Positions 1-64,000 of a stretch of DNA of 64,000 nucleotides are shown piece after piece. The position numbers were made by a program, and so were the translations under genes. The notes below the pieces were generated by a model. The model was given only the letters and a program-made list of their open reading frames with translations. It did no database searches and was not told where the DNA came from. Location: the NCBI GenBank assembly GCA_963739455.1, contig CAVUAK010000001.1, positions 448,001 to 512,000 on the forward strand. The letters are read 5' to 3'. The stretch's first letter is position 1, and every line of letters starts with the position of its first letter. This DNA comes from an uncultured Gemmatimonadales bacterium. GTDB taxonomy: Bacteria; Gemmatimonadota; Gemmatimonadetes; Gemmatimonadales; GWC2-71-9.

Positions 1-172
1 CGAGCAGTTCCCGGTAGTCCCTCGCGGCATCCCAGGCGACGAGCCAGCTCGAGCGCTCCGGAGTGCCCGCGTCATAGGGGCAGCTATCGCCCGACAGGCC
101 AGAAAAGAAGGCCTCGCGCCCCTGATGGCGGGCGCGCTCCAAGCTCAGGCTCTCCGGCTCTCTAGCAGGCAA
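1..172 (-). CDS. Ribosome modulation factor (RMF)/CrpP-fold small protein, 3' end runs off the window
   Basis: Not in the ORF track. Hand translation from TTG at 172: MPAREPESLSLERARHQGREAFFSGLSGDSCPYDAGTPERSSWLVAWDAARDYRELL. This matches the RMF pattern LERA..G..A...G.S...CPY......W...W..A. GGAG lies 9 nt upstream of the TTG. Confidence 0.7.
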   Translation of the reverse strand, partial: MPAREPESLSLERARHQGREAFFSGLSGDSCPYDAGTPERSSWLVAWDAARDYRELL

Positions 173-216
173 TGAAGGGCACTCCACGGGGAAGGGGCTC
201 ACCGGCCACCTGCTCC

Positions 217-246
217 AATGTGTCGCCCGGGCGTGCCTTCTGTCAA
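217..246 (-). promoter_or_regulatory. Putative sigma70 promoter of the RMF-like gene
   Basis: Minus strand TTGACA-N18-CACATT, about 45 nt upstream of the TTG start. Confidence 0.4.
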
Positions 247-303
247 AGCCTTTTTACGCCGAGCCCCTCATTTCGCCCGAAGCCAGTCCGCAGGCACCCA
301 CGC

Positions 304-2476
304 TCAGTCGCGATCGGGACCAAAGGCCCGGGTCACGATGAGCCGGAACTGTGGAGCATAGCCGGGCGTGAGGAAGCGCTCGATCGGCTGGCCAGGCGCG
401 CCCTGGTTGATGTTGAAGGTGCCGAAGTTGGCGTACTTGGCATTGAAGACGTTGGTGACGATGCCGGAAATCTCCCAGAGACCAAGTTCATATCCGGCCC
501 GCAGGTCGGCCACGAAGTAGTCCGGAAGTGGCGCCATGTTGTTCGCCTCGTCCTGCTGCAGGTACTGCTCGCCGATCCATCGCACGTCGAACCCGCCTCG
601 AAGGCCGAACGGGAACCGCAGGTTGAGTCCCGCCTTGAACTGTGCCACCGGGACCAGCGGGATCACGTCGCCCGGCTCCACCGTGTTCTCGATGCCGAGT
701 TCCGAGTCGTCGAGAATCGAGAAGATCGACGCCTCCGACTGGAATGTCGCCTTGGTATACGCGTAGTTCGCGTAGACTGAGTGCGGTCCGAATCCGTAGT
801 TGGCTCCCAGCTCAACGCCAACGCGCCGCGTCTTGGCGATGTTGCCGAAGTAGCCCTGGATGGTCGACCCCTCGATCTCTTCCTGGGGACGGGAAGAGAA
901 AGATGTCGTTCTTCACGTTGCTGTAGTACGCCGTGGCCGTCAGCGCGAGCGCACCAGTGTGATAACGTGCGCCACCCTCGAAGGTGCTCACCGTGACGGG
1001 GGCGATCGGCGGATCGTCGCCCAGTGCGAAGGGCAGCACACACGGCTCCTCGGGATCGGCGCACGCCACCTCGATGAGTGACGGGGCGCGGAACGACGTG
1101 CCCCACGAGGCGAACACCGAGAGCCCGCGGCCGGCGTTCACGTCCACGCCAATGCGCGGATCGAGCCGGCTGTAGGTCGAGGTCGTGTCTCGCGCGGGAT
1201 TCATCAGGTTGTGGAAGGGGATGCTGACGAACTCGTAGCGGGCGCCGCCCGAGACCGTGACGCGACCAGCGGTATAGTCGGCCAGGGCGAACCCGGCGAT
1301 GTCGGAGAGCGGGCTCTGCACGTCGGTCGTCAGCACGCTCACGCCGCCGAACTTGGTCGAGTCGGCGAAGAGCTGGATCTTGCTGGAGGCGGTGGAGCCG
1401 TCGATGCCGAAGCGGAGGCCCATGGCGCTCTTGCCTACGGGCACCGCGAAGCGGTAGTCGATCGTGCCGCCGAAGACGCTGTTCGTCGCTTCATTCTGCG
1501 TGTCAGGGTCATCCTGCTGGTTCGCGTTGAAGCGGCTCGCGTCGGTGTAGCGGTAGTAGAAGTTGAACGATGCACGGCCATCGCCCAGCTGCTTGTATCC
1601 GGCCAGCGCGGCCTGCAGGCCGTTCAGGTCTTCGTAGTCGCCGTCGGTGAGGTTGGAGTCCGGCTTCACCCGGAACACCGACTCCGGCAGCGAACCGGCG
1701 GTCTGGGCATACGAGTGCGAGAAGAAGAACTGCCCCCTGATACCCGACGTCTGCCCCAGCTTGCCGATGTTGGTGAAGCCCTGCCACTGGTCGGCATGCG
1801 TCGACTGCCGCCAGCCATTTTCATAGTTGTAGTTGCCGCCGACGTAGTAGTCGAGCCCGCTCTTCATGGTGGCGCCCACTGAGGCCTCGGCGCTGACCGA
1901 GCCGAATGTCCCACCCATCACCTCGATTTCGCCGGCCGGGGCTCCTTCGCCCCGCCGCGTTACCAGGTTGATGGACCCGCCGAGAGAGTTCCGGCCCAGC
2001 AGCGTGCCGTTACCGGAGAGGATCTCAACTCGCTTCAGGTGTTCCATCGGAAGGAGGTCGAAGTTGACCTCGGCGGCATCGGGTTCGTTCACGCGTACGC
2101 CGTCCACGAACACCGAGACGCCCTGCGGCGTGCCGACCACGGGCGACGCGTAGAAGCCGCGCGTGCTCACGTTCATCTTGTAGGGCGTGCCGAGGTTGTC
2201 GTAGTTCGACATGCCGGGCTGCTGCTGCAGCACGTCCGGCAGCACCTTGGGCTCCATCCCGTCCACCTTGGCCCAGTCGAGCTTGGTGGAAATGCCAGCG
2301 ATGCCGGACCCGATGTTGACGCCGGCGAAGGGAAGGATCGAGCCCACCACCTCGATGGGTGGCAGCAGGTAAGTGCTGTCTGCCCTCGTGCTGTCGGGAA
2401 CCTGGGCGCTTGCGAGGGTGGGGAGCGCAAGCGTCGCGAGAATGATGGGCGCAACCAGACGAAGGCGTCGGGCCAT
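304..2476 (-). CDS. TonB-dependent outer-membrane receptor (one frameshift near 886)
   Basis: Signal peptide, plug motifs (VFVDGVRVNE, RVEILSG...LGGSINLVTR), barrel strands and C-terminal VTNVFNAKY. ORF 812..2476 continues in the 304..681 frame if one C is removed from a CCCC run (FPS|QEEIEGSTIQGYFGNIAKTRRVGVEL). Confidence 0.85.
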
Positions 2477-2509
2477 GAAGTTGTTCCAGATGAGATGATG
2501 GAAAAACGG

Positions 2510-3109
2510 TTACCGGAGCGGCGCGGCAATGCCCCGTGGGTGCTGCTCATAGACGGCGGCGAGCACGACTGACTCGTCGGCTTCGCTCATGATCAGGACG
2601 CCATCATCGGCCGGCCCCTCGCCGTCGAGGTCGGCACAACAGATCCGCGTCGTCCGTGCATCGCTCTCACCGGACACCGCGGGCACCGACCCGCGAGCGA
2701 ACCGGACGAGATCGGCGGATGACAGCGTGCCGCTGCCATCCCGGTCTTCGTACAGGCGGAGTCGGCTGATCTGCCGACCACGGGCCTCCAGCACGAAGCC
2801 ATCGTCGGCGGTACCGCCTCCATCGAGATCCTGGCAACAGGAGTCGATCAGCACCGGCGGCCCCACCGCCTTCCAGGTGAGTACGCCGGCGCTCACCATC
2901 AGCACCAGCCCCGCGGCAACGCCCAGCATGGAACGCAACGCCGCCGAGCGCGACTGGCGCGGCCCGCCGCGCGGTGACTCACCGCGCCTCGCGCGTCCCG
3001 CGATTTCTGGCCCGAGCGACGCGCGCGGGCTGAAGGAGAGCCCGACGAGCAGCCGTTCCGTTTCGACGAAGTGAGGGTCGCCGCCCCGATCCGGATGCTC
3101 GCCGGTCAT
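2510..3109 (-). CDS. Single-pass membrane protein, probable anti-sigma factor with Asp/Cys-rich extracytoplasmic domain
   Basis: ATGA overlap with the ECF sigma stop, one TM helix (MLGVAAGLVLMVSAGVLTW), two CCxDLDGxGxADDG motifs and DRDGSGTLSSAD. Confidence 0.65.
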   Translation of the reverse strand: MTGEHPDRGGDPHFVETERLLVGLSFSPRASLGPEIAGRARRGESPRGGPRQSRSAALRSMLGVAAGLVLMVSAGVLTWKAVGPPVLIDSCCQDLDGGGTADDGFVLEARGRQISRLRLYEDRDGSGTLSSADLVRFARGSVPAVSGESDARTTRICCADLDGEGPADDGVLIMSEADESVVLAAVYEQHPRGIAAPLR

Positions 3110-3651
3110 GTCATGTGCTCCCGGAGCCGCTCGAGCGCGCGCCACAGGCGCGTGCGCACGGTTCCCGCCGGCACTTCCAGGAGTTCCGCAAGTTCTGCAA
3201 TGTCGAGCTCGCCACCATAGCGCAGGCTCAGGAGCTCGCGATCATCGCTGCCCAGCGCGCCCATGGCCGTCATCGCGGCACCGACCTCTTCCCGCCGGAG
3301 CATCCGCTCCTCCGGAGAAGGCTCGTCCATCGCCAGGTCCCTGAGCTCGTCCACCCCCACCTGCCGGCGGACCCGGGCGCTCCGCCGCTCGTCGATGAGC
3401 ACGTTCCGGGCGATCGTCAGCAGCCAGGTCTGCACCTGCGCCCGGGACGGGTCATAGCGGTCCGCGGCCCGCACCGCGCGGAGGAACGTCTCCGCGGTGA
3501 AGTCCTCGGCGTCGTCGGGCGGCACCAGCTGGAACCGGAAGTAGTTGTAGACGGCCTTCCCGTGCGCCTCGTACCAGGCAGCACAAGGATCGACTTGGAC
3601 GTGGGGAACGTCCAAGTCGTTGTGCTTCACGGGGTTCTGGGGAGGGCTCAT
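3106..3651 (-). CDS. ECF-family RNA polymerase sigma factor
   Basis: Region 2 (DAEDFTAETFLRA, TWLLTIARN) and region 4 (RELLSLRY...ELAELLEVPAGTVRTRLWRA). Start codon uncertain. Confidence 0.9.
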   Translation of the reverse strand: MSPPQNPVKHNDLDVPHVQVDPCAAWYEAHGKAVYNYFRFQLVPPDDAEDFTAETFLRAVRAADRYDPSRAQVQTWLLTIARNVLIDERRSARVRRQVGVDELRDLAMDEPSPEERMLRREEVGAAMTAMGALGSDDRELLSLRYGGELDIAELAELLEVPAGTVRTRLWRALERLREHMT

Positions 3652-3704
3652 CAGGTTACACCAATTATACGGAGCAAGGCGCCAGTCGTCACACTTTGGA
3701 TTTC

Positions 3705-3908
3705 CTACGTCTTGAGGCCGAGCAAGGCCGTCAAGAAAACGAAGATCAGGAGGACGACGCACGCCACGGCCGCCACGCCAACCGCCAGCCACCGGGCGCT
3801 CGGCCGACGGGGCGGAAACTCCAGCTCCCGCTGACCCGGCCGAAGTGCGCCGGGGGGTTCGAATCGGAGCGTCAGCAGAAGGCGCTCGACATCGGTGATG
3901 GAATGCAT
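3705..3908 (-). CDS. Small membrane protein resembling the N-terminus of the adjacent anti-sigma factor
   Basis: GAGG RBS, C-terminal TM helix, and TDVERLLLTLRFEPPGALRP aligns with VETERLLVGLSFSPRASLGP of 2510..3109. Confidence 0.6.
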   Translation of the reverse strand: MHSITDVERLLLTLRFEPPGALRPGQRELEFPPRRPSARWLAVGVAAVACVVLLIFVFLTALLGLKT

Positions 3909-3949
3909 GCCCATGCCCTCTGATACGACCGACGGCCGGGGCCATCACT

Positions 3950-5107
3950 CTACTGCACCGGACAGCCCGGCGAGACCCACGCCACCGCCCGGCGGTCGGT
4001 GGAGCCGCCGGCAAGTGCCCACCCGACGATCACGCCGCACTGGTTGATCCCGGCGTTGGTCGGTTCCGCCCGGTCGCCACCCAGCGTTGGCAGCGCGGTG
4101 AACTGCCGGTCCGTCTCCAGCATGTAGGTGGCAACCGGCTGGCTCGTCATGACGACGCCCTCGACATCGGAGGACTGGCTGCTGCCTGCCACCAGGCCGG
4201 CGTCGTTGATCGCGCGAGCGGTGACCCCGTTGTCGCCTTCTGCCGGCTCACCCAGCGCCACCATGCCCCGGGTGGACGAATACCGGAACGCCCGGAGCAT
4301 TCCATCCTCGTCTTCACTCCCGCCCACCGTCACGCCGTTGCTGTTGAGGCCGTTAGCCTCTGATTCTCCCGGCGCCGCCGCAGCATCATCGTCGTCGTCA
4401 TCATCGTCGCCACCACCGGCCAGCGACCCCAGGAAGACGAAGCCGGACTCGTCGGTCCAGCGATAGCCTGCCTCCAGTTCCTCGGCGTTCCCCGCGAACA
4501 TGCCGTCGTCGTTGATCTGCGTCGGCTCGTAGCTCTCCCGCACCGTGGGGTTCATGTCCTGGATCGAACCATCCGGCAGCCAGAGGACGACCCATTCGTC
4601 CGCGGAAACGAACCCGGCAATGGTGCCCTCGTTGTTGATGGAGCGCGCCCGGCCGCGGTCGGTGTCCTCGAGGAGCTCCAAAAGCACCGGCTCAGAAGTC
4701 GGCGTGTCCCACCGGCAGGGCTTCTCGATGCCTTCGATGCGCACCGATCCCACGATGACGCCGTTGTCGTTGATGTCGTACGCGTTGCTGCGCGTGGTGC
4801 CCTCGGGCTCCAGCAGTTGAATGGCCGTTCCGCCCTGGAAGTAGACGGCACGCTGGGCACCCCCCGCATCGGTGGCGTAGCCCACCGCCAGGCCGGCCTC
4901 ATTGATGGCATACGCCTGGCTGGCGGTGCCGCCCGCCAGGAGGCCAAGCTGCTGGATGGTGTAGGCCGGAATCTCCGCGGGCTCGTCGTCATGTCCGGCA
5001 GGCAGGCTGCAGGATGCGACGATGATTGCCACCGCCGGTGCGACCAGTCGGTACAGCGTCCGCTTTCCCCGCGCGATCCTGAGCATCGTGTCCCCATCTC
5101 CTGGCAT
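3950..5107 (-). CDS. Lipoprotein with HAF-type extracellular repeats (beta-propeller-like)
   Basis: Lipobox VASC and repeats such as LG.L.GG..S.A..IN..G..VG. Start may be 5086. Confidence 0.75.
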   Translation of the reverse strand: MPGDGDTMLRIARGKRTLYRLVAPAVAIIVASCSLPAGHDDEPAEIPAYTIQQLGLLAGGTASQAYAINEAGLAVGYATDAGGAQRAVYFQGGTAIQLLEPEGTTRSNAYDINDNGVIVGSVRIEGIEKPCRWDTPTSEPVLLELLEDTDRGRARSINNEGTIAGFVSADEWVVLWLPDGSIQDMNPTVRESYEPTQINDDGMFAGNAEELEAGYRWTDESGFVFLGSLAGGGDDDDDDDDAAAAPGESEANGLNSNGVTVGGSEDEDGMLRAFRYSSTRGMVALGEPAEGDNGVTARAINDAGLVAGSSQSSDVEGVVMTSQPVATYMLETDRQFTALPTLGGDRAEPTNAGINQCGVIVGWALAGGSTDRRAVAWVSPGCPVQ

Positions 5108-5371
5108 CGGGTTTCCAGCCCTGTTCGGGCCCTCGGCATGCGCCGCTATCCACCCCTGGGGGCGGGCAGCGCCGTCGACAATATGGATTTCAGGGCGTTT
5201 TCGTGGCCTACTGGGGCCATATACGGATGAGCACCGCGCGCGTCACGCATGCTGCGCGACGGCTGCGATGGACTTCAGTCAGGATTCAGGCAGGAACGAT
5301 GAATCTGTGAGGTGGGACGCACCTGCCGGAAGAATCTGGCTGGGCGCCGGTCATGACATGGCTCGCGGTGG

Positions 5372-5854
5372 CTACTCCCTGACTGTAAGCGTTGGCGACG
5401 TCAGTTCGGTCAACGCATCCGAGGCGTCGGAAGCGAAATAGGACAGGGTATAGCGATAGCTCCCCGCATGCGACGGTACCACCCCGTACATGACCGACAC
5501 TTCTTCCCCGGGCGGGACGGTCGTCCCGATGTCGCGCCGGGCCGGGCCGCACGCGGGGCGCGGCACCACGCCCTCCGTCAGCAGGGCCCAGCCCCCTCCC
5601 ACCTGCTGCTTCAGGATCGAGAACCCGACCACAATGAAAAGGCCTGGGGTCTCCGCTACCGCGCACTTCGCCACAACAATGGCGGCGCTGGTGTTGTTCC
5701 GTACCAGCAGTTCGGTCGCATGTGGCACCTGCGTTACGACGTCGGTGGTCCTGTCGGCACGGAGCGAGACGCCCTCGGGGACTGCAGGGTCACCACCGCA
5801 CGCAACGACCCCCAGCATCACCCCGGTAAGGGCCATGCCAATTCGATTTCGCAC
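5372..5854 (-). CDS. Hypothetical lipoprotein
   Basis: AAGGAG RBS, signal peptide with VVAC-GG lipobox. Confidence 0.65.
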   Translation of the reverse strand: MRNRIGMALTGVMLGVVACGGDPAVPEGVSLRADRTTDVVTQVPHATELLVRNNTSAAIVVAKCAVAETPGLFIVVGFSILKQQVGGGWALLTEGVVPRPACGPARRDIGTTVPPGEEVSVMYGVVPSHAGSYRYTLSYFASDASDALTELTSPTLTVRE

Positions 5855-5887
5855 TGCTTCTCCTTACGCCGGAATGCCTTGCAGCGG

Positions 5888-7087
5888 CTAGTACGCAGGC
5901 AGCCCCGTGATCTCGTGCCCCAGGATCAGCCCATGTACGTCGTGCGTACCCTCGTAGGTATAAACCGATTCAAGGTTCGCCATGTGCCGCATCGAGTGGT
6001 ACTCGACCAGGATCCCGTTGCCACCAAGCAACCGCCGTGCCTCCCGCGCGCACTCACAGGCAATGTTCACGTTGTTCCGCTTGGCCAGCGATACCTGGGC
6101 GGGCGTAAAGGTGCCGGCATCCTTCAGGCGTCCAAGCTGCAGTGCAAGCAATTGCGCCTTGGTGATTTCGGTCAGCATGTCCGCCAGCCGGACCTGCTGG
6201 ATCTGCGTCTGGGCAATCGGCCGGTCGAACATGATGCGGTTCTTGGCGTAGCTCACCGCCTCAACGAAACAGGCCATGGCCGCACCCACCGCGCCCCACG
6301 CAATGCCATACCGCGCCTGCGTCAGGCACATGAGCGGACTGCGGAGCCCGCCACTCTTGGGCAGGATCGCATCCTTCGGCACCAGGCAATCCTCGAGCGC
6401 GATCTCGCTGGTATCTGACGCGCGGAGGGAGAGCTTTCCCTTCTGGTCGCGAGCCGTGTAGCCCTTGGTGTCCGTCGGGACAATGAATCCGCGGATCGAC
6501 TTGGAGTCGTCGATGGCGCCGGTCTTGGCCCAGATGATCGAGACGGTGGCCTGGCTGCCATTGGTGATCCACATCTTGGCGCCATTCAGCACCCAGCCAT
6601 CCTTCGTTTCACGCGCGGTCGTGATCATGCCGCCGGGATTGGAACCGAAGTCGGGCTCGGTCAGGCCGAAGCAGCCGATCTCCTGCCCCGCCGCGAGGCG
6701 CGGCAGCCAGTGCTTCTTCTGTTCCTCGGAGCCGAACGCATAGATGGGGTACATCACCAGCCCGCCCTGCACCGACGCAAAGGAGCGGATGCCACTGTCG
6801 CCGCGCTCGAGCTCCTGCATGATGAGCCCGTACGCCACATTGTTGAGCCCGGCGCAGCCGTACTCCTCAGGCAGGTTCGCGCCGAAGAAGCCGAGTTCGG
6901 CCATTCCCGGAATCAACTGCTTCGGGAACTCGCCCTTGATGTAGGCGTCGCCAATGACCGGCATGAGGTGGTCATCCACCCATGCCCTGACCGTGTCGCG
7001 AACCGCGCGCTCCTCTTCGGAGAGCAGCGAGTCCATATCGTAGAAATCGACGCCCGGAAACTGGGACGTGGCAGCAGCGGTTGTCAT
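5888..7087 (-). CDS. gcdH: Acyl-CoA dehydrogenase, glutaryl-CoA dehydrogenase-like
   Basis: ELERGDSGIRSFASVQ, GCFGLTEPDFGSNP, NLESVYTYEGTHDVH. Start at MTTAAAT. Confidence 0.85.
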   Translation of the reverse strand: MTTAAATSQFPGVDFYDMDSLLSEEERAVRDTVRAWVDDHLMPVIGDAYIKGEFPKQLIPGMAELGFFGANLPEEYGCAGLNNVAYGLIMQELERGDSGIRSFASVQGGLVMYPIYAFGSEEQKKHWLPRLAAGQEIGCFGLTEPDFGSNPGGMITTARETKDGWVLNGAKMWITNGSQATVSIIWAKTGAIDDSKSIRGFIVPTDTKGYTARDQKGKLSLRASDTSEIALEDCLVPKDAILPKSGGLRSPLMCLTQARYGIAWGAVGAAMACFVEAVSYAKNRIMFDRPIAQTQIQQVRLADMLTEITKAQLLALQLGRLKDAGTFTPAQVSLAKRNNVNIACECAREARRLLGGNGILVEYHSMRHMANLESVYTYEGTHDVHGLILGHEITGLPAY

Positions 7088-7132
7088 ACGTTCCCCGTGA
7101 CAATGTCGAATGTTTGCGAACGCCCAAATATA

Positions 7133-7163
7133 CCTTCCCCGCCTTCCCCGCCTTCCCCGCCCT
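7133..7163. repeat. Tandem 9-mer (CCTTCCCCG)x3
   Basis: Directly visible, intergenic, just after the SprT-like stop. Confidence 0.85.
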
Positions 7164-7173
7164 GTTCTTCGCC

Positions 7174-7779
7174 CTATCTCCCCAGCAACCTCTCCACCCT
7201 CCCCCAGACACTCCCGCACACCCCCGGCGCCGGCACCACCGCGCGCGGCACGATACCCACCTCCCGTGCCTTCCGCCGGAACCCCGCACCATGGTCCACC
7301 TTCACCCCCGTTTCCGCCTGCCACTGGTGCACCATCTCGTGCAGCAGGGTCTCCTCCACGTCACGCCAGGGGTGCTGCTTGAGCAGGCGCCGGCTGATCA
7401 CGATGCGAACCGGGCGCGATGTGCGTCCATCGTACACCAGCTCACCCAGCCGACGCCGCATCCGGCTCGACAGGCCGATCGGGATCGCCGCGAGCGTGCC
7501 ATCGAAGTGCCGCGCATTCAGCTCCCGCCAGCGGTCAGTCAATCGTGCGACCATCGCTTCCTCACCCGGACGGACCTGGTCGGCGGCGCGCGGTGACCTT
7601 GGCGCCGATCCCTCGCTCGAGATCGGCCAGGAGAGCAGGATCCGCTCGGCGGCGAGACGATCGGCCCGCCGGGTACGTGGCGCCACGAACCGCACGATCG
7701 CGTGCAGCACCCGGTCGGGCGCCACGGCGTACTCCCGATGTACCCGGAGCTCTCCGCGCGACGTGAGCGACACCATCAC
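7174..7779 (-). CDS. SprT-like zinc metalloprotease
   Basis: LNARHFDGTL, RMRRRLG, TLLHEMVHQW, DHGAGFRR. The frame stays open to about 7890 without a canonical start, so the true start is uncertain. Confidence 0.8.
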   Translation of the reverse strand: MMVSLTSRGELRVHREYAVAPDRVLHAIVRFVAPRTRRADRLAAERILLSWPISSEGSAPRSPRAADQVRPGEEAMVARLTDRWRELNARHFDGTLAAIPIGLSSRMRRRLGELVYDGRTSRPVRIVISRRLLKQHPWRDVEETLLHEMVHQWQAETGVKVDHGAGFRRKAREVGIVPRAVVPAPGVCGSVWGRVERLLGR

Positions 7780-7885
7780 GGTGCGGTTCTGGTGGGTCCG
7801 GATGCGGGAGACGTCGTGCAGCCCCAGCGCGCGCAGGCGCGCCGCGAGCAGCTCGTCCGGCGGCGCTGAGAGGCGTAGCCCGCCC

Positions 7886-8746
7886 TCAGGCGACAGCGGT
7901 CACTCCCTGCGGCTGGACCACGCCCCGGATCGGCCGCGCGAAGACGAAGCGGTCGGAGGGAGCAAACGTCTCGCCTTGCCAGCGCCAGTGCTGGATCGTC
8001 ACCGTGCCGGCATCAATGCGCACGACGTTGAACACCGAAGGCTTCCCTCCGCGCATCCGGTGCGTCAGCGTGCCGGCCGTGCTCACGACGATCCTGTCGC
8101 CAAGCTGTGCTGCCGCCTCTTCATGATCGTGCCCGTTGAGTATCACGTCGGGCGCCAATGCAATGAGGCGCTCTTGCGCCGTCTTCCAGCGGGAGAGGCC
8201 CATGCGCTGCGAGATCTTGCCGCGAAGCACGTTCTGGTGGAGAACAAGCACACGCGCCAGGCCGGCCGGGGCGCTCTCGAATATCCGCGCAACACGGTAA
8301 AGCTCGGACTTGGGCAGGTGGCCCTTCACTGCCATGTCGTTGAGGTTGGGCGTCATCGAAGGGAACGACACGCCGTGACTCGTCAGCGCTGTTGCGATCA
8401 CGGCGCCGGGAACAATCAGCGTGGGAGTAAGATCCTCGCCGAACCAGCGGCGGAACTTCACGTAGATGCGCTGCCGGCCCCGGATCCAGAAGGGGCTCTC
8501 GAACCACTGCACGTCATGGTTGCCCGGCAGCGTCAGCACCGGCGCGCTCTTCCCCAGTTGCTCCAGGAAGCGCCTCGCCGCCTGGAACTCGCCGTGCCGG
8601 GCGCGCTGCGTCAGGTCGCCCGACACCACCACCGCGCCCGCGTCCAGCGTGGGGACGATCTGCTCGACGGCGTCGATCATCCTCAGGTCGCAGTCGCGCC
8701 CGAAGTGGAGGTCGGACAGGTGCACCAGCGTAACTGGAATCACCAC
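7886..8746 (-). CDS. Calcineurin-like metallophosphoesterase (CpdA/Icc-like)
   Basis: SDLH, SGDLT, PGNHD, LHQ and NGHDH motifs. Confidence 0.85.
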   Translation of the reverse strand: MVIPVTLVHLSDLHFGRDCDLRMIDAVEQIVPTLDAGAVVVSGDLTQRARHGEFQAARRFLEQLGKSAPVLTLPGNHDVQWFESPFWIRGRQRIYVKFRRWFGEDLTPTLIVPGAVIATALTSHGVSFPSMTPNLNDMAVKGHLPKSELYRVARIFESAPAGLARVLVLHQNVLRGKISQRMGLSRWKTAQERLIALAPDVILNGHDHEEAAAQLGDRIVVSTAGTLTHRMRGGKPSVFNVVRIDAGTVTIQHWRWQGETFAPSDRFVFARPIRGVVQPQGVTAVA

Positions 8747-10146
8747 ACCGTCCGGATCGTGTAGGTCAGCACCACCTCACCGCGCGCCGGAACCTTCACC
8801 CGGAAACGCTGTACCGAGGACGACACTTTTTCCGCGGGTACCGAGCTCGCCGATACCGACCATTCCCCGCCCCGCTCCTCGCGCACATCCACGGTCTGCG
8901 TGCTGTCCGACCCGTTCCGGATGGTCACCTTGAAGCCGAGTGTCGCAATCGTCCGGGTGACATTGCCGCGCTTCTCGGGGGTGGTGGTGTACTCGGTCTG
9001 TACCCGCTTGGCGGTGAGGTCGAACGCGTTGCCGGCATAGAGCGAAAGATCTTCGCCCGGCGCACTGTGACCGAATGACGCCTCGCCCACGAGCTGCAAC
9101 CGGCCATCGCTGTCCGGGTTGAAGATCCGCGCCGTGCCCCCCGGCAGCGGCTTGTCCCCCAGCGGCGTCTTGAGGGGCCGCTTGATGATGTAGGTCATCT
9201 CGACCGGCACCTCTTCCTCATCCTGCTGCTGCTGCACAAAGCCGTACCATGGCAGCTGGCCCCGAACGACGAGCCGCTTCTCGTACGGCGCGGATGCCGG
9301 GTCGAACAGCGCGATGGTGGTCGTGCTGCCAGGCAGGATGGTCGCCTTGCCCGGCAGTGAGTACAGGTGGAACCCGCCGGATTCCTCCTGGGCCGGCGCC
9401 CCATACGCCTGCACCTTGTTCATGCTCATTTCGGCCCGCGCCGCCATGGGCGACATCCTCGGGCTGGGCGCGGCGGCGCGCGACACGCTTCCCGCCAGCA
9501 GCTGGATCTCGGCATCGGTCGCGCTGAATGACTGCGACGCAATCACGGCATCGCCGGTGACCCGTGCCTCTTTTGCTCCGAGAATCACCGCGTAACTGGC
9601 GTTCCACTGCGCTCCATCGGTGAACCACCCCAGGGGAAGGTCCTTCCGGCCGGCGGCCGACGTGAGCGTCAGCGTGGCCGCCTGCGCCGTGCTCACGGCG
9701 TCGGCCGGGTAACGCAGCGCGCCGCCCGGGTTTCCGAACGCCACCGTGCCATCGGGCATCAGGTATCGCGCCGGATCGACGCCCAGCAGCGTCACCTGGA
9801 ACGTCTCAACGCCGCCGCCCATCTTGCCGCGCTCGACACTCAGCTTCCGGCCCACGAGCCGGCGCAGCACGGCATTCTCGTCTTCCGCCGCGTCGAACAG
9901 CGCCCGGTTGATGATGACGCCGTCATCGAGCGACACCAGCGACGACGGATCGACGGGCCCGAGCTCCACTCGCAGGTCCGACGTGCCCTTGGGCACCGCC
10001 GTGGGAAGCGTGCGACGCACGAGGACACGGCCGTCGTTGTAGACGGTGATGCCGGTCTGTGCGCCGGCGGCGTGAACATGGATGACGGCGATGGCGCCGA
10101 TGAGGAGCAGCGAGCGCGAGCCAGGGCGAAGGGTCGACACATTCAC
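8740..10146 (-). CDS. DUF4139-domain secreted protein
   Basis: Signal peptide, ITVYNDGRVLVR, WNASY, HLYSLP, PLPGGTAR, GNAFDL. GTG start overlaps the upstream stop. Confidence 0.75.
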   Translation of the reverse strand: MNVSTLRPGSRSLLLIGAIAVIHVHAAGAQTGITVYNDGRVLVRRTLPTAVPKGTSDLRVELGPVDPSSLVSLDDGVIINRALFDAAEDENAVLRRLVGRKLSVERGKMGGGVETFQVTLLGVDPARYLMPDGTVAFGNPGGALRYPADAVSTAQAATLTLTSAAGRKDLPLGWFTDGAQWNASYAVILGAKEARVTGDAVIASQSFSATDAEIQLLAGSVSRAAAPSPRMSPMAARAEMSMNKVQAYGAPAQEESGGFHLYSLPGKATILPGSTTTIALFDPASAPYEKRLVVRGQLPWYGFVQQQQDEEEVPVEMTYIIKRPLKTPLGDKPLPGGTARIFNPDSDGRLQLVGEASFGHSAPGEDLSLYAGNAFDLTAKRVQTEYTTTPEKRGNVTRTIATLGFKVTIRNGSDSTQTVDVREERGGEWSVSASSVPAEKVSSSVQRFRVKVPARGEVVLTYTIRTVW

Positions 10147-10460
10147 TCCGTGGGGCCGGTGTGGTCGGGAAGCATCTGGATCGCAATGACGGCCGCGATC
10201 TTCCGTACGAGCAGGTAGGTGATGAGTACGGCCACCCCGGCATACACACGACCCGACGTACCGCCCGGCAACGGCCGCCAGGCCAGGTACCCCGCCATCA
10301 GGACAGCGGCACCCAGCGCCACCTTTCCCGCCAGCCGGCCGGCCTGGCGTTCCCGGCGCACCTGGCACATCGGGCATCGCTCGCCCAGCAACAGCCCTTC
10401 CGTCCGCTTCCCGCAGTCAATGCAGGGAGCCTCAGTGGGCCACCCGGCGCGCGACGGCAT
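10143..10460 (-). CDS. Small membrane protein with N-terminal zinc-ribbon-like CxxC...CxxC
   Basis: CIDC...CPMC followed by two hydrophobic helices, packed into the operon. Confidence 0.6.
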   Translation of the reverse strand: MPSRAGWPTEAPCIDCGKRTEGLLLGERCPMCQVRRERQAGRLAGKVALGAAVLMAGYLAWRPLPGGTSGRVYAGVAVLITYLLVRKIAAVIAIQMLPDHTGPTE

Positions 10461-11454
10461 CGCCGAACTCCTTGGTTGAGGCGCTGCCGCCGAGGTCGCG
10501 CGTGCGAATCCCGTCCTTCACGATCACCTGCTCCACCGCCGCGCGCAGCCGCCGCGCAGCGTCCAGCTCACCCAGATGATCGAGCATCATCGCCGCCGCC
10601 AGCATCTGTGCCGACGGATTGGCCACACCCTTCCCGGCGATGTCGGGGGCGCTGCCGTGCACCGCCTCGAAGATCGCGGCGCGTGTCCCGATGTTGGCGC
10701 CCGGCGCCAGGCCGAGTCCGCCCACCAGCCCGGACACCTCGTCACTCAGGATGTCGCCGAACATGTTGGTGGTGACCATGACGTCGAACTGCTCCGGCCG
10801 CATCACCAGCTGCATCGCTGTGTTGTCCACGATCATGTCGTTCGAGGCCACTCGTCCCGCATACTCGGTGGCCACCTGCTTCCCCACCTCGAGGAACAGC
10901 CCGCTCACCATCTTCAGGATGTTGGCCTTGTGGACGATCGTGACCTTCTTGCGCCCGTGGGTCAGCGCATACTCGAAAGCGTAGCGGATCACGCGCTCAC
11001 AACCGACGCGTGTGACCACCGCGATCGACTCGCCCACCGCCCGGGGGTCATCCCCGATCGGGATGAAGTGCTCATAGCCGACGTAGAGGCCCTCGAGGTT
11101 CTCGCGGACCATCACGATGTCCACGTTCTCGTAGCGGCCACCGGGAACGATCGTCCGTGCCGGCCGGATGTTGGCGTAGAGCTCGAATTCCTTCCGGAGG
11201 CCGACGTTCACGGAACGGAACCCGGTGCCGACCGGCGTCGTGAGCGGTCCCTTGAGCGCCAGGCGCGTGCGGCGAATGCTCTCGATGGTGGCATCGGGCA
11301 GCGGTGTGCCGGTCGCGTCGACCGCGGCAACGCCGGCGAGCTCGTCTTCCCACTCGAAGGACACACCGGCCGCCGCCAGCACCTTCACCGTCTCGGCGGT
11401 GATCTCGGGCCCTATCCCATCACCCTGGATGAGCGTGGCCTGGTGGGTGGTCAT
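10432..11454 (-). CDS. Isocitrate/isopropylmalate dehydrogenase family protein (NAD-IDH-like)
   Basis: GDGIGPEI, LKGPLTTPVG, RENLEGLY, HKANILK, NMFGDILSD, FEAVHGSAPDIAG. Confidence 0.9.
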   Translation of the reverse strand: MTTHQATLIQGDGIGPEITAETVKVLAAAGVSFEWEDELAGVAAVDATGTPLPDATIESIRRTRLALKGPLTTPVGTGFRSVNVGLRKEFELYANIRPARTIVPGGRYENVDIVMVRENLEGLYVGYEHFIPIGDDPRAVGESIAVVTRVGCERVIRYAFEYALTHGRKKVTIVHKANILKMVSGLFLEVGKQVATEYAGRVASNDMIVDNTAMQLVMRPEQFDVMVTTNMFGDILSDEVSGLVGGLGLAPGANIGTRAAIFEAVHGSAPDIAGKGVANPSAQMLAAAMMLDHLGELDAARRLRAAVEQVIVKDGIRTRDLGGSASTKEFGDAVARRVAH

Positions 11455-12125
11455 TCCGGCATCGACTCCGGCGGCACCATGGTCGCAAATGCGGCGCGCA
11501 ACGATGCATCCGCCGTCACACCCTTGCCCGTTGTAATCGTTCGGTACCTGATGTCACCCAGCCGGGGATCGACCAGCACCACCGAGACCTTCGCCAGCAG
11601 CATGCCGGTGGAGTCGCGCTCGAAGACGACGGCGGCTGGAATGATCACCACGCGCGCGTTGGTCACGCCGGAAATGGCACGCAGCTTCGACTGCAGTGGC
11701 TCCGGCACCTTCTTCTTGATCCCCGGGTTCTTCATCGCACCCTGGCCCATGAGGTCCGGGTCGGGAAAGTACCCCGAGCTTCGTATCGAGATCTGTCGCA
11801 GTTCCGGCGGCAGGATCCACTTGGTCTCGTGCAGCACGCTCGTCAGGTAGTCCCCGAACATCGAGTCGAAGTGCCGCAGCCCTGCCACGCGGTTCCAGTA
11901 GAGCGCCAGTGCCGAATCACCCTTCAGGCTGGAATCGGCCCCGATGAAGGTGATGGGGGTAACCGCCACGATCTGCCCGGCGAGTGCCTGGATCCCGAGC
12001 ACCCGGTCCTGGTACTGCTTCTCGTATTTCGATGTCTGGGCGAGCAACGGCATCGTCAGGCCGGCCAGCATCAGCAGCGATACGAAGGCGTGCCGGGCTG
12101 TTCGCGACTTGCTGAGGGGCGTCAC
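11451..12125 (-). CDS. Hypothetical exported protein
   Basis: Signal peptide, ATGA overlap with the IDH gene. Confidence 0.7.
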   Translation of the reverse strand: MTPLSKSRTARHAFVSLLMLAGLTMPLLAQTSKYEKQYQDRVLGIQALAGQIVAVTPITFIGADSSLKGDSALALYWNRVAGLRHFDSMFGDYLTSVLHETKWILPPELRQISIRSSGYFPDPDLMGQGAMKNPGIKKKVPEPLQSKLRAISGVTNARVVIIPAAVVFERDSTGMLLAKVSVVLVDPRLGDIRYRTITTGKGVTADASLRAAFATMVPPESMPE

Positions 12126-12230
12126 GGGAGACCTTTCCGCGCAATTCCGGGCCCGAAGCAGCGTGGGCGCGGCTCCGGCAATCAGTGCGGAAACTAATCG
12201 GGGGTGAAACGGAGTGTCAGGACGAGCCAG

Positions 12231-13088
12231 CTACTCGAGGGAGAGTCCGCCGTCGACGACCAGCGTCTGGCCGGTCACGTGCCGGGCCGAGCCACTACAG
12301 AGGAAGGAGATGACATGGGTGACGTCTTCCGGCTCGGCGAGGCGACCCAGCACCGAGTGCTTCTGGGCCCGCTCCGTCACCTCTTGCGGCAGCATTGCCA
12401 TGCGCTCGGTACGGATGAAGCCCGGTGCCACGGCGTTGACGTTGATATTGGCCGATCCCAGCTCCATCGCCGCCGCGCGGGTCAGGCCCTCGAGCGCCGC
12501 CTTGCTCGCCGCGTAGTTGGCCACGCCGAAGCCGGGACGGTGAGCCTGGTGATCGCTGACCGATACGATCTTGCCGAAGTGCTGGTTCCGCATGTGCGTC
12601 GCGGTGGCGCGGATGCAGTTGAACGCGCCCGTGACGTTGGTGTCCATCACCTCGCGCCACGACTCATCGCTCATGCGCCAGAGGGCACCGTCGTGGGCGA
12701 TACCGGCGTTGTTGATGAGGAAGTGAAGCCCGCCAAGGCGTGAGCGCGTGTCACTGACGAACCGCTCGACCTGCAGCGCGTCGCGCACGTCACAGCGAGC
12801 CGCATGCACCTTCACGCCGAAGGAGGAAATCGTCGTCTCGGTGAGCAGCGCCTGTTCGCTCACGTCGCGACCGGGGAGGCTCACATAGCAGAAGGCAACG
12901 TCGCAGCCAAGGCGCGCAAACTCGAGGCAGATCGCCCGCCCGAGCCCGGTGGCCCCTCCGGTAATGACGGCGACCTTCCCTGGGAAACCCTCGTCGATCG
13001 GCTGTGGCAGCGGTTGCTCCGCGGTCGTAACGGATGCTTCGGTGCTTGCTTCCCATGCCTGGCTGGCACGGCGCGGGGTCATGGGCAT
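12231..13088 (-). CDS. SDR family oxidoreductase (FabG-like)
   Basis: TGGATGLG, NNAG, YAASK, NAVAPG, TGQTLVVDGG. Start uncertain. Confidence 0.9.
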   Translation of the reverse strand: MPMTPRRASQAWEASTEASVTTAEQPLPQPIDEGFPGKVAVITGGATGLGRAICLEFARLGCDVAFCYVSLPGRDVSEQALLTETTISSFGVKVHAARCDVRDALQVERFVSDTRSRLGGLHFLINNAGIAHDGALWRMSDESWREVMDTNVTGAFNCIRATATHMRNQHFGKIVSVSDHQAHRPGFGVANYAASKAALEGLTRAAAMELGSANINVNAVAPGFIRTERMAMLPQEVTERAQKHSVLGRLAEPEDVTHVISFLCSGSARHVTGQTLVVDGGLSLE

Positions 13089-13141
13089 GGGACACCGAAG
13101 GTACGGCCCGGACTGGGACCCGGCAAGCTACATTGGGGGCC

Positions 13142-15175
13142 ATGACCTCCCTGCTCTGGGTGCTGGCCGCACTGGCGGGTGCGGGCGGATGGGCGGTGCT
13201 GGCGCTGGCTCGCGGAGAGTCGGTGAGCGCCGGGTGGCTCATCGCTGCTGCGGTCGGCACCTACGTCATCGCCTATCGCTACTACGGTCGGTTCCTGGCG
13301 ACGCGCGTCACCGGCCTCGATGACCGCCGGGCCACGCCCGCCGAGCGGCTGGGCAACGGCCGCGACTTCGTGCCCACAGGCCGGTGGGTGCTCTTCGGAC
13401 ATCACTTCGCCGCCATCGCGGGGGCGGGTCCCCTCGTGGGGCCGGTGCTGGCAGCCCAGTTCGGATACCTCCCCGGCACGCTGTGGATCGTGTTCGGTGT
13501 CGTGCTGGCCGGCGCGGTGCAGGACTACGTGATTCTCTTCGCCTCGATGCGGCGTGATGGGAAGTCGCTGGGCCGGATGGCGCGCGACGAGATTGGTCCG
13601 GTCACCGGCATCCTCGCGATGGTCGCCATCCTGGCGATCATGGTGATCCTGCTCGCGGTGCTGGCGCTGGTGGTGACCCGGTCACTCGCCGAGAGTCCCT
13701 GGGGCGTCTTCACCATTGCCTGCACCATCCCGATCGCGATCCTGATGGGATTCTGGATGGAGCGCTGGCGCCCCGGTCGCACGCTGGAGGCGTCGGCCAT
13801 TGGCGTGCTGCTGCTCATCGCAGCCCTGGTCGGAGGGCGGTGGGTGGCCGCGTCGCCCGTGCTCGCGCCGCTCTTTACCTGGCCGGCGAAGACCATCGCG
13901 TGGGGCATCATCGGCTATGGCTTCCTGGCCTCGGTGCTCCCGGTGTGGATGCTCCTCTGTCCCCGCGATTATCTCTCGACCTTCATGAAGATCGGGACCA
14001 TCACGCTGCTCGCGGTGGGGCTGATCGTGGTGCACCCGCCGCTGCAGATGCCGGCCGTCACCCGGTTCATCGATGGCAGCGGCCCCGTCTTCGCCGGCAG
14101 GCTCTTTCCCTTCGTGTTCATCACCATTGCCTGCGGCGCCATCAGCGGCTTTCACGCGCTCATTGCCTCAGGGACGACACCGAAAATGGTGCGCCGCGAG
14201 GGAGACGCCCGCCTCATCGGCTATGGCGCCATGCTCATGGAATCCTTCGTTGCGGTGATGGCCATGGCGGCCGCCGCGGCGCTCGATCCCGGCACCTACT
14301 TCGCCATGAACGTGCCCGTCGGCGCCCTTGGCGGTTCGGTCGAGTCGGCAGCTGCCGTCATCCAGGGATGGGGATTTGCCTTCTCGCCGGCAGATTTTCA
14401 CGCGCTGACGGCTTCTGTGGGAGAGCAGACGCTGCTCTCGCGCACCGGCGGTGCCGCCACGCTCGCCGTCGGCATCGCCCAGGTGTTCAGCAGCGTCTTC
14501 GGCAATGGATTGATGGGGCTCTGGTACCACTTCGCCATCATGTTCGAGGCACTGTTCATTCTCACCACCGTCGACGCCGGCACCCGGGTCGGGCGCTTCA
14601 TGCTGCAGGAGTTGCTGGGTCATGCCTATGCGCCACTGGGGCGCACGTCCTGGTATCCCAGCAGTGTGCTCGCGTCGGCAGTGGTCGTGGCGGGGTGGGG
14701 CTACTTCCTCATCCAGGGCGTCATCGACCCCAATGGCGGCATCAACTCGCTCTGGCCGCTCTTCGGCATCAGCAACCAGCTGCTGGCCACCATTGCCCTC
14801 TGCGTCGGGACAACCGTGATCGTGAAGGCAGGAAAGGCGCGGTTCGCCTGGGTCACGGTCCTCCCACTGCTGTGGGTGCTCACGGTGACGTTCACCGCGA
14901 GCTGGCAGAAGGTACTCTCGCCTGATCCCAGGCTCGGATTCCTGTCGCTGGCGGATCGCACCATGGCGAAGGTGAGCGCGGGAGAGATGGCGGCGGAGCT
15001 GGGACGCCAGGTGGCGTTCAATGCCCGGCTCGATGCACTGCTCACCACCATGTTCGTGGCGGTGACGCTGGTCGTCGTCCTGATGTCGCTGCGGGAGTGG
15101 GTGCTGGTGCTGCGCGGCCGGAAGCCGGCGCACGCGCAGGAAACCCCCTTCGTCGAGACAGCCTATGCTGGGTAG
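13142..15175 (+). CDS. cstA: Carbon starvation protein A family peptide/pyruvate transporter
   Basis: FGHHFAAIAGAGPLVGP, RDYLS, ITIACGAISGFH, LWPLFGISNQLLA. Confidence 0.95.
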   Translation: MTSLLWVLAALAGAGGWAVLALARGESVSAGWLIAAAVGTYVIAYRYYGRFLATRVTGLDDRRATPAERLGNGRDFVPTGRWVLFGHHFAAIAGAGPLVGPVLAAQFGYLPGTLWIVFGVVLAGAVQDYVILFASMRRDGKSLGRMARDEIGPVTGILAMVAILAIMVILLAVLALVVTRSLAESPWGVFTIACTIPIAILMGFWMERWRPGRTLEASAIGVLLLIAALVGGRWVAASPVLAPLFTWPAKTIAWGIIGYGFLASVLPVWMLLCPRDYLSTFMKIGTITLLAVGLIVVHPPLQMPAVTRFIDGSGPVFAGRLFPFVFITIACGAISGFHALIASGTTPKMVRREGDARLIGYGAMLMESFVAVMAMAAAAALDPGTYFAMNVPVGALGGSVESAAAVIQGWGFAFSPADFHALTASVGEQTLLSRTGGAATLAVGIAQVFSSVFGNGLMGLWYHFAIMFEALFILTTVDAGTRVGRFMLQELLGHAYAPLGRTSWYPSSVLASAVVVAGWGYFLIQGVIDPNGGINSLWPLFGISNQLLATIALCVGTTVIVKAGKARFAWVTVLPLLWVLTVTFTASWQKVLSPDPRLGFLSLADRTMAKVSAGEMAAELGRQVAFNARLDALLTTMFVAVTLVVVLMSLREWVLVLRGRKPAHAQETPFVETAYAG

Positions 15176-15434
15176 GTCGTCAGTCGGCAGTCAGCAGTCG
15201 GCAGACAGTCGTGAGCCAGCTGTCGACTCCCTGCCGACTGCCGACTCACGACTGACGACTATCGTGCGCACTGTCGCCAGGGCCATTCGCCAAGTCGCCG
15301 GCATGCCTGATTATCTCGCCTACGTCGAACACCAGCGCCACTATCATCCCGAGCGGCCACCACTTGGCGAGCGTGAGTTCTTTGCGGAATACCTGAGGGC
15401 CCGCTACGCCGACGGCCCCAACCGGTGCTGCTGA
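15165..15434 (+). CDS. YbdD/YjiX family small protein (CstA partner)
   Basis: GMPDYLAYVEH...HP...EFF...RY...RCC terminus directly after cstA. The N-terminal part is repeat-derived, so the start may be GTG 15264. Confidence 0.85.
   Translation: MLGRSSVGSQQSADSREPAVDSLPTADSRLTTIVRTVARAIRQVAGMPDYLAYVEHQRHYHPERPPLGEREFFAEYLRARYADGPNRCC
15176..15260. repeat. Inverted arrays of 7-mers (GTCGGCA)n ... (CTGCCGA)n forming a long imperfect hairpin
   Basis: gtcgtca-gtcggca-gtcagca-gtcggca pairs with ctgccga-ctgccga-ctcacga-ctgacga. Confidence 0.8.
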
Positions 15435-15994
15435 TGCAAACGCCCCTGTCGCGTACCCTGCTCCGCAGCTTCCTCAACGGCCTCATCGTCCTGGGACCGG
15501 TGGCGCTCACGGTGTACATCTGCGTGCTGGCCTTCCAGTTCGTGGATGGCTGGCTGCACATCCCGATTCCCGGCGTGGGCTTCGTGGTGACCGTGGCGCT
15601 CGTGACGTTGCTGGGGTTCGTCACCTCGAACGTGGTGGCCCGCGGTGCCGTTGGTGTGGTGGACAAGCTCTTCGCGCGGCTTCCCTTCGTGCGCCTCCTC
15701 TACACTGCGCTTCGCGATGTCTTCGGCGCGTTCGTGGGAGACCAGAAGCGCTTCACCATTCCCGTCATGGTGGAGTTGGCACCGGATACCGGTGTCCGCG
15801 TGATGGGGTTCCTGACCCAGCCTGAACTTGGGGAGTTTGCGCTGCCTGATCACGTCGCCGTGTACCTGCCGCAGTCCTACAACTTCGCGGGACAGACCAT
15901 CGTGGTGCCGGCCGATCGCATCACCAGGCTGGATGCGAAACCGTCCGACGTGCTGGCGTTTATCGTCTCAGGCGGCATCTCACACGGAACGTGA
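15434..15994 (+). CDS. DUF502 family membrane protein
   Basis: FLNGLIVLGPVALT, RLPFVRLLY, VAVYLPQSYNFAG, FIVSGG. TGATG overlap. Confidence 0.85.
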   Translation: MQTPLSRTLLRSFLNGLIVLGPVALTVYICVLAFQFVDGWLHIPIPGVGFVVTVALVTLLGFVTSNVVARGAVGVVDKLFARLPFVRLLYTALRDVFGAFVGDQKRFTIPVMVELAPDTGVRVMGFLTQPELGEFALPDHVAVYLPQSYNFAGQTIVVPADRITRLDAKPSDVLAFIVSGGISHGT

Positions 15995-16007
15995 CCTCGA
16001 GTACCGC

Positions 16008-16028
16008 TTCCCTGTTCCCTGTTCCCTG
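16008..16028. repeat. Tandem 7-mer (TTCCCTG)x3
   Basis: Directly visible between convergent genes. Confidence 0.8.
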
Positions 16029-16039
16029 TCCTCCGTTGT

Positions 16040-16933
16040 TCAAGGCGAAGGCTTCAGCACCGCAATCCAGTCAGTAAGCCACTTCCCCGTGCGCGATATG
16101 ACCGCCGAGCTGTCGTTCTCCAGGAAGGTGTAGCCGTCCCGGCCCAGGAGCGGCGCGTCGTACACGCCCCGCTGCCGCGCGACACCCCGGGCTTCCAGCA
16201 GCGCCTCGAGACTCTGCTTCGTGCCGATCCAGAGGAGCGCATCCGACGCGCGAGTGGCTGCGCGCGGAGGGATGCCGGCACTGTCCGGTGACTCGTAGAT
16301 CGACGCGAGGAAGGACGTGGCCACCGGGTCGTCGCTGAAACTGAGCAACGTCAGGTAGCGGACCTTGAGGTTCTCGTCTGGCGCAGCGCGAAAGAGGGCC
16401 ATCAGCGTATCGGGTGTCCCACCACCCAGCCGCCCCAGCGTCCAGGCATCGGCCAGGCCGTATTTCCCCCCTGGCACCTGGGCGAGTATCCGGGACCGCA
16501 TGGCAGCATCGCCCACCTTCACTCGCTCCGCCTGCAGCTCGATGGCGCGGAGCGGCTCGATGAGGTCGCCGGGATCGATACCGGGCGGCCCTTTGACATT
16601 CCCCTCCATGATGCGGCCCCGGAGGTGCGCCGCGCTGTCGGCGTAGGCCGGCTTCTGGAGCTCCGCGAGCCGCGTCAGCGCCATCAGCCCCTCGTTCCAG
16701 GGCACCTTGCCCGACAGCGCCTGTCCGGACCTGGCCCACAGCACCGCCGGATTGGACAGGCTCATGATGCGCGCCACGGTATCGGCAGACGCCGAACCCA
16801 TCTTGAGGCCGTCGTGCAGCTCGGAGTACGCGGACCGCGTCGAGTCTGCCAGGCGTATCTGCACCTGTCCCGCGAGCGGCGCCGCCGCCCCCATTACCAG
16901 CATCGCCGAAAGTGCGCCGAGCTGCCGCATCAT
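16040..16933 (-). CDS. Hypothetical exported alpha-helical protein
   Basis: Start MMRQLGALSAML overlaps the MFS stop (ATGA), signal peptide. The longer ORF upstream is a shadow of the MFS gene. Confidence 0.7.
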   Translation of the reverse strand: MMRQLGALSAMLVMGAAAPLAGQVQIRLADSTRSAYSELHDGLKMGSASADTVARIMSLSNPAVLWARSGQALSGKVPWNEGLMALTRLAELQKPAYADSAAHLRGRIMEGNVKGPPGIDPGDLIEPLRAIELQAERVKVGDAAMRSRILAQVPGGKYGLADAWTLGRLGGGTPDTLMALFRAAPDENLKVRYLTLLSFSDDPVATSFLASIYESPDSAGIPPRAATRASDALLWIGTKQSLEALLEARGVARQRGVYDAPLLGRDGYTFLENDSSAVISRTGKWLTDWIAVLKPSP

Positions 16934-18132
16934 GATTCCGCCTTTTCCTTGCCGATGACAATCAACCACCACGCGGCCGCCAGCAACGTCAGCATGCCTG
17001 ACGCGAGAAGTGCCTTCGATCCGCCAAGGTACTGGTACGTCACCCCGAAGAGCGCCGCCGCCGGCAGCGCCGCGAGGCCCGTGATGGCGTTGAATGCGCC
17101 GAACCCGCTCCCCATCCGCTTCGGTGACAGTTTCGCGACGAGCGCCCGTTCGGCTGGTTCGGTCAGGCCGGCGACGCCACCGAGAAGGAGGAATACTGCC
17201 GCGGCTGCACCCGCACCAAGGTTCCGTGACAGCAGGCCGACCACGATCGCGAAGAGTACGCTGCCCGCCGCCACCGCGACGCGCGGGCCCATCCTGTCGG
17301 AAAGCCAGCCACCGGGATACGACCCGGCGCTCCGGACCACGTGCAGCCCACCCCAGAGCAGCGGGATGGTCGCCGCGGCCACGCCCAGGTCCTGTACCCG
17401 GAGGAGGAGCAGCGCCTCGGGGAGCCGCGCGAGCGCGAGGAGCGAGAGCGCCAGCACTGCGGGCCAGAATGTACGCGGTCGTGCGCTGCCGGGGGACTCC
17501 ATCGGCGCGTCCGCGGCGCGTGCTGGCGCCGGGCGCCGGGTGACACGAAGCACCACGGTGAGGGTGACGAGCGCCAGGATACCCGGCACCACGCTCCACC
17601 CGATGACCTGTCGCACGCCCATGCCGCGCGCGAGCAGTGCCCACGCCACTACCGACCCCACCACCGCGCCGAGGTGATCGAGGGCCCGGTGAAAGCCGAA
17701 GGCGCGCCCGCGCATGTGTGCTGGCGTGACATCGGCGATCATCGCATCGCGGGGTGCGGTGCGCAGTCCCTTCCCGATGCGATCGATGACACGGAAGCCG
17801 ACGACCTGCGTCGCCGCCGATGCAATCGCACTGAGGGGACGCACGAAAACCGCGGTGGCGTAGCCGACCAGAATGAGCGGACCCCGGAGCTCGGTGCGGT
17901 CCGCCAGGCGCCCGCTGATCCACTTGAGCGCCGCACCGGTCAATTCTGCCGCGCCGTCAAGCACACCGAGAATTGCGGGGCCGCCGCCCAGCGTGCGTAC
18001 GATGAAGTTGGGGAGGAGCGGATACACCATCTCGCTTGCCACATCATTCCACAGCGAGACGAACGAGAGCCCGACAACGGCAGGTGGAATGCGGTCGCTG
18101 CGAACTGCGGTCGACGGCGCTGGAGTGGTCAT
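16930..18132 (-). CDS. MFS transporter
   Basis: About 12 hydrophobic segments, GRLADR and GGWLSDRMGPR motifs, DRIGKGLRTAPRDA. Confidence 0.9.
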   Translation of the reverse strand: MTTPAPSTAVRSDRIPPAVVGLSFVSLWNDVASEMVYPLLPNFIVRTLGGGPAILGVLDGAAELTGAALKWISGRLADRTELRGPLILVGYATAVFVRPLSAIASAATQVVGFRVIDRIGKGLRTAPRDAMIADVTPAHMRGRAFGFHRALDHLGAVVGSVVAWALLARGMGVRQVIGWSVVPGILALVTLTVVLRVTRRPAPARAADAPMESPGSARPRTFWPAVLALSLLALARLPEALLLLRVQDLGVAAATIPLLWGGLHVVRSAGSYPGGWLSDRMGPRVAVAAGSVLFAIVVGLLSRNLGAGAAAAVFLLLGGVAGLTEPAERALVAKLSPKRMGSGFGAFNAITGLAALPAAALFGVTYQYLGGSKALLASGMLTLLAAAWWLIVIGKEKAES

Positions 18133-18135
18133 GGC

Positions 18136-19620
18136 TCAGTCGATGCCCATTCCCCAGCGGATCAGGGACACCGGCAGCCCGCCATACGACAGCACCTCGT
18201 CATGAAATGCCCGCAGTGAGTAGCCGGCGCCGCGCTGCGACTCCGCCGACTCGCGCAACTCGCGAAGGGCGCGGCGGCCGACCGCATGGCACAGCGCGTG
18301 GGTCGGGGTTTCGCAGTAGTGGCGCACCTCCGCCTCGGCCTGCTGACGGGCGATCGGGACGCGCCTTACCAGTTCCTCGATCGCCTCCTGCGGCGTCATC
18401 CCGCGGGTATGCAGGCCGACGTCGAGGTCCACCTGCACCGCCCGGTGCAGCATGTCGACCAGGTGCAGCAGGCGCGTCTCGAGGCTCGCGAAGTAGCCCT
18501 CGTCGAACATCAGTTCCTGGGCATAGAGTGCCCAGCCGCTGAGGGTGAACGCGGGCCTCAGCTGGCGTCGCACCTCCGACGCCAGTTCGGTCGCGCGCAC
18601 CGCGTGCACATGCCGCCCAGGCCACACCTCATGCGCCACCACCACCGGTATGCGGTGCGTCGCGCCGTCCCAGGGATTGCCCGACAGCATGAGCTGCCCC
18701 GGTGCGTCGGGCAGCGTGAGCAGCCCGCGCTCCTCGATGAACGCCACTGCGCGAACCATTTCCTCATCGTAGAGCGCATCACGCACGGACGCGCTGGGCG
18801 CGTCAGCGAGCAACCGTTCGGCCACGTCGCGCCAGGGACGCGACGGATCGATCCGGCGCGCCAGTGCAGCCAGTTGTGCTTCCAGTTCATCGCGCAGGTG
18901 CAAGCCATAACGCCAGAGCTCCGGGGCACTGGCAAGGAGGGCATGCTCGAAGCGAAGCCTGCGCTCGAACTGATCCTCGCCCGCGGCGAAAGCGTGTGGA
19001 TCGGCCCCCGGAGCCATGCGCTGGTTGAGCGCCAGGCCGAAGGACTTGAGGGCGGACAGCGCGCCGGTCGTGGCGGCGGCGAGGTTGTCCGCGAGTTCAG
19101 GCGCAAGCATCCCGTAGCGCCGCGTTGCCTCGACCACGACCTCGCCAGTGGTCCCCAGCATGGCGAGCGCCGTATCCGAGAAGATGCCCACCGGCTGGTC
19201 GAGGGTGTTCACCGCGGCGGTGAGGAAGGGCGGGATGTCGCGCAGGCGCTCCGCCACTAAGCCCGCAATGGCCGCATCGTCAGGGCGGGTGAGCACCGAC
19301 AGGAAGGCATCGTGAAGATGACGGAGCCAGAAGGCGGGGTTCCTGCGGTGCGGCTGCTCGTAGTCGAAACGGAACCCGAGCACACGCATGTCGTCCAGGA
19401 GTGCGGTGCGGTCGATCTCCTGCTGATAGTCCTCCACGTCGAGTTCCTCGGCGGCCCCGGCCAGCGAGCGCACCGCGGCGAGGTGCTCCCGCACCGAGTC
19501 GACGTCGAAGCGCCCGAGCCGGCCATCCTGCTCCGTGCGACCAGCCGCACTGGCGGCGGCCGGGTCGAAGTGCCAGCGAACGTCCAGGTAGGACCGGCAG
19601 AGTTCGTCGATGGCGCTCAC
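18136..19620 (-). CDS. DUF885 family protein
   Basis: HEVWPGRH, GWALYAQELM, DVGLHT, FHDEVLSYGGLP. Confidence 0.8.
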   Translation of the reverse strand: MSAIDELCRSYLDVRWHFDPAAASAAGRTEQDGRLGRFDVDSVREHLAAVRSLAGAAEELDVEDYQQEIDRTALLDDMRVLGFRFDYEQPHRRNPAFWLRHLHDAFLSVLTRPDDAAIAGLVAERLRDIPPFLTAAVNTLDQPVGIFSDTALAMLGTTGEVVVEATRRYGMLAPELADNLAAATTGALSALKSFGLALNQRMAPGADPHAFAAGEDQFERRLRFEHALLASAPELWRYGLHLRDELEAQLAALARRIDPSRPWRDVAERLLADAPSASVRDALYDEEMVRAVAFIEERGLLTLPDAPGQLMLSGNPWDGATHRIPVVVAHEVWPGRHVHAVRATELASEVRRQLRPAFTLSGWALYAQELMFDEGYFASLETRLLHLVDMLHRAVQVDLDVGLHTRGMTPQEAIEELVRRVPIARQQAEAEVRHYCETPTHALCHAVGRRALRELRESAESQRGAGYSLRAFHDEVLSYGGLPVSLIRWGMGID

Positions 19621-19624
19621 GACA

Positions 19625-20605
19625 TCAGCGCCCCGTCACCTCGGAATCGTCACCCAGGCTGGCACTGCCCTCGAAGTGGTCGATGATCGACCGGTTGCCC
19701 AGGACCCCGCCATTGACACGCACATCGGTCAGTCGCGCATCCCGGCCGATGATCATGTTGGCAACCGCGCTGTCGGTGATCACCGTCCCCGCCTCGATGC
19801 TCACGTTGGGACCGATGACGCTCCGCTCGATCTTGACGCCGTCCTCGATGTACACCGGCTCGATGACGTCCACGTCCGCCGGCAGGGCCGGCCGCCGCGC
19901 CGCGCCCTTCCGCAGCAGGATCTCGTTGGTCTCGAGGAGCGTGTCCAGCTTGCCGCAGTCATACCAGCCGCCCACCTCCGCGGTGAGGATCCGCTTTCCC
20001 TTCTCGATCATGAACTGGAACGCGTCGGTCAGGTAGTACTCGCCCTTGTTCGCTGGCGCGGCCAGCACGTGATCGATGCCCTGCCACAGGCTCTCCACTG
20101 CCTTGATGTAGTAGAGGCCGATGTTCGCCAGCTTCGAGATCGGCTCCTTCGGCTTCTCCACGATACGGGTCATGTAGCCCTCGGCATCAGTGACGACCAC
20201 CCCGAAGCGCTGGTAGTCCTCCACCTCCTTCGCCCAGATGATGCCGTCGGCGTCGGTGCGGTTGATCAGCGTGAGGTCCGCCTCGAAGACGGTGTCCACG
20301 AAGATGATCAGCACCGGCCCGGTCACGTACGGCCGCGCCAGGTTGATCGCCCCCGCAGTGCCATCCTGCACCTTCTGCTCGATGTACCGTGCCGGGTATC
20401 CGTAGCGCGTACTGCTGTACGCCTCCACCTGCTCCTTCAGGTGACCGGTGATGAAGATCAGTTCACTGATCTTCAGTCCCTCGAGGCGGTCCATCACCCA
20501 GTCCATCACCGGCCTCCCCGCCACCTTCAGCATCGGTTTCGGGACGAGGTGCGTGTGGGGGCGGAGGCGCGTGCCCTTGCCGGCGAGTGGAATGATCACT
20601 TGCAT
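19625..20605 (-). CDS. Sugar-phosphate nucleotidyltransferase with left-handed beta-helix C-terminus
   Basis: LAGKGTRLRPHTHLVPKPML, RIVEKP, WYDCGK, hexapeptide repeats. Confidence 0.9.
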   Translation of the reverse strand: MQVIIPLAGKGTRLRPHTHLVPKPMLKVAGRPVMDWVMDRLEGLKISELIFITGHLKEQVEAYSSTRYGYPARYIEQKVQDGTAGAINLARPYVTGPVLIIFVDTVFEADLTLINRTDADGIIWAKEVEDYQRFGVVVTDAEGYMTRIVEKPKEPISKLANIGLYYIKAVESLWQGIDHVLAAPANKGEYYLTDAFQFMIEKGKRILTAEVGGWYDCGKLDTLLETNEILLRKGAARRPALPADVDVIEPVYIEDGVKIERSVIGPNVSIEAGTVITDSAVANMIIGRDARLTDVRVNGGVLGNRSIIDHFEGSASLGDDSEVTGR

Positions 20606-20645
20606 GCGTTCGATTCCTTTGGGATGACTGCCGACAAGAATACCT

Positions 20646-20669
20646 TCACGTCCTCACGTCTTCACGTCC
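20646..20669. repeat. Tandem 8-mer (TCACGTCC)x3
   Basis: Directly visible. Confidence 0.85.
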
Positions 20670-20673
20670 TCGA

Positions 20674-21243
20674 TCACCCTGCCGCCGGCTTGAACAGAAA
20701 TGAGGACGGGCTCGTAATGCATGCCTTCACGCAGCTGCCACAGCCAACGCAGCCTTCCAGCTTGAGCACGGGATGTCCATCCGAGTCCGTGGCGAGCGCA
20801 CGCTCGCCCACCGGGCACGCCTTTGCGCACACCTGGCATGCGACGCCCTTGTAGGTGACACAGCGCTCGGGCACGAACTCCACCGTACCGAGGCGATAGT
20901 GCTCCCACCCGTCTTGGGGCACGGTGAGGGCCTCTGTCGGGCAGGCGCGCGCACACGGCATGTCCGGACAGGCGATACAGGCCTGAACCTGCACGTTGAG
21001 GTACGGCGTGCCGGCGGCCAGCCCACCCTCCGTGGGCGCCCTGACGATGGCGCGCACCGGGCACACCGGAATGCAGTCGCCACAGCGGGTACACGCTGCC
21101 AGAAAACCGAGCTCGGGCAGCGCCCCCGGTGGGCGCAGGTAGCGGTTTGGTGCAAGCCGCTCCTCCGTGGCCTGGAGAAAGCGCTCGAAGGCATCACCGA
21201 ATACCGAACGCAGTGCGTCCCTTCGATCACCCCGAAATTCCAA
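20674..21243 (-). CDS. NapG/MauM-type polyferredoxin
   Basis: LRPPGA..E..F...CTRCGDCIPVCP, CIACPDMPCARACP, CQVCAKACP, CVGCGSCVKAC. Confidence 0.85.
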   Translation of the reverse strand: MEFRGDRRDALRSVFGDAFERFLQATEERLAPNRYLRPPGALPELGFLAACTRCGDCIPVCPVRAIVRAPTEGGLAAGTPYLNVQVQACIACPDMPCARACPTEALTVPQDGWEHYRLGTVEFVPERCVTYKGVACQVCAKACPVGERALATDSDGHPVLKLEGCVGCGSCVKACITSPSSFLFKPAAG

Positions 21244-21260
21244 CTAGCCCTCCCTCATCT

Positions 21261-21292
21261 TCACGTCCTCACGTCCTCACGTCCTCACGTCT
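21261..21292. repeat. Tandem 8-mer (TCACGTCC)x4
   Basis: Directly visible. Confidence 0.9.
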
Positions 21293-24200
21293 TAGAATGC
21301 CGCCTGCACGCTGAACAGCCAGCGGAAATCAAAGGCCTGGTTCCGGGCGAAGTCGTTCCGCGAGAACTCCGGCTCACTCAGGTAGATCGGGAAGTCGAAG
21401 CGGGTGATGAACGCCGTCTTTCCAATGCGATGACTGGCCCGAACACCGAGCCCCGCGTCAGCCACGAATCCGAGCGCTTCCCCCGTGGTCGGCTGGTCCG
21501 GCCCGCCGATACCCTGAGCCGCATCGCCAAAAGCCGCCACCGATACCCGGCTGAAAAGCTTGGACTTCTGCCGCAACAACATTGTCCGCTCGAGTTCGAC
21601 ATTGGCCGCGATGATCGCCGGGCCCGAGATCCGGAAGTCCGCTGCGCGAACGCCGCCACCACCCGGAGCCTGGTACGGGACGTCGTCGATGACGAGCAGC
21701 GCGCCCTCGGAACGGAGGAGCGGATTGTAGAGCTGCTCGAAGGGATCGGAGCTGCCGAGGTAGATCTGGCGCTGCTTGGCGGCGGTGTGTGCCCCGGCAG
21801 CCACACCGCCGTACAGGCGTCCGGCGAAAGACAGCTTCTTCGCGAGCTGGCGCCGCGCCGTGCCCTCGATCTCACCGCGGAAGTAGAACTCGTCGAGATT
21901 GGGTTGCACTGATGCCAGGCCGTCTCGATCGAAGACCAGGCCACCCCCGAGGTTGAGCCTGCCACCGAGCTGCCACTTGCCACTCCGGGTCTTCACGCCC
22001 AGCGTCGTCATCAATTCGACAATGCCGACATCGATGTATTGCTGCGGATCGAGGAAGGCGGTGTTGTCGATATTCACCATGCGGAGACTCACGCCCTCGG
22101 TCCACTTCGGCCCGAATGTCAGGTGTTCCTGGCTGGTCTTCTCCCAGCCCAGCAGGCCACCCCACCTGCCCTCCGTTCGGAATGCCTCCAGCCGCTGCGA
22201 CTGGTTGGGCGAGCGGAGCCACACTGGATTCTTGAATCGGGCGAAGAAATCGAGCTGCTGCACAAAGGCGTCGTCGCCCGGTGCGCCCAGGCTGTAGGAC
22301 AGGAGCACCTGGTTCTGCTCGAACATGCCGAGGTAGTTCGTCCGTGCCCGGACCCCGACGGTGATGCCTCCTGCGGTGTTGTACCAGATCGTCGGCATGA
22401 AGCCGCGCTCGAGCTGGTCGCGACTCTCCTTCTCGGTGAACCAGGTGTCGAGGTAGTTCGCGGAGGGCGGCGCGCGCTTCCCGAGCAGCACGAAGCGGTA
22501 CTGGTTGTTCAGCATGTTCCAGTCGTGCGTGCGAACGCCGGGATCGATCACGATCTTCTTCGGCTCACTGCGAGTGGGGATGACCACCCAGGCCCGGGTC
22601 GCCATGCCGTCGGTGCGCACCACCACCGTGTCCTTGTCGGCGATGACGGCGACGTCCACCGGGATCATGCCGTCGCCCTTCCGGACCACCTCGACACGCG
22701 TTTCCCAGCCATCACCCAGCTTCTGCCGCTTCACGCGCCCCACGGAGTAGTCGAACATCGGGGTGCCGTGGAGCCACTGCCCGAAGAGCGTGCTCAGGTC
22801 CATCTGCGACACGTCCTCGGCAACTGCCTGAAACGCTGCCCCGTCCACGTGTTTCAGCTGCCAGCGCTGGTAGTAGGTCTGCAGGATCTCGTGCATTACT
22901 GAATCGCCCACCACATACCGCAACTGCTCCAGGAAGAGCTCGCCCTTGGAGTAGATCATCTGGTTGTAGATGACGAAGTCACTGTACTTGTCACTGACGA
23001 GGCTCACCGGTTCCGACCACCCGCCGAGATCCAGGTCGAGGACGTTGGACTCGTTGCCCTCGTAGCCGCCCTTCTCGCCCGTCGCCTCGCCGAACCAGGT
23101 CGTCTGGAAGCTGGTGAAGCCTTCGTCGAGCCATCCCTCGCGCCACTCGTTGTTGGCCAGGATGCCCATCGTGTAGTTGTGGCCCAGCTCGTGAACGATC
23201 AGCCCCTGGCTTGCCGAGCCGTTCATGATCACCATGGGGAATTCGGTGCCGCCACCATCGATGCGGTGCAGGTTGGTGAGCTGGGGCCACGCGAACGGGC
23301 CGAACAGCTGGTCCAGCCACTGCAGTGCCGTCTCCGTGCGCTTCACGGCGATCCCACCACCCCAGGACTTCTCGTCACCAGGACGATAGAGCACGTGCAC
23401 CAGGATGTTCTTGTACGCCCCGCCCTCGTAGCGGTACTCCGGGCTCATGGAGAGGGCGAAGTGATGCACCGACTCCGCGTACCAGAGCACCCGCTTGTAG
23501 CCGTCCGGGACGGACGGATTGGGAAAGTTGCTGAATGCGCAGTCGCCATTGACGCCGGGCCCCGGTCCGCTCACCTGGGCGCGAACGCCGGGATATGCCT
23601 CGTCGCCGTACTGCACCGGTCGAGTGGAGGATTGGTTCGCCGCCGTCCAGCCAGGGTCGCCGCACACCGGAACGCCCGTTGCCCCGAGCACCTGGTCCTT
23701 CGGCACGTCGACCTGCACCCGGAACGTGCCGAACTCCCCGTAGAACTCGCCCGCCGGCACGAGCGGGTGTTCCTCCCAGCCGTACCGGTCATAGACCACC
23801 ACCTTGGGATACCACTGGGCAAAGTCGTACTGCCGGCCCTTCCGTCCTTGCCGACGCACCACCGTCGAAACGCGCGCGTCCCAGTCCGTCTCGATCACCA
23901 TCGAGTCGCCTGGCGCGAGTGGCGCCGGCAACTCGAAGCGCACGATGGTGCTGTCAGGCGCGAACGGATAGATGGCGGTCACCGCCTGGCCCATGATCCT
24001 GACGTTGCTTACATGGTTGTAGGCGTAGTCCGGATCCTTGAGGTCGTTGAACCGACGGCGTCCTTCGGTCGAGTCGGAATCGCTCCAGCGCGATCCCGGC
24101 CTGAAGGCATTCAGGTGGAGATGAAGCGAGAAGGACCGGAGCGTGTCCGGCGAATTGTTCACGTACTCGATCCGCTCGGATCCGCGCAGCACACCAAGCG

Positions 24201-24318
24201 GTTCCTCGAGGCGGGCAGCGATGTCATAGGCGACCCGCTGCTGCCAATACGGTGCGGGACCGCGTCGGAGCGTGTCGTTGGGTGCGGTGGCCAGGACGAG
24301 CGCGAGGAGCGTGATCAT
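21292..24318 (-). CDS. M1 family zinc aminopeptidase with C-terminal outer-membrane-barrel-like region
   Basis: YWQQ, AQWYPK, GGTEFP, HELGH, WLDEGFT, YSKG. The C-terminal part has amphipathic strands and ends in F. Confidence 0.85.
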   Translation of the reverse strand: MITLLALVLATAPNDTLRRGPAPYWQQRVAYDIAARLEEPLGVLRGSERIEYVNNSPDTLRSFSLHLHLNAFRPGSRWSDSDSTEGRRRFNDLKDPDYAYNHVSNVRIMGQAVTAIYPFAPDSTIVRFELPAPLAPGDSMVIETDWDARVSTVVRRQGRKGRQYDFAQWYPKVVVYDRYGWEEHPLVPAGEFYGEFGTFRVQVDVPKDQVLGATGVPVCGDPGWTAANQSSTRPVQYGDEAYPGVRAQVSGPGPGVNGDCAFSNFPNPSVPDGYKRVLWYAESVHHFALSMSPEYRYEGGAYKNILVHVLYRPGDEKSWGGGIAVKRTETALQWLDQLFGPFAWPQLTNLHRIDGGGTEFPMVIMNGSASQGLIVHELGHNYTMGILANNEWREGWLDEGFTSFQTTWFGEATGEKGGYEGNESNVLDLDLGGWSEPVSLVSDKYSDFVIYNQMIYSKGELFLEQLRYVVGDSVMHEILQTYYQRWQLKHVDGAAFQAVAEDVSQMDLSTLFGQWLHGTPMFDYSVGRVKRQKLGDGWETRVEVVRKGDGMIPVDVAVIADKDTVVVRTDGMATRAWVVIPTRSEPKKIVIDPGVRTHDWNMLNNQYRFVLLGKRAPPSANYLDTWFTEKESRDQLERGFMPTIWYNTAGGITVGVRARTNYLGMFEQNQVLLSYSLGAPGDDAFVQQLDFFARFKNPVWLRSPNQSQRLEAFRTEGRWGGLLGWEKTSQEHLTFGPKWTEGVSLRMVNIDNTAFLDPQQYIDVGIVELMTTLGVKTRSGKWQLGGRLNLGGGLVFDRDGLASVQPNLDEFYFRGEIEGTARRQLAKKLSFAGRLYGGVAAGAHTAAKQRQIYLGSSDPFEQLYNPLLRSEGALLVIDDVPYQAPGGGGVRAADFRISGPAIIAANVELERTMLLRQKSKLFSRVSVAAFGDAAQGIGGPDQPTTGEALGFVADAGLGVRASHRIGKTAFITRFDFPIYLSEPEFSRNDFARNQAFDFRWLFSVQAAF

Positions 24319-24334
24319 GGGATTGAGAGAGGAC

Positions 24335-24360
24335 GGGAACAGGGAACAGGGAACAGGGAA
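24335..24360. repeat. Tandem 7-mer (GGGAACA)x3.7, with a degenerate inverted copy at about 24503-24530
   Basis: Directly visible, flanking the AT-rich divergent promoter region. Confidence 0.85.
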
Positions 24361-24534
24361 ATGTAAGCCACCAGCGAACTTACGACCCATTGCCACCACA
24401 GCCACAAACCATGTTACGTATAGTTTGCTAAAACACCGATACTGCTACTATTAGTTGACAAAACTGGCATTCTGCACAACATTAGTTCGAGTAGTTCACT
24501 TACCTGTTCCCAGATCCCTGTTCCCGGTTCTCAG

Positions 24535-25011
24535 ATGCCTGAAGAACTCGACAACATCGCCCTCCAGATCCTCGACCTGCTCGCCGCCGATGGTCGCATG
24601 TCGTACCAGGCCATCGCTGACCAGGTCGGGCTCTCGCGCCCCGCGGTCATGGAGCGAGTGAAGCGCCTGGAGGAATCGGGATACATCACCGGGTATCACG
24701 CCCACATCGACCGGGCGCGCATCGGTCGCCCCGTAACCGCGTTCGTGGCGGTGCGCTATCCGAGCTCCCACGGCACTGGCCTCGAGCCCGGCATCCAGAG
24801 CCTGGCCGAACACCCTGACGTACTCGAGTGCCATCATGTTGCAGGCGAGGACTGCTACATCCTCAAGGTGGCGGCCCCTTCCCTGGACAAGCTGAGCGAC
24901 GTGCTGCGCGCGTTGCGCGATCCAGGCGAGCCGGTCACGACCCGCACAACCATTGTGCTGTCCACCGTCTTCGAGAAGCCCGGCGTCCGCCCGGGCGTGG
25001 TGGCGACCTGA
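24535..25011 (+). CDS. Lrp/AsnC family transcriptional regulator
   Basis: LDNIALQILDLLAADGRMSY...VGLSRPAVMERVKRLEESGYI, ECHHVAGEDCYILKV. Confidence 0.95.
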   Translation: MPEELDNIALQILDLLAADGRMSYQAIADQVGLSRPAVMERVKRLEESGYITGYHAHIDRARIGRPVTAFVAVRYPSSHGTGLEPGIQSLAEHPDVLECHHVAGEDCYILKVAAPSLDKLSDVLRALRDPGEPVTTRTTIVLSTVFEKPGVRPGVVAT

Positions 25012-25955
25012 TGGCCATGCTCCGCGGCCGCGTGCTCGCCGCCTACCTCATCGTGGCCATCGTGTGGGGCTCGACCTACCTCGCCATCCGGGTGGGGGTC
25101 ATGCACATACCCCCGTTCCTCTTTGCCGGCGTGCGATTCCTCACCGCCGGCGCGTTGCTCGGTGCCTTCGCTCTCTGGCGTGGTGAGCGGTTGCCGCACT
25201 CGCCCCGCGTCTGGGCGCTCCTTGCGCTGCTCGGCGGGCTCTTCTTCCTGGGTGGCAATGGCGGCGTGGTGTGGGCCGAGCAGTTCGTGCCATCGGGCCT
25301 GGCCGCCGTTTACGTGGTGACGGTGGCACTCTGGACAGCAGGATTCGATGCCCTCATTCCCGGTGGCAAGGCGAAGCTCAACAGCATCGTAGTCGCAGGA
25401 CTGATGCTCGGCTTTTTCGGCAGCATGCTGCTCGTCGGCGTCACGCCCGCCGAGCTGGTACAGGCGGACCTGCGCGGGCCGATCGCGCTCATCCTGGGCA
25501 GCGCCTCGTGGGCCCTCGGCACGGTGCTGGCGAAGCGACTCCGCCTCCAGGTGCCGGTCACGCTCTCGTCCGCCACGCAGATGTTCGCCGGCGGTGCGCT
25601 GATGCTCGGCGCCGGCGTGTTGAGCCGTGAACCGGTGCCGGCGAGCATTCCGCTCGGTGCCATCACGGCGTTCGCATACCTGGTTGTCTTCGGGTCGATC
25701 CTGACGTTTACGGCGTACACCTACCTCATGCGCAATGCGTCGCCGACGGTGGTGGGCACCGCCGCCTATATCAACCCCGTCGTTGCCGTACTGCTCGGTT
25801 GGGCGTTCCTCAGCGAGCCGATCACCGCGCGCACCCTGCTCGCCATGGGGATCATCCTCTCCTCCGTGCTGCTCATCCAGCTCGGCACCAGGCCAGCGGC
25901 AAAAGAACAGGCGGCCGACAAGAGTGCCGGCCGCCTGGTGGAAAACGAAGTGTAG
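25011..25955 (+). CDS. EamA/DMT family transporter
   Basis: IVWGSTYLAIR, PPFLFAGVRF, YLVVFGS, YINPVVAVLLG. Confidence 0.9.
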   Translation: MAMLRGRVLAAYLIVAIVWGSTYLAIRVGVMHIPPFLFAGVRFLTAGALLGAFALWRGERLPHSPRVWALLALLGGLFFLGGNGGVVWAEQFVPSGLAAVYVVTVALWTAGFDALIPGGKAKLNSIVVAGLMLGFFGSMLLVGVTPAELVQADLRGPIALILGSASWALGTVLAKRLRLQVPVTLSSATQMFAGGALMLGAGVLSREPVPASIPLGAITAFAYLVVFGSILTFTAYTYLMRNASPTVVGTAAYINPVVAVLLGWAFLSEPITARTLLAMGIILSSVLLIQLGTRPAAKEQAADKSAGRLVENEV

Positions 25956-25961
25956 CCTCGC

Positions 25962-26498
25962 CTAGCGCGTCAGCAGTTGCCGGCGAAGGCTTGCCATGCG
26001 ACGCCGAAGCGAGCCGTCGAAAATCCGGTCTCCCACCTTGACGATCGTGCCACCCAGCAGCGACGGATCCACGTAGAACGTCGGGAATACTTCCTTCCCG
26101 AACGCGCGGGAGAGCTCCGTCCGAATCGATTCCTTCAGCGCCGCGTTGGGTTCGCGCGCCAGTGACACCACAGCGCGAAGCCGGTTGAACTTCGTGTCCA
26201 CCAGCGCACCGTACTCCCGCGCGATGTCGGCGAAATACAGCTGACGACCCCGCTTCACCACCGCCTGGATGAAGCGCACAAACTCCGCCGGCGCCGCCCG
26301 CAGCGCCTGCCCCACCAGCTCGACCTTCCGGGCCTTGGGCACGCGCGGCGACATCAGCACCGCCTCGACTTCAGGCGACGAAACGATGGCCGCGGCCACC
26401 GCCTCGAGCAGCCCGGCATACTCCTCGGCACGACCGGTCGACTCCGAGAGCTCGAACAGCGCTTCGGCGTAGTTCCGGGCGATTGCGGGATTCCTCAA
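25962..26498 (-). CDS. atpH: ATP synthase F1 subunit delta
   Basis: IARNYAEALF, VDPSLLGG...VGDRIFDGS. Confidence 0.95.
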   Translation of the reverse strand: MRNPAIARNYAEALFELSESTGRAEEYAGLLEAVAAAIVSSPEVEAVLMSPRVPKARKVELVGQALRAAPAEFVRFIQAVVKRGRQLYFADIAREYGALVDTKFNRLRAVVSLAREPNAALKESIRTELSRAFGKEVFPTFYVDPSLLGGTIVKVGDRIFDGSLRRRMASLRRQLLTR

Positions 26499-27046
26499 TG
26501 CTTCTCTCCCAGCGTGGCCAGGTAGCTCGTGACGAGCTTCCGGTCGGCATCCGCATCGAGCTTCTCACCGACCAGCTTTGATGCCGCGGCCAGGGAGAGA
26601 TCGACAGCCTCACGCCGGAGTTCGCCGATTGCACGATCGCGCTCGGCGGTGATCTCCCGGCGCGCACGCGCCAGCAGGTCATCCTGCTCCGCCTTGGTGC
26701 GCTCGACAGCCGCGGTCCGTTCCCGCTCGGACTGGACCTTGGCTTCGGCCAGGATCGCCTGGGCCTGTGTGCGCGCCTCGGCAAGCGCCTTCCGGTTCTG
26801 CTCCATCAGCTGCTTCGCCTCTTCCTGCAGGCGCGCCGTGTCGGCGATCTGTGCCTCGAGGCGCTTCTCGCGTGCCTCGACGGCCCCGATGATCTGGGGC
26901 CAGGCGAACTTCTTGAGCAACAGCATCAGGCCGATGAAGACGAACCAGGTCCAGAAGAACAGGCCGAAGTTCACCTCGAACGGGCTCACCGGCGCCCCGG
27001 CCGGCGTCTCCGATGTCCGCAGCAGTGCCAGCAGTGGCTGCACCAT
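26495..27046 (-). CDS. atpF: ATP synthase F0 subunit b
   Basis: GLFFWT...LLKKFAW, followed by a coiled coil. Confidence 0.95.
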   Translation of the reverse strand: MVQPLLALLRTSETPAGAPVSPFEVNFGLFFWTWFVFIGLMLLLKKFAWPQIIGAVEAREKRLEAQIADTARLQEEAKQLMEQNRKALAEARTQAQAILAEAKVQSERERTAAVERTKAEQDDLLARARREITAERDRAIGELRREAVDLSLAAASKLVGEKLDADADRKLVTSYLATLGEKH

Positions 27047-27050
27047 GGGT

Positions 27051-27329
27051 CTAGATGAGCTTGAAGAGGAGCGCGAACACGAGCGCGATGATCGTGGCGC
27101 CTTCGAGCAGCACGGCGAACAGCAGCGCCGCGCCACGGATCTCGCCCGCGGCCTCAGGCTGGCGCGCGATGCCCTCTGCCACCGAGCCACCGATGCGACC
27201 CAGGCCGATGCCCGCGCCGAGGATGGCGAGGCCCATGCCGATACCGGCACCAAGCAGTGCGTTTGTGCTCTTGGCGGCTTCAACGCCGGCGGTGGCCGCT
27301 TCCTGGAGCAGGGCAAGCATGTTCAACAT
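27051..27329 (-). CDS. atpE: ATP synthase F0 subunit c
   Basis: GAGIGLG, ARQPEA, LLEG. Confidence 0.95.
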   Translation of the reverse strand: MLNMLALLQEAATAGVEAAKSTNALLGAGIGMGLAILGAGIGLGRIGGSVAEGIARQPEAAGEIRGAALLFAVLLEGATIIALVFALLFKLI

Positions 27330-27511
27330 GTCGTTACGTCCCTTTGGTCACTGGAGATGAGTTGCCTGTTTCGCTGCCGGTCTGAACGTCGCGTCTCCTG
27401 CGCGCCGCCTCGCCGTAACCGCGAATGCCCCTGGGCTCGCGGAATTCGCTGGGACATTCGCCCAGCTACGATGATCGGACTGCGTCAGCGTCCACGCCCG
27501 ATCGCTCCACT

Positions 27512-27535
27512 TCACGTCCTCACGTCCTCACGTCC
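27512..27535. repeat. Tandem 8-mer (TCACGTCC)x3
   Basis: Directly visible, abutting the atpB stop. Confidence 0.85.
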
Positions 27536-28413
27536 TAGTGGTGCTCCTCCTGCAGGAGACCGATGAACACGGCGCTTAGCAGCGCAAAGACATACGCCTG
27601 CAGGAATGCCACAAACAATTCCAGCAGCATGATCGCCGTCACCAATGCCGCCGTGATCAGGCCGACCCCCACGTTGAGCCCCTTGACCGCGCCGAAGATG
27701 AAGATGATCCCGAACAGCGACAGGATCACGAAGTGGCCCGCGATCATGTTGCCGAAGAGACGAACGGCCAGTGCAAACGGCTTGACCAGCTTCCCGATGA
27801 TCTCGATCGGGGCCATGCCGATCGACATGGCAAGCGCGCCGGCCGGGGGCAGCCCGTCGACGGGCGGAAAGATCGTGTGCAGGTATCCCTTCCAGCCCAG
27901 CTTCAGCATGCCACCGATTTCGATGGTCAGGAATACCAGGAACGCGAGGGCGCCGGTAACGGCCAGGTTGCTGGTGGGCGCCGCCCCGCCTGGAAGCATT
28001 CCGAGCAGGTTGCAGAAGAGCACGAAGAAGAACAGCGACACGATGAGCGGAGCGAAGCGCTCACCATGCGGAATGTTGGGCAGCGCCACTTCGTTGCGCA
28101 CCCAGAGCACGGCAGCTTCCACCGCGCCACTGAAACCGCGTGGGTGCTGGCCGGTGTTCCGCTGCTTCTGCAGCTGGCGTCCGGCGATCCACATCATCAG
28201 GAATACCAGCGTCGCCGCCAGCAGCATGAAGTAGACGTGCTTTGTGGGCGAGAGATTGAGCGTCAGCGACCCGATGTGAATGTCGGGGAAGCGATGCAGC
28301 TGGATATCGTAGCGCCACCAGCCCAGGTCAATGGGAATGGTCCAGGCATCGGCGGTGTGGTGCAGGACCATCTCGCCAATGTTGATGCCAGGCTCTTGCG
28401 ACGGATCGATCAT
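27535..28413 (-). CDS. atpB: ATP synthase F0 subunit a
   Basis: NLLGMLP, KPFALAVRLFGNMIAGH, ELFVAFLQAYVF. Confidence 0.95.
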   Translation of the reverse strand: MIDPSQEPGINIGEMVLHHTADAWTIPIDLGWWRYDIQLHRFPDIHIGSLTLNLSPTKHVYFMLLAATLVFLMMWIAGRQLQKQRNTGQHPRGFSGAVEAAVLWVRNEVALPNIPHGERFAPLIVSLFFFVLFCNLLGMLPGGAAPTSNLAVTGALAFLVFLTIEIGGMLKLGWKGYLHTIFPPVDGLPPAGALAMSIGMAPIEIIGKLVKPFALAVRLFGNMIAGHFVILSLFGIIFIFGAVKGLNVGVGLITAALVTAIMLLELFVAFLQAYVFALLSAVFIGLLQEEHH

Positions 28414-28748
28414 CGTGCGCTGCGCAGCTCCAGTACGAGCAGGGGCATGAGCACCCCCAGGTATCCAAGCGCCGCGGGCAGCGGCGGGAACATTTGTCGA
28501 TTTAGCACCACGGCCACCCCCAGGACGATCACGCCCCCGAACCTGAGCGCGACACCCCACAACCATCCCGCAGGAAAAGCAGAGCGCGGTGCGGTCGGTC
28601 CTCGCGCGAACCAACGGGCGGCCGCCTGGATGCCAAGGGCCAGCAGGCCGAACGCTGCGGCAACAAGTGCACCCTGTCTGCCGAAGACCAGTGCTGCGAG
28701 CCCAGCCACCAGTGCAATCAGCACGGCGCCTGCCTTGAGCAGGCTCAC
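28410..28748 (-). CDS. ATP synthase accessory membrane protein (AtpI-like)
   Basis: GTG start overlapping the corrected AtpZ stop (GTGA), four hydrophobic segments, directly upstream of atpB. Confidence 0.65.
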   Translation of the reverse strand: MSLLKAGAVLIALVAGLAALVFGRQGALVAAAFGLLALGIQAAARWFARGPTAPRSAFPAGWLWGVALRFGGVIVLGVAVVLNRQMFPPLPAALGYLGVLMPLLVLELRSAR

Positions 28749-28982
28749 TCGCCCTTCCCGCCCCGCTTTGTCTCCCCGATCACCTTGCGATAGACCGAGT
28801 AGAAACTCAGTCCCGCCGCCGACCAGGAGACCGGCGATCGTCAGGACAGGCAGGATCCGGAGCCACTTGTCCAGCAGGAAGCCCATGCCGGCGAAGAACA
28901 GCGTTCCGCCCGCGAACTGCATTCCCAGCGAGGCATACCGGTATGCCTCCCGGTTCTCCCCTTCACGCCCCGGTTGTGGCAT
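28745..28982 (-). CDS. AtpZ/AtpI family protein (frameshift near 28813)
   Basis: YASLGMQFAGGTLFFAGMGFLLDKW. Removing one G gives GLSFYSVYRKVIGETKRGGKGE*. Confidence 0.75.
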
Positions 28983-28991
28983 AGCCGGACG

Positions 28992-29020
28992 ATTTTAGCC
29001 GCTTGTGAAAAAAGGCGCAA
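28992..29020 (-). promoter_or_regulatory. sigma70 promoter of the atp operon
   Basis: Minus strand TTGCGC-N17-TAAAAT, 9 nt before the ATG. Confidence 0.55.
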
Positions 29021-29089
29021 GCGCCTGAGCCATGCTACTTTGGGGGACAGCGAACGTAACTTCCAGCCTCACTTGACCGTCGGGAACCG

Positions 29090-30109
<1,020 letters not shown>

Positions 30110-30128
30110 GCGCGATGGTTGCCGCGCG

Positions 30129-30164
30129 AAAAACGCCCGGGCAGGTGCCCGGGCGTTCTGTTTT
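30129..30164. terminator. Bidirectional intrinsic terminator
   Basis: AACGCCCGGGCA-GG-TGCCCGGGCGTT with A and T tracts, between convergent genes. Confidence 0.8.
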
Positions 30165-30181
30165 CGGCGCCAACAGCTGGA

Positions 30182-31270
30182 CTAGAGCAGGTTGTCCAGC
30201 GGGTCGAGAAGGTCCTCGAACAGGTCCAGTCCCTTGAGTACGGCGCCCCAGATCGCGGCGAGCGCTGCGTACTCCGGCGCGGTGAGCGCCGAGCCGTCGG
30301 GCTTGGTGATGGTGGCGACGTCACTGTTGTCATTGAGCGTTACGACGGCGAAGTCATCGCCATTGACGGTGGCGGTGAGCTCACCCACACCCTCCGTCAG
30401 GAGCCCGTCGATCCCGACATTGCCATGTGGACCGGTGAGCTTCACGTCGATATCGGCAAGCGCGGCTGCGGTGGAGACCTGTGTAATGCCGATGACGTAC
30501 TTGAGCGCGACATCGTGGGAAGGCGCATCAAGGCTGTAGTCAAACCCGATCGTCCCGTTCGCGACGTCCGAGTAGCTGTTCTTGAGGTTGAAGTTCACCT
30601 TGGTCGTGCCGTTCGTGACGAAGCCATCCACGACGGCCAGGCCGGTGGTCTCCGTAGCCGACCCCGATACGCCGTAGTCGACGTAGGTCACGCCGTCCGA
30701 CACGAGCTGCAACCGCACTGCATTGGTGTTCGTCGTGCTCTGGTCCAGCAGGTCCGCATAGCCGGCCTCCTGCAGCGGCTCGACCGGAACCCGCGTGATC
30801 GGGTTGACGGCATAGACGATGAAGCGCACGCCGTTCGCCGGCGCGCCGGTCCGCTCGCTCACCACGTAGGCATCAGTCTCCGTGCTGTACTCGAACGTCT
30901 TTCCCAGCACTTGGGCGGGAATGACGGCAAGCGCGACATGGCGCGCGATCCCGCCGTTGAAGCCCTCGACCGACCGCGCGATGCGCTGCGCCGACGCCGT
31001 CAGGCCAGTGGGATGTGATCCCAGCTTGATGGCGTTGATCGAGCTGCTCACCATCGGCGCACCGAAGACGGCGTCGATGCCACCGGCCGCCCAGGTCAGG
31101 CTCGCCATGGCGGGCGAATCGAAACTGGCGCCGACGGCGTTCATGTCCGCGCTGGTGCCTTCGGCGCTGAATGGTTCGCCGGAATTGTCGTCACCGCACG
31201 CAGCCAGTACGAGGGCGCATCCGGCGGCAATCCAGAGTCGGCGAAGCGGGTCGGGACGGAGTATGGACAT
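30182..31270 (-). CDS. Hypothetical beta-rich lipoprotein
   Basis: GGAGG RBS, lipobox LAAC-G. Confidence 0.8.
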   Translation of the reverse strand: MSILRPDPLRRLWIAAGCALVLAACGDDNSGEPFSAEGTSADMNAVGASFDSPAMASLTWAAGGIDAVFGAPMVSSSINAIKLGSHPTGLTASAQRIARSVEGFNGGIARHVALAVIPAQVLGKTFEYSTETDAYVVSERTGAPANGVRFIVYAVNPITRVPVEPLQEAGYADLLDQSTTNTNAVRLQLVSDGVTYVDYGVSGSATETTGLAVVDGFVTNGTTKVNFNLKNSYSDVANGTIGFDYSLDAPSHDVALKYVIGITQVSTAAALADIDVKLTGPHGNVGIDGLLTEGVGELTATVNGDDFAVVTLNDNSDVATITKPDGSALTAPEYAALAAIWGAVLKGLDLFEDLLDPLDNLL

Positions 31271-31510
31271 CTGCACCTCCAATAGGGACACATTCGTGCT
31301 GCAACGCCTTGCGGCGAGCAAAGTACAGCGCGCTATAAGTCTTTGTTTTGCTTATACTTAGACAACAGGTCAAGTTCGGTGATTCGAGCCCAGAACCGCT
31401 GGCAGGGGCAACGGATATGCCACCACGAAAGGCATTGTGACGGGGGTCCTGTTTGACGCTCGGTTGATCCCGCGGCATATCATGACCAACGACTCTTCCC
31501 TGACTTCGGC

Positions 31511-34500
31511 ATGCCCACACACTATCAGCTCCACTGCCTCGGAGAACCCGGCCTCTACACGCTGGGTGGCCGCCCGATCAAGCTGCGCACGCGCAAGCAA
31601 CTGGCGTTGCTCTGCTACCTGGCCATGGAGCCGCGTCCTCACACGCGCGATGCCCTGGCCGAGTTGCTGTGGCCGAAGGCGCCCCAGGGCGAGGCACGTC
31701 ATTCCCTCGCGACCGCGATGTCCGGACTCCGCGGCAAGCTCGGCAAGGAGATCTTCGAGTGCACCGTCGACCGGATCCGGCTCCGCCCCGGCGCGGTGAT
31801 ACTCGACGTCGACCGCCTGCTCAAGGGCGAGGTCCTGGGCACCGAGTTCGTTGAGCCGCTCGACGTCGACGGATTCCTGCAGGCCTGGGAAGTGCCCGAT
31901 GCGCTGCCCTTCGCGCACTGGCGCGACGCCGAGCATGCCCGTCTCCTCCCCAACGTGCGCGACGCCCTCGTCATCCTCATCGACCACTGCCGTCGCACCG
32001 GCGACTTCCGCCAGATCGAGACACTTGCCCTGAGGCTCCTCCGGTTCGACTCACTGAGCGAGGAGGGAATCCGGGCGCGGATGGAGGCGCGGGCCTTTGC
32101 CGGCGACCGACTCACGGCGCTTCGCCTGTTCAAGGACTGGAAGGCGGCGCTGGCACGGAGCCTTGGCGCCGCCCCGTCGCCGCTGCTCGAGGGCATGGCA
32201 CTCCGGCTGCGGCGCAGGGAGTGGGAACGTCCGGAGGCGCCCGATGTGCCGGCGGTGCGTACCGACCAGTGGCGTGGGCGGCCGTTCGTGGGTCGCGGCC
32301 GGGAGTACCGGCAGCTCTATGAGGCGTGGGAGGGAACGCAGCGCGGGGAGCCTCGCCACCGCCTGCTCCTGGGTGACTCAGGCATCGGCAAGAGCACGCT
32401 GGTGGAGCGCCTGACAACGGCGGCGGGGCTGGAGGGAGCCACCGTCGCTCGCGTGCAGTGCCACGACGTGGAGCGGGAGATTCCCTACGCCATGGTGACG
32501 GGGCTCATCTCGCAGCTGGTGGAGCGGCCGGGATCCTCTGCTGCACCGCCTGATGCGCTGGCAGAACTGGCGCAGACCATTCCGGCGGTTCGCCAGCGGT
32601 TCCCGGTGCTGCCGCCACCACTCGAGAGCCAGGGCGACGCCGCGCGCATCCGGTTCACCGAGGCGGCGCATGCGCTCATGGCGGCGGTGGCGGGAGAGCA
32701 CCCGGTCATCCTGGTCATCGATGACGGCCATCATGCCGACGATGTGAGCCTTGCAGTGCTGCACCGGGTCGTTCGCCTGGCTGACAAGCAGCAGATCCTG
32801 ATGCTCTTCGTCGCGCGCCCTGGTGAGCTGCAGCAGTCGCCGCAGGCCGCTCGCCTTCGCGACAATGGTGCATCACTCGGCATTCATCCACTCGAAATCC
32901 AGCCGCTGGAGGAGGACGATGCCCGGACGCTGCTCGACCTGCTCGTGGCGGAACTCCAGCTCACGCCGTCGGCCACTGTCCGTCGCGCGTTGCTCGGCGC
33001 GGCGGCGGGATTCCCGCTCGTGCTTGAACTCCTGGTGCGCGACTGGGCCCGTAGCGGGGCACAGTGCCTGGCACTGAGCCTGGATGCGGTAACGGCAGAT
33101 GCGGGACGGAAGAGCGAGCCGGATGAGGCATACCAGCTCCTGCTCGACCGGTTGGCAAGGACACTGGACCCTGGAACGCGGAACACGCTGCACGTGGCGG
33201 CGGTACTCGGGCCGAGGCTCAATGACTCGGCGTTGTATGCCCTGGCCGACCTGAGGGTCAGCGAGGTGATGACGGGCCTTACGACGCTGGTGCAGTACCG
33301 GATCCTGCGAGATGGTGGGGATCATCTCGAGTTCGCGAATGACCTGGTGCGGGCGCATGCGTACTACGCGGTGCCGGCGCCGATGCGGTTGCTGCTGCAC
33401 GGGTTGATTGCGGACGCATTGTTGGAGAGGGCGGCGAACGGAGACGACTCGCTAGGACTGGAGATCGCCTGGCATTGCATGCGGTGCGGAAGGAAGGAGG
33501 AGGCGACGAAAAACCTTCTCTCGGGTGCGCGCGCGTCCATCAAGCGCGGCGCAGTGCATGAAGCCGAACGAAGACTGGATTCTGGGCTGGTCTCCTTGGC
33601 AGGGGACGCACTTGGTGAGGCGCGCCTTCTCCTTGTGGAGTTGCTGCAAGAGCAGGGACGCTGGAAGGAGTCATCAACCTTACTCGCTTCATTCCCGGAA
33701 GAGCTGGCAACCGCGAGTGGCAAGTGCTTGGCAGGGATCGCGCTGCTCTACTCTGACGAGGCCTCCGAAGCTGACGAAATCTATCTAACAAGAGTCGCTC
33801 AATCGTGCATTGCAGACACCACTCTCGATCCGCAAACGCGGCTTCGGGCACTGCGTCTTGCTGGAGGCCTGGCTCTCACCACCCGGGAACCCTCCCTCCC
33901 AAGCCTCTTCTTGGAGACAGCGCGAGCGTCGGAGCGCACGAACTGGGACGATGACGAGAACTTGGAGTGGGATACGCAGATAGTCTACCTCACACACTAC
34001 ACGCATCGGAGAATTGAACAAAGCGAGATTACGTGTAGACATCTTGAGGCACTTGCCATACGTGCACGCGCGCATACTGTCGGCAATGCACGTTCGTTTA
34101 GGATTCTGGCTGGCTTGGGGTTGTGCCACCGCCGCGCCGGTCGCTACCCGCAGGCCATAGCGTCCTATGAGAACGCCCTTGAAATTCTCGCCCGCCTGGA
34201 GCGCACGCCTTCCCTAACGTTGACGCACGGTTCGCTTGCTTCATGCTATCGCGATTTAGGCGATATCGACGCACAACGAACACATGCTCTGCGCGGAGCG
34301 TCCCGTTCGCCCCCCGCCAATTGGTTTGACATTCAAGCCCTGTTCTGGGCGATCGAGGCCTGTCACCTCTTGGGCGACACGCGTTTAGCACGGGAGCTGG
34401 CGTTCTTTCTCGAATCCGCGCCCCGGTTGCCCATGCGAGCAAGGACGCTGCAAATGCTACTCATGTGTCGCGCTGACTTCGCTTGGCTTGAGGGTCGCAC

Positions 34501-34825
34501 AGTTGAAGCGCTGCAGCTCGGTCGGGCGGCGGTAGTTACCGTCACACCTGAGCAGATAGACCGCAGTAACGTCAGTACCATGGCGCGTTGGCTGGCCGTG
34601 TTGAGGGATCACAATGCCTGGGAGGTCGCGCTTGATGACTTTGTTGCCGGGGTCGAGGCGCTGCAGGCGGTGTGTTGGTGGGACGAGGTTGAGCGACTGC
34701 GCGCACTGGTCAAGCTTGGAGCGGAAGAAAAGTACCACCAGCTCGAGCTATCGAAGGCCGTACAATTTGTGCCCGTCAATATCGCAGCATACCTCAAGCG
34801 CTACGGATTGGGAGACCATACCTAA
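31511..34825 (+). CDS. SARP/BTAD-domain regulator with STAND-type AAA ATPase and C-terminal TPR-like region
   Basis: wHTH (LALLCYLA...RDALAELLWP), BTAD (LSEEGIRARM...GDRLTALRLF), FVGR..E, Walker A GDSGIGKS, Walker B VILVIDD, GFPL motif, TPR-like LGLCHRRAGRYPQAIASYENAL. Confidence 0.85.
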   Translation: MPTHYQLHCLGEPGLYTLGGRPIKLRTRKQLALLCYLAMEPRPHTRDALAELLWPKAPQGEARHSLATAMSGLRGKLGKEIFECTVDRIRLRPGAVILDVDRLLKGEVLGTEFVEPLDVDGFLQAWEVPDALPFAHWRDAEHARLLPNVRDALVILIDHCRRTGDFRQIETLALRLLRFDSLSEEGIRARMEARAFAGDRLTALRLFKDWKAALARSLGAAPSPLLEGMALRLRRREWERPEAPDVPAVRTDQWRGRPFVGRGREYRQLYEAWEGTQRGEPRHRLLLGDSGIGKSTLVERLTTAAGLEGATVARVQCHDVEREIPYAMVTGLISQLVERPGSSAAPPDALAELAQTIPAVRQRFPVLPPPLESQGDAARIRFTEAAHALMAAVAGEHPVILVIDDGHHADDVSLAVLHRVVRLADKQQILMLFVARPGELQQSPQAARLRDNGASLGIHPLEIQPLEEDDARTLLDLLVAELQLTPSATVRRALLGAAAGFPLVLELLVRDWARSGAQCLALSLDAVTADAGRKSEPDEAYQLLLDRLARTLDPGTRNTLHVAAVLGPRLNDSALYALADLRVSEVMTGLTTLVQYRILRDGGDHLEFANDLVRAHAYYAVPAPMRLLLHGLIADALLERAANGDDSLGLEIAWHCMRCGRKEEATKNLLSGARASIKRGAVHEAERRLDSGLVSLAGDALGEARLLLVELLQEQGRWKESSTLLASFPEELATASGKCLAGIALLYSDEASEADEIYLTRVAQSCIADTTLDPQTRLRALRLAGGLALTTREPSLPSLFLETARASERTNWDDDENLEWDTQIVYLTHYTHRRIEQSEITCRHLEALAIRARAHTVGNARSFRILAGLGLCHRRAGRYPQAIASYENALEILARLERTPSLTLTHGSLASCYRDLGDIDAQRTHALRGASRSPPANWFDIQALFWAIEACHLLGDTRLARELAFFLESAPRLPMRARTLQMLLMCRADFAWLEGRTVEALQLGRAAVVTVTPEQIDRSNVSTMARWLAVLRDHNAWEVALDDFVAGVEALQAVCWWDEVERLRALVKLGAEEKYHQLELSKAVQFVPVNIAAYLKRYGLGDHT

Positions 34826-34828
34826 CCG

Positions 34829-36220
34829 CTACGCACGCTTCGTTTTCCAGAACGCACCTGACGGTCGCGCGACACGGAGCGAACGCGGAGCAAGCGGCAC
34901 CGTTTCCTCGATAGCGCCTGACGGCCCTGCGATAAGGCGGCGCACCGCCACCGAGGACACTGCGACATCGACGATTGCCGGGTCAAACTGGGTACCACGG
35001 CACTTCTGAAGCTCAGCAATGACGATCTCTAGACTGAGACGCTTTCGATATGGTCGATCCGTCGTCATGGCATCAATGGTGTCCGCAATCAAGATGATTC
35101 GGGACGCCAGCGGAATCCCCGAGCTAGTGATCCCATCGGGATAGCCCTGACCATCCCACCTCTCATGATGATGCCGTACAGCATGTTGAATACTGCCGCG
35201 AAACTTGGAAATAATGCCAACCAATTCGGCGCTCTTTGCCGCGTGGGTCTGCATTAGTGCGGTCTCGTCATCGGAAAGTCGCGACTCCTTACGCAGAAGG
35301 GGGGCAAATTCCTCATGAATCTTCCCCACGTCGTGCAGCAACGCTGCCGTTTCGACCTCCTCGATCTGTTGCGCGGAAAGCTGTAGCTCGAGCGCAATCG
35401 CCCGCGACAGTTCGCGGACCCGGAGAGAATGGCCAGACGTGTACGGATCGCGCGCCTCGATCGCCTTCACCATGACTTGGAGGAGTTCCTGCCCACTTTC
35501 CTGGAGATTCTGGAAGAGGGCATATACATGGCGAAGGGCGACGATAGGCAACACAATCGCGATGAGGCCGACTGGCCCATATCCGATGCTGTCAACGCGG
35601 ACATAGAACCAAGACACAAACATCGAGATCACGCTCGCGCCGAGATCATAACCCAACATCCCACGCGCGTTTAGATGCCAGACCTCACGAAACGGTCGAT
35701 CAGAACCAAGTGACACTGCACCCGCAACGAGTAATTTATTCACGATCACATACACGCTGGCGAGCACGAAGAAGAGAAATAGGTCGCGCTGCACGTCCGC
35801 TGCCGCGGCAGGACCAACCAACAAGAACGACGGCGGAAACGACCCGCCAAGCAAGGTCTGATACACCAGCGCACCCAGCGCCACGGACAGCGCTCGTTGC
35901 GCAGGATTGAAAACCACCCGCTCCAGAGCAAGACCCCTACTCAGCGACGTCGCCAGGGATGCGGCCGCAGCAATTAGACCGCCCCAGAACCCTCCGAAGA
36001 GTGCCCCTGCCGAAAGGTGGACAACGAATGACGTGGAGCCTTGGGCCGAAACCCTGAGTTCGACCGGAGAGCGGTCCAGAAGGAACGACACGCCGATTAG
36101 GCTCGCGAGTGCGAGGACACCCGGAAAAGGCTGGCGAACGTACCAAGCACCGGCCATTGCTGCGGCCGCGCCAAGCACCACCAGAATTACGTAGATGTCT
36201 ACTGCCTTGAATCGGCGCAT
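34829..36220 (-). CDS. Membrane-anchored HD-GYP c-di-GMP phosphodiesterase
   Basis: N-terminal multi-TM sensor region, then AIEARDPYTSGHSLRV, LLHDVGK, HHERWDGQGYPDG, ADTIDAMTTDRPYR. Confidence 0.92.
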   Translation of the reverse strand: MRRFKAVDIYVILVVLGAAAAMAGAWYVRQPFPGVLALASLIGVSFLLDRSPVELRVSAQGSTSFVVHLSAGALFGGFWGGLIAAAASLATSLSRGLALERVVFNPAQRALSVALGALVYQTLLGGSFPPSFLLVGPAAAADVQRDLFLFFVLASVYVIVNKLLVAGAVSLGSDRPFREVWHLNARGMLGYDLGASVISMFVSWFYVRVDSIGYGPVGLIAIVLPIVALRHVYALFQNLQESGQELLQVMVKAIEARDPYTSGHSLRVRELSRAIALELQLSAQQIEEVETAALLHDVGKIHEEFAPLLRKESRLSDDETALMQTHAAKSAELVGIISKFRGSIQHAVRHHHERWDGQGYPDGITSSGIPLASRIILIADTIDAMTTDRPYRKRLSLEIVIAELQKCRGTQFDPAIVDVAVSSVAVRRLIAGPSGAIEETVPLAPRSLRVARPSGAFWKTKRA

Positions 36221-36262
36221 GATCCCTCGTGAAACAGAACTGGGGGCCAACCAGTCGACACG

Positions 36263-36343
36263 CTATTTCCAGTCGTCGCCTGATGTAAGCAGCGAAAGCA
36301 ACCAGGCCACGATGTTCACTGAATCGGCCTTGCGCGTCGTCAT
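36263..36343 (-). CDS. 26-aa small peptide (MTTRKADSVNIVAWLLSLLTSGDDWK)
   Basis: Not in the ORF track. Strong RBS GGAGGTG 7 nt before the ATG, basic N-terminus, hydrophobic core, GxxW-K end, 42 nt before the HD-GYP start. Confidence 0.7.
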   Translation of the reverse strand: MTTRKADSVNIVAWLLSLLTSGDDWK

Positions 36344-36580
36344 TGAGCGTCACCTCCCTCCGAGACCACTTCGTGTTGCACCTTCATGAAGTGGCGAGCC
36401 CCGCTATGGCTCTCCGTGACGCTCCGCTTTTTTGACCCGCTAATCTCCGCTATTTCCTGCTCGCGTAGACCGGGGCCCCCTTAAATCCGTTTGAATTTCC
36501 CTGTCATGCGGCGCCAGGTTGCGGACCCGGCCCCGCCGAACACTTCACATTCCAGACATACAGCCAGAATTCCGGTCGCG

Positions 36581-37342
36581 CTACGAGGGCCGCCTCAGGT
36601 TGGCCCACCGGTTCGTCGCATCCATCACCGCGAACACCGCCGCCCGCTCCGCGCTCTCGCGGATCTCGGCCGTGCCCGTCAGCAGCACCGTCTCGCGGCC
36701 GCTCAACCCCTGCGCCACGATGAACACGAACTCGCGATCGAACTCCTCCACCATCCGGACACCCTCGAGCGCCAGGGAGTGGTCGCCCAGCAGCCGATCC
36801 ACCGACGAGAGCGCGGCCTTTGCCGCCGCCTCGACCCTGCCCTTGATGTTGTCCATCGCCTCTTCCTCGGCGTGCTCCACCTGCCCGTCCATCGAGAGCG
36901 ATACCTGCACCGTCACCCGGTGCGGCCGGCGACCCGCCAGCACCGTGACGTTCTCGAAGAGCATGGCTCGCTGGAGCGAACGGTCACGCACCGCCGTCGA
37001 CTCGAGCGCTTCCAGCGGCTTCACGTCCGCCGTCTGCGCAATGCTGATCTTGCGATGATCGATCTTGAGCCCGAGGTGCGCCAGCAGCGCCGACTCGATG
37101 TTCCGCACCAGCTGCTTCGGCTGGAGCCCGGCCTGGGCCAGCACGTGCACCTCGCTCACCTCACCCAGCGGCGTCGTGACGACCCGCGCGGAGAGAATCC
37201 CCTCGAGACTGGTGAGGAGGTTCTCGGCACGGCGCACACCCCACGGATCCTGCACCTCGGGCGACGGCGTTGGCCGCGGGCCTGGGCTCGAGCCGGCGCC
37301 GGGCGCACCCGACATCGGCTGACGGAACGGAGATCCGGTCAC
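36581..37342 (-). CDS. Conserved hypothetical protein (EVHVLA...PKQLVRNIESAL...IDHRKISIAQ family)
   Basis: GTGA overlap with the cyclase stop, host-like codon usage, two compact alpha/beta domains. Confidence 0.8.
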   Translation of the reverse strand: MTGSPFRQPMSGAPGAGSSPGPRPTPSPEVQDPWGVRRAENLLTSLEGILSARVVTTPLGEVSEVHVLAQAGLQPKQLVRNIESALLAHLGLKIDHRKISIAQTADVKPLEALESTAVRDRSLQRAMLFENVTVLAGRRPHRVTVQVSLSMDGQVEHAEEEAMDNIKGRVEAAAKAALSSVDRLLGDHSLALEGVRMVEEFDREFVFIVAQGLSGRETVLLTGTAEIRESAERAAVFAVMDATNRWANLRRPS

Positions 37343-39066
37343 GTGCGTGTCACCTCGTGCTGCCGAGAACGCTGCGCCTCGGCGATGAGATTGCGTCCCG
37401 CCATCTTCGCGCGATAGAGCGCGCGGTCTGCCGCCACCAGCAGGTCACCATCCGCCGGCCGGTGCGGATCGAACTCCGCCACGCCGATGCTCACGGTGAC
37501 CAGTCCTGCCGGGTAGCCCAATCGGCGACCCACACCCTCGATGCCCGCCCGCAGCGCCTCGGCCACTCGCGTGGCCCCCGGAAGGTCGGTTCGCGTCAGG
37601 ATCACCACGAACTCGTCGCCACCGTACCGCGACGCCACGTCCGACGCACGAACCGCTGCCCGGATCTCTGCCGCCACCGCGCGGAGGATGTCGTTCCCCG
37701 CCTCGTGGCCATGCCGGTCGTTCACCTGCTTGAACGAGTCGAGATCGATGAACAGGACCGCGAAGGCTTCGTCACTTCGCTTGCTGCGCTCGATCTCGTA
37801 CTGCAGGCGCTCCTGGAGCACCCGATAGGTCGCGAGCCCCGTCAGCACATCGACCGCTGCCGCCCGCACCGCTTCGTCCGCCCGGCGCTCCTCGTGCGGC
37901 GGGCACTGCTTCAGGCTGGCCCGTCCCGATACCGCCGAGCGCGCGAACTGGAGGCAGGTGCCGTAGCCGCATGCACCGCAATCCCAGGCCTTGCCGTTCG
38001 ACGCCGTCCCGATCGCCGCGAGCACCGCGTTCACTGCGGCGGCATCGGCCGGTGCCGGCCGCGGCTTGATCTCGAACGTGGCGCCGATGCTCATCGTGAG
38101 CGCGCGGTCCACTACCGGACTCCGGCTCCGCGGCGGCTCGGCGCTCGCCACGAGTGCCCGCCGCCAGTAGAGCTCTTCCTTCGGGCCCGAGAGCGGGTGG
38201 TCGAGCGCACCCTCGTTCGAGAGGATGTCCACGAACCCCAGCTCGAGCCGGTCCGTCGTGACCGCGCGGGCGAGCGCCGGCAGCGCATCGAGCCCGCGAA
38301 CGATCTTGAACCGGCTGCTCGCCTGCCGCGCTTCCTCGAGCATCGCGAGGGGCATCCCGCCCGCCGCGCTCAGGTGGCGCCGGCGCTCCTCGGGGATGCG
38401 CTGGAAAAACGTCGGCTGCGTCAGGGCGCTCACACTGCGCATGCGCAGGAGCTGCTCCAGGTCCGAGAACGTCACCGCCGCATCCACCTCAGGACACGAG
38501 GGCGGCGCCACATGCCCCGCGTACACCACCGGCAGCGATGCGCCGTAACGCGCTCGCAGGTAGCGCGTCTCGGCGATCGTCGGCGTTGCTACGGGCGCCA
38601 GGTACGGCACCAACTCGGGATACTGCGTCCGGACCGTCTCCACCACCACCGGATCCGTCGACCGGACCATCGTGCCCCACGGCTCGTCTTCCCAGAGCCG
38701 CAGGTACTCCGTCGCCACCAGTTCGTCGCCGATGACTCCCCGGGTCACCACCCGGAACCCGGCTGCGTAGCAGGCGTTGATCACCTGCTCCGGCGTTGCT
38801 GGATAGAAATGAGCCGCCGACTCGGGGCTCAGGATCAGGGCGGCCGTTCCCTGACCTGCAAGCTCCAGCGCTCTCCCCAGCTCCCCGGACACCTTGACCG
38901 CCTGGTGAGGGCAGGCCGGAACGCATTCTCCGCAGCGGATGCAAGACTCGTCCACTACGCGCAAAAGCGGTGCCTCCCCAACGACTTCGATCGCATCGGA
39001 CGGGCAGATGCGAACGCAAGCGAGGCAAGCGACGCAGAGTTCAGCGTCGATCAGGAAGCTCAGCAA
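37339..39066 (-). CDS. Diguanylate cyclase with 2x[4Fe-4S] ferredoxin, degenerate [FeFe]-hydrogenase-like domain and FeS domain
   Basis: CVACLACVRICP, CIRCGECVPACP, DCGACGYGTC...C, DLDSFKQVND, RASD I-site, RYGGDEF. TTG start assumed (frame open to 39180). Confidence 0.88.
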   Translation of the reverse strand: MLSFLIDAELCVACLACVRICPSDAIEVVGEAPLLRVVDESCIRCGECVPACPHQAVKVSGELGRALELAGQGTAALILSPESAAHFYPATPEQVINACYAAGFRVVTRGVIGDELVATEYLRLWEDEPWGTMVRSTDPVVVETVRTQYPELVPYLAPVATPTIAETRYLRARYGASLPVVYAGHVAPPSCPEVDAAVTFSDLEQLLRMRSVSALTQPTFFQRIPEERRRHLSAAGGMPLAMLEEARQASSRFKIVRGLDALPALARAVTTDRLELGFVDILSNEGALDHPLSGPKEELYWRRALVASAEPPRSRSPVVDRALTMSIGATFEIKPRPAPADAAAVNAVLAAIGTASNGKAWDCGACGYGTCLQFARSAVSGRASLKQCPPHEERRADEAVRAAAVDVLTGLATYRVLQERLQYEIERSKRSDEAFAVLFIDLDSFKQVNDRHGHEAGNDILRAVAAEIRAAVRASDVASRYGGDEFVVILTRTDLPGATRVAEALRAGIEGVGRRLGYPAGLVTVSIGVAEFDPHRPADGDLLVAADRALYRAKMAGRNLIAEAQRSRQHEVTRT

Positions 39067-39193
39067 GGACTTTCCCGTGTTGGGAGGGAGGGAACTGCGC
39101 TCAGAATATCGGCATGGTGGTTCGCTAGTGTCAAGACTCGGCGGAGTGCAAAATATTGACAGTCGCTCGTTTAGCCGCATTCTGAGAGGCTAC

Positions 39194-40705
39194 TCAGGAG
39201 TCAAGATTATAGGCTCTTATTTTACGATACAGGGTCCGTTCCCCGATGCCCAATTGCTCCGCAGCGCGTCTCCTATTTCCACGGAAATCCTTGAGGGCAG
39301 CGGCGATAGCGGCCTTTTCGACGTCGGCCATGGTCATGCCCGCGCGGTAGACGATCTCGTCCGGCTCCGGCTCGTCGATGGGGGTGACCGAAATCTCGCC
39401 AATCTCAGGTCGTGGTGTCAGTTCGATCATGCGAGCAGGCGCTCGCTCCTGGCCGTCAAGACGCCGACGAAGCTCCTCCACCTGAAGCTTGAGCTCCATC
39501 AGGCTCCGGAGCAGGAACTCGAACTCCTGCCCCCCAACCCCAGCCGAGTGGCTGATTCGAGCCGGGAGGAGGCTTCCAGGCCCTTCCAGCACGTCTCGTG
39601 GGATGTCGCTGGCACGGATCTCGGCCCCGGGGGCCAGGACCACCATCGATTCGATGAGATTCCGGAGCTGCCTGATGTTTCCAGGCCACGGTGCACCGAC
39701 GAGCACATCCATCGCTTCCGGGGTGATTCCCCGGAAATGGCGGTCGTGGGCCTTGGAAAACTCGCGGATGAACCGCCGGACCAGCAGGGGGATGTCGCCC
39801 CGGCGCTCGCGAAGCGGGGGAAGGTAGATGTTGAGGACGTTGAGCCGGTAGAACAGGTCCTCCCGGAACTCGCCCACCGAGACCGCATCGCGGATGTTCC
39901 GGTTGGTCGCTGCCAGCACGCGAACGTCGACCTTGATCGCCTGGCTGCCGCCCACCCGGTAGAAGGTCCGGGTCTCCAGCACCCGCAGCAGCTTCACCTG
40001 GATGGCGGGCGATGTCTCGCCGATCTCGTCGAGGAAGAGCGTGCCGCCGTCCGCCAGTTCGAATCGACCGAGCCGGCGCTCTGCCGCGCCGGTGAACGAG
40101 CCCTTCTCGTGACCGAACAGCTCGCTCTCGAGCAGTGTCTCGGGTAGCGCCCCGCAGTTGACCGCGATGAACGCCTTGCCGCGCCGGGACGAGAGGTCGT
40201 GGAGGGCCTTGGCGACGAGTTCCTTGCCGGTGCCCGACTCGCCCTGGATCAGCACGGTGCTCGACACCGGCGCCATCTGCTCGATGCGCACCAGCACTTC
40301 CTGGATCGGCGCGCTCTCGCCCACGATGCCGGTGCGCTCCTGCAGGCGGCGCCGCTCGATGAGCCGCTGCGCCACCGCCACGACTTCGTCGGGCCGCGCC
40401 GGCTTGGTCATCACGCCGGTGACGCCGAGCTGGGCCGCCTTCTCCGGTCCCTCGGAATCGGTGGACTCCAGCAGTGCCAGCGTCGATACCTCGCGGTCGT
40501 GCGCGTAGGCCACCAGGTGCCGCGCCGGCGGCTCGTAGAGCGCACCGGTGAGGATGATCAGCACCGGATGCTCCCGGCGCACGGCACCCCTCGCATCGTC
40601 GAGGGCCGCAATCGTGTTCGTGGCAAAGCCCGCGGCCTCGAATGCGGCGTTGAGCGGCACCGCCGTGCCGAGGTCGTCGAGCGTGATGAGAACCTTGTCC
40701 GCCAT
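39194..40705 (-). CDS. sigma54-dependent enhancer-binding protein with atypical receiver domain
   Basis: [50 protein letters not shown], Fis-type HTH. Confidence 0.92.
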
Positions 40706-41190
40706 CAGTGATCCACTCCACTTCCCTTGAGCAGTGCCACCGCGTGCTCCAGCAGGTCGTCCAGCACCGCGAGCCCATCGCGCACGCCGCCGGTGCTGCC
40801 GGGCAGGTTCACGATCAGCGCCCGCCCGCGCACGCCGGAAACGCCGCGTGACAGCGCGGCGCGATGAAAGCGGGGATAGACCGCGTGACGCAGTCGCCTC
40901 GGCGATGCCGGGCGCTTCCTTGTCGAGGACGGCACGCGTGGCCTCGGGAGTCACGTCGCGCAGCCGTGAGGCCGGTTCCACCGGTGGTCAGGATGACATC
41001 GACGCGCCCACCGTCCGCCCAGCGCACGAGGATGGCGCCGATGGTCGCCGTCTCGTCGGGAACGAGCGCACGCTCGGCGATGGCGTAGCCCTTCTCGGTG
41101 GCCCACGCTGCGATCGCGTCGCCGGAGCCATCAACCCGTTCGCCGCGCGCGCCCTGCATCGCTGATGGTCAGAATTCCGAGACGAATCAC
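40705..41190 (-). CDS. mogA: MogA/MoaB molybdenum cofactor biosynthesis protein (three apparent frameshifts)
   Basis: Pieces in successive frames: IRLGILTISD, D.SG, VPDE, DVILTTGGTGL, RDVTPEAT, PGIAEA, AALSRG, IVNLPGS. Confidence 0.8.
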
Positions 41191-41222
41191 TTGCCGCCCT
41201 GCCGCCTTGTCATCCTGCCGCC
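41190..41222. repeat. Degenerate tandem 8-mer (CTGCCGCC) array spanning the gcvT stop
   Basis: cttgccgc-cctgccgc-cttgtcat-cctgccgc. Confidence 0.6.
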
Positions 41223-42326
41223 TTCTTCACCGACCCATTCTTCCAGAACGGCCGCGCCACGACCTCGGCAGGAATGCGCTCGCCGCGGCACTCGATCTCG
41301 AATTGGGTACCGACCTTCGCGGCTTCCGCGGGCAGGAACGTCGTGCCGATGGCCGCGCCGAGCGACGGGCTCTGCGTGCCGCTCCGCACGAGGTCGACCT
41401 GCTTGTCCTGGTACCACACCGGGTAGCCCTGCCGGGCGATGCCGCGCCCGAGCAGCTTGAAGCCGACCATCTTCCGGGTGACGCCGCGCGCCTTCTGCGC
41501 CGTGAGCGCATCGGCGCCAGTGAAGGGCGCGCCCTTGTTGAGCTTCACGATCCAGGCGAGTCCCGCCTCCAGCGGCGTGATGTTGCGGTCGATTTCATGG
41601 CCGTAGAGCGCGTAGCCCACCTCGAGCCGCAGCGAGTCGCGAGCACCGAGCCCGATCGGCAGCGCGCCTGCCTTCAGCAGCGCTTCCCAGATCGCTGGCG
41701 TGTCCTTCCACCGGCAGTAGAGCTCGAAGCCGTCCTCGCCGGTGTAGCCGGTGCGGGAGATGAAGCACTGGCATCCCGCGATCTTGCCGTTGTCGTGGTG
41801 GTAGTAGGCGATCGTCGGCCAATGGCAGGTCGGCGAGCGGCTGGAGCGTCTTCTCTGCGTCGGGGCCCTGGATGGCAATGAGCCCCACGTCGCTCGAGAT
41901 GTCCTTGAGCCGGACGTTGGCACCGCCCTTCAGGTCGACGATGTGTTCCCACGCCGCCGCGACGTTGGCCGCGTTCACGACGATCATGATCTTGTCGTCG
42001 AAGCGGTAGACGGTGCAGTCGTCGATGAACGTGCCCTCGCGCGTCAGGATCCCCGAGTACTGCACCCCGCCCGCCTCGAGCGCCCCGACGTCGTTGCACG
42101 TGATCCGGTTGACGAACGCGTTGCGATCGGGGCCGGTGACCTCGAACTCGCCCATGTGCGAGACGTCGAAGATTCCCACCTTGGTGCGCACCGCCTGGTG
42201 CTCGGCCATGATGCCGGACGGATACTGCACCGGCATTTCCCAGCCGGCGTAGGGCACCATCTTGCCGCCCAGGCGGCGGTGGATGTCGTAGAGGGGAGTG
42301 CGGAGGAGTTCAGTCATTGTGGTCAC
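41210..42326 (-). CDS. gcvT: Glycine cleavage system aminomethyltransferase T (frameshift near 41820)
   Basis: [28 protein letters not shown], then [23 protein letters not shown]. Confidence 0.92.
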
Positions 42327-43231
42327 GAGCCTCCCATGAGCATCGCCATCAGCGCCTTCTGTGCATGCAGCCGGTTCTCGGCTTCATCCCACACGCGCGA
42401 CTGCGGTCCCTCGAGCACGCTCTCGCTTACCTCTTCGCCACGATGTGCCGGAAGACAGTGCAGGAAGATCGCCGACTTCGCCGCGAGCGACATCAGGCGA
42501 TCGTCCACCAGGAAGCCGGCGAAGGCCTTCTCGCGCTGTTCCTGCTCCGCTTCCTGTCCCATGGACGCCCAGACGTCGGTGTTGATCACGTCGGCGCCGC
42601 GGGCCGCTTCGTCGGGCGAACGCGTCAGCACGATCCGGGTGCGCTTCCCTGCGGCTGCCACGAGGGCGGCATCGGGGTCGTATCCCTCGGGGCACGCCAG
42701 CCGAAGCTCGAAGCCCAGCACCGCCGCCGCCTCGATCCAGCTGTGCGCCATGTTGTTTCCATCACCGATCCAGGCGATGACGCGCTTCGAGACATCGCCC
42801 AGGTTCTCGTGCACGGTGAGCAGGTCGGCGAGGATCTGGCAGGGATGGTTGTAGTCGGTGAGCCCGTTGATGACCGGCACCGTGGCGAAGCGCGCGAGTT
42901 CCTCCACGTCGGCGTGCGCAAAGGTGCGGATCATGATGCCGTCGACATAGCGGGAGAGGACTCGCGCCATGTCGCGGATCGGCTCGCCCCGCCCGAGCTG
43001 GATGTCCCGCGACGAGAGGAACAGCGCGTGACCGCCCAGCTGCGCCGACCCAACCTCGAACGACACCCTTGTCCTGGTAGAGGACTTGGTGAAGATCATC
43101 GCCAGCGACTTGCCCGCGAGCGGTCGCTCGCGATAGGCCCCGGACTTCATCCGGCTCGCGAGGTCGATCAGCCCGAGCAGGTCGTCGCGACCCAGGTCGG
43201 TCACGGCGAGGAAATCGCGCTTCGTCGTCAT
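42323..43231 (-). CDS. argF: Ornithine carbamoyltransferase
   Basis: SSTRTRVSFE, HPCQILAD, DVWASMGQE, HCLP. Confidence 0.95.
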   Translation of the reverse strand: MTTKRDFLAVTDLGRDDLLGLIDLASRMKSGAYRERPLAGKSLAMIFTKSSTRTRVSFEVGSAQLGGHALFLSSRDIQLGRGEPIRDMARVLSRYVDGIMIRTFAHADVEELARFATVPVINGLTDYNHPCQILADLLTVHENLGDVSKRVIAWIGDGNNMAHSWIEAAAVLGFELRLACPEGYDPDAALVAAAGKRTRIVLTRSPDEAARGADVINTDVWASMGQEAEQEQREKAFAGFLVDDRLMSLAAKSAIFLHCLPAHRGEEVSESVLEGPQSRVWDEAENRLHAQKALMAMLMGGS

Positions 43232-44715
43232 CAGAGGATGTACCGTCGGAGGTCGTCGTCGCCGAGGATCGCGCCGAGGCGCGCCTTCACCACGTCACCT
43301 GAAATGACGATGCGCTGCCCGCCCAGTTCGGGAAGCTCGAACAGGATGTCTTCCATGACGGTGGCCATGACCGTGTGCAACCGGCGCGCACCGATGTTCT
43401 CGAGGCGCTCGTTGGCTTCGCGGGCCATCCGCGCGAGCTCAGTGATGGCACCATCCTCGAAGACCAGCTCCCTGCCCTCGGCGGCCACGAGTGCCTGGTA
43501 TTGCTTGGTGATCGCGCCCTCCGGCTCGGTGAGGATCCGGATGAAGTCGGCCTCGGTCAGCGGCTTCAGCTCGACGCGAATGGGGAACCGCCCCTGCAGC
43601 TCAGGGATCAGGTCGCTGGGCTTGGACACGTGGAACGCACCCGCCGCGATGAACAGGATGTGATCGGTGCGCACGTAGCCGTAGCGGGTCTGCACCGTCG
43701 AGCCCTCGACGATCGGGAGCAGGTCGCGCTGGACGCCCTCGCGGGACACATCCGGACCCGACGTCGCCCGCTCACCGGCGATCTTGTCGAGTTCGTCGAT
43801 GAACAGGATGCCGTGGTTCTCGACCCGGTCGAGCGCCTCGTTCACCGTGTCGTCCATGTCCACCAGCTTCTTCAACTCCTCATCGATCAGGATGCGCCGG
43901 GCCTCGGGCACCTTGACGGTGCGCCGCTTCTTGCGCTTCGGCATCATCTCCTGCAGCCACTCGGTGAAGTTGAAGTCGGTGCCTTCCATTCCCTGCGGCG
44001 GCTGCATCATCTCCATGCCGGGGAAGTTCTGCGGCACCACCTCGATCTCCACCTCGCGATCGTCGAGCTTTCCGTCGGCGAGCATCTGCTTGAGCTTCTC
44101 GCGCGAGCGCTCGCGACGACCGGCGTCGGGCTCGCTGGATGCCTGGCCACTCGCGCCGACCACAAACACGTGGCTCGCCTTCGGGCGCCCACCCTCCCCG
44201 CCTTCCCCGCCCTTCCCGCCCACCGGTGCAGGGAGCGGCGGCAACAGCAGATCCAGCAGCCGCTCATCGGCCCGCGCCTCGGCCTGGGGATAGACCTCAT
44301 CCTCGCGCTCGGTGCGCACCATGTTGATGGCAGCATCCACCAGGTCGCGCACCATCGACTCGACGTCGCGTCCCACGTAGCCGACTTCGGTGAACTTGGA
44401 CGCCTCGACCTTAAGGAAGGGCGCGCCCGCGAGCCGCGCCAGGCGCCGGGCGACCTCGGTTTTTCCGACGCCGGTCGGGCCGATCATGATGATGTTGTAC
44501 GGGGTGATCTCGTCCCGGATGTTGTCGGGCGCCTGCGCCCGACGCCACCGGTTCCGCACCGCGATCGCCACCGCCTTCTTCGCGGCATCCTGGCCCACGA
44601 TATAGCGATCCAGTTCCACCACGATCTGGCGGGGCGGCAGCTCCTCGAGCCATGGTGGCACCGGCTGGTCGCCGGGCTGGGTCGGGTCGATCGGTATTTC
44701 GGGCTTGCTGGTCAT
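43231..44715 (-). CDS. hslU: ATP-dependent protease ATPase subunit HslU
   Basis: [54 protein letters not shown]. Confidence 0.97.
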
Positions 44716-44738
44716 GGGGACAAGATAGCGGGGCCGCC

Positions 44739-45281
44739 TCAGGCGCCGAGTTCGACGATCGTGATGTTCCGGTTGGTGTAGACGCAGATATCCGACGCGA
44801 TTTCCAGCGACTTCTGGGTCACCTCACGGGCACTGAGCTTCGTCTCGGCCACGAGCGCGCGCGCCGCCGCCAGCGCATAGTTGCCGCCGGACCCGATGGC
44901 GAGCACCCCATCATCGGGCTCGATGAGTTCACCCGAGCCGCTCAGCAGGTAGCTGTGCTCCAGGTCGGCCACACAGAGCAGCGCCTCGAGCCGGCGCAGG
45001 ATCCGGTCGCTGCGCCAGTCCTTGGCCAGTTCCACCGCCGCGCGCGGCAGGTTGCCGGGGTGCCGCTCGAGCTTCTCCTCGAACTTCTCGAACAGCGTCA
45101 ATGCATCGGCCACCGAGCCCGCGAATCCCGCGAGCACGCGGCCACCCTTGAGCGCCCGGACCTTGGTGGCGTTCGACTTCATGATCGAGTCGCCGATGCT
45201 CACCTGGCCATCGCCACCGAGCGCGACGCGGCCGTCGCGGCGAACGCAGACGATTGTGGTTCCGTGGTAGGACACATTCAC
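44739..45281 (-). CDS. hslV: ATP-dependent protease subunit HslV
   Basis: [34 protein letters not shown]. Confidence 0.97.
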
Positions 45282-45288
45282 CTCATGG

Positions 45289-45371
45289 GACGTGATGACG
45301 TGATGACGTGATGGGGACGGAATGACGGACGGATCGACCTCACGTCCTCACGTCCTCACGTCCTCACGTCT
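45289..45371. repeat. Inverted 8-mer arrays (GACGTGAT)x3 ... (TCACGTCC)x4
   Basis: Fill the xerC-hslV intergenic space and can pair into a hairpin. Confidence 0.85.
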
Positions 45372-46294
45372 CAAGCGCGCGGGTGAGCGCGCTTGTACAC
45401 CTGCTTGAGCCTCTCCACACTCGTATGCGTATACACCTGCGTGGTACTCAGGCTCGCGTGACCCAGCAGCTCCTGCACCGCCCGCAGGTCCGCTCCCGCA
45501 TCGAGCAGGTGCGTGGCGAAAGTGTGTCGCAGGCTGTGAACGCGCAACTCGTCGCCGCCAATGGCATCAAACAGCTGGTGCATGGCGCGTTGCACGCTCC
45601 GCCCCGTGAGCCTCGCTCCGCGCCGGCTGACGAACATCGCGCGGTGGTCGCCCCGCCCCGGCTGCATGACGCCGCCCCGCGCGGTGAGCCACCGGCGGAG
45701 CGCCTGGACCGCCCGCGATCCCACCGGGATGATGCGCTCCTTCCGCCCCTTGCCCCGCACCTTCACCTGGTCGGACAGGAGGTCGACGTCGCCCAGGTTC
45801 AACCCGGCGAGCTCCGACAACCGCATGCCCGTGGAGTAGAAGAGCTCGAGCATCGCGAGGTCCCGGAGTGCCGCGAAGTCGTCGCCGGCCGCACGTGCCT
45901 CCGCTGCCGCGAAGAGGTCATCGGTCCGGCCACGATCGAGGTACGTGGGGAGGCGCTTCTCGATGCGTGGCACCCTGGCCGCTCGAGCCACCCCCGACTC
46001 CAGGCCATGATGCACCTGCCGGAAGCGGAAGAAGCTGCGTACCGCCGAGAGTGCCCGGGCAGCACTGCGCTTCGCGAGGCCGCGCCGCTGCATCTCTCCC
46101 AGGAACCCGCGGATGGCCAGGCGATCAACCGTTTCCCAGGTCCAGGCGCCGCCGCTGTGACGCCCCAGGAACTCGACGAATGAATCGAGGTCGCGCGAGT
46201 AGGCCTTCACCGTATGCGGCGACTGCTGGCGCTCGTCCGCGAGATGACGGAGGAACTCCGTGATGTCGGGGTGAGCTACAGCGCGCTTCGCCAT
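45371..46294 (-). CDS. xerC: Tyrosine recombinase XerC
   Basis: [59 protein letters not shown]. The topA-trmFO-xerC-hslVU synteny indicates the chromosomal Xer. Confidence 0.92.
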
Positions 46295-47573
46295 GCCGTG
46301 AAATCCTCCACCGCCCGTGCCACGAGCGCCGCCTTCTTCGCGTCCTTCTTCACCTTGCCAGGAAGCGGATCCAGCAGTCCGAAGTTCGCGTTCATCGGCT
46401 GGAAATGCCTCGGGTCCGCCTCTCGAAGGTAGCGATAGAGCCCGCCAAGCATCGTGGTAGGCGGCGGCACGACCAGTGGCAGCCCCCGGAGCCGCCGCGC
46501 GAGGTTGATCCCCGCGAGCAGCCCCGTCCCCAGCGACTCGGTGTATCCCTCCACGCCTGTCAGCTGGCCAGCGAAGAAGAGGCGGTCATCATCCTTCGCG
46601 GTCAGTGCATCCCCCAACCCCGCCGGGCTGTTCAGGTACGAATTGCGATGGATGCTGCCGTATCGCAGGAACTCGGCGTTCTCGAGACCCGGGATCGCGC
46701 GAAAGACCTTCTGCTGTTCCGGTATGCGCAGCCGTGTCTGGAAGCCGACCAGGTTCCACATCTGGCCTGCGCGATCCTCGCGGCGCAGTTGCACCACCGC
46801 GTGCGGTTCACGACCGGTCCGCGGATCAGGAAGACCCACCGGCTTCATCGGCCCAAACCGCGGCGTCTCCCTGCCCCTCCGCGCCATCTCCTCTACCGGG
46901 AGGCACCCCTCGAAGAACGGCACCTTGTCGAACTCGTGCGCGGTGAACTGGTCGCCCGCAATCAAGGCATCGATGAACGCCTCGTAGCCCGGCTGGTCCA
47001 TCGGGGCGTTGAGGTAGTCGTCGCCATCACCCTTGCCATAGCGTGACAAGGCATACAACACGCCGTGATCGAGTGATTCCGAGCTGACGATCGGGGCAAT
47101 GGCATCATAGAACGCGAGCGCCGACGCACCGAGACGCGCCGGCAATGGCTTCCGCCAGCGCCGGCGATGTGAGCGGCCCCGTCGCGACAACACCGGGGCT
47201 CGGAAGCTCCGCAACTTCACCGCGCACCACCGTGATGTTCGGGTGTGCGGTGACCCGTCGCATGGGCCGCGCGCGAGAAGGCCTCGCGATCCACCGCCAG
47301 CGCCGACCCGCCCGGCACCCGTGCCTCGTCGGCACAGGTGAGCATGAGGCTGCCCAGTGCGCGCAATTCGGCCTTGAGCAGTCCGTGCGCGTTCTCGAGC
47401 TCGACTGACTTGAAGGAATTGGAGCAGACCAGCTCGGCAAGCCGGTCGGACTGGTGCGCGGCCGTCTTCACCACCGGTCGCATTTCGTGCAGGGTTACCT
47501 GGACGCCCCGCTCGGCGAGCGCCCAGGCGGCCTCACAGCCCGCCAGGCCGCCCCCGATGACGGAGGCCTTCAC
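46276..47573 (-). CDS. trmFO: FAD-dependent tRNA (uracil-54-C5)-methyltransferase (two apparent frameshifts, near 47262 and 47140)
   Basis: [58 protein letters not shown]. Confidence 0.92.
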
Positions 47574-50353
47574 GTCGCTGCGGCCTTCTTCTTTCTGCCG
47601 CGCGCGGGACGCTTGCCCCGGGGCATCGACGCGCGCTTGGCCGCGAGCAGCTCGATGGCCTCGGGAGCGGTGAACGCCGCTGGATCGCTGCCGCGCGGAA
47701 GCGAGGCGCTGATGTCACCGTGCTTCACGTAGGGACCGTACTGGCCCTCATACAGGCCGATCGGTTCCTTGTCATCGGGATGGTTGCCCAGCACGCGGAT
47801 CGGGGTGGCGGTGCGACGGCCACGGCTCTGCTTCGGCTGCGCCAGCAGTTCGAGCGCGCGCGGCAGCAGCACCGTGAGGACGTCGTCCTCGCCCTTGAGG
47901 GAACGGTACTCCTTTCCCTCCTTGCCCTTGTCATAGACGATGTAGGGCCCGAAGCGACCGAGGCCCGCCTGCACCTTGTTGCCATCGGCAGGATGGACGC
48001 CAAGCGTGCGCGGCAGGCTCAGCAGTCCCACAGCCATGTCGAGCGTCGCGTCCTCAGGCTTCACACCCTTGGGCAGCGAGGCCCGCTTCGGCTTCGGGGC
48101 ACCGTCCACCACTTCGCCCAGTTGAAGGTAGGGACCGTACTGGCCGGTGAGAACGAAGATCGGCTCACCCGTTTCAGGATGCCGCCCGAGCTCGTCCGGG
48201 CCGGCGATCTTCTGCCGCAGGATGTTCTCGACCTGCTCGGAGGAGAGATCGGCCGGCGCGGCATCCTTGGGGATCGACGCCTTCACGCTCTCGCCATCGC
48301 GCAGCACCTCCACGTACGGCCCGAACTTTCCGATCTTCACGATCGCATCGAGGCCGCCAAGGTCCACCGTGCGCGCCGCCGTCGGGTCGATCTGCTTTTC
48401 ATGCAGCTGCACCTGCTGCCGGAGCCCCTCGTCGCCGAGGTAGAACTCCCGCAGGTACGGCAGCCACTCGGCATGGCCCTCGGAGATCTCGTCGAGGGTC
48501 TCTTCCATGCGCGCGGTGAACTTCTCGTCCACCAGGTGCGGGAAGTGCTCCTCCAGCAGTGCCGTTACCGCGAAGGCGGTGAACGTCGGCACCAGCGCCT
48601 GGCCCTGCCGCTGGGCGTAGCCGCGCTCGAGGATCGTGCCGATGACGCTGGCATAGGTGCTGGGCCGGCCGACGCCGTCGGCCTCGAGCGCCTTCACCAG
48701 CGTCGCTTCGGTGTAGCGCGCCGGCGGCTGCGTCTCGTGTGACAGCGCCTCGAGCTCGTCGCAGGTGGGCGTGTCGCCCTCCTTGAGCGGCGGCAGGATG
48801 ATCTCCTGGTCCTCGAGTGCCGCCTCGGGATCATCCGATCCCTCGACGTACGCCCGAAGGAAGCCGGGGAAGTCGATGCGCTTGCCCGTGGCGCGGAAGA
48901 TCGCGTCGGCCGCCTCGATCGTGGCCGCAATGCCGGTCTGGCGCGCGTCGGCCATCTGGCTCGCGACGGTGCGCTTCCAGATGAGGTCGTACAGCGCGAG
49001 CTCCCGCCCGTCGAGTCCCGCCTCGCTCGGCAGCTTGAAGAAGGCGCCGGCAGGCCGGATCGCCTCGTGCGCTTCCTGGGCGTTGGCGCTCTTGTTGGAA
49101 TAGCGCCGCGGCTCGGCCGGCAGGTACTCCTTGCCGTAGAGCCCATGCACCGCGTTCCGTGCCGCCGAGATGGCCTGCTCGGAGAGGTGCACCGAGTCGG
49201 TACGCATGTAGGTGATGAAACCGCGCTCGTACAGGCTCTGGGCAGTGCGCATGGTGTCGCGCGCGGAGAGACGGAGCTTCCGGTTGGCTTCCTGCTGCAG
49301 GGTGGACGTTGTGAACGGCGCCCACGGCCGGCGGATGCTGGGCTTTTCCTCGGTGCCGGTGACGGTCCACTTCGACTTGAGGAGGCGGGTGCGGAGGTCG
49401 CCGGCATCCTGCTCGCCGAGGAGTACCACGTCGCGGCCAACAATGAGCTTGCCGGTGGATTCGTCGAAGTCGCGCCCGGTGGCGACCTTCTTCCCGCCCA
49501 CCAGGCTGAGCTCCGCCTTGAACTGCGCCCCGGCATGCCGCAGCTGGGCCACCAGGTCCCAGTAGGTGCCGGCGCGGAAGGCGCGGCGCTCGCGCTCGCG
49601 CACCACGAGCAGGCGCATCGCCACCGACTGCACCCGGCCCGCCGACAGGCCCCACGCGATCTTCTTCCAGAGCAGCGGCGACAGCGTGTAGCCGACGAGG
49701 CGGTCGAGGATGCGCCGCGTTTCCTGTGCCCGCACCAGGCGGTCGTCCACGTCGCGCGTGTGCTCCAGCGCGTCCTGGATCGCCTCCTTCGTGATCTCGT
49801 GGAACACCATGCGCTTCACCGGCACCTTCGGCTGCAGCAGCTCGTGCAGGTGCCAGGAAATGCTCTCTCCCTCGCGGTCTTCGTCGGTCGCGAGGATCAG
49901 CTGGTCGGAATCGGCGAGCGCATCCTTGAGCTCACGAACGATCGCCTTCTTGTCGGACGGCACGATGTACAGCGGCTCGAAATCGTTGTCGACGTTGACG
50001 CCGAGCCGGGACCACTCGAGCGCCTTGTACTTGGCGGGGATTTCCTTCGCATCGCCCGGCAGGTCGCGGACGTGGCCCATCGAGGCCTCCACCCGGTACC
50101 CGGCAGGGAGGAACGCGCGGATGGTGCGCGCCTTGGTGGGCGACTCGACGATCACCAGCGTGCGGCCACCGCCCTTGAAGGGACGTACTGGCGGCTTCGC
50201 CCGCTTCACCGCCGGCTCGCGCTCCGCCACGACCGCCGCAGCGGCCTTGGTGACCTTCGGGACCTTGGTCGCCTTCGCCACCTTGGTCGCCTTGGTCTTC
50301 GTCGCCTTCTTCGCCGGCGCCTTCTTCTTGCCCGGCGGTGTCCGTGTTGCCAT
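47570..50353 (-). CDS. topA: DNA topoisomerase I
   Basis: [44 protein letters not shown]-terminal G[KR]FGPY repeats instead of Zn fingers. Confidence 0.97.
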
Positions 50354-50361
50354 AAGCCTCA

Positions 50362-50385
50362 GGACGTGGGGACGTGAGGACGTGA
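50362..50385. repeat. Tandem 8-mer (GGACGTGA)x3, reverse complement of TCACGTCC
   Basis: Directly visible upstream of the topA start. Confidence 0.85.
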
Positions 50386-50407
50386 GAGTGCAGTGGGGCG
50401 CATCAGG

Positions 50408-50926
50408 CTACCACCCTGCCTGCTGGCGCGCCAGCACGACGATGTCATCGGCCGTCTGTTGCGCCGTGCGCATGTCGTTCTTCACTTCGACGTCGGCCTG
50501 CTGGTACCAGGGCTCGCGCTCCAGCATCAGCTTGCGCATCGTGTCGACCGGGTCCTCGCCCACCATGAGCGGCCGCGATGCACCACCCTCGATGCGCTTC
50601 ACCGCCGTTGTCACCATGCACTTCAGGTAAATGACGAAGGAGCTGTCGCGCACCGGCGCGAGGTTCCCCTCCTGGGCCGCCCAGCCACCGCCCGGTACGA
50701 TCACCGAAGGCTCGGCGGCCAGCGCGTCATTGACGGCATCCCGCTCGATGGTGCGGAACCGGGTCTCGCCGAGTTCGGCAAAGATACGCGCCACCGGCAT
50801 CTGCATGCGGCGCACAATGACCGCGTCGATGTCCACAAAGGGGCAGCCCAGCTTCTCGGCCACGAGCGCGCCGACGGTGGTCTTGCCCGCGCCCGGCAGC
50901 CCGATGAGCACGATCTGCTGCTTCAT
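50408..50926 (-). CDS. aroK: Shikimate kinase
   Basis: [27 protein letters not shown]. Confidence 0.93.
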
Positions 50927-52157
50927 GACGACGCCGCGGAGGCTGGCGTGTCGATCGCCCGCCACCGCGCCCCGAGGGCCTCGGTATATCCCTGCACGTT
51001 GCGCCGCATTTCAGTAAGGGAATCGCCGCCGAACTTCTCGAGCATCGCGTCGGCCAGCACCAGTGCCACCAGCGCCTCGGCGATCACGCCCATGGCTGGC
51101 ACCGCGGTGACATCGGAGCGCTCGCTCTGGGCGTTGGCGCTCGATCCATCAGTAAGGTCCACCGTGGGCAGGGGCGACATCAGCGTGGAGATGGGCTTCA
51201 TGGCCACGCGGATGACCAGCGGCTCGCCGGTAGTCATGCCGCCCTCGAGCCCGCCGGCGTTGTTGGTGCGCCGCCGGAACCCGCCACGGCTATCACCCCC
51301 GTGCGGCGACACGTCGTCGCCGTCGGCATCGATCGGGTCGTGCACCGTCGAACCGGGCCGGCGCGCCGCCTCGAAGCCGAGCCCGATCTCCACACCCTTC
51401 ACCGCCGGGATCGACATGAGCATGCCGGCCAGACGGCCATCGAGCTTCCGGTCCCAGCTTACGTGGCTGCCGAGCCCCAGGACGAGGCCCCGGACGACCA
51501 CCTCGATCTCGCCGCCCAGGGTGTCGCCGGCCTCTCTTGGCCTGGTCGATGTGCGAAATGATCTCACGCTCCACCGCGGGGTCGAGCACTCGTACCTCGC
51601 TCCGGTCGGCCGCCTCGTTGAGCGGCGACGGGCAGCGGATCGGGAACGGCCGCCCGGATACCGCCCAGCGAAACCACGTGGCTTCCGATTTCTACGCCGA
51701 ATTCGTCGAGCAGCCGCCGGGCCAGGGCACCAGCCGCCACCCGCGCCGTGGTCTCACGGGCACTGGCCCGCTCGAGGATATCGCGCGCGTCGAGGCGGTC
51801 GTACTTGAGCACGCCCACCAGGTCGGCGTGCCCGGGCCGCGGTCGCGTTACCCGGCGGCGGCGGATCTCCCCATCGCCATCGGCGGACATCACGTCTTCC
51901 CAGTTGCTCCAGTCGCGATTCGGGATGAGCATCGCCACCGGGCTGCCCAGCGTCTCCCCCGCCCTGACGCCGGCCAGCCACTCGACCCGGTCCTTCTCGA
52001 TCTTCATGCGCGCGCCGCGACCGTATCCCTGCATCCGGCGCGCAAGATCGCGATCGACCCAGTTCGCCGATACGGGCAGTCCCGCGGGAAGCCCCTCGAC
52101 GATCGCGACGAGGGCCTTCCCGTGGGACTCACCTGCTGTCGTGAACCGCAGTCGCAT
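50923..52157 (-). CDS. aroC: Chorismate synthase (two apparent frameshifts, near 51628 and 51536)
   Basis: [46 protein letters not shown]. Confidence 0.93.
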
Positions 52158-52184
52158 CCTGGCGCTGACACCCCTTCCTGCAAG

Positions 52185-52213
52185 CAAACGAGCCCGGCGG
52201 GCAGCCGGGCTCG
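52185..52213 (-). terminator. Hairpin after pilQ, possible terminator
   Basis: CGAGCCCGGC-N5-GCCGGGCTCG followed by TTTG on the minus strand. Confidence 0.5.
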
Positions 52214-52235
52214 CAGCTAGCTCCTGCCACCTGCG

Positions 52236-54077
52236 TCAGTTCGTGGGCTGGCCGTCGTCGATAATACGCGGCGTGACCAAGATAATCAGGTCCCGACGGT
52301 GCTCTTCGTCGGACGAGTAGGAGAAGAGCTTGCCAACCAGCGGCAGGGAGCTCAGGAGCGGAACACCCGAGCGGCTCTTCTTCACTTCCGTCACCGTCAG
52401 GCCGCCGATGACCGCAGTCTCGCCGTCGTTGACCAGGAGCTGGTTGGTGGCCAGCTGCTTGGTGAACACGTAACCGAGGTCCGTCGCCGCCAGTGGCACC
52501 ACCGCCGACCGCTCCGTACGGAGGGCCATGAGGATCTGGCGGTTGGCCGTGACATGCGGCGTGACAGTAAGCCGGATGCCGGTTTCGCGGAAGGACACCG
52601 TGGCGCGAGGTGCCTGGCCCGCCACGCCGACTGAGCTGTAGTCGACCACACGGAGCGGCACTTCTTCACCGACGAGGATGTCCGCCGGGCGGTTGTCGAG
52701 CGTCGAGATGACCGGCTCAGCCTGCACGTCCGACAGGTCGACCGTCTCGACCGCCTGGAGGAACGTGGTCAGGTTGAAGCCACCCAGCGCCGTCGAGAAG
52801 ACGAGGTCGAGGGCCGAGCCGATGATGTTGCTGTTCGCGTTCGCGATGCCGGCCACCTGGTTGCCGCCGAGGTCGACGATCGTGGTGTTCGGGTTGTATG
52901 GCGCGTCCGTGGTCGGATCGGTGCGCGTCACGACCTTGTTGTAGAACTGCGAGCTCGTGCCCAGGTCGTACTTCAGGCCCAGCTGCTCGATGTCGCTGCG
53001 CTCGACGAAGATGATCTTCGCCTGGATGCTGAGCTGCGGGGTCTTGATGTCGAGACCGCGGGCAAAGTCGGCAATCTGGCCGACGCGGCTGCGGGTGTCG
53101 GTGATGACCAGCGAGTTGGTCGCGGTGTCCGCGACGACGCGGCCCCGGCCCTTGGTCAGGATCGACTCGACGGTCTTGCTGAGCGCGGCGGCCTGGGCGT
53201 AGTTGACGCGCACGACGCTGGTCTCCAGCGGCTCGAGCGAATCGAGTGCGGCGAGCACCTGCGGCGCGTCGACGCGGATGATCCCGCCCGGCATTTCCTG
53301 CGCGGTGAGGCCCTGGGTGGCAAGCACGGCCTGGAAGGCCTGCGGCCACGGCTGGTTCTTGATTTCGGCTGTGACTTCGCCGGTGATCGACTTGCCCAGG
53401 ATGATCGTCCGACCGCTGAAGGCGGCGAAACCGGCCACCACGTCGGCGATGCTTGCACGGTCCCAGGTCACCGTGATGCGCGGCTCAGCGTTGTTCCGCA
53501 TGGCCGCCATCCGGTTCATCGGGATCGAGTTCACTTCCGGCCCGGGCTGCGAGGCGTACTGCGCGTGCGGGGCCTCGTCGGCCGCAGTGTCGATCTCGTT
53601 GTCTGCAACCTGCTGCGTTGCCGCCGCCTTCACGACCCGCGTACCCGCCGGGCCGTTCGAGGACCACCCGGCAAAGTTCGCCGAGCTGCCGAAGGACACG
53701 CGGATCTCGCCACCGTTCTGCTCCACCTTGTAGGGCTTCGCCGATTCGAGGTCGAGCACGATGCGCACGGTGCCCGGCTTGTACTGGGCGTAGCGCACGT
53801 TGGTGATGCCACCGCGGTTGACGCCGTCGTAGAGCTTGATCTGGCTGGTGCTGAGCTGCGCACCGACGAGGTCGAGCACGAGGCGATCCGGGTCAGCCAG
53901 GAAGAAATCGTTGACCTGCACATTGCCGGTGACTTGCAGGACGAAATCGACCCGGCCTGGTGCCGCAACGATACTTACGGCTGTCAGCTCGCCGGCCGGG
54001 GGCGCCGCCGCCCAGGCAGCGGGAGCCGTGCCCATTACGAGGGCAGCAGCCATGAGTGCACGGTACAGGCGCGTCAT
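52236..54077 (-). CDS. pilQ: Type IV pilus secretin with AMIN domain
   Basis: PDRLVLDL and VRIVLDL (AMIN), N-domains, QAKII, ETGIRLTVTPHV, DGETAVIGGL, GVPLLSSLPLVGKLF, VTPRII. Confidence 0.93.
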   Translation of the reverse strand: MTRLYRALMAAALVMGTAPAAWAAAPPAGELTAVSIVAAPGRVDFVLQVTGNVQVNDFFLADPDRLVLDLVGAQLSTSQIKLYDGVNRGGITNVRYAQYKPGTVRIVLDLESAKPYKVEQNGGEIRVSFGSSANFAGWSSNGPAGTRVVKAAATQQVADNEIDTAADEAPHAQYASQPGPEVNSIPMNRMAAMRNNAEPRITVTWDRASIADVVAGFAAFSGRTIILGKSITGEVTAEIKNQPWPQAFQAVLATQGLTAQEMPGGIIRVDAPQVLAALDSLEPLETSVVRVNYAQAAALSKTVESILTKGRGRVVADTATNSLVITDTRSRVGQIADFARGLDIKTPQLSIQAKIIFVERSDIEQLGLKYDLGTSSQFYNKVVTRTDPTTDAPYNPNTTIVDLGGNQVAGIANANSNIIGSALDLVFSTALGGFNLTTFLQAVETVDLSDVQAEPVISTLDNRPADILVGEEVPLRVVDYSSVGVAGQAPRATVSFRETGIRLTVTPHVTANRQILMALRTERSAVVPLAATDLGYVFTKQLATNQLLVNDGETAVIGGLTVTEVKKSRSGVPLLSSLPLVGKLFSYSSDEEHRRDLIILVTPRIIDDGQPTN

Positions 54078-54955
54078 TGGGTCAAATCCTCCTGCTTGCG
54101 GAGCGAGAGAGTTTCCTGGCGCTCAAATCCGAAGTCTTCCACGGTGAACACGACGTCCTTCGTTCGAATCTGCGCCACCCGCAGGCGCCCGATCTGGTCC
54201 CCGGTCCGCAGCTTGTGCCGCTTCCCGGATTGCTTCTCACGCAGCACGGCGACGCTGTTGGCCGACGACCGCATGTCCTGGTAGATGCCGACGAGCTGCA
54301 GGTCGATCAGCTCGGGACCGGCGGACTTGGTGTTGATCAGCGAGCCGAAGGGGTCACGCGCACCGCCGCCATAGGCGAACGTCTCGCGCAGGACCTCGAC
54401 TTCCGTCACTTCTCCCTGCGGCAGCGCGGGCGATGAATCCGTCCGGGTGCTGGCCGCCAGCGTCGCCGCGGCGGGCGCCCCATCAGGGGCCGGGATCGCC
54501 TGGCTGGCCCGGCGCACCGAGTCGGCCATCGCGAGCTGCTGCTGCGCTGCGCTCTGTCCGGTCGGCGCTGCCGCCGGGGCCGGGACAGGAACGGCGCGGG
54601 CTGAACTGGCGGCCGAGTCGCCTGCCGCCGCGAGGGCCGCGGCCGAGGTCGACTTCGGTGCGCCGCAGGCCGTCGTGACCTCAGGCGCCACCTGGCCGGT
54701 GGTGAGCTTCGCGAGCTTGCGCTTGCCGGCGGCAGTCTTCTGGAGCACCACCGTCACCGAGTCACTGCAGGTCGTGTAGGCGACCGTCGCGAGCGAATCG
54801 AGTGCGCGCGCCTTGCGGATGCTGTCCGTCCGCGCGCGGAGCTGCGCCATCCGCGCCTCCGCTGCCTTCTCGGCTTCTGCTTCCTTCTTGGAGCCGCCGC
54901 ACGCCGCGAGCATCGCGGCCAGGACGAGAACGGCCCACCGGCGATCAGGTGCCAC
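54074..54955 (-). CDS. PilP-like lipoprotein
   Basis: Lipobox LAAC, RDPF motif, LQLVGI...GDQIG C-terminal domain, located between pilO and pilQ. Confidence 0.7.
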   Translation of the reverse strand: MAPDRRWAVLVLAAMLAACGGSKKEAEAEKAAEARMAQLRARTDSIRKARALDSLATVAYTTCSDSVTVVLQKTAAGKRKLAKLTTGQVAPEVTTACGAPKSTSAAALAAAGDSAASSARAVPVPAPAAAPTGQSAAQQQLAMADSVRRASQAIPAPDGAPAAATLAASTRTDSSPALPQGEVTEVEVLRETFAYGGGARDPFGSLINTKSAGPELIDLQLVGIYQDMRSSANSVAVLREKQSGKRHKLRTGDQIGRLRVAQIRTKDVVFTVEDFGFERQETLSLRKQEDLTQ

Positions 54956-55583
54956 TGGCCTCTCCCTCCGCCGCGCTAGCGGACTTCACATAGGTGCGAA
55001 TCTGGAACTTCGCCTCGAGCATGGCGCCGGATGAATCGCCCAGCACCTTGGCCGAGGCCGGGTTGGCCGGTGCGATCGTCAGGTCCACCGGCACGATGAT
55101 GCGCTGCAGTGATGCGATGTCGCCGAGGAACTCGCCGATCTGGTCGTAGTGCCCCATGACCCGCATGTTGTACTTGTAGGTCGTGAAGGGCGCTGGACCC
55201 CGCTCCTCGGGCAGTGGTGCCACCTCGGCGAGGTTCACGCCGCGGATCTTGGCCCGGGTGCTGATGTCGTCGAGCAGGTTCGGCACCTCATTGCGCTCCG
55301 GCACCAGCCGGCGCAGGAGGGACAGGCTCGAACGGTAGCTCTCCAGCTTGTGCCGCAGGTCCTCGACCGTGCCCCGCGCCAGTTCACGCTTGGCGCTGTC
55401 GGTCTGGGCCTCCAGGTGCTTCACCGTGTCCTGGATGGCAGCGATCTCTTCCTTCTGCTGCTTGAGACCCTTCATGCCGAGGGTGTCCAGCAGCGTCCCG
55501 GTGTAGGCGATGTAGCCCACGAGGCCGGCCAGCAGGATCAGGAAGACGCTGGTGCCCTTTTCTCCTGAAAGCGAGAGTGCCAT
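54945..55583 (-). CDS. pilO: Type IV pilus assembly protein PilO
   Basis: N-terminal TM, coiled coil, LVPERNEVPNLLDDIS, GHYDQIGEFLGDIASLQRII. Confidence 0.88.
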   Translation of the reverse strand: MALSLSGEKGTSVFLILLAGLVGYIAYTGTLLDTLGMKGLKQQKEEIAAIQDTVKHLEAQTDSAKRELARGTVEDLRHKLESYRSSLSLLRRLVPERNEVPNLLDDISTRAKIRGVNLAEVAPLPEERGPAPFTTYKYNMRVMGHYDQIGEFLGDIASLQRIIVPVDLTIAPANPASAKVLGDSSGAMLEAKFQIRTYVKSASAAEGEASGT

Positions 55584-55586
55584 CGC

Positions 55587-56282
55587 TTACCTCACCGACT
55601 GACTGAGCGGGACGGTCCGGATGTACGCGGAATCGGCCGTTGCGAAATTGGCGCGGATGGTGAACGCGGTGACTGGGCGTTCATGCTCCACCACCGTGGA
55701 CACCGAGACAGGCACCACATCGGTCACCCACGGCGAGGCTTCAAGCTGCCGCAGGAACTTCGTATACGCCTGGATGTCGACCGTGCGACCCTGGATGCGG
55801 AACGACGGTGGAAGCCGGCGCACGCTGTCGGTCGCTGCGGAATCGGACACCTGCGGCGCCACCGGGGCCTGGGCCACCACCTCGGTCAGCCAGGTGTACG
55901 CCGGCAGTGCCTGGGCCACCTCGTCGAGCACGTGCGGCCACACATACCGGTCCCGATCCACATCGCGGATCACGCCGATCTGCGCCAGCAACGAGTCGCG
56001 GATGAGCTCCTGCTTCTTCTTCTGCTGGATGAACGCCTTGAACCGGCGGTTCTCCGTCTGGGCCTGCTCGAGGCGCGGCTGCCACTCGGCCAGCTCCGAC
56101 GTCTGCTTCTTCCAGACGCCGCCGAGCCACACGGCGACGGCCAGCCACGAGGCAGCCACGCCGACAAGCAGCGGATCCTTGACCTTGGAGGCCAGGGCCT
56201 TGAGGCGCTCTCCCGCGCCGGCGAGGCGGTTCCCGCCTCCCTTGCGCTTGAGGCCCGGCTTGAGATTGATCGCGATCATCAT
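55587..56282 (-). CDS. pilN: Type IV pilus assembly protein PilN
   Basis: INLKP N-terminal motif, TM, WPHVLDEVAQALP, LEASPW. Confidence 0.88.
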   Translation of the reverse strand: MMIAINLKPGLKRKGGGNRLAGAGERLKALASKVKDPLLVGVAASWLAVAVWLGGVWKKQTSELAEWQPRLEQAQTENRRFKAFIQQKKKQELIRDSLLAQIGVIRDVDRDRYVWPHVLDEVAQALPAYTWLTEVVAQAPVAPQVSDSAATDSVRRLPPSFRIQGRTVDIQAYTKFLRQLEASPWVTDVVPVSVSTVVEHERPVTAFTIRANFATADSAYIRTVPLSQSVR

Positions 56283-56301
56283 GGTGTCGTGACTCCCGGG
56301 G

Positions 56302-57345
56302 TCAGGCGGCCGAACGGAGCGCGAGGCCGATCGGCAGCATCAGCAGCGGCGCCACCTCGTCGACCACCATCATGTCCAGCACGCCGTCGGCGACACGCAG
56401 CCGCTCGATCGGGTTTGCAAGCTGCACCGGCAGGCGCAGCCGGTCGGCCAGCACGCGGTTGAGGCCGGGAATGCGCGCCCCACCACCCGTGGTGTAGAGC
56501 CGGCTCAGGCCGGTGGACGACCGTGACGCCGACTGGAGGAAGGCCGCGGCACGCTCGATACCCACCGCCAGCTCCTCACCGCGCGTCTCCAGGAACGGCT
56601 CCAGTTCCGCCGTGGTCTCCGAACCCTGCAGCATGCGATCCGCCTCTTCCGCGGAGATGCCGCGCTCGCGCTGCATGTCCTCGCGGAAGCGCCGGGTGCC
56701 GACCTGGATGTCGCGCGTCAGCACCGGCACGCCGTCGTCCAGGATGTTCACGTTGGTCAGCTCGTGGCCGATGTTCACCAGGCCCACCACCCCGCGCATC
56801 GCGTCGGGATAATTGAGCTCGAAGGCATTGTGCAGGGCGAAGGCATCGACATCGATGATGCTGGGCTCGAGGCCCACATCAGCGAGGAGGGAAAGCTTGG
56901 TCTCGATGAGTTCCCGCTTGGCCGCCACCAGGAGCACCGTCATCTGCAGCCCGTCACTGTCCGGATCAAGGATCTGGAAGTCGAGCTCGACGTTCTCCAT
57001 GTCGAACGGCACGTGCTGCTCGGCTTCCCAGCGGATCACCTCGCGGGCCTCGGCAGCCTTCATGCGGTCCATCGTGATCTTCTTGATGATTACGTCGCGG
57101 CCCCCAACGGCCGTCACGACCTGCTTGGGCTTGATGCCCGCGGACGACATCAACCCCTTGATCGCCTCAGCGACGATCCCTGGGTCCATGACCTCGCCCT
57201 CGACGATCGCATCGTCCACCACGGAGGTGAACGCGACCTTCGTCAGCACCGGCTCGCCACCACCATGCTGGATGACGACGAGCTTGATCAGGCCGCTGCC
57301 GATGTCGAGACCGACGGTAGTCCGCTTCCGGCCGAACATTGCCAT
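56302..57345 (-). CDS. pilM: Type IV pilus assembly protein PilM
   Basis: VGLDIGSGLIK, WEAEQHVPF, LDFQIL, VLLVAAK, IDVDAFAL, TGGGARIPGL, IGLALR. Confidence 0.95.
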   Translation of the reverse strand: MAMFGRKRTTVGLDIGSGLIKLVVIQHGGGEPVLTKVAFTSVVDDAIVEGEVMDPGIVAEAIKGLMSSAGIKPKQVVTAVGGRDVIIKKITMDRMKAAEAREVIRWEAEQHVPFDMENVELDFQILDPDSDGLQMTVLLVAAKRELIETKLSLLADVGLEPSIIDVDAFALHNAFELNYPDAMRGVVGLVNIGHELTNVNILDDGVPVLTRDIQVGTRRFREDMQRERGISAEEADRMLQGSETTAELEPFLETRGEELAVGIERAAAFLQSASRSSTGLSRLYTTGGGARIPGLNRVLADRLRLPVQLANPIERLRVADGVLDMMVVDEVAPLLMLPIGLALRSAA

Positions 57346-57378
57346 AGGTGCCCGGTTGTTGGGGGGTTATGCAAGGTC

Positions 57379-57408
57379 ACGCTAAGTGATCCCTGCGCCA
57401 CTTGTCAA
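57379..57408 (-). promoter_or_regulatory. Putative sigma70 promoter of pilMNOPQ
   Basis: Minus strand TTGACA-N18-TAGCGT. Confidence 0.4.
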
Positions 57409-57820
57409 CGTTATATGCTACGAGCTCACATGTAACAAGCTCTGCTCTTTCATGCACTTATGCCAGTCGCACCCTAGGATCGTAACCGCCGTCGATCCAC
57501 CCTTCCAGATCCGCCAAAGGAATGCAGCGTACACATTCCATTCAGCCTGGCTCGTTCAGCCGCTCTCGCGAATTCCTGTTCGGCAAAAACGCTCTGTGGG
57601 CAGGTGTCGGAGGAGCAACCCATATGCCATGGGTTGCATTGAAGATGCATCTGTCGCAATGACAACAACTTGAGTGCACTTTCAGGGACAGGGAAAAGGG
57701 TGCCCGGCATCACACCTCACTCCCAAATGCATGGCCTTTCTCACCTTGCCAAGCTGCAAAACCGGTGCGCCACTTCCTGCACGACAACGTGACGCTGCAG
57801 GCCGGACGCGCCTCGACCGC

Positions 57821-58293
57821 TCAGCAGTTGGTCACCGGGCGCTCCGGGACGGGGGCGAGTCGCACTCGGCGCATGCCAGATGAGTCGGTCTCCCGCTGCA
57901 CTTGGAAGAGGCCGCAGAGCTGGCGACGCGCCGCCACACCCTCCCCGCCGGCAAATCCCTGGGCCACCACTTCCACCAGGGCTGTGTCGATGCGCGCCAG
58001 CTCGGCGTAGCCAACGGCCCGCCCGGGCAGGCGCACCGGCGGCGGCATTCGGGCAAGCACGACATCGAGGCTCTCCGGCGCCGCCTGCTCCACCCAGTCA
58101 CGGGCGCTCGCGAGTGCCGCCTCGGTCGCCGCAGCGGCACGCGCGCCGGCCAGTGACTCGAGCCCGGCGCGTGCCTCCACCCGGAGGGTCCAGAACAATC
58201 CGGCGATGAGGATCTCGAGGAGGAGCAGGACGAAGAGGGCGAGCAGCATGGCGCTTCCACTTCGGCGAGTGCGCCGCGACCAGGTGCGATCAT
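57821..58293 (-). CDS. PilX-like minor pilin (apparent frameshift near the start)
   Basis: RRSG-SAMLLALFVLLLLEILIAGLF, ARAAAATEAAL, third gene of the minor-pilin trio. Confidence 0.6.
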
Positions 58294-59110
58294 GGCACGC
58301 CTCCATTCCGCAGCGCGACCGTAGCACGCAGAGTGTCCGTCGCACGTGCCCCTGCCCGGGAACCCCCGCCTGCGGTACGGAAGCGACCAGCCTCAGCTCC
58401 AGCAGCTGCGCCTCGGCGGGAAGGGCAAGATTGGCGTCGCCGTCGAGCCAACCCAGCGACGAGGCCGCGAACCGCCAGCGGCCCGGCGATGGGCTGGATG
58501 ACGTCACCAGGCCGAAGTGATCGCGCCCCGACCCACCACGAGCCGCCACTCTCGTACAGCCGGATGCGCATCCATTCGAACACTCGCACCGGGAGGTCAC
58601 TCAATGACGCCCGGGCGAGAAGGTCGGGCAGGAGCGCAAGCCGGAGCCCCGGGCTTCCATCGCGGCAATGGCCTCGGGTCGGTGCGGCAAGCAGGGGCGA
58701 GGCAACCCAGGTGACCGTCGCGGGGAACGAGTCGGCAGGGAGCAGGACGAGCAGGCTGTCACGCGCGGGATCGGGAAGTCGCCAGGCGCGATAGTCGGCA
58801 TCGCGCACGACGACGGTGCTGCCCTCGATGCCGCAGGTGTATCCACTGCCCCGCCCGGCGCGGTAGGTGACGCTCTCCGCCGCGAAGCCGCCGATATCGC
58901 GTGCAGGTGCCACATCGCCCACCTCGCGCTCGACCACCGCGGCGACCTCGCGCAGCATGCCCTCCTGCCGGGCCCGCTCGCGGCTGCGATCGGCGGTGCG
59001 CACCGCCTGACAGCGCCGCCGATGTTACGCTGCCGGCCACCACGGCGAGCAGCGACCATGCTGACCAGCAACTCGACGAGGGAGAATCCCCGGTTCGATG
59101 CCGTGTTCAT
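58290..59110 (-). CDS. PilW-like minor pilin (frameshifted)
   Basis: MNTASNRG-FSLVELLVSM prepilin motif, body continues in ORF 58290..59003. Confidence 0.7.
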
Positions 59111-59452
59111 GAGCAGCGCACCACCGTGGCGACGGAGTCTGCCGCTGCGGCCAGCTCGGGCGGTCGATCAGCACGGTGACGCGGCGCAGCGACGGGCGAC
59201 ACGTCCGGCGCCCACGTAACCCGGGCACCGCTGAAGGCCCGGCTGCCTGACGTCCGCGGCACATACGCTGTCGCTCCGCGCCACCCGCGCGAGGAGGTCC
59301 CGGCCCCGCACCGCGGCGCGGGTGGCCAGTCGGCCCCGGGCGAGCAGTCGCTCTCCGGAGCTGAGCACGCCGGCGAGGCCGAGCAGCGCCACCTCGAGCA
59401 CGAGCACGGCGACCAGCGTGTCGATGAGGGTGAAACCAGTGCGGGATGTCAT
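59107..59452 (-). CDS. PilV-like minor pilin (frameshifted)
   Basis: MTSRTG-FTLIDTLVAVLVLEVALLGLAG, with the C-terminal RRVTVLI segment in another frame. Confidence 0.7.
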
Positions 59453-59484
59453 GCGTGCTCCGGGAGAGGGAGCACCCACCATGG

Positions 59485-59535
59485 CGAAGGCGCCGGTGCA
59501 GACCGCCATCGTGGCGGCGCGCACCGGCGCCTTCG
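59485..59535. repeat. Perfect 15-bp inverted repeat with an inner 6-bp stem
   Basis: CGAAGGCGCCGGTGC ... CCGCCA-TCG-TGGCGG ... GCACCGGCGCCTTCG. Confidence 0.85.
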
Positions 59536-59555
59536 AATGCAGTCGGTTCCGGCGG

Positions 59556-60920
59556 CTACTCGAGGCGGTAGCGCCGCAGCTTGTAGAAGAGGGTCCGGAG
59601 GCTCACGCCCAGGAGGTGGGCCGCCTCTCGGCGGCTGCCCTTGGAGGCCTCGAGGGCGCGCACGATCGTCGCACGCTCGAGCTGCTCGATCTGCGGCTTG
59701 AGCTCGTACGAGCCGGTGAGCGGCACGTACACCCCGTTCGTCGAGCGCCCGTTGGTCGAGGCCGCCGTCGTGAGCGGGAAGTCTTCCATGTCCAGGCGTC
59801 CGGTCGAGCTGAGCACCGCGGCCCGTTCGATGGCGTTGCGCAGTTCGCGCACGTTGCCGGGCCAGCCATGACTCGCCAGCGCCGCCAGCGCGCGCGGCGT
59901 CAGGCTTACCGCGCGGCCCAGCTTCTCGGCGGCCTGCTGCGCAAAATGTGCGACGAGCGCCGGGACATCCGCGGGGCGCTCCCGGAGCGGCGGCACGTGC
60001 AACCGCACGACGTTGATGCGGTAGTAGAGGTCGTCGCGGAACTGGCCGCTCTCCACCGCGCGCTCCAGGTCCTTGGCCGTTGCGGCAATCACGCGCACGT
60101 CAACTGCGCGGTTGTCGCGGCCACCCAGCCGGCGGATTTCGCCCTCTTCCAGCACGCGCAGCAGCTTGGCTTGCAGGCCGATCGGGAGGTCGCCGATCTC
60201 GTCCAGCATCAGCGTACCGCCATTGGTCGACTCGAATATGCCCGACCGGTCGGAGACGGCACCGGTGAATGCACCACGCACGTGACCGAACAGCTCCGAC
60301 TCGAGGAGGTGCTCGGGAATCGCTGCACAGTTGATCGCAGTGAATGGTCCGGCGCTCCGCGGACTCATGCGGTGGATCGCGCGCGCCATGACTTCCTTGC
60401 CCGTGCCACTCTCGCCCGTCAGCAGGACCGTGGTGTCGTGTGCCGCCACCCGCTCCGCCAGCTCGAGCAGGTTCCGGAGTGCCGGGCTCTCGGCCACGAG
60501 GATGTCGCGGACCGCATCGGCGCCGATGGTGGCGCGGAGCTGCTGCACCTCGAGCCGGAGGCGTTCGCGCTCCTCGGCCTTTCGCAGGGTGAGCGTCACT
60601 TCGTCCGGCCGGAACGGCTTGTGGAGATAGTCGTAGGCGCCCTCGCGCATGGCAGCGATGGCGACGTCCTCCCCACCATAGGCACTCATCATCACCATGA
60701 GGGCCGGGCCCCGCTCCGCGCGGTACCGGCGCAGGAAGGTGAGCCCGTCCATCTTCGGCATGCGGACGTCGCAGAGCACGAGGTCGAACTTCTCGTCCAG
60801 TGCGCGCGCGAGCCCCTCCTCGGGATCGCCTTCCGCAGCGACCTCGTAACCGGACTCCGTCAGGAGCAGGCCGAGTGACTGCCGCAATCCGGCGTCGTCA
60901 TCGACGATGAGCAGGCGCAT
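59556..60920 (-). CDS. pilR: sigma54-dependent response regulator, PilR-like
   Basis: Canonical receiver ([15 protein letters not shown]), [17 protein letters not shown], within the pilus cluster. Confidence 0.85.
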
Positions 60921-62053
60921 CAGGCCTCCGCCGCCAGCGGCAGGAAAATCTTGAAGACCGCGCCACCCTCACGCGCACGATCCACCCAGACGATGCCGCC
61001 CAGGTCGTGCACGGTACGAGCGACGATGGCGAGCCCGAGTCCCGTGCCGGCTCCCGGTGCCTTGGTCGTAAAGAACGGATCGAACACTCGTTCCCGATCG
61101 GTTGCTGGAACCCCGGGGCCGTCGTCCGCGACATAGAGGAGCACGCCAGGCGTGCCGGGGGCGAGGTCCATCCTCCGGGGACGCGGCAGGCGAACCCCGG
61201 GGATAGCCGGTACCGGCTCCCCCGTCCGCCGCTTGGCGGGTGGGTTGGCCTCGTACCGCCAGAACAGTGTTCCGGCCGTCACATGCCCGTTCGGCGTGGC
61301 ATCTCGCGCATTTAGCAGCAGATTGACGATCACCTGTTCGAGTGCATGTCGGTCTCCCCGCACGACCTGCGGGTTTTCAGCCAGTTCCAACGCAAGCGTC
61401 ACGCCGCGAAGCGCGCCCTGGGCCGATAAGAAGCCGATAGTGGCTCCCAGGACCTCGTTCAGGTCGCTGGAGCCAGTCGGGGGCCCCGGTCGGGAATAGT
61501 CGAGAAGGCCGCGGACGATATGCTCGATCCGCTCGATCTCCTGGACCATCGCATCGGTCACGCCGGCATCGGTTCCCCGCCGGCGGAGGACCTCGACGTA
61601 GGTGTGCAGGGCGCCAAGCGGGTTGCGAATTTCATGGGCCACGCCCGCCGCGAGCTGGCCCACCCCGGCCAGCTTCTCCACGCGCACGATCTGGCTGTTG
61701 ACGTCGAGGAGGCTCGCCGCCATCCGGCGATACCGCTCCGACAGCCCCGCAAACTCCTCGCTCTCGTAGCTCGGCGTCGCGTCCGGCAATGCCCCGCCCT
61801 CGAGTGAGGTGACTTCCGCCGCGAGGGTCTCCAGCGGCTTGAGCAGCGTCCGCCGCACGAGGTAGTGCGCAAACAGGACGAACGCGACCGAACTCCCCAC
61901 CCAGAGCACAATGAGGGCGCCGATCGACTCTTCAGTGCCGAAACGCGCGATGAGCGCCGTCGCGAGCCCCGTAAGGAGGACCGCGCTCGACGCCAGGAAT
62001 CCCAATTGGAACAGCAGCTCGGTGCGGAGCGACTGGGGCCTGCGTTCCGCCAT
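60920..62053 (-). CDS. pilS: Sensor histidine kinase, PilS-like
   Basis: Two TMs, HAMP, AHEIRNPL, NLLLNA, DDGPG, FDPFFTTK, GTGLGL. Confidence 0.85.
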   Translation of the reverse strand: MAERRPQSLRTELLFQLGFLASSAVLLTGLATALIARFGTEESIGALIVLWVGSSVAFVLFAHYLVRRTLLKPLETLAAEVTSLEGGALPDATPSYESEEFAGLSERYRRMAASLLDVNSQIVRVEKLAGVGQLAAGVAHEIRNPLGALHTYVEVLRRRGTDAGVTDAMVQEIERIEHIVRGLLDYSRPGPPTGSSDLNEVLGATIGFLSAQGALRGVTLALELAENPQVVRGDRHALEQVIVNLLLNARDATPNGHVTAGTLFWRYEANPPAKRRTGEPVPAIPGVRLPRPRRMDLAPGTPGVLLYVADDGPGVPATDRERVFDPFFTTKAPGAGTGLGLAIVARTVHDLGGIVWVDRAREGGAVFKIFLPLAAEA

Positions 62054-62117
62054 CGCTACTCGTCTCCCGAAAACCCCATGCAGGCCCCCGCGTTGGTACG
62101 CGGCGACCGTCGCGTAC

Positions 62118-62510
62118 TCAGTTACAGGCGACTACACCCTCGGTGGTGGCCGGCGCCGGCGGCGCGGCCGTGCCCTGGTAGAAGGCGCAGGTCCGCGTCG
62201 TAATGGTCGGGTAGGCCGACGTCGCCGCCCAGCCGGCGTTGTCGCCAGCGGTGATGGTGATGGTGACACCCTGCGAAGGGTTGTAGAGCAGTGCCGCGGC
62301 CGGTACCGGCCCCGAGTAGTACACGTTGTTGTCGCCGTAGTAGCTCTCCTGCGCCGTCGCCAGGTTGCGCAGGTCACCCTTCATCTTGGCCATCGCCGCG
62401 CTGCCCTTCGTCGTCGCGAACTTCGGAATCGCGATCACGGCCAGGATGCCGATGATCACGACCACGATGAGCAACTCGATCAGGGTGAAACCACGGCGAT
62501 GACTCGACAC
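62118..62510 (-). CDS. Type IVa pilin (second copy)
   Basis: RRG-FTLIELLIVVVIIGILAVIAIPKF, DLRNLATAQESYY, C-terminal Cys pair. Confidence 0.92.
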   Translation of the reverse strand: MSSHRRGFTLIELLIVVVIIGILAVIAIPKFATTKGSAAMAKMKGDLRNLATAQESYYGDNNVYYSGPVPAAALLYNPSQGVTITITAGDNAGWAATSAYPTITTRTCAFYQGTAAPPAPATTEGVVACN

Positions 62511-62585
62511 GATTCCTCATCATGTTGGTGACCTGAGGCACTCGTCACGCCAGGCCGGCCAGTGCGTTCCTCTGACCGGAGTAAC

Positions 62586-62601
62586 AGCAACGCTGATGCC
62601 A
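62586..62601 (-). promoter_or_regulatory. sigma54 -24/-12 promoter
   Basis: TGGCATCAGCGTTGCT, exact GG-N10-GC. Confidence 0.8.
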
Positions 62602-62827
62602 TACGCAAAACGACCCATAAGTCGTTGTCAGTCAACAGCTTTTCCCAAACTTGCAGCTCGGTTGCGAAAACCCCTGCATAGATCGCTCGTGGAAAGTGCG
62701 AGAGCAATTCCGGAGGGTCCTATGACAAGCGAAGAACGCGTCGTGTGGCCCGGCCCGGGAAAGTTCGTCAACGCTCCAGATCCTCTCGCACAGCGACTCC
62801 GAATCCTTCGCCGCTTGGCGATTCGAA

Positions 62828-62870
62828 CAAAAAAACAACCGGGCGACAGCGTTTCGCTGCCGCCCGGTTG
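62828..62870 (-). terminator. Intrinsic terminator after the first pilin
   Basis: Long CAACCGGGCG...CGCCCGGTTG stem followed by a T tract on the minus strand. Confidence 0.8.
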
Positions 62871-62888
62871 AATTGTTCTTCGGTCAGA

Positions 62889-63284
62889 TCACGGGCAGCG
62901 AATCACACCATCAAGCGTCGGGGCGGCGCCAGCGCCGACCTGCACCTGGCAGCTGTTCGTGCTACCGGTCGAGATGCTCGTGTTGTTCACGGCCGCGGTC
63001 CAGCCGCTCGCCAGTGCCGTGATGCCCGTCGCGACGTTACCGGACGAGAACGAGAAGTTGTACGGAGCGCCCTGGATCGTTCCAACGCCGTTCGCGTAGG
63101 TCGAATAGTCCGAGAAGTACGCTTCCTGGGCGGTCATCAGGTTCCGCAGGTCGGTCTTGATGGACGCCAACTTCGCCTTGTCCTTCGTGGTGGCGAACTT
63201 CGGAATCGCGATCGCCGCCAGGATGCCGATGATCACAACCACGATCAACAGCTCGATGAGGGTAAAGCCCTTACGATTGAACAT
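62889..63284 (-). CDS. pilA: Type IVa major pilin
   Basis: GGAGG RBS, MFNRKG-FTLIELLIVVVIIGILAAIAIPKF, C-terminal Cys pair. Confidence 0.93.
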   Translation of the reverse strand: MFNRKGFTLIELLIVVVIIGILAAIAIPKFATTKDKAKLASIKTDLRNLMTAQEAYFSDYSTYANGVGTIQGAPYNFSFSSGNVATGITALASGWTAAVNNTSISTGSTNSCQVQVGAGAAPTLDGVIRCP

Positions 63285-63346
63285 TTCCTGCCTCCCTATA
63301 GTGTTGGCCCTGTGGGCACGGTCTGGCAACGCCGACGAAGATAAGG

Positions 63347-63362
63347 GCAACGCCTATGCCAG
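63347..63362 (-). promoter_or_regulatory. sigma54 -24/-12 promoter
   Basis: CTGGCATAGGCGTTGC, exact GG-N10-GC. Confidence 0.8.
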
Positions 63363-63576
63363 TTTGGTTCGAAAAAGCGCATCATGTTACGGCAAAACAA
63401 CTTAGGGCAATACTCAAGAGCCGCTGACCCCAAGGCTCACCTCTGTAAGTCTGGAAAACTGCAAGAGCCAAGTTCTACCCGGCGCCCTGCTAGGCCCAAC
63501 TTCGTACGGACCAACAATTGCACTTGTGTTCGAAAAGCTGGCACGACCTATTCATTCATCGCGCACCCTGAACTCC

Positions 63577-64000
63577 ATGGTCCTGACCTTGTCTGTCCGA
63601 AAGCCGGTGCGCTGGCTGCTCACGACCGCCGTCGCCCTGCTCGCCATCAGTGCCAGCGCAACGAGCCTGCCAAACATCTTCGTACAGGATGACATTGCGG
63701 TCGTCCGGAACAACGACGAGAACCATAGTCTCAGCGCTCCGTGGATGGCCTTTTCCCGTCCGTACTGGCCCAAACCGTTCAGTCCCGACCTCTACCGGCC
63801 CCTCCAGTCACTTGCACTCGCAACACAGTGGGTGGCCGGCGGTGGCAGGCCTGCACTCTTCCGCATTACGAGCATCCTGCTTTATACAACGTCCGCTGTA
63901 GCCTTTTTATGGTTGGCCGGCATGCTGCTGCCGATCGAGGCGGCATGGGTCGCTGCGGCTCTGTTCGCCGTGCATCCGCTTCACGTCGAAGCCGTCGCGG
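63577..64000 (+). CDS. TMTC-like GT-C membrane glycosyltransferase, partial
   Basis: Not in the ORF track. MVLTLSVRKP...NIFVQDD...DLYRPL...AALFAVHPLHVEAVA, open to the window end. Confidence 0.8.
   Translation, partial: MVLTLSVRKPVRWLLTTAVALLAISASATSLPNIFVQDDIAVVRNNDENHSLSAPWMAFSRPYWPKPFSPDLYRPLQSLALATQWVAGGGRPALFRITSILLYTTSAVAFLWLAGMLLPIEAAWVAAALFAVHPLHVEAVA

Follow-up and report, generated by a model that had tools for sequence, protein, structure and literature searches.

A conserved core of IDHRK protein, leader RNA, small peptide and MASE9-type HD-GYP phosphodiesterase in a Gemmatimonadales locus

The genes described for this locus are real, but their distribution indicates that they are not one six-part system. 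Comparison of neighbourhoods showed a conserved core, in which the gene of the IDHRK protein is followed by a structured RNA leader, a peptide gene and a MASE9-type HD-GYP gene, and judged by these comparisons the module is one whose core parts are spread over many bacterial groups. Our best overall explanation, held tentatively at a little short of an even chance, is that the core works as a unit and that the peptide is an allele-specific ligand of MASE9 and probably of a TPR domain as well. The window, meaning the whole stretch of 64,000 nucleotides that was analysed, comes from a Gemmatimonadales genome (84% complete) of a soil lineage. All ORFs and domains listed by the initial annotation were confirmed at their coordinates by ORF calling and Pfam. 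We found no description of the core or of the cassette in the literature searched.

Conserved core and accessory genes

The core order was kept in 28/28 orthologous loci of Gemmatimonadales and in 64/73 evaluable loci of other phyla. The neighbourhood check with small-ORF calling that the initial annotation had proposed found a small ORF at the place of the peptide in all 28 orthologous loci; it ends at 16-30 aa in 26 of them and reads on in two, probably by indels. Behind the IDHRK gene in other phyla, an SD-led hydrophobic small ORF was present in 69/77 loci and in 18/712 control windows. These counts bear out the proposed peptide as real, conserved and tied to a membrane HD-GYP in several phyla. 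Where IDHRK occurs without the peptide, the leader and HD-GYP are missing too (6/6 loci: L105, L113, L114, L118, L121, and L124). MASE9 genes without the peptide exist (L229 and L230), one locus (L231) has leader, peptide and HD-GYP without IDHRK directly before them, and IDHRK stands alone, without MASE9, in two Moorella genomes.

By the same comparison, FeS-GGDEF and STAND-TPR are accessory genes, which travel with the core across the orders of the class and are absent in other phyla. In 72/77 matches, IDHRK has FeS-GGDEF immediately upstream, and in 36/36 same-contig cases the STAND gene runs convergently; the linkage of both to the core recurs in other orders of the class, where the flanks are different. 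The STAND gene was found in 0/80 loci of other phyla, and the FeS sensor in 0/31 and 0/2 genomes of two core-keeping families. The initial reading of six genes as one unit is kept as regards the linkage of these two genes and given up in that neither is necessary. In the window, the STAND-TPR gene is convergent with the HD-GYP gene, and their stop codons are indeed 3 nt apart.

The FeS-GGDEF gene (37339..39180, minus strand; Pfam, motif, and synteny) encodes ferredoxin, degenerate [FeFe]-hydrogenase-like, FeS and GGDEF domains (Fer4, Fe_hyd_lg_C, FeS, and GGDEF in Pfam). Its true start is probably near 39063, from where the orthologues align. The GGDEF motif and an RxxD I-site are present (RASD...YGGDEF). 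The guanine-reading position, +9 from a conserved Asn, is Asn and not Asp in 41/41 rows from 39 genomes including this one; a Watson-Crick-reading Asp at +9 is the rule for a canonical diguanylate cyclase in the excerpted text of PMC6456294. Because of this Asn, c-di-GMP output is not assured, and the earlier view of the protein as a plain c-di-GMP synthase was dropped.

The convergent gene (31511..34825, plus strand; Pfam and synteny) encodes a wHTH-BTAD-STAND ATPase-TPR regulator of 1104 aa with AfsR-like architecture (Trans_reg_C, weak; BTAD, AAA_16, and TPR). Its last ~440 aa are a hypervariable TPR superhelix of low GC3 (33503..34825, plus strand; model, fold search, and divergence), modelled at pLDDT 91.7. 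The best TM-score among the matches listed was to peptide-bound Rap (0.52/0.63), and the matches are generic. The regulator had been likened to RRNPP receptors; given a STAND ATPase with the Walker A motif GDSGIGKS, that status was not upheld.

Leader RNA, IDHRK protein and peptide

The structured leader (36344..36480, minus strand; fold) holds the 5' arm of the outer helix P0 (36462-36480, minus strand), NAG-CG-R repeats and the helices P1, P2 and P3. P1, at the junction, pairs 36418-36424 with 36345-36351; P2 is a hairpin with a UAGCG loop, and P3 covers the SD at 36352-36357, all on the minus strand. The 3' arm of P0 (36242..36262, minus strand; fold and self-versus-cross pairing) lies directly 3' of the peptide stop codon. 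The fold is strong in the window (z -3.0; 0/200 shuffles), and the leader helices covary. NAG triplets recur at a 5-nt period with a fixed CG spacer (median of 4 units, at least 2 in 108/108 leaders; shuffled mean 0.45). The P0 self score is above the 95th percentile of cross-pairs in 63/108 leaders. RBS pairing is weak across phyla, the own partner being the best in 5/35. Searches of the leader against Rfam, with the window and with 10 loci from other phyla, gave no match at the gathering score.

The IDHRK protein and the leader RNA are the most conserved parts; the initial annotation named both and explained neither. The protein (36581..37342, minus strand; folds and conservation) matched no Pfam or NCBIfam family, its C-domain had no sequence match to PDB, and its own family comprises 1544 clusters at 50% identity. 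The N-domain (31-105) has a KH-II/CDF-CTD/BolA-like fold. The C-domain (125-248) has a LeuA/CMS regulatory fold (Foldseek E 2.8e-6 to LeuA; against LiCMS, VIA Z 9.9, rmsd 3.0, 110 of 115 aligned). From fold and co-occurrence, we infer that IDHRK is a candidate regulator which binds the leader and is gated by a small ligand.

The peptide gene (36263..36343, minus strand), which is unannotated, is preceded by a GGAGGT Shine-Dalgarno sequence and encodes 26 aa, MTTRKADSVNIVAWLLSLLTSGDDWK, with a charged N-end, an 11-residue hydrophobic core, a Gly and a Trp-bearing tail. Trp is within the last 5 residues in 37/38 distinct Gemmatimonadota peptides. Among the 11 Desulfosporosinus loci, residues 1-20 hardly change (0-0.9 bits), and variation lies in the final 4 residues (2.1, 1.8, 0.8, and 1.5 bits). 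The idea of an export route for the peptide found no backing: no gene dedicated to processing or export lies in the locus, DUF5317, which is the neighbour in most loci elsewhere (56/80), was found in 0/151 Gemmatimonadota genomes, and the 84% complete genome has no AgrB (PF04647).

Sensor domains and competing explanations

The HD-GYP gene (34829..36220, minus strand; Pfam and motif alignment) matched HD_5. Its MASE9 match was borderline at 22.7 bits (PF20972 cut-off 24.3) and rescored at 24.2 bits, or 24.7 with neighbours; the homologue L095 scored 41.7. The claim of a multi-TM HD-GYP was corrected in that only 4 segments of its N-terminus pass KD19 >= 1.6; descriptions of MASE9 give 8 segments, part of them short. 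The metal ligands HxxRV, HD-GK, HHE, GYP and DxxDA are all present, and D258, T261, H264, H296, D297, H326, H351, H352, E353, Y360 and D380 are invariant in 64 rows. The motif Rxx(K/R), given as the rule for guanine recognition by HD-GYP in the excerpted text of 10.1101/600031, is intact as RPYR. By its motifs, the protein is a predicted c-di-GMP phosphodiesterase. The ligand of MASE9 is predicted to bind within the membrane, and the excerpted text of 10.1101/2021.11.05.467447 names no identified ligand.

Both candidate sensors diverge fast. In 15/15 within-genus pairs from 6 genera, MASE9 is 42-80% and TPR 25-51% identical, and the HD domain (84-98%), IDHRK (68-100%) and FeS-GGDEF (79-97%) are more alike. 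GC3 is <= 0.70 for TPR in 21/21 and <= 0.71 for MASE9 (codons 1-235; 35516..36220, minus strand) in 20/21; with an often GC3-rich HD domain separating them, these are two low-GC3 islands. At 4-fold sites, five cassette chunks differ by 0.71-0.79, and 1/119 other scored window chunks reaches 0.71. The limit of the divergent stretch lies within the peptide gene. Residuals of MASE9 and TPR correlate modestly (r 0.29, 26/2000 permutations, kin not independent). Turnover is fast in BTAD-TPR paralogues too (their best matches in congeners are at 32-44%), and the control for TPR speed failed because only one STAND paralogue has orthologues and it lacks a TPR. Hypervariability of both domains in six genera favours the initial claim that both sensors may read the peptide. 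We read the pattern, with its low GC3, as agr/comQXP-like, a likeness of working and not of membership; the kin-specific interpretation is suggested because both sensor domains diverge fast and in parallel.

For reading by the HD-GYP sensor in particular, the 30-aa peptide of a congener co-folded with its MASE9 at 0.48 (best of 3 controls 0.00), with at least 87% of contacts agreeing between runs and a partner pLDDT of at least 55. In the benchmark, the mark was reached by 116/157 solved pairs and 2/215 mismatched pairs; the support is weak because the zone of 0.60 or under holds only 18/157 solved pairs and both mismatches. Tail difference did not follow MASE9 distance in the 11 Desulfosporosinus loci, which give too few independent pairs (Mantel r 0.04; -0.19 given IDHRK).

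In the mechanism we propose, the leader RNA would fold with the peptide gene inside P0 and, in Gemmatimonadales, with its RBS paired; covariation supports the structure. IDHRK may bind the NAG-CG repeats, with a small ligand at the LeuA-type domain gating the binding, and may thereby set the amounts of peptide and phosphodiesterase. The hydrophobic core would insert the peptide into the membrane, where its Trp-bearing tail, either still tethered or after cleavage, would be the allele-specific MASE9 ligand and switch HD-GYP activity and the c-di-GMP level, as the weak co-fold suggests. In this class, a STAND regulator, which probably reads the same tail through its TPR, and a FeS-sensing GGDEF of uncertain product would have been added to the core and kept linked with it. 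A bolder version is unlikely to hold in full: a kin-specific Trp-tail pheromone family in at least five phyla, whose direct reader is a one-component membrane c-di-GMP phosphodiesterase and in diderm Gemmatimonadetes also an intracellular STAND-TPR, its synthesis gated by a new RNA-binding protein that senses a ligand and acts on a new RNA, with the FeS-GGDEF making a non-c-di-GMP dinucleotide.

A possible though less than likely alternative is a cell-autonomous peptide that serves the phosphodiesterase as an accessory subunit (MgrB/SafA type) and carries no intercellular message; the sensors would then diverge through weak constraint or because the outside ligands they sense are varied, and the STAND gene would merely be linked. 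It agrees with the weak co-folding of full-length peptide and MASE9, the missing export gene, the missing tail-MASE9 covariation, the absence of STAND from all 80 loci of other phyla, and the 60/65 peptides outside Gemmatimonadota that pass KD19 >= 1.6 and look like single membrane helices. However, only 15/37 Gemmatimonadota peptides pass this cut, which the window peptide fails at 0.75, and saturated synonymous sites with low GC3 confined to the two sensor domains of six genera, as well as a fixed leader followed by 4 variable tail residues, would be left unexplained. It is improbable that the small ORF acts in cis as a leader peptide without a target, its translation opening or closing P0 and so controlling HD-GYP expression. 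The ORF is wholly enclosed by the conserved P0 (self-pairing 27.7 against 18.0 +/- 3.6 for cross-pairing in 57 diverse leaders), and congeners have close to 100% identity in the leader and in the 5' half of the ORF; but a protein-level pattern (hydrophobic core, Gly, aromatic/basic/Trp tail) is kept across phyla, no codon is repeated in a run, only 50/108 leaders have a U-rich tract after P0, and P0 of the window ends before the HD-GYP SD.

Quite improbable is a cytoplasmic target, either the LeuA-type domain of IDHRK or TPR, in place of MASE9. The hydrophobic-amino-acid-binding fold (LeuA/CMS) of the IDHRK C-domain and the Rap match of TPR would fit it, whereas IDHRK is 97-100% identical between congeners with differing peptide tails, and the TPR gene, with its generic fold matches, is missing in other phyla. 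The least probable explanation, which we consider very improbable, makes all six genes one circuit joining c-di-GMP with redox sensing and with communication by peptides. The sixth gene (39194..40705, minus strand; Pfam and synteny) encodes a sigma54 activator (sigma54 AAA and HTH_8). Its pseudo-receiver was recognised correctly: where strand 3 of the receiver should close with the phospho-Asp, Thr or Ser stands in the window and in the 11 orthologues readable of 17 rows, so a phosphorylatable response regulator was rejected. Gene order is conserved in 20 Gemmatimonadales loci (sigma54 gene adjacent in 19, FeS-GGDEF in 12, and STAND in 18), but argF, gcvT, hslU and moxR are equally well conserved there, and FeS-GGDEF is missing in two families. 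The activator was found in 0/80 loci of other phyla, the block lacks it in other orders (L163-L167), and no -24/-12-like site precedes the leader or operon, the one match, at 31422, being at chance level. We therefore judge it a syntenic neighbour, and its proposed part in the system was abandoned.

Comparison with known systems

For the orphan MASE9 sensor, the module supplies a candidate ligand. It also offers a candidate function for the large unannotated IDHRK family and adds an RNA structure that Rfam lacks. Should the signal pass between cells, peptide quorum or kin sensing would be coupled directly to the turnover of a second messenger, a Gram-negative soil phylum that is abundant and little studied would show pherotype-like diversity, and a bacterial STAND regulator would gain a peptide ligand. 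Natural sets of cognate and non-cognate alleles make the module directly testable with short synthetic peptides.

Agr needs AgrB and a Cys-bearing AgrD, and ComQXP needs an adjacent ComQ prenyltransferase and ComP kinase; ComX has a Trp near its C-terminus. Common to ComQXPA/Agr and the present module are a peptide with a variable C-part and a polymorphic cassette; the Trp near the C-end is shared with ComX. Here, in contrast, there is no ComQ, AgrB or histidine kinase, the receptor would be a one-component phosphodiesterase, the peptide has no Cys ring, a structured RNA surrounds its gene, and the host is diderm. Agr membership was rejected (no PF04647 in the 84% complete genome and no Cys in the window peptide; Cys occurs in 3/37 Gemmatimonadota peptides), as was ComQXP membership, the flanks being IDHRK and HD-GYP. 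Between pherotype clusters, comQ has 65-70% nucleotide identity (PMC4408185, excerpted text).

As in RRNPP systems (Rap, Rgg, NprR, PlcR, PrgX, and ComR), a TPR superhelix is encoded close to a gene for a short hydrophobic peptide. Their receptors bind a peptide that has left the cell and been taken up again, and join an HTH or Rap N-domain directly to TPR, without a STAND ATPase. The present protein, of wHTH-BTAD-STAND-TPR build and AfsR/MalT type, is absent from the module in other phyla; with BTAD and the AAA_16 ATPase intervening, RRNPP membership was rejected. TRAP and HutP act in ligand-dependent, RNA-binding attenuation on NAG repeats. NAG triplets at a 5-nt period beside an amino-acid-binding-type fold are common to both, but IDHRK has other folds (KH-II-like and LeuA regulatory), the CG spacer is fixed and binding is predicted.

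GGDEF (not GGEEF) and a non-Asp nine positions after the conserved Asn are shared with the Hypr protein GacA (Asn339/Ser348; PMC6456294, excerpted text). Hypr membership was rejected, as the position holds Asn and not Ser/Thr, and the partner HD-GYP has the guanine-type RxxR and not RxxQ/N (10.1101/600031, excerpted text). The C. difficile CD1980.2 family likewise has small membrane-associated proteins behind an RNA element with a c-di-GMP link, but these are of 58 aa, follow a class I riboswitch and lack MASE9-HD-GYP, which makes it a different family (PMC13724677, excerpted text). Thermotoga maritima TM1467 and Streptomyces venezuelae HdgA share the membrane domain and an intact HD-GYP; the excerpted texts on them (10.1101/2021.11.05.467447; PMC6205966) mention no peptide, leader RNA or upstream regulator. 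HdgA is described as membrane-bound, weakly expressed and without phenotype, its activating signal being thought missing (PMC6205966, excerpted text). The present module also resembles MgrB and SafA in that a hydrophobic product of 20-30 residues is encoded beside a membrane sensor. These two, with PhoQ, are small membrane modulators of sensors, whereas here the target would be a candidate phosphodiesterase, accompanied by a conserved RNA and regulator and by allele-like variation.

A four-part core across phyla

The feature is real, and named homologues assign its genome to the Gemmatimonadales. The IDHRK protein gene (36581..37342, minus strand), a leader RNA (36344..36480), the gene of a 26-aa peptide (36263..36343, minus strand) and a MASE9-HD-GYP gene (34829..36220, minus strand) form a core of four parts. 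All ORFs named in the initial annotation were recovered with the domains it stated; the 26-codon ORF has a complete ribosome-binding site (SD) in front, and HD-GYP converges with the BTAD-STAND-TPR regulator (STAND, 31511..34825, plus strand), the stop codons being 3 nt apart. This genome has one copy each of IDHRK, the peptide, the MASE9 part and the FeS part; no paralogues of peptide or leader were detected in it, and a strict leader pattern matched only this leader.

Homologue neighbourhoods with small-ORF calling bore out the position of the peptide gene. The orthologous MASE9-HD-GYP locus was obtained from 28 of 41 Gemmatimonadales genomes, and a small ORF lies directly 5' of the gene in 28/28, nearly always preceded by GGAGGTGACGC and 16-30 aa long in 26 loci. 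IDHRK is present in 117 of 151 Gemmatimonadota genomes. We scanned 185,579 genomes with a profile from non-Gemmatimonadota IDHRK homologues and obtained at least 589 confirmed matches, the best 80 of which come from Bacillota, Coriobacteriia, Armatimonadota, Anaerolineae and others. Among the 73 of these 80 loci with enough sequence to judge, HD-GYP is next to IDHRK in 66, a hydrophobic SD-led small ORF is found in 65, and both occur together in 64; the same small-ORF test was passed by 18 of 712 control windows. In the six IDHRK loci that have no peptide, the leader motif and HD-GYP are missing as well. Five genomes with such a locus were tested: three carry a second complete module elsewhere, and two Moorella genomes gave no MASE9 match. 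The Bacillota and Coriobacteriia modules are set between hpf/raiA (37/80) and secA (31/80), with a raiA RNA motif upstream in two loci (L088 and L093) and a second HD-GYP in tandem at several.

Leader RNA and IDHRK protein

The leader is conserved in sequence and folds into a defined RNA structure. In 22 Gemmatimonadales leaders, 88% of the cells of a three-helix junction are paired and seven pairs are changed on both sides, six of them in the UAGCG hairpin; the junction helix P1 is uninformative on covariation because it hardly varies. At least two NAG-CG-R units occur in 108/108 leaders (median 4; shuffled mean 0.45), a count independent of the partial anchoring of leaders on the NAG-CG motif that was used in the RBS-pairing test. 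In that cross-phylum test, pairing of the peptide SD was clear in certain lineages and weak overall. The fold also contains an outer helix, P0, which pairs the 5' end of the leader with bases after the peptide stop. Its arms co-change across phyla (pairing score 27.7 for self vs 18.0 +/- 3.6 for cross pairs). The self score exceeds the 95th percentile of cross pairs in 63/108 leaders, with 7 of 115 left out for missing flanks, and the own partner ranks best in 22/57 and among the top three in 32/57. P0 was rejected as a terminator, as just 50/108 have a U-tract; a terminator scan stayed at chance level (5 vs 4.5).

Rfam gave no match over the leader, and a sub-threshold Leu_leader match at 30129-30211 is unrelated; one supplement of PMC8632094 also held no match to the RNA. 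Seven RNA runs contained only 5-6% of the words, and in the four examined closely most pieces belonged to relatives. A 212-nt contig from one freshwater RNA run spans 36261-36453 with a single mismatch and a single gap, approximately the leader-plus-peptide unit; it hints at a transcript of that unit, although such contigs show neither ends nor strand.

In the IDHRK structure model (pLDDT 89.5), the N-domain adopts a common fold and resembles KH-II, CDF C-terminal and BolA domains at Z 7.6-9.6; the C-domain resembles the regulatory domain of LeuA/citramalate synthase. Weaker Foldseek matches include tandem dsRBD proteins, the IDHRK profile had no match among PDB sequences, and the Atlas holds it in unnamed clusters only. 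Its position, predicted fold and joint loss with the leader suggest that IDHRK may bind the leader. A stand-alone paralogue of the IDHRK C-domain (L183, G000:C3:76339-76812) lies between aminotransferase-like and lytic-transglycosylase-like genes of this genome, and many other Gemmatimonadota genomes contain such a second match.

Outer genes of the module

The initial annotation joined six genes, that of the peptide among them, in one candidate c-di-GMP system. The core is conserved and FeS-GGDEF (37339..39180, minus strand) and STAND are linked to it, but the sigma54 activator (39194..40705, minus strand), indeed of the pseudo-receiver type with a receiver lacking its Asp, is a neighbour. Of 20 larger Gemmatimonadales loci, 19 have an adjacent sigma54 gene, 18 an adjacent STAND gene (contig ends truncate two) and 12 an adjacent FeS-GGDEF gene; argF, gcvT, hslU and moxR are equally constant across these loci. 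The block of FeS-GGDEF, IDHRK, peptide and HD-GYP, with STAND convergent, recurs in other orders of the class with different flanks (L164, L165, L167), and in L166 without FeS. The sigma54 gene is absent from the block in all four and from all of the best 80 loci in other phyla, and no sigma54 promoter was found at the operon. Among the matches listed from 151 Gemmatimonadota genomes, the FeS sensor directly precedes IDHRK in 72/77, and the best STAND match is convergent in 36/36 same-contig cases (26 on other contigs cannot be judged). The FeS sensor is missing in two families that keep the core (0/31 and 0/2), the deepest class sampled has a B12-radical SAM gene after HD-GYP in place of STAND (5/5 loci read), and STAND has no match in the best 80 of at least 589 loci in other phyla. 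On this distribution, we regard sigma54 as a neighbour and STAND and FeS-GGDEF as class-level additions.

The HD-GYP phosphodiesterase is intact in its motifs, RxxR included (following 10.1101/600031). The proposed c-di-GMP cyclase retains GGDEF and RxxD, but has Asn at the base-reading position in 41/41 rows, where canonical cyclases have Asp and Hypr enzymes Ser/Thr (PMC6456294); by these residues it is non-canonical. Its cysteines fall into two motifs of the ferredoxin type and one of the FeS type, and the hydrogenase-like part has just two more.

Several observations concern the surroundings. A lipoprotein-like gene of no family (30182-31276), divergent from STAND and 63-69% identical in congeners, is a possible target of the regulator; in another order a different lipoprotein-like gene lies at the same place, and the genes upstream of STAND there show no homology to it. 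This genome has at least seven more BTAD proteins, most without a STAND domain. The split of gcvT across two frames and the frameshifted molybdopterin adenylyltransferase gene (40700-42326) are probably assembly indels, because relatives match both genes across the breaks. Three congeners lack any equivalent of the ORF or ORFs at 3950-5441, which may be an insertion. An element of about 85 nt (15175-15260) is present in many copies and both orientations in a relative (G008); it is probably a small mobile element or else a palindromic repeat.

Peptide and variable sensors

Outside Gemmatimonadota the peptide usually ends in LAGGA plus about four residues, and [AS]GG[AS] is present in 48 of 67 distinct peptides; the motif is absent from all 38 Gemmatimonadota peptides, 37 of which carry Trp within the last five residues. 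DUF5317, for which the literature searched yielded no papers, follows HD-GYP in 56 of the best 80 (of at least 589) loci outside the phylum. It was rejected as a processing partner in Gemmatimonadota (0/151 genomes). No AgrB was found in this genome, and its one C39 peptidase-ABC transporter, unlinked to the module, is on a different contig and indel-broken. In the deepest class, the stop of HD-GYP is directly followed by a gene for a B12-binding radical SAM enzyme (L169-L173); this enzyme could modify the Trp peptide, or the arrangement could be plain synteny.

Co-folding, by which the initial annotation proposed to examine the peptide, gave 0.48 for a congener peptide with its MASE9 against 0.00 for the best control, weak support for their pairing. 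The TPR model (pLDDT 91.7) matches TPR proteins in general; among the matches listed a Rap has the best TM-score, and MalT domain III is also present. We infer that the peptide may be bound by both MASE9 and TPR, and that the module may work in signalling between cells.

The two sensors hypervary in parallel. Against four congeners, DNA identity is 0.80-0.95 in flanking genes, 0.46-0.78 between about 33500 (TPR start) and 36300 (mid-peptide), and near 1.0 in the leader. Four-fold sites differ by 0.59-0.87 in this cassette and by 0.18-0.43 in IDHRK, FeS-GGDEF, sigma54 and moxR; the N-part of STAND, at 0.40-0.60, and the lipoprotein gene, at 0.49-0.60, fall in between. Three of the congeners compared carry indel errors. 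Outside the cassette, 1/119 window chunks reaches the cassette minimum, some of the chunks being wrong-frame ORFs. The sole other chunk with saturated synonymous sites, 63526-64000, lies beside pilin-like genes. The pattern is repeated in 15/15 within-genus pairs from six genera (21 complete loci; 8 of 29 left out as broken or incomplete). This genome offers no usable paralogue as a control for TPR speed; TPR is not merely carried along, because the HD domain between both sensors retains high GC3 in two genera. The peptide tail varies around its Trp. In Desulfosporosinus, median identities are 0.61 for MASE9 vs 0.83 for HD, 0.82 for IDHRK and 0.70 for DUF5317, and the peptide has a fixed leader and a variable tail; tail and MASE9 distances were not correlated (11/16 loci usable). 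Two loci (L059 and L060) with 97% identical IDHRK share at most 53% in MASE9 and differ by one peptide-tail residue, which looks like a recent sensor swap.

As far as the literature searched goes, the module is undescribed; the supplement of PMC11109978 (RNA motifs, 50 genomes), outside that search, could contain this RNA. The variation of the cassette resembles comQXP polymorphism (PMC4408185).
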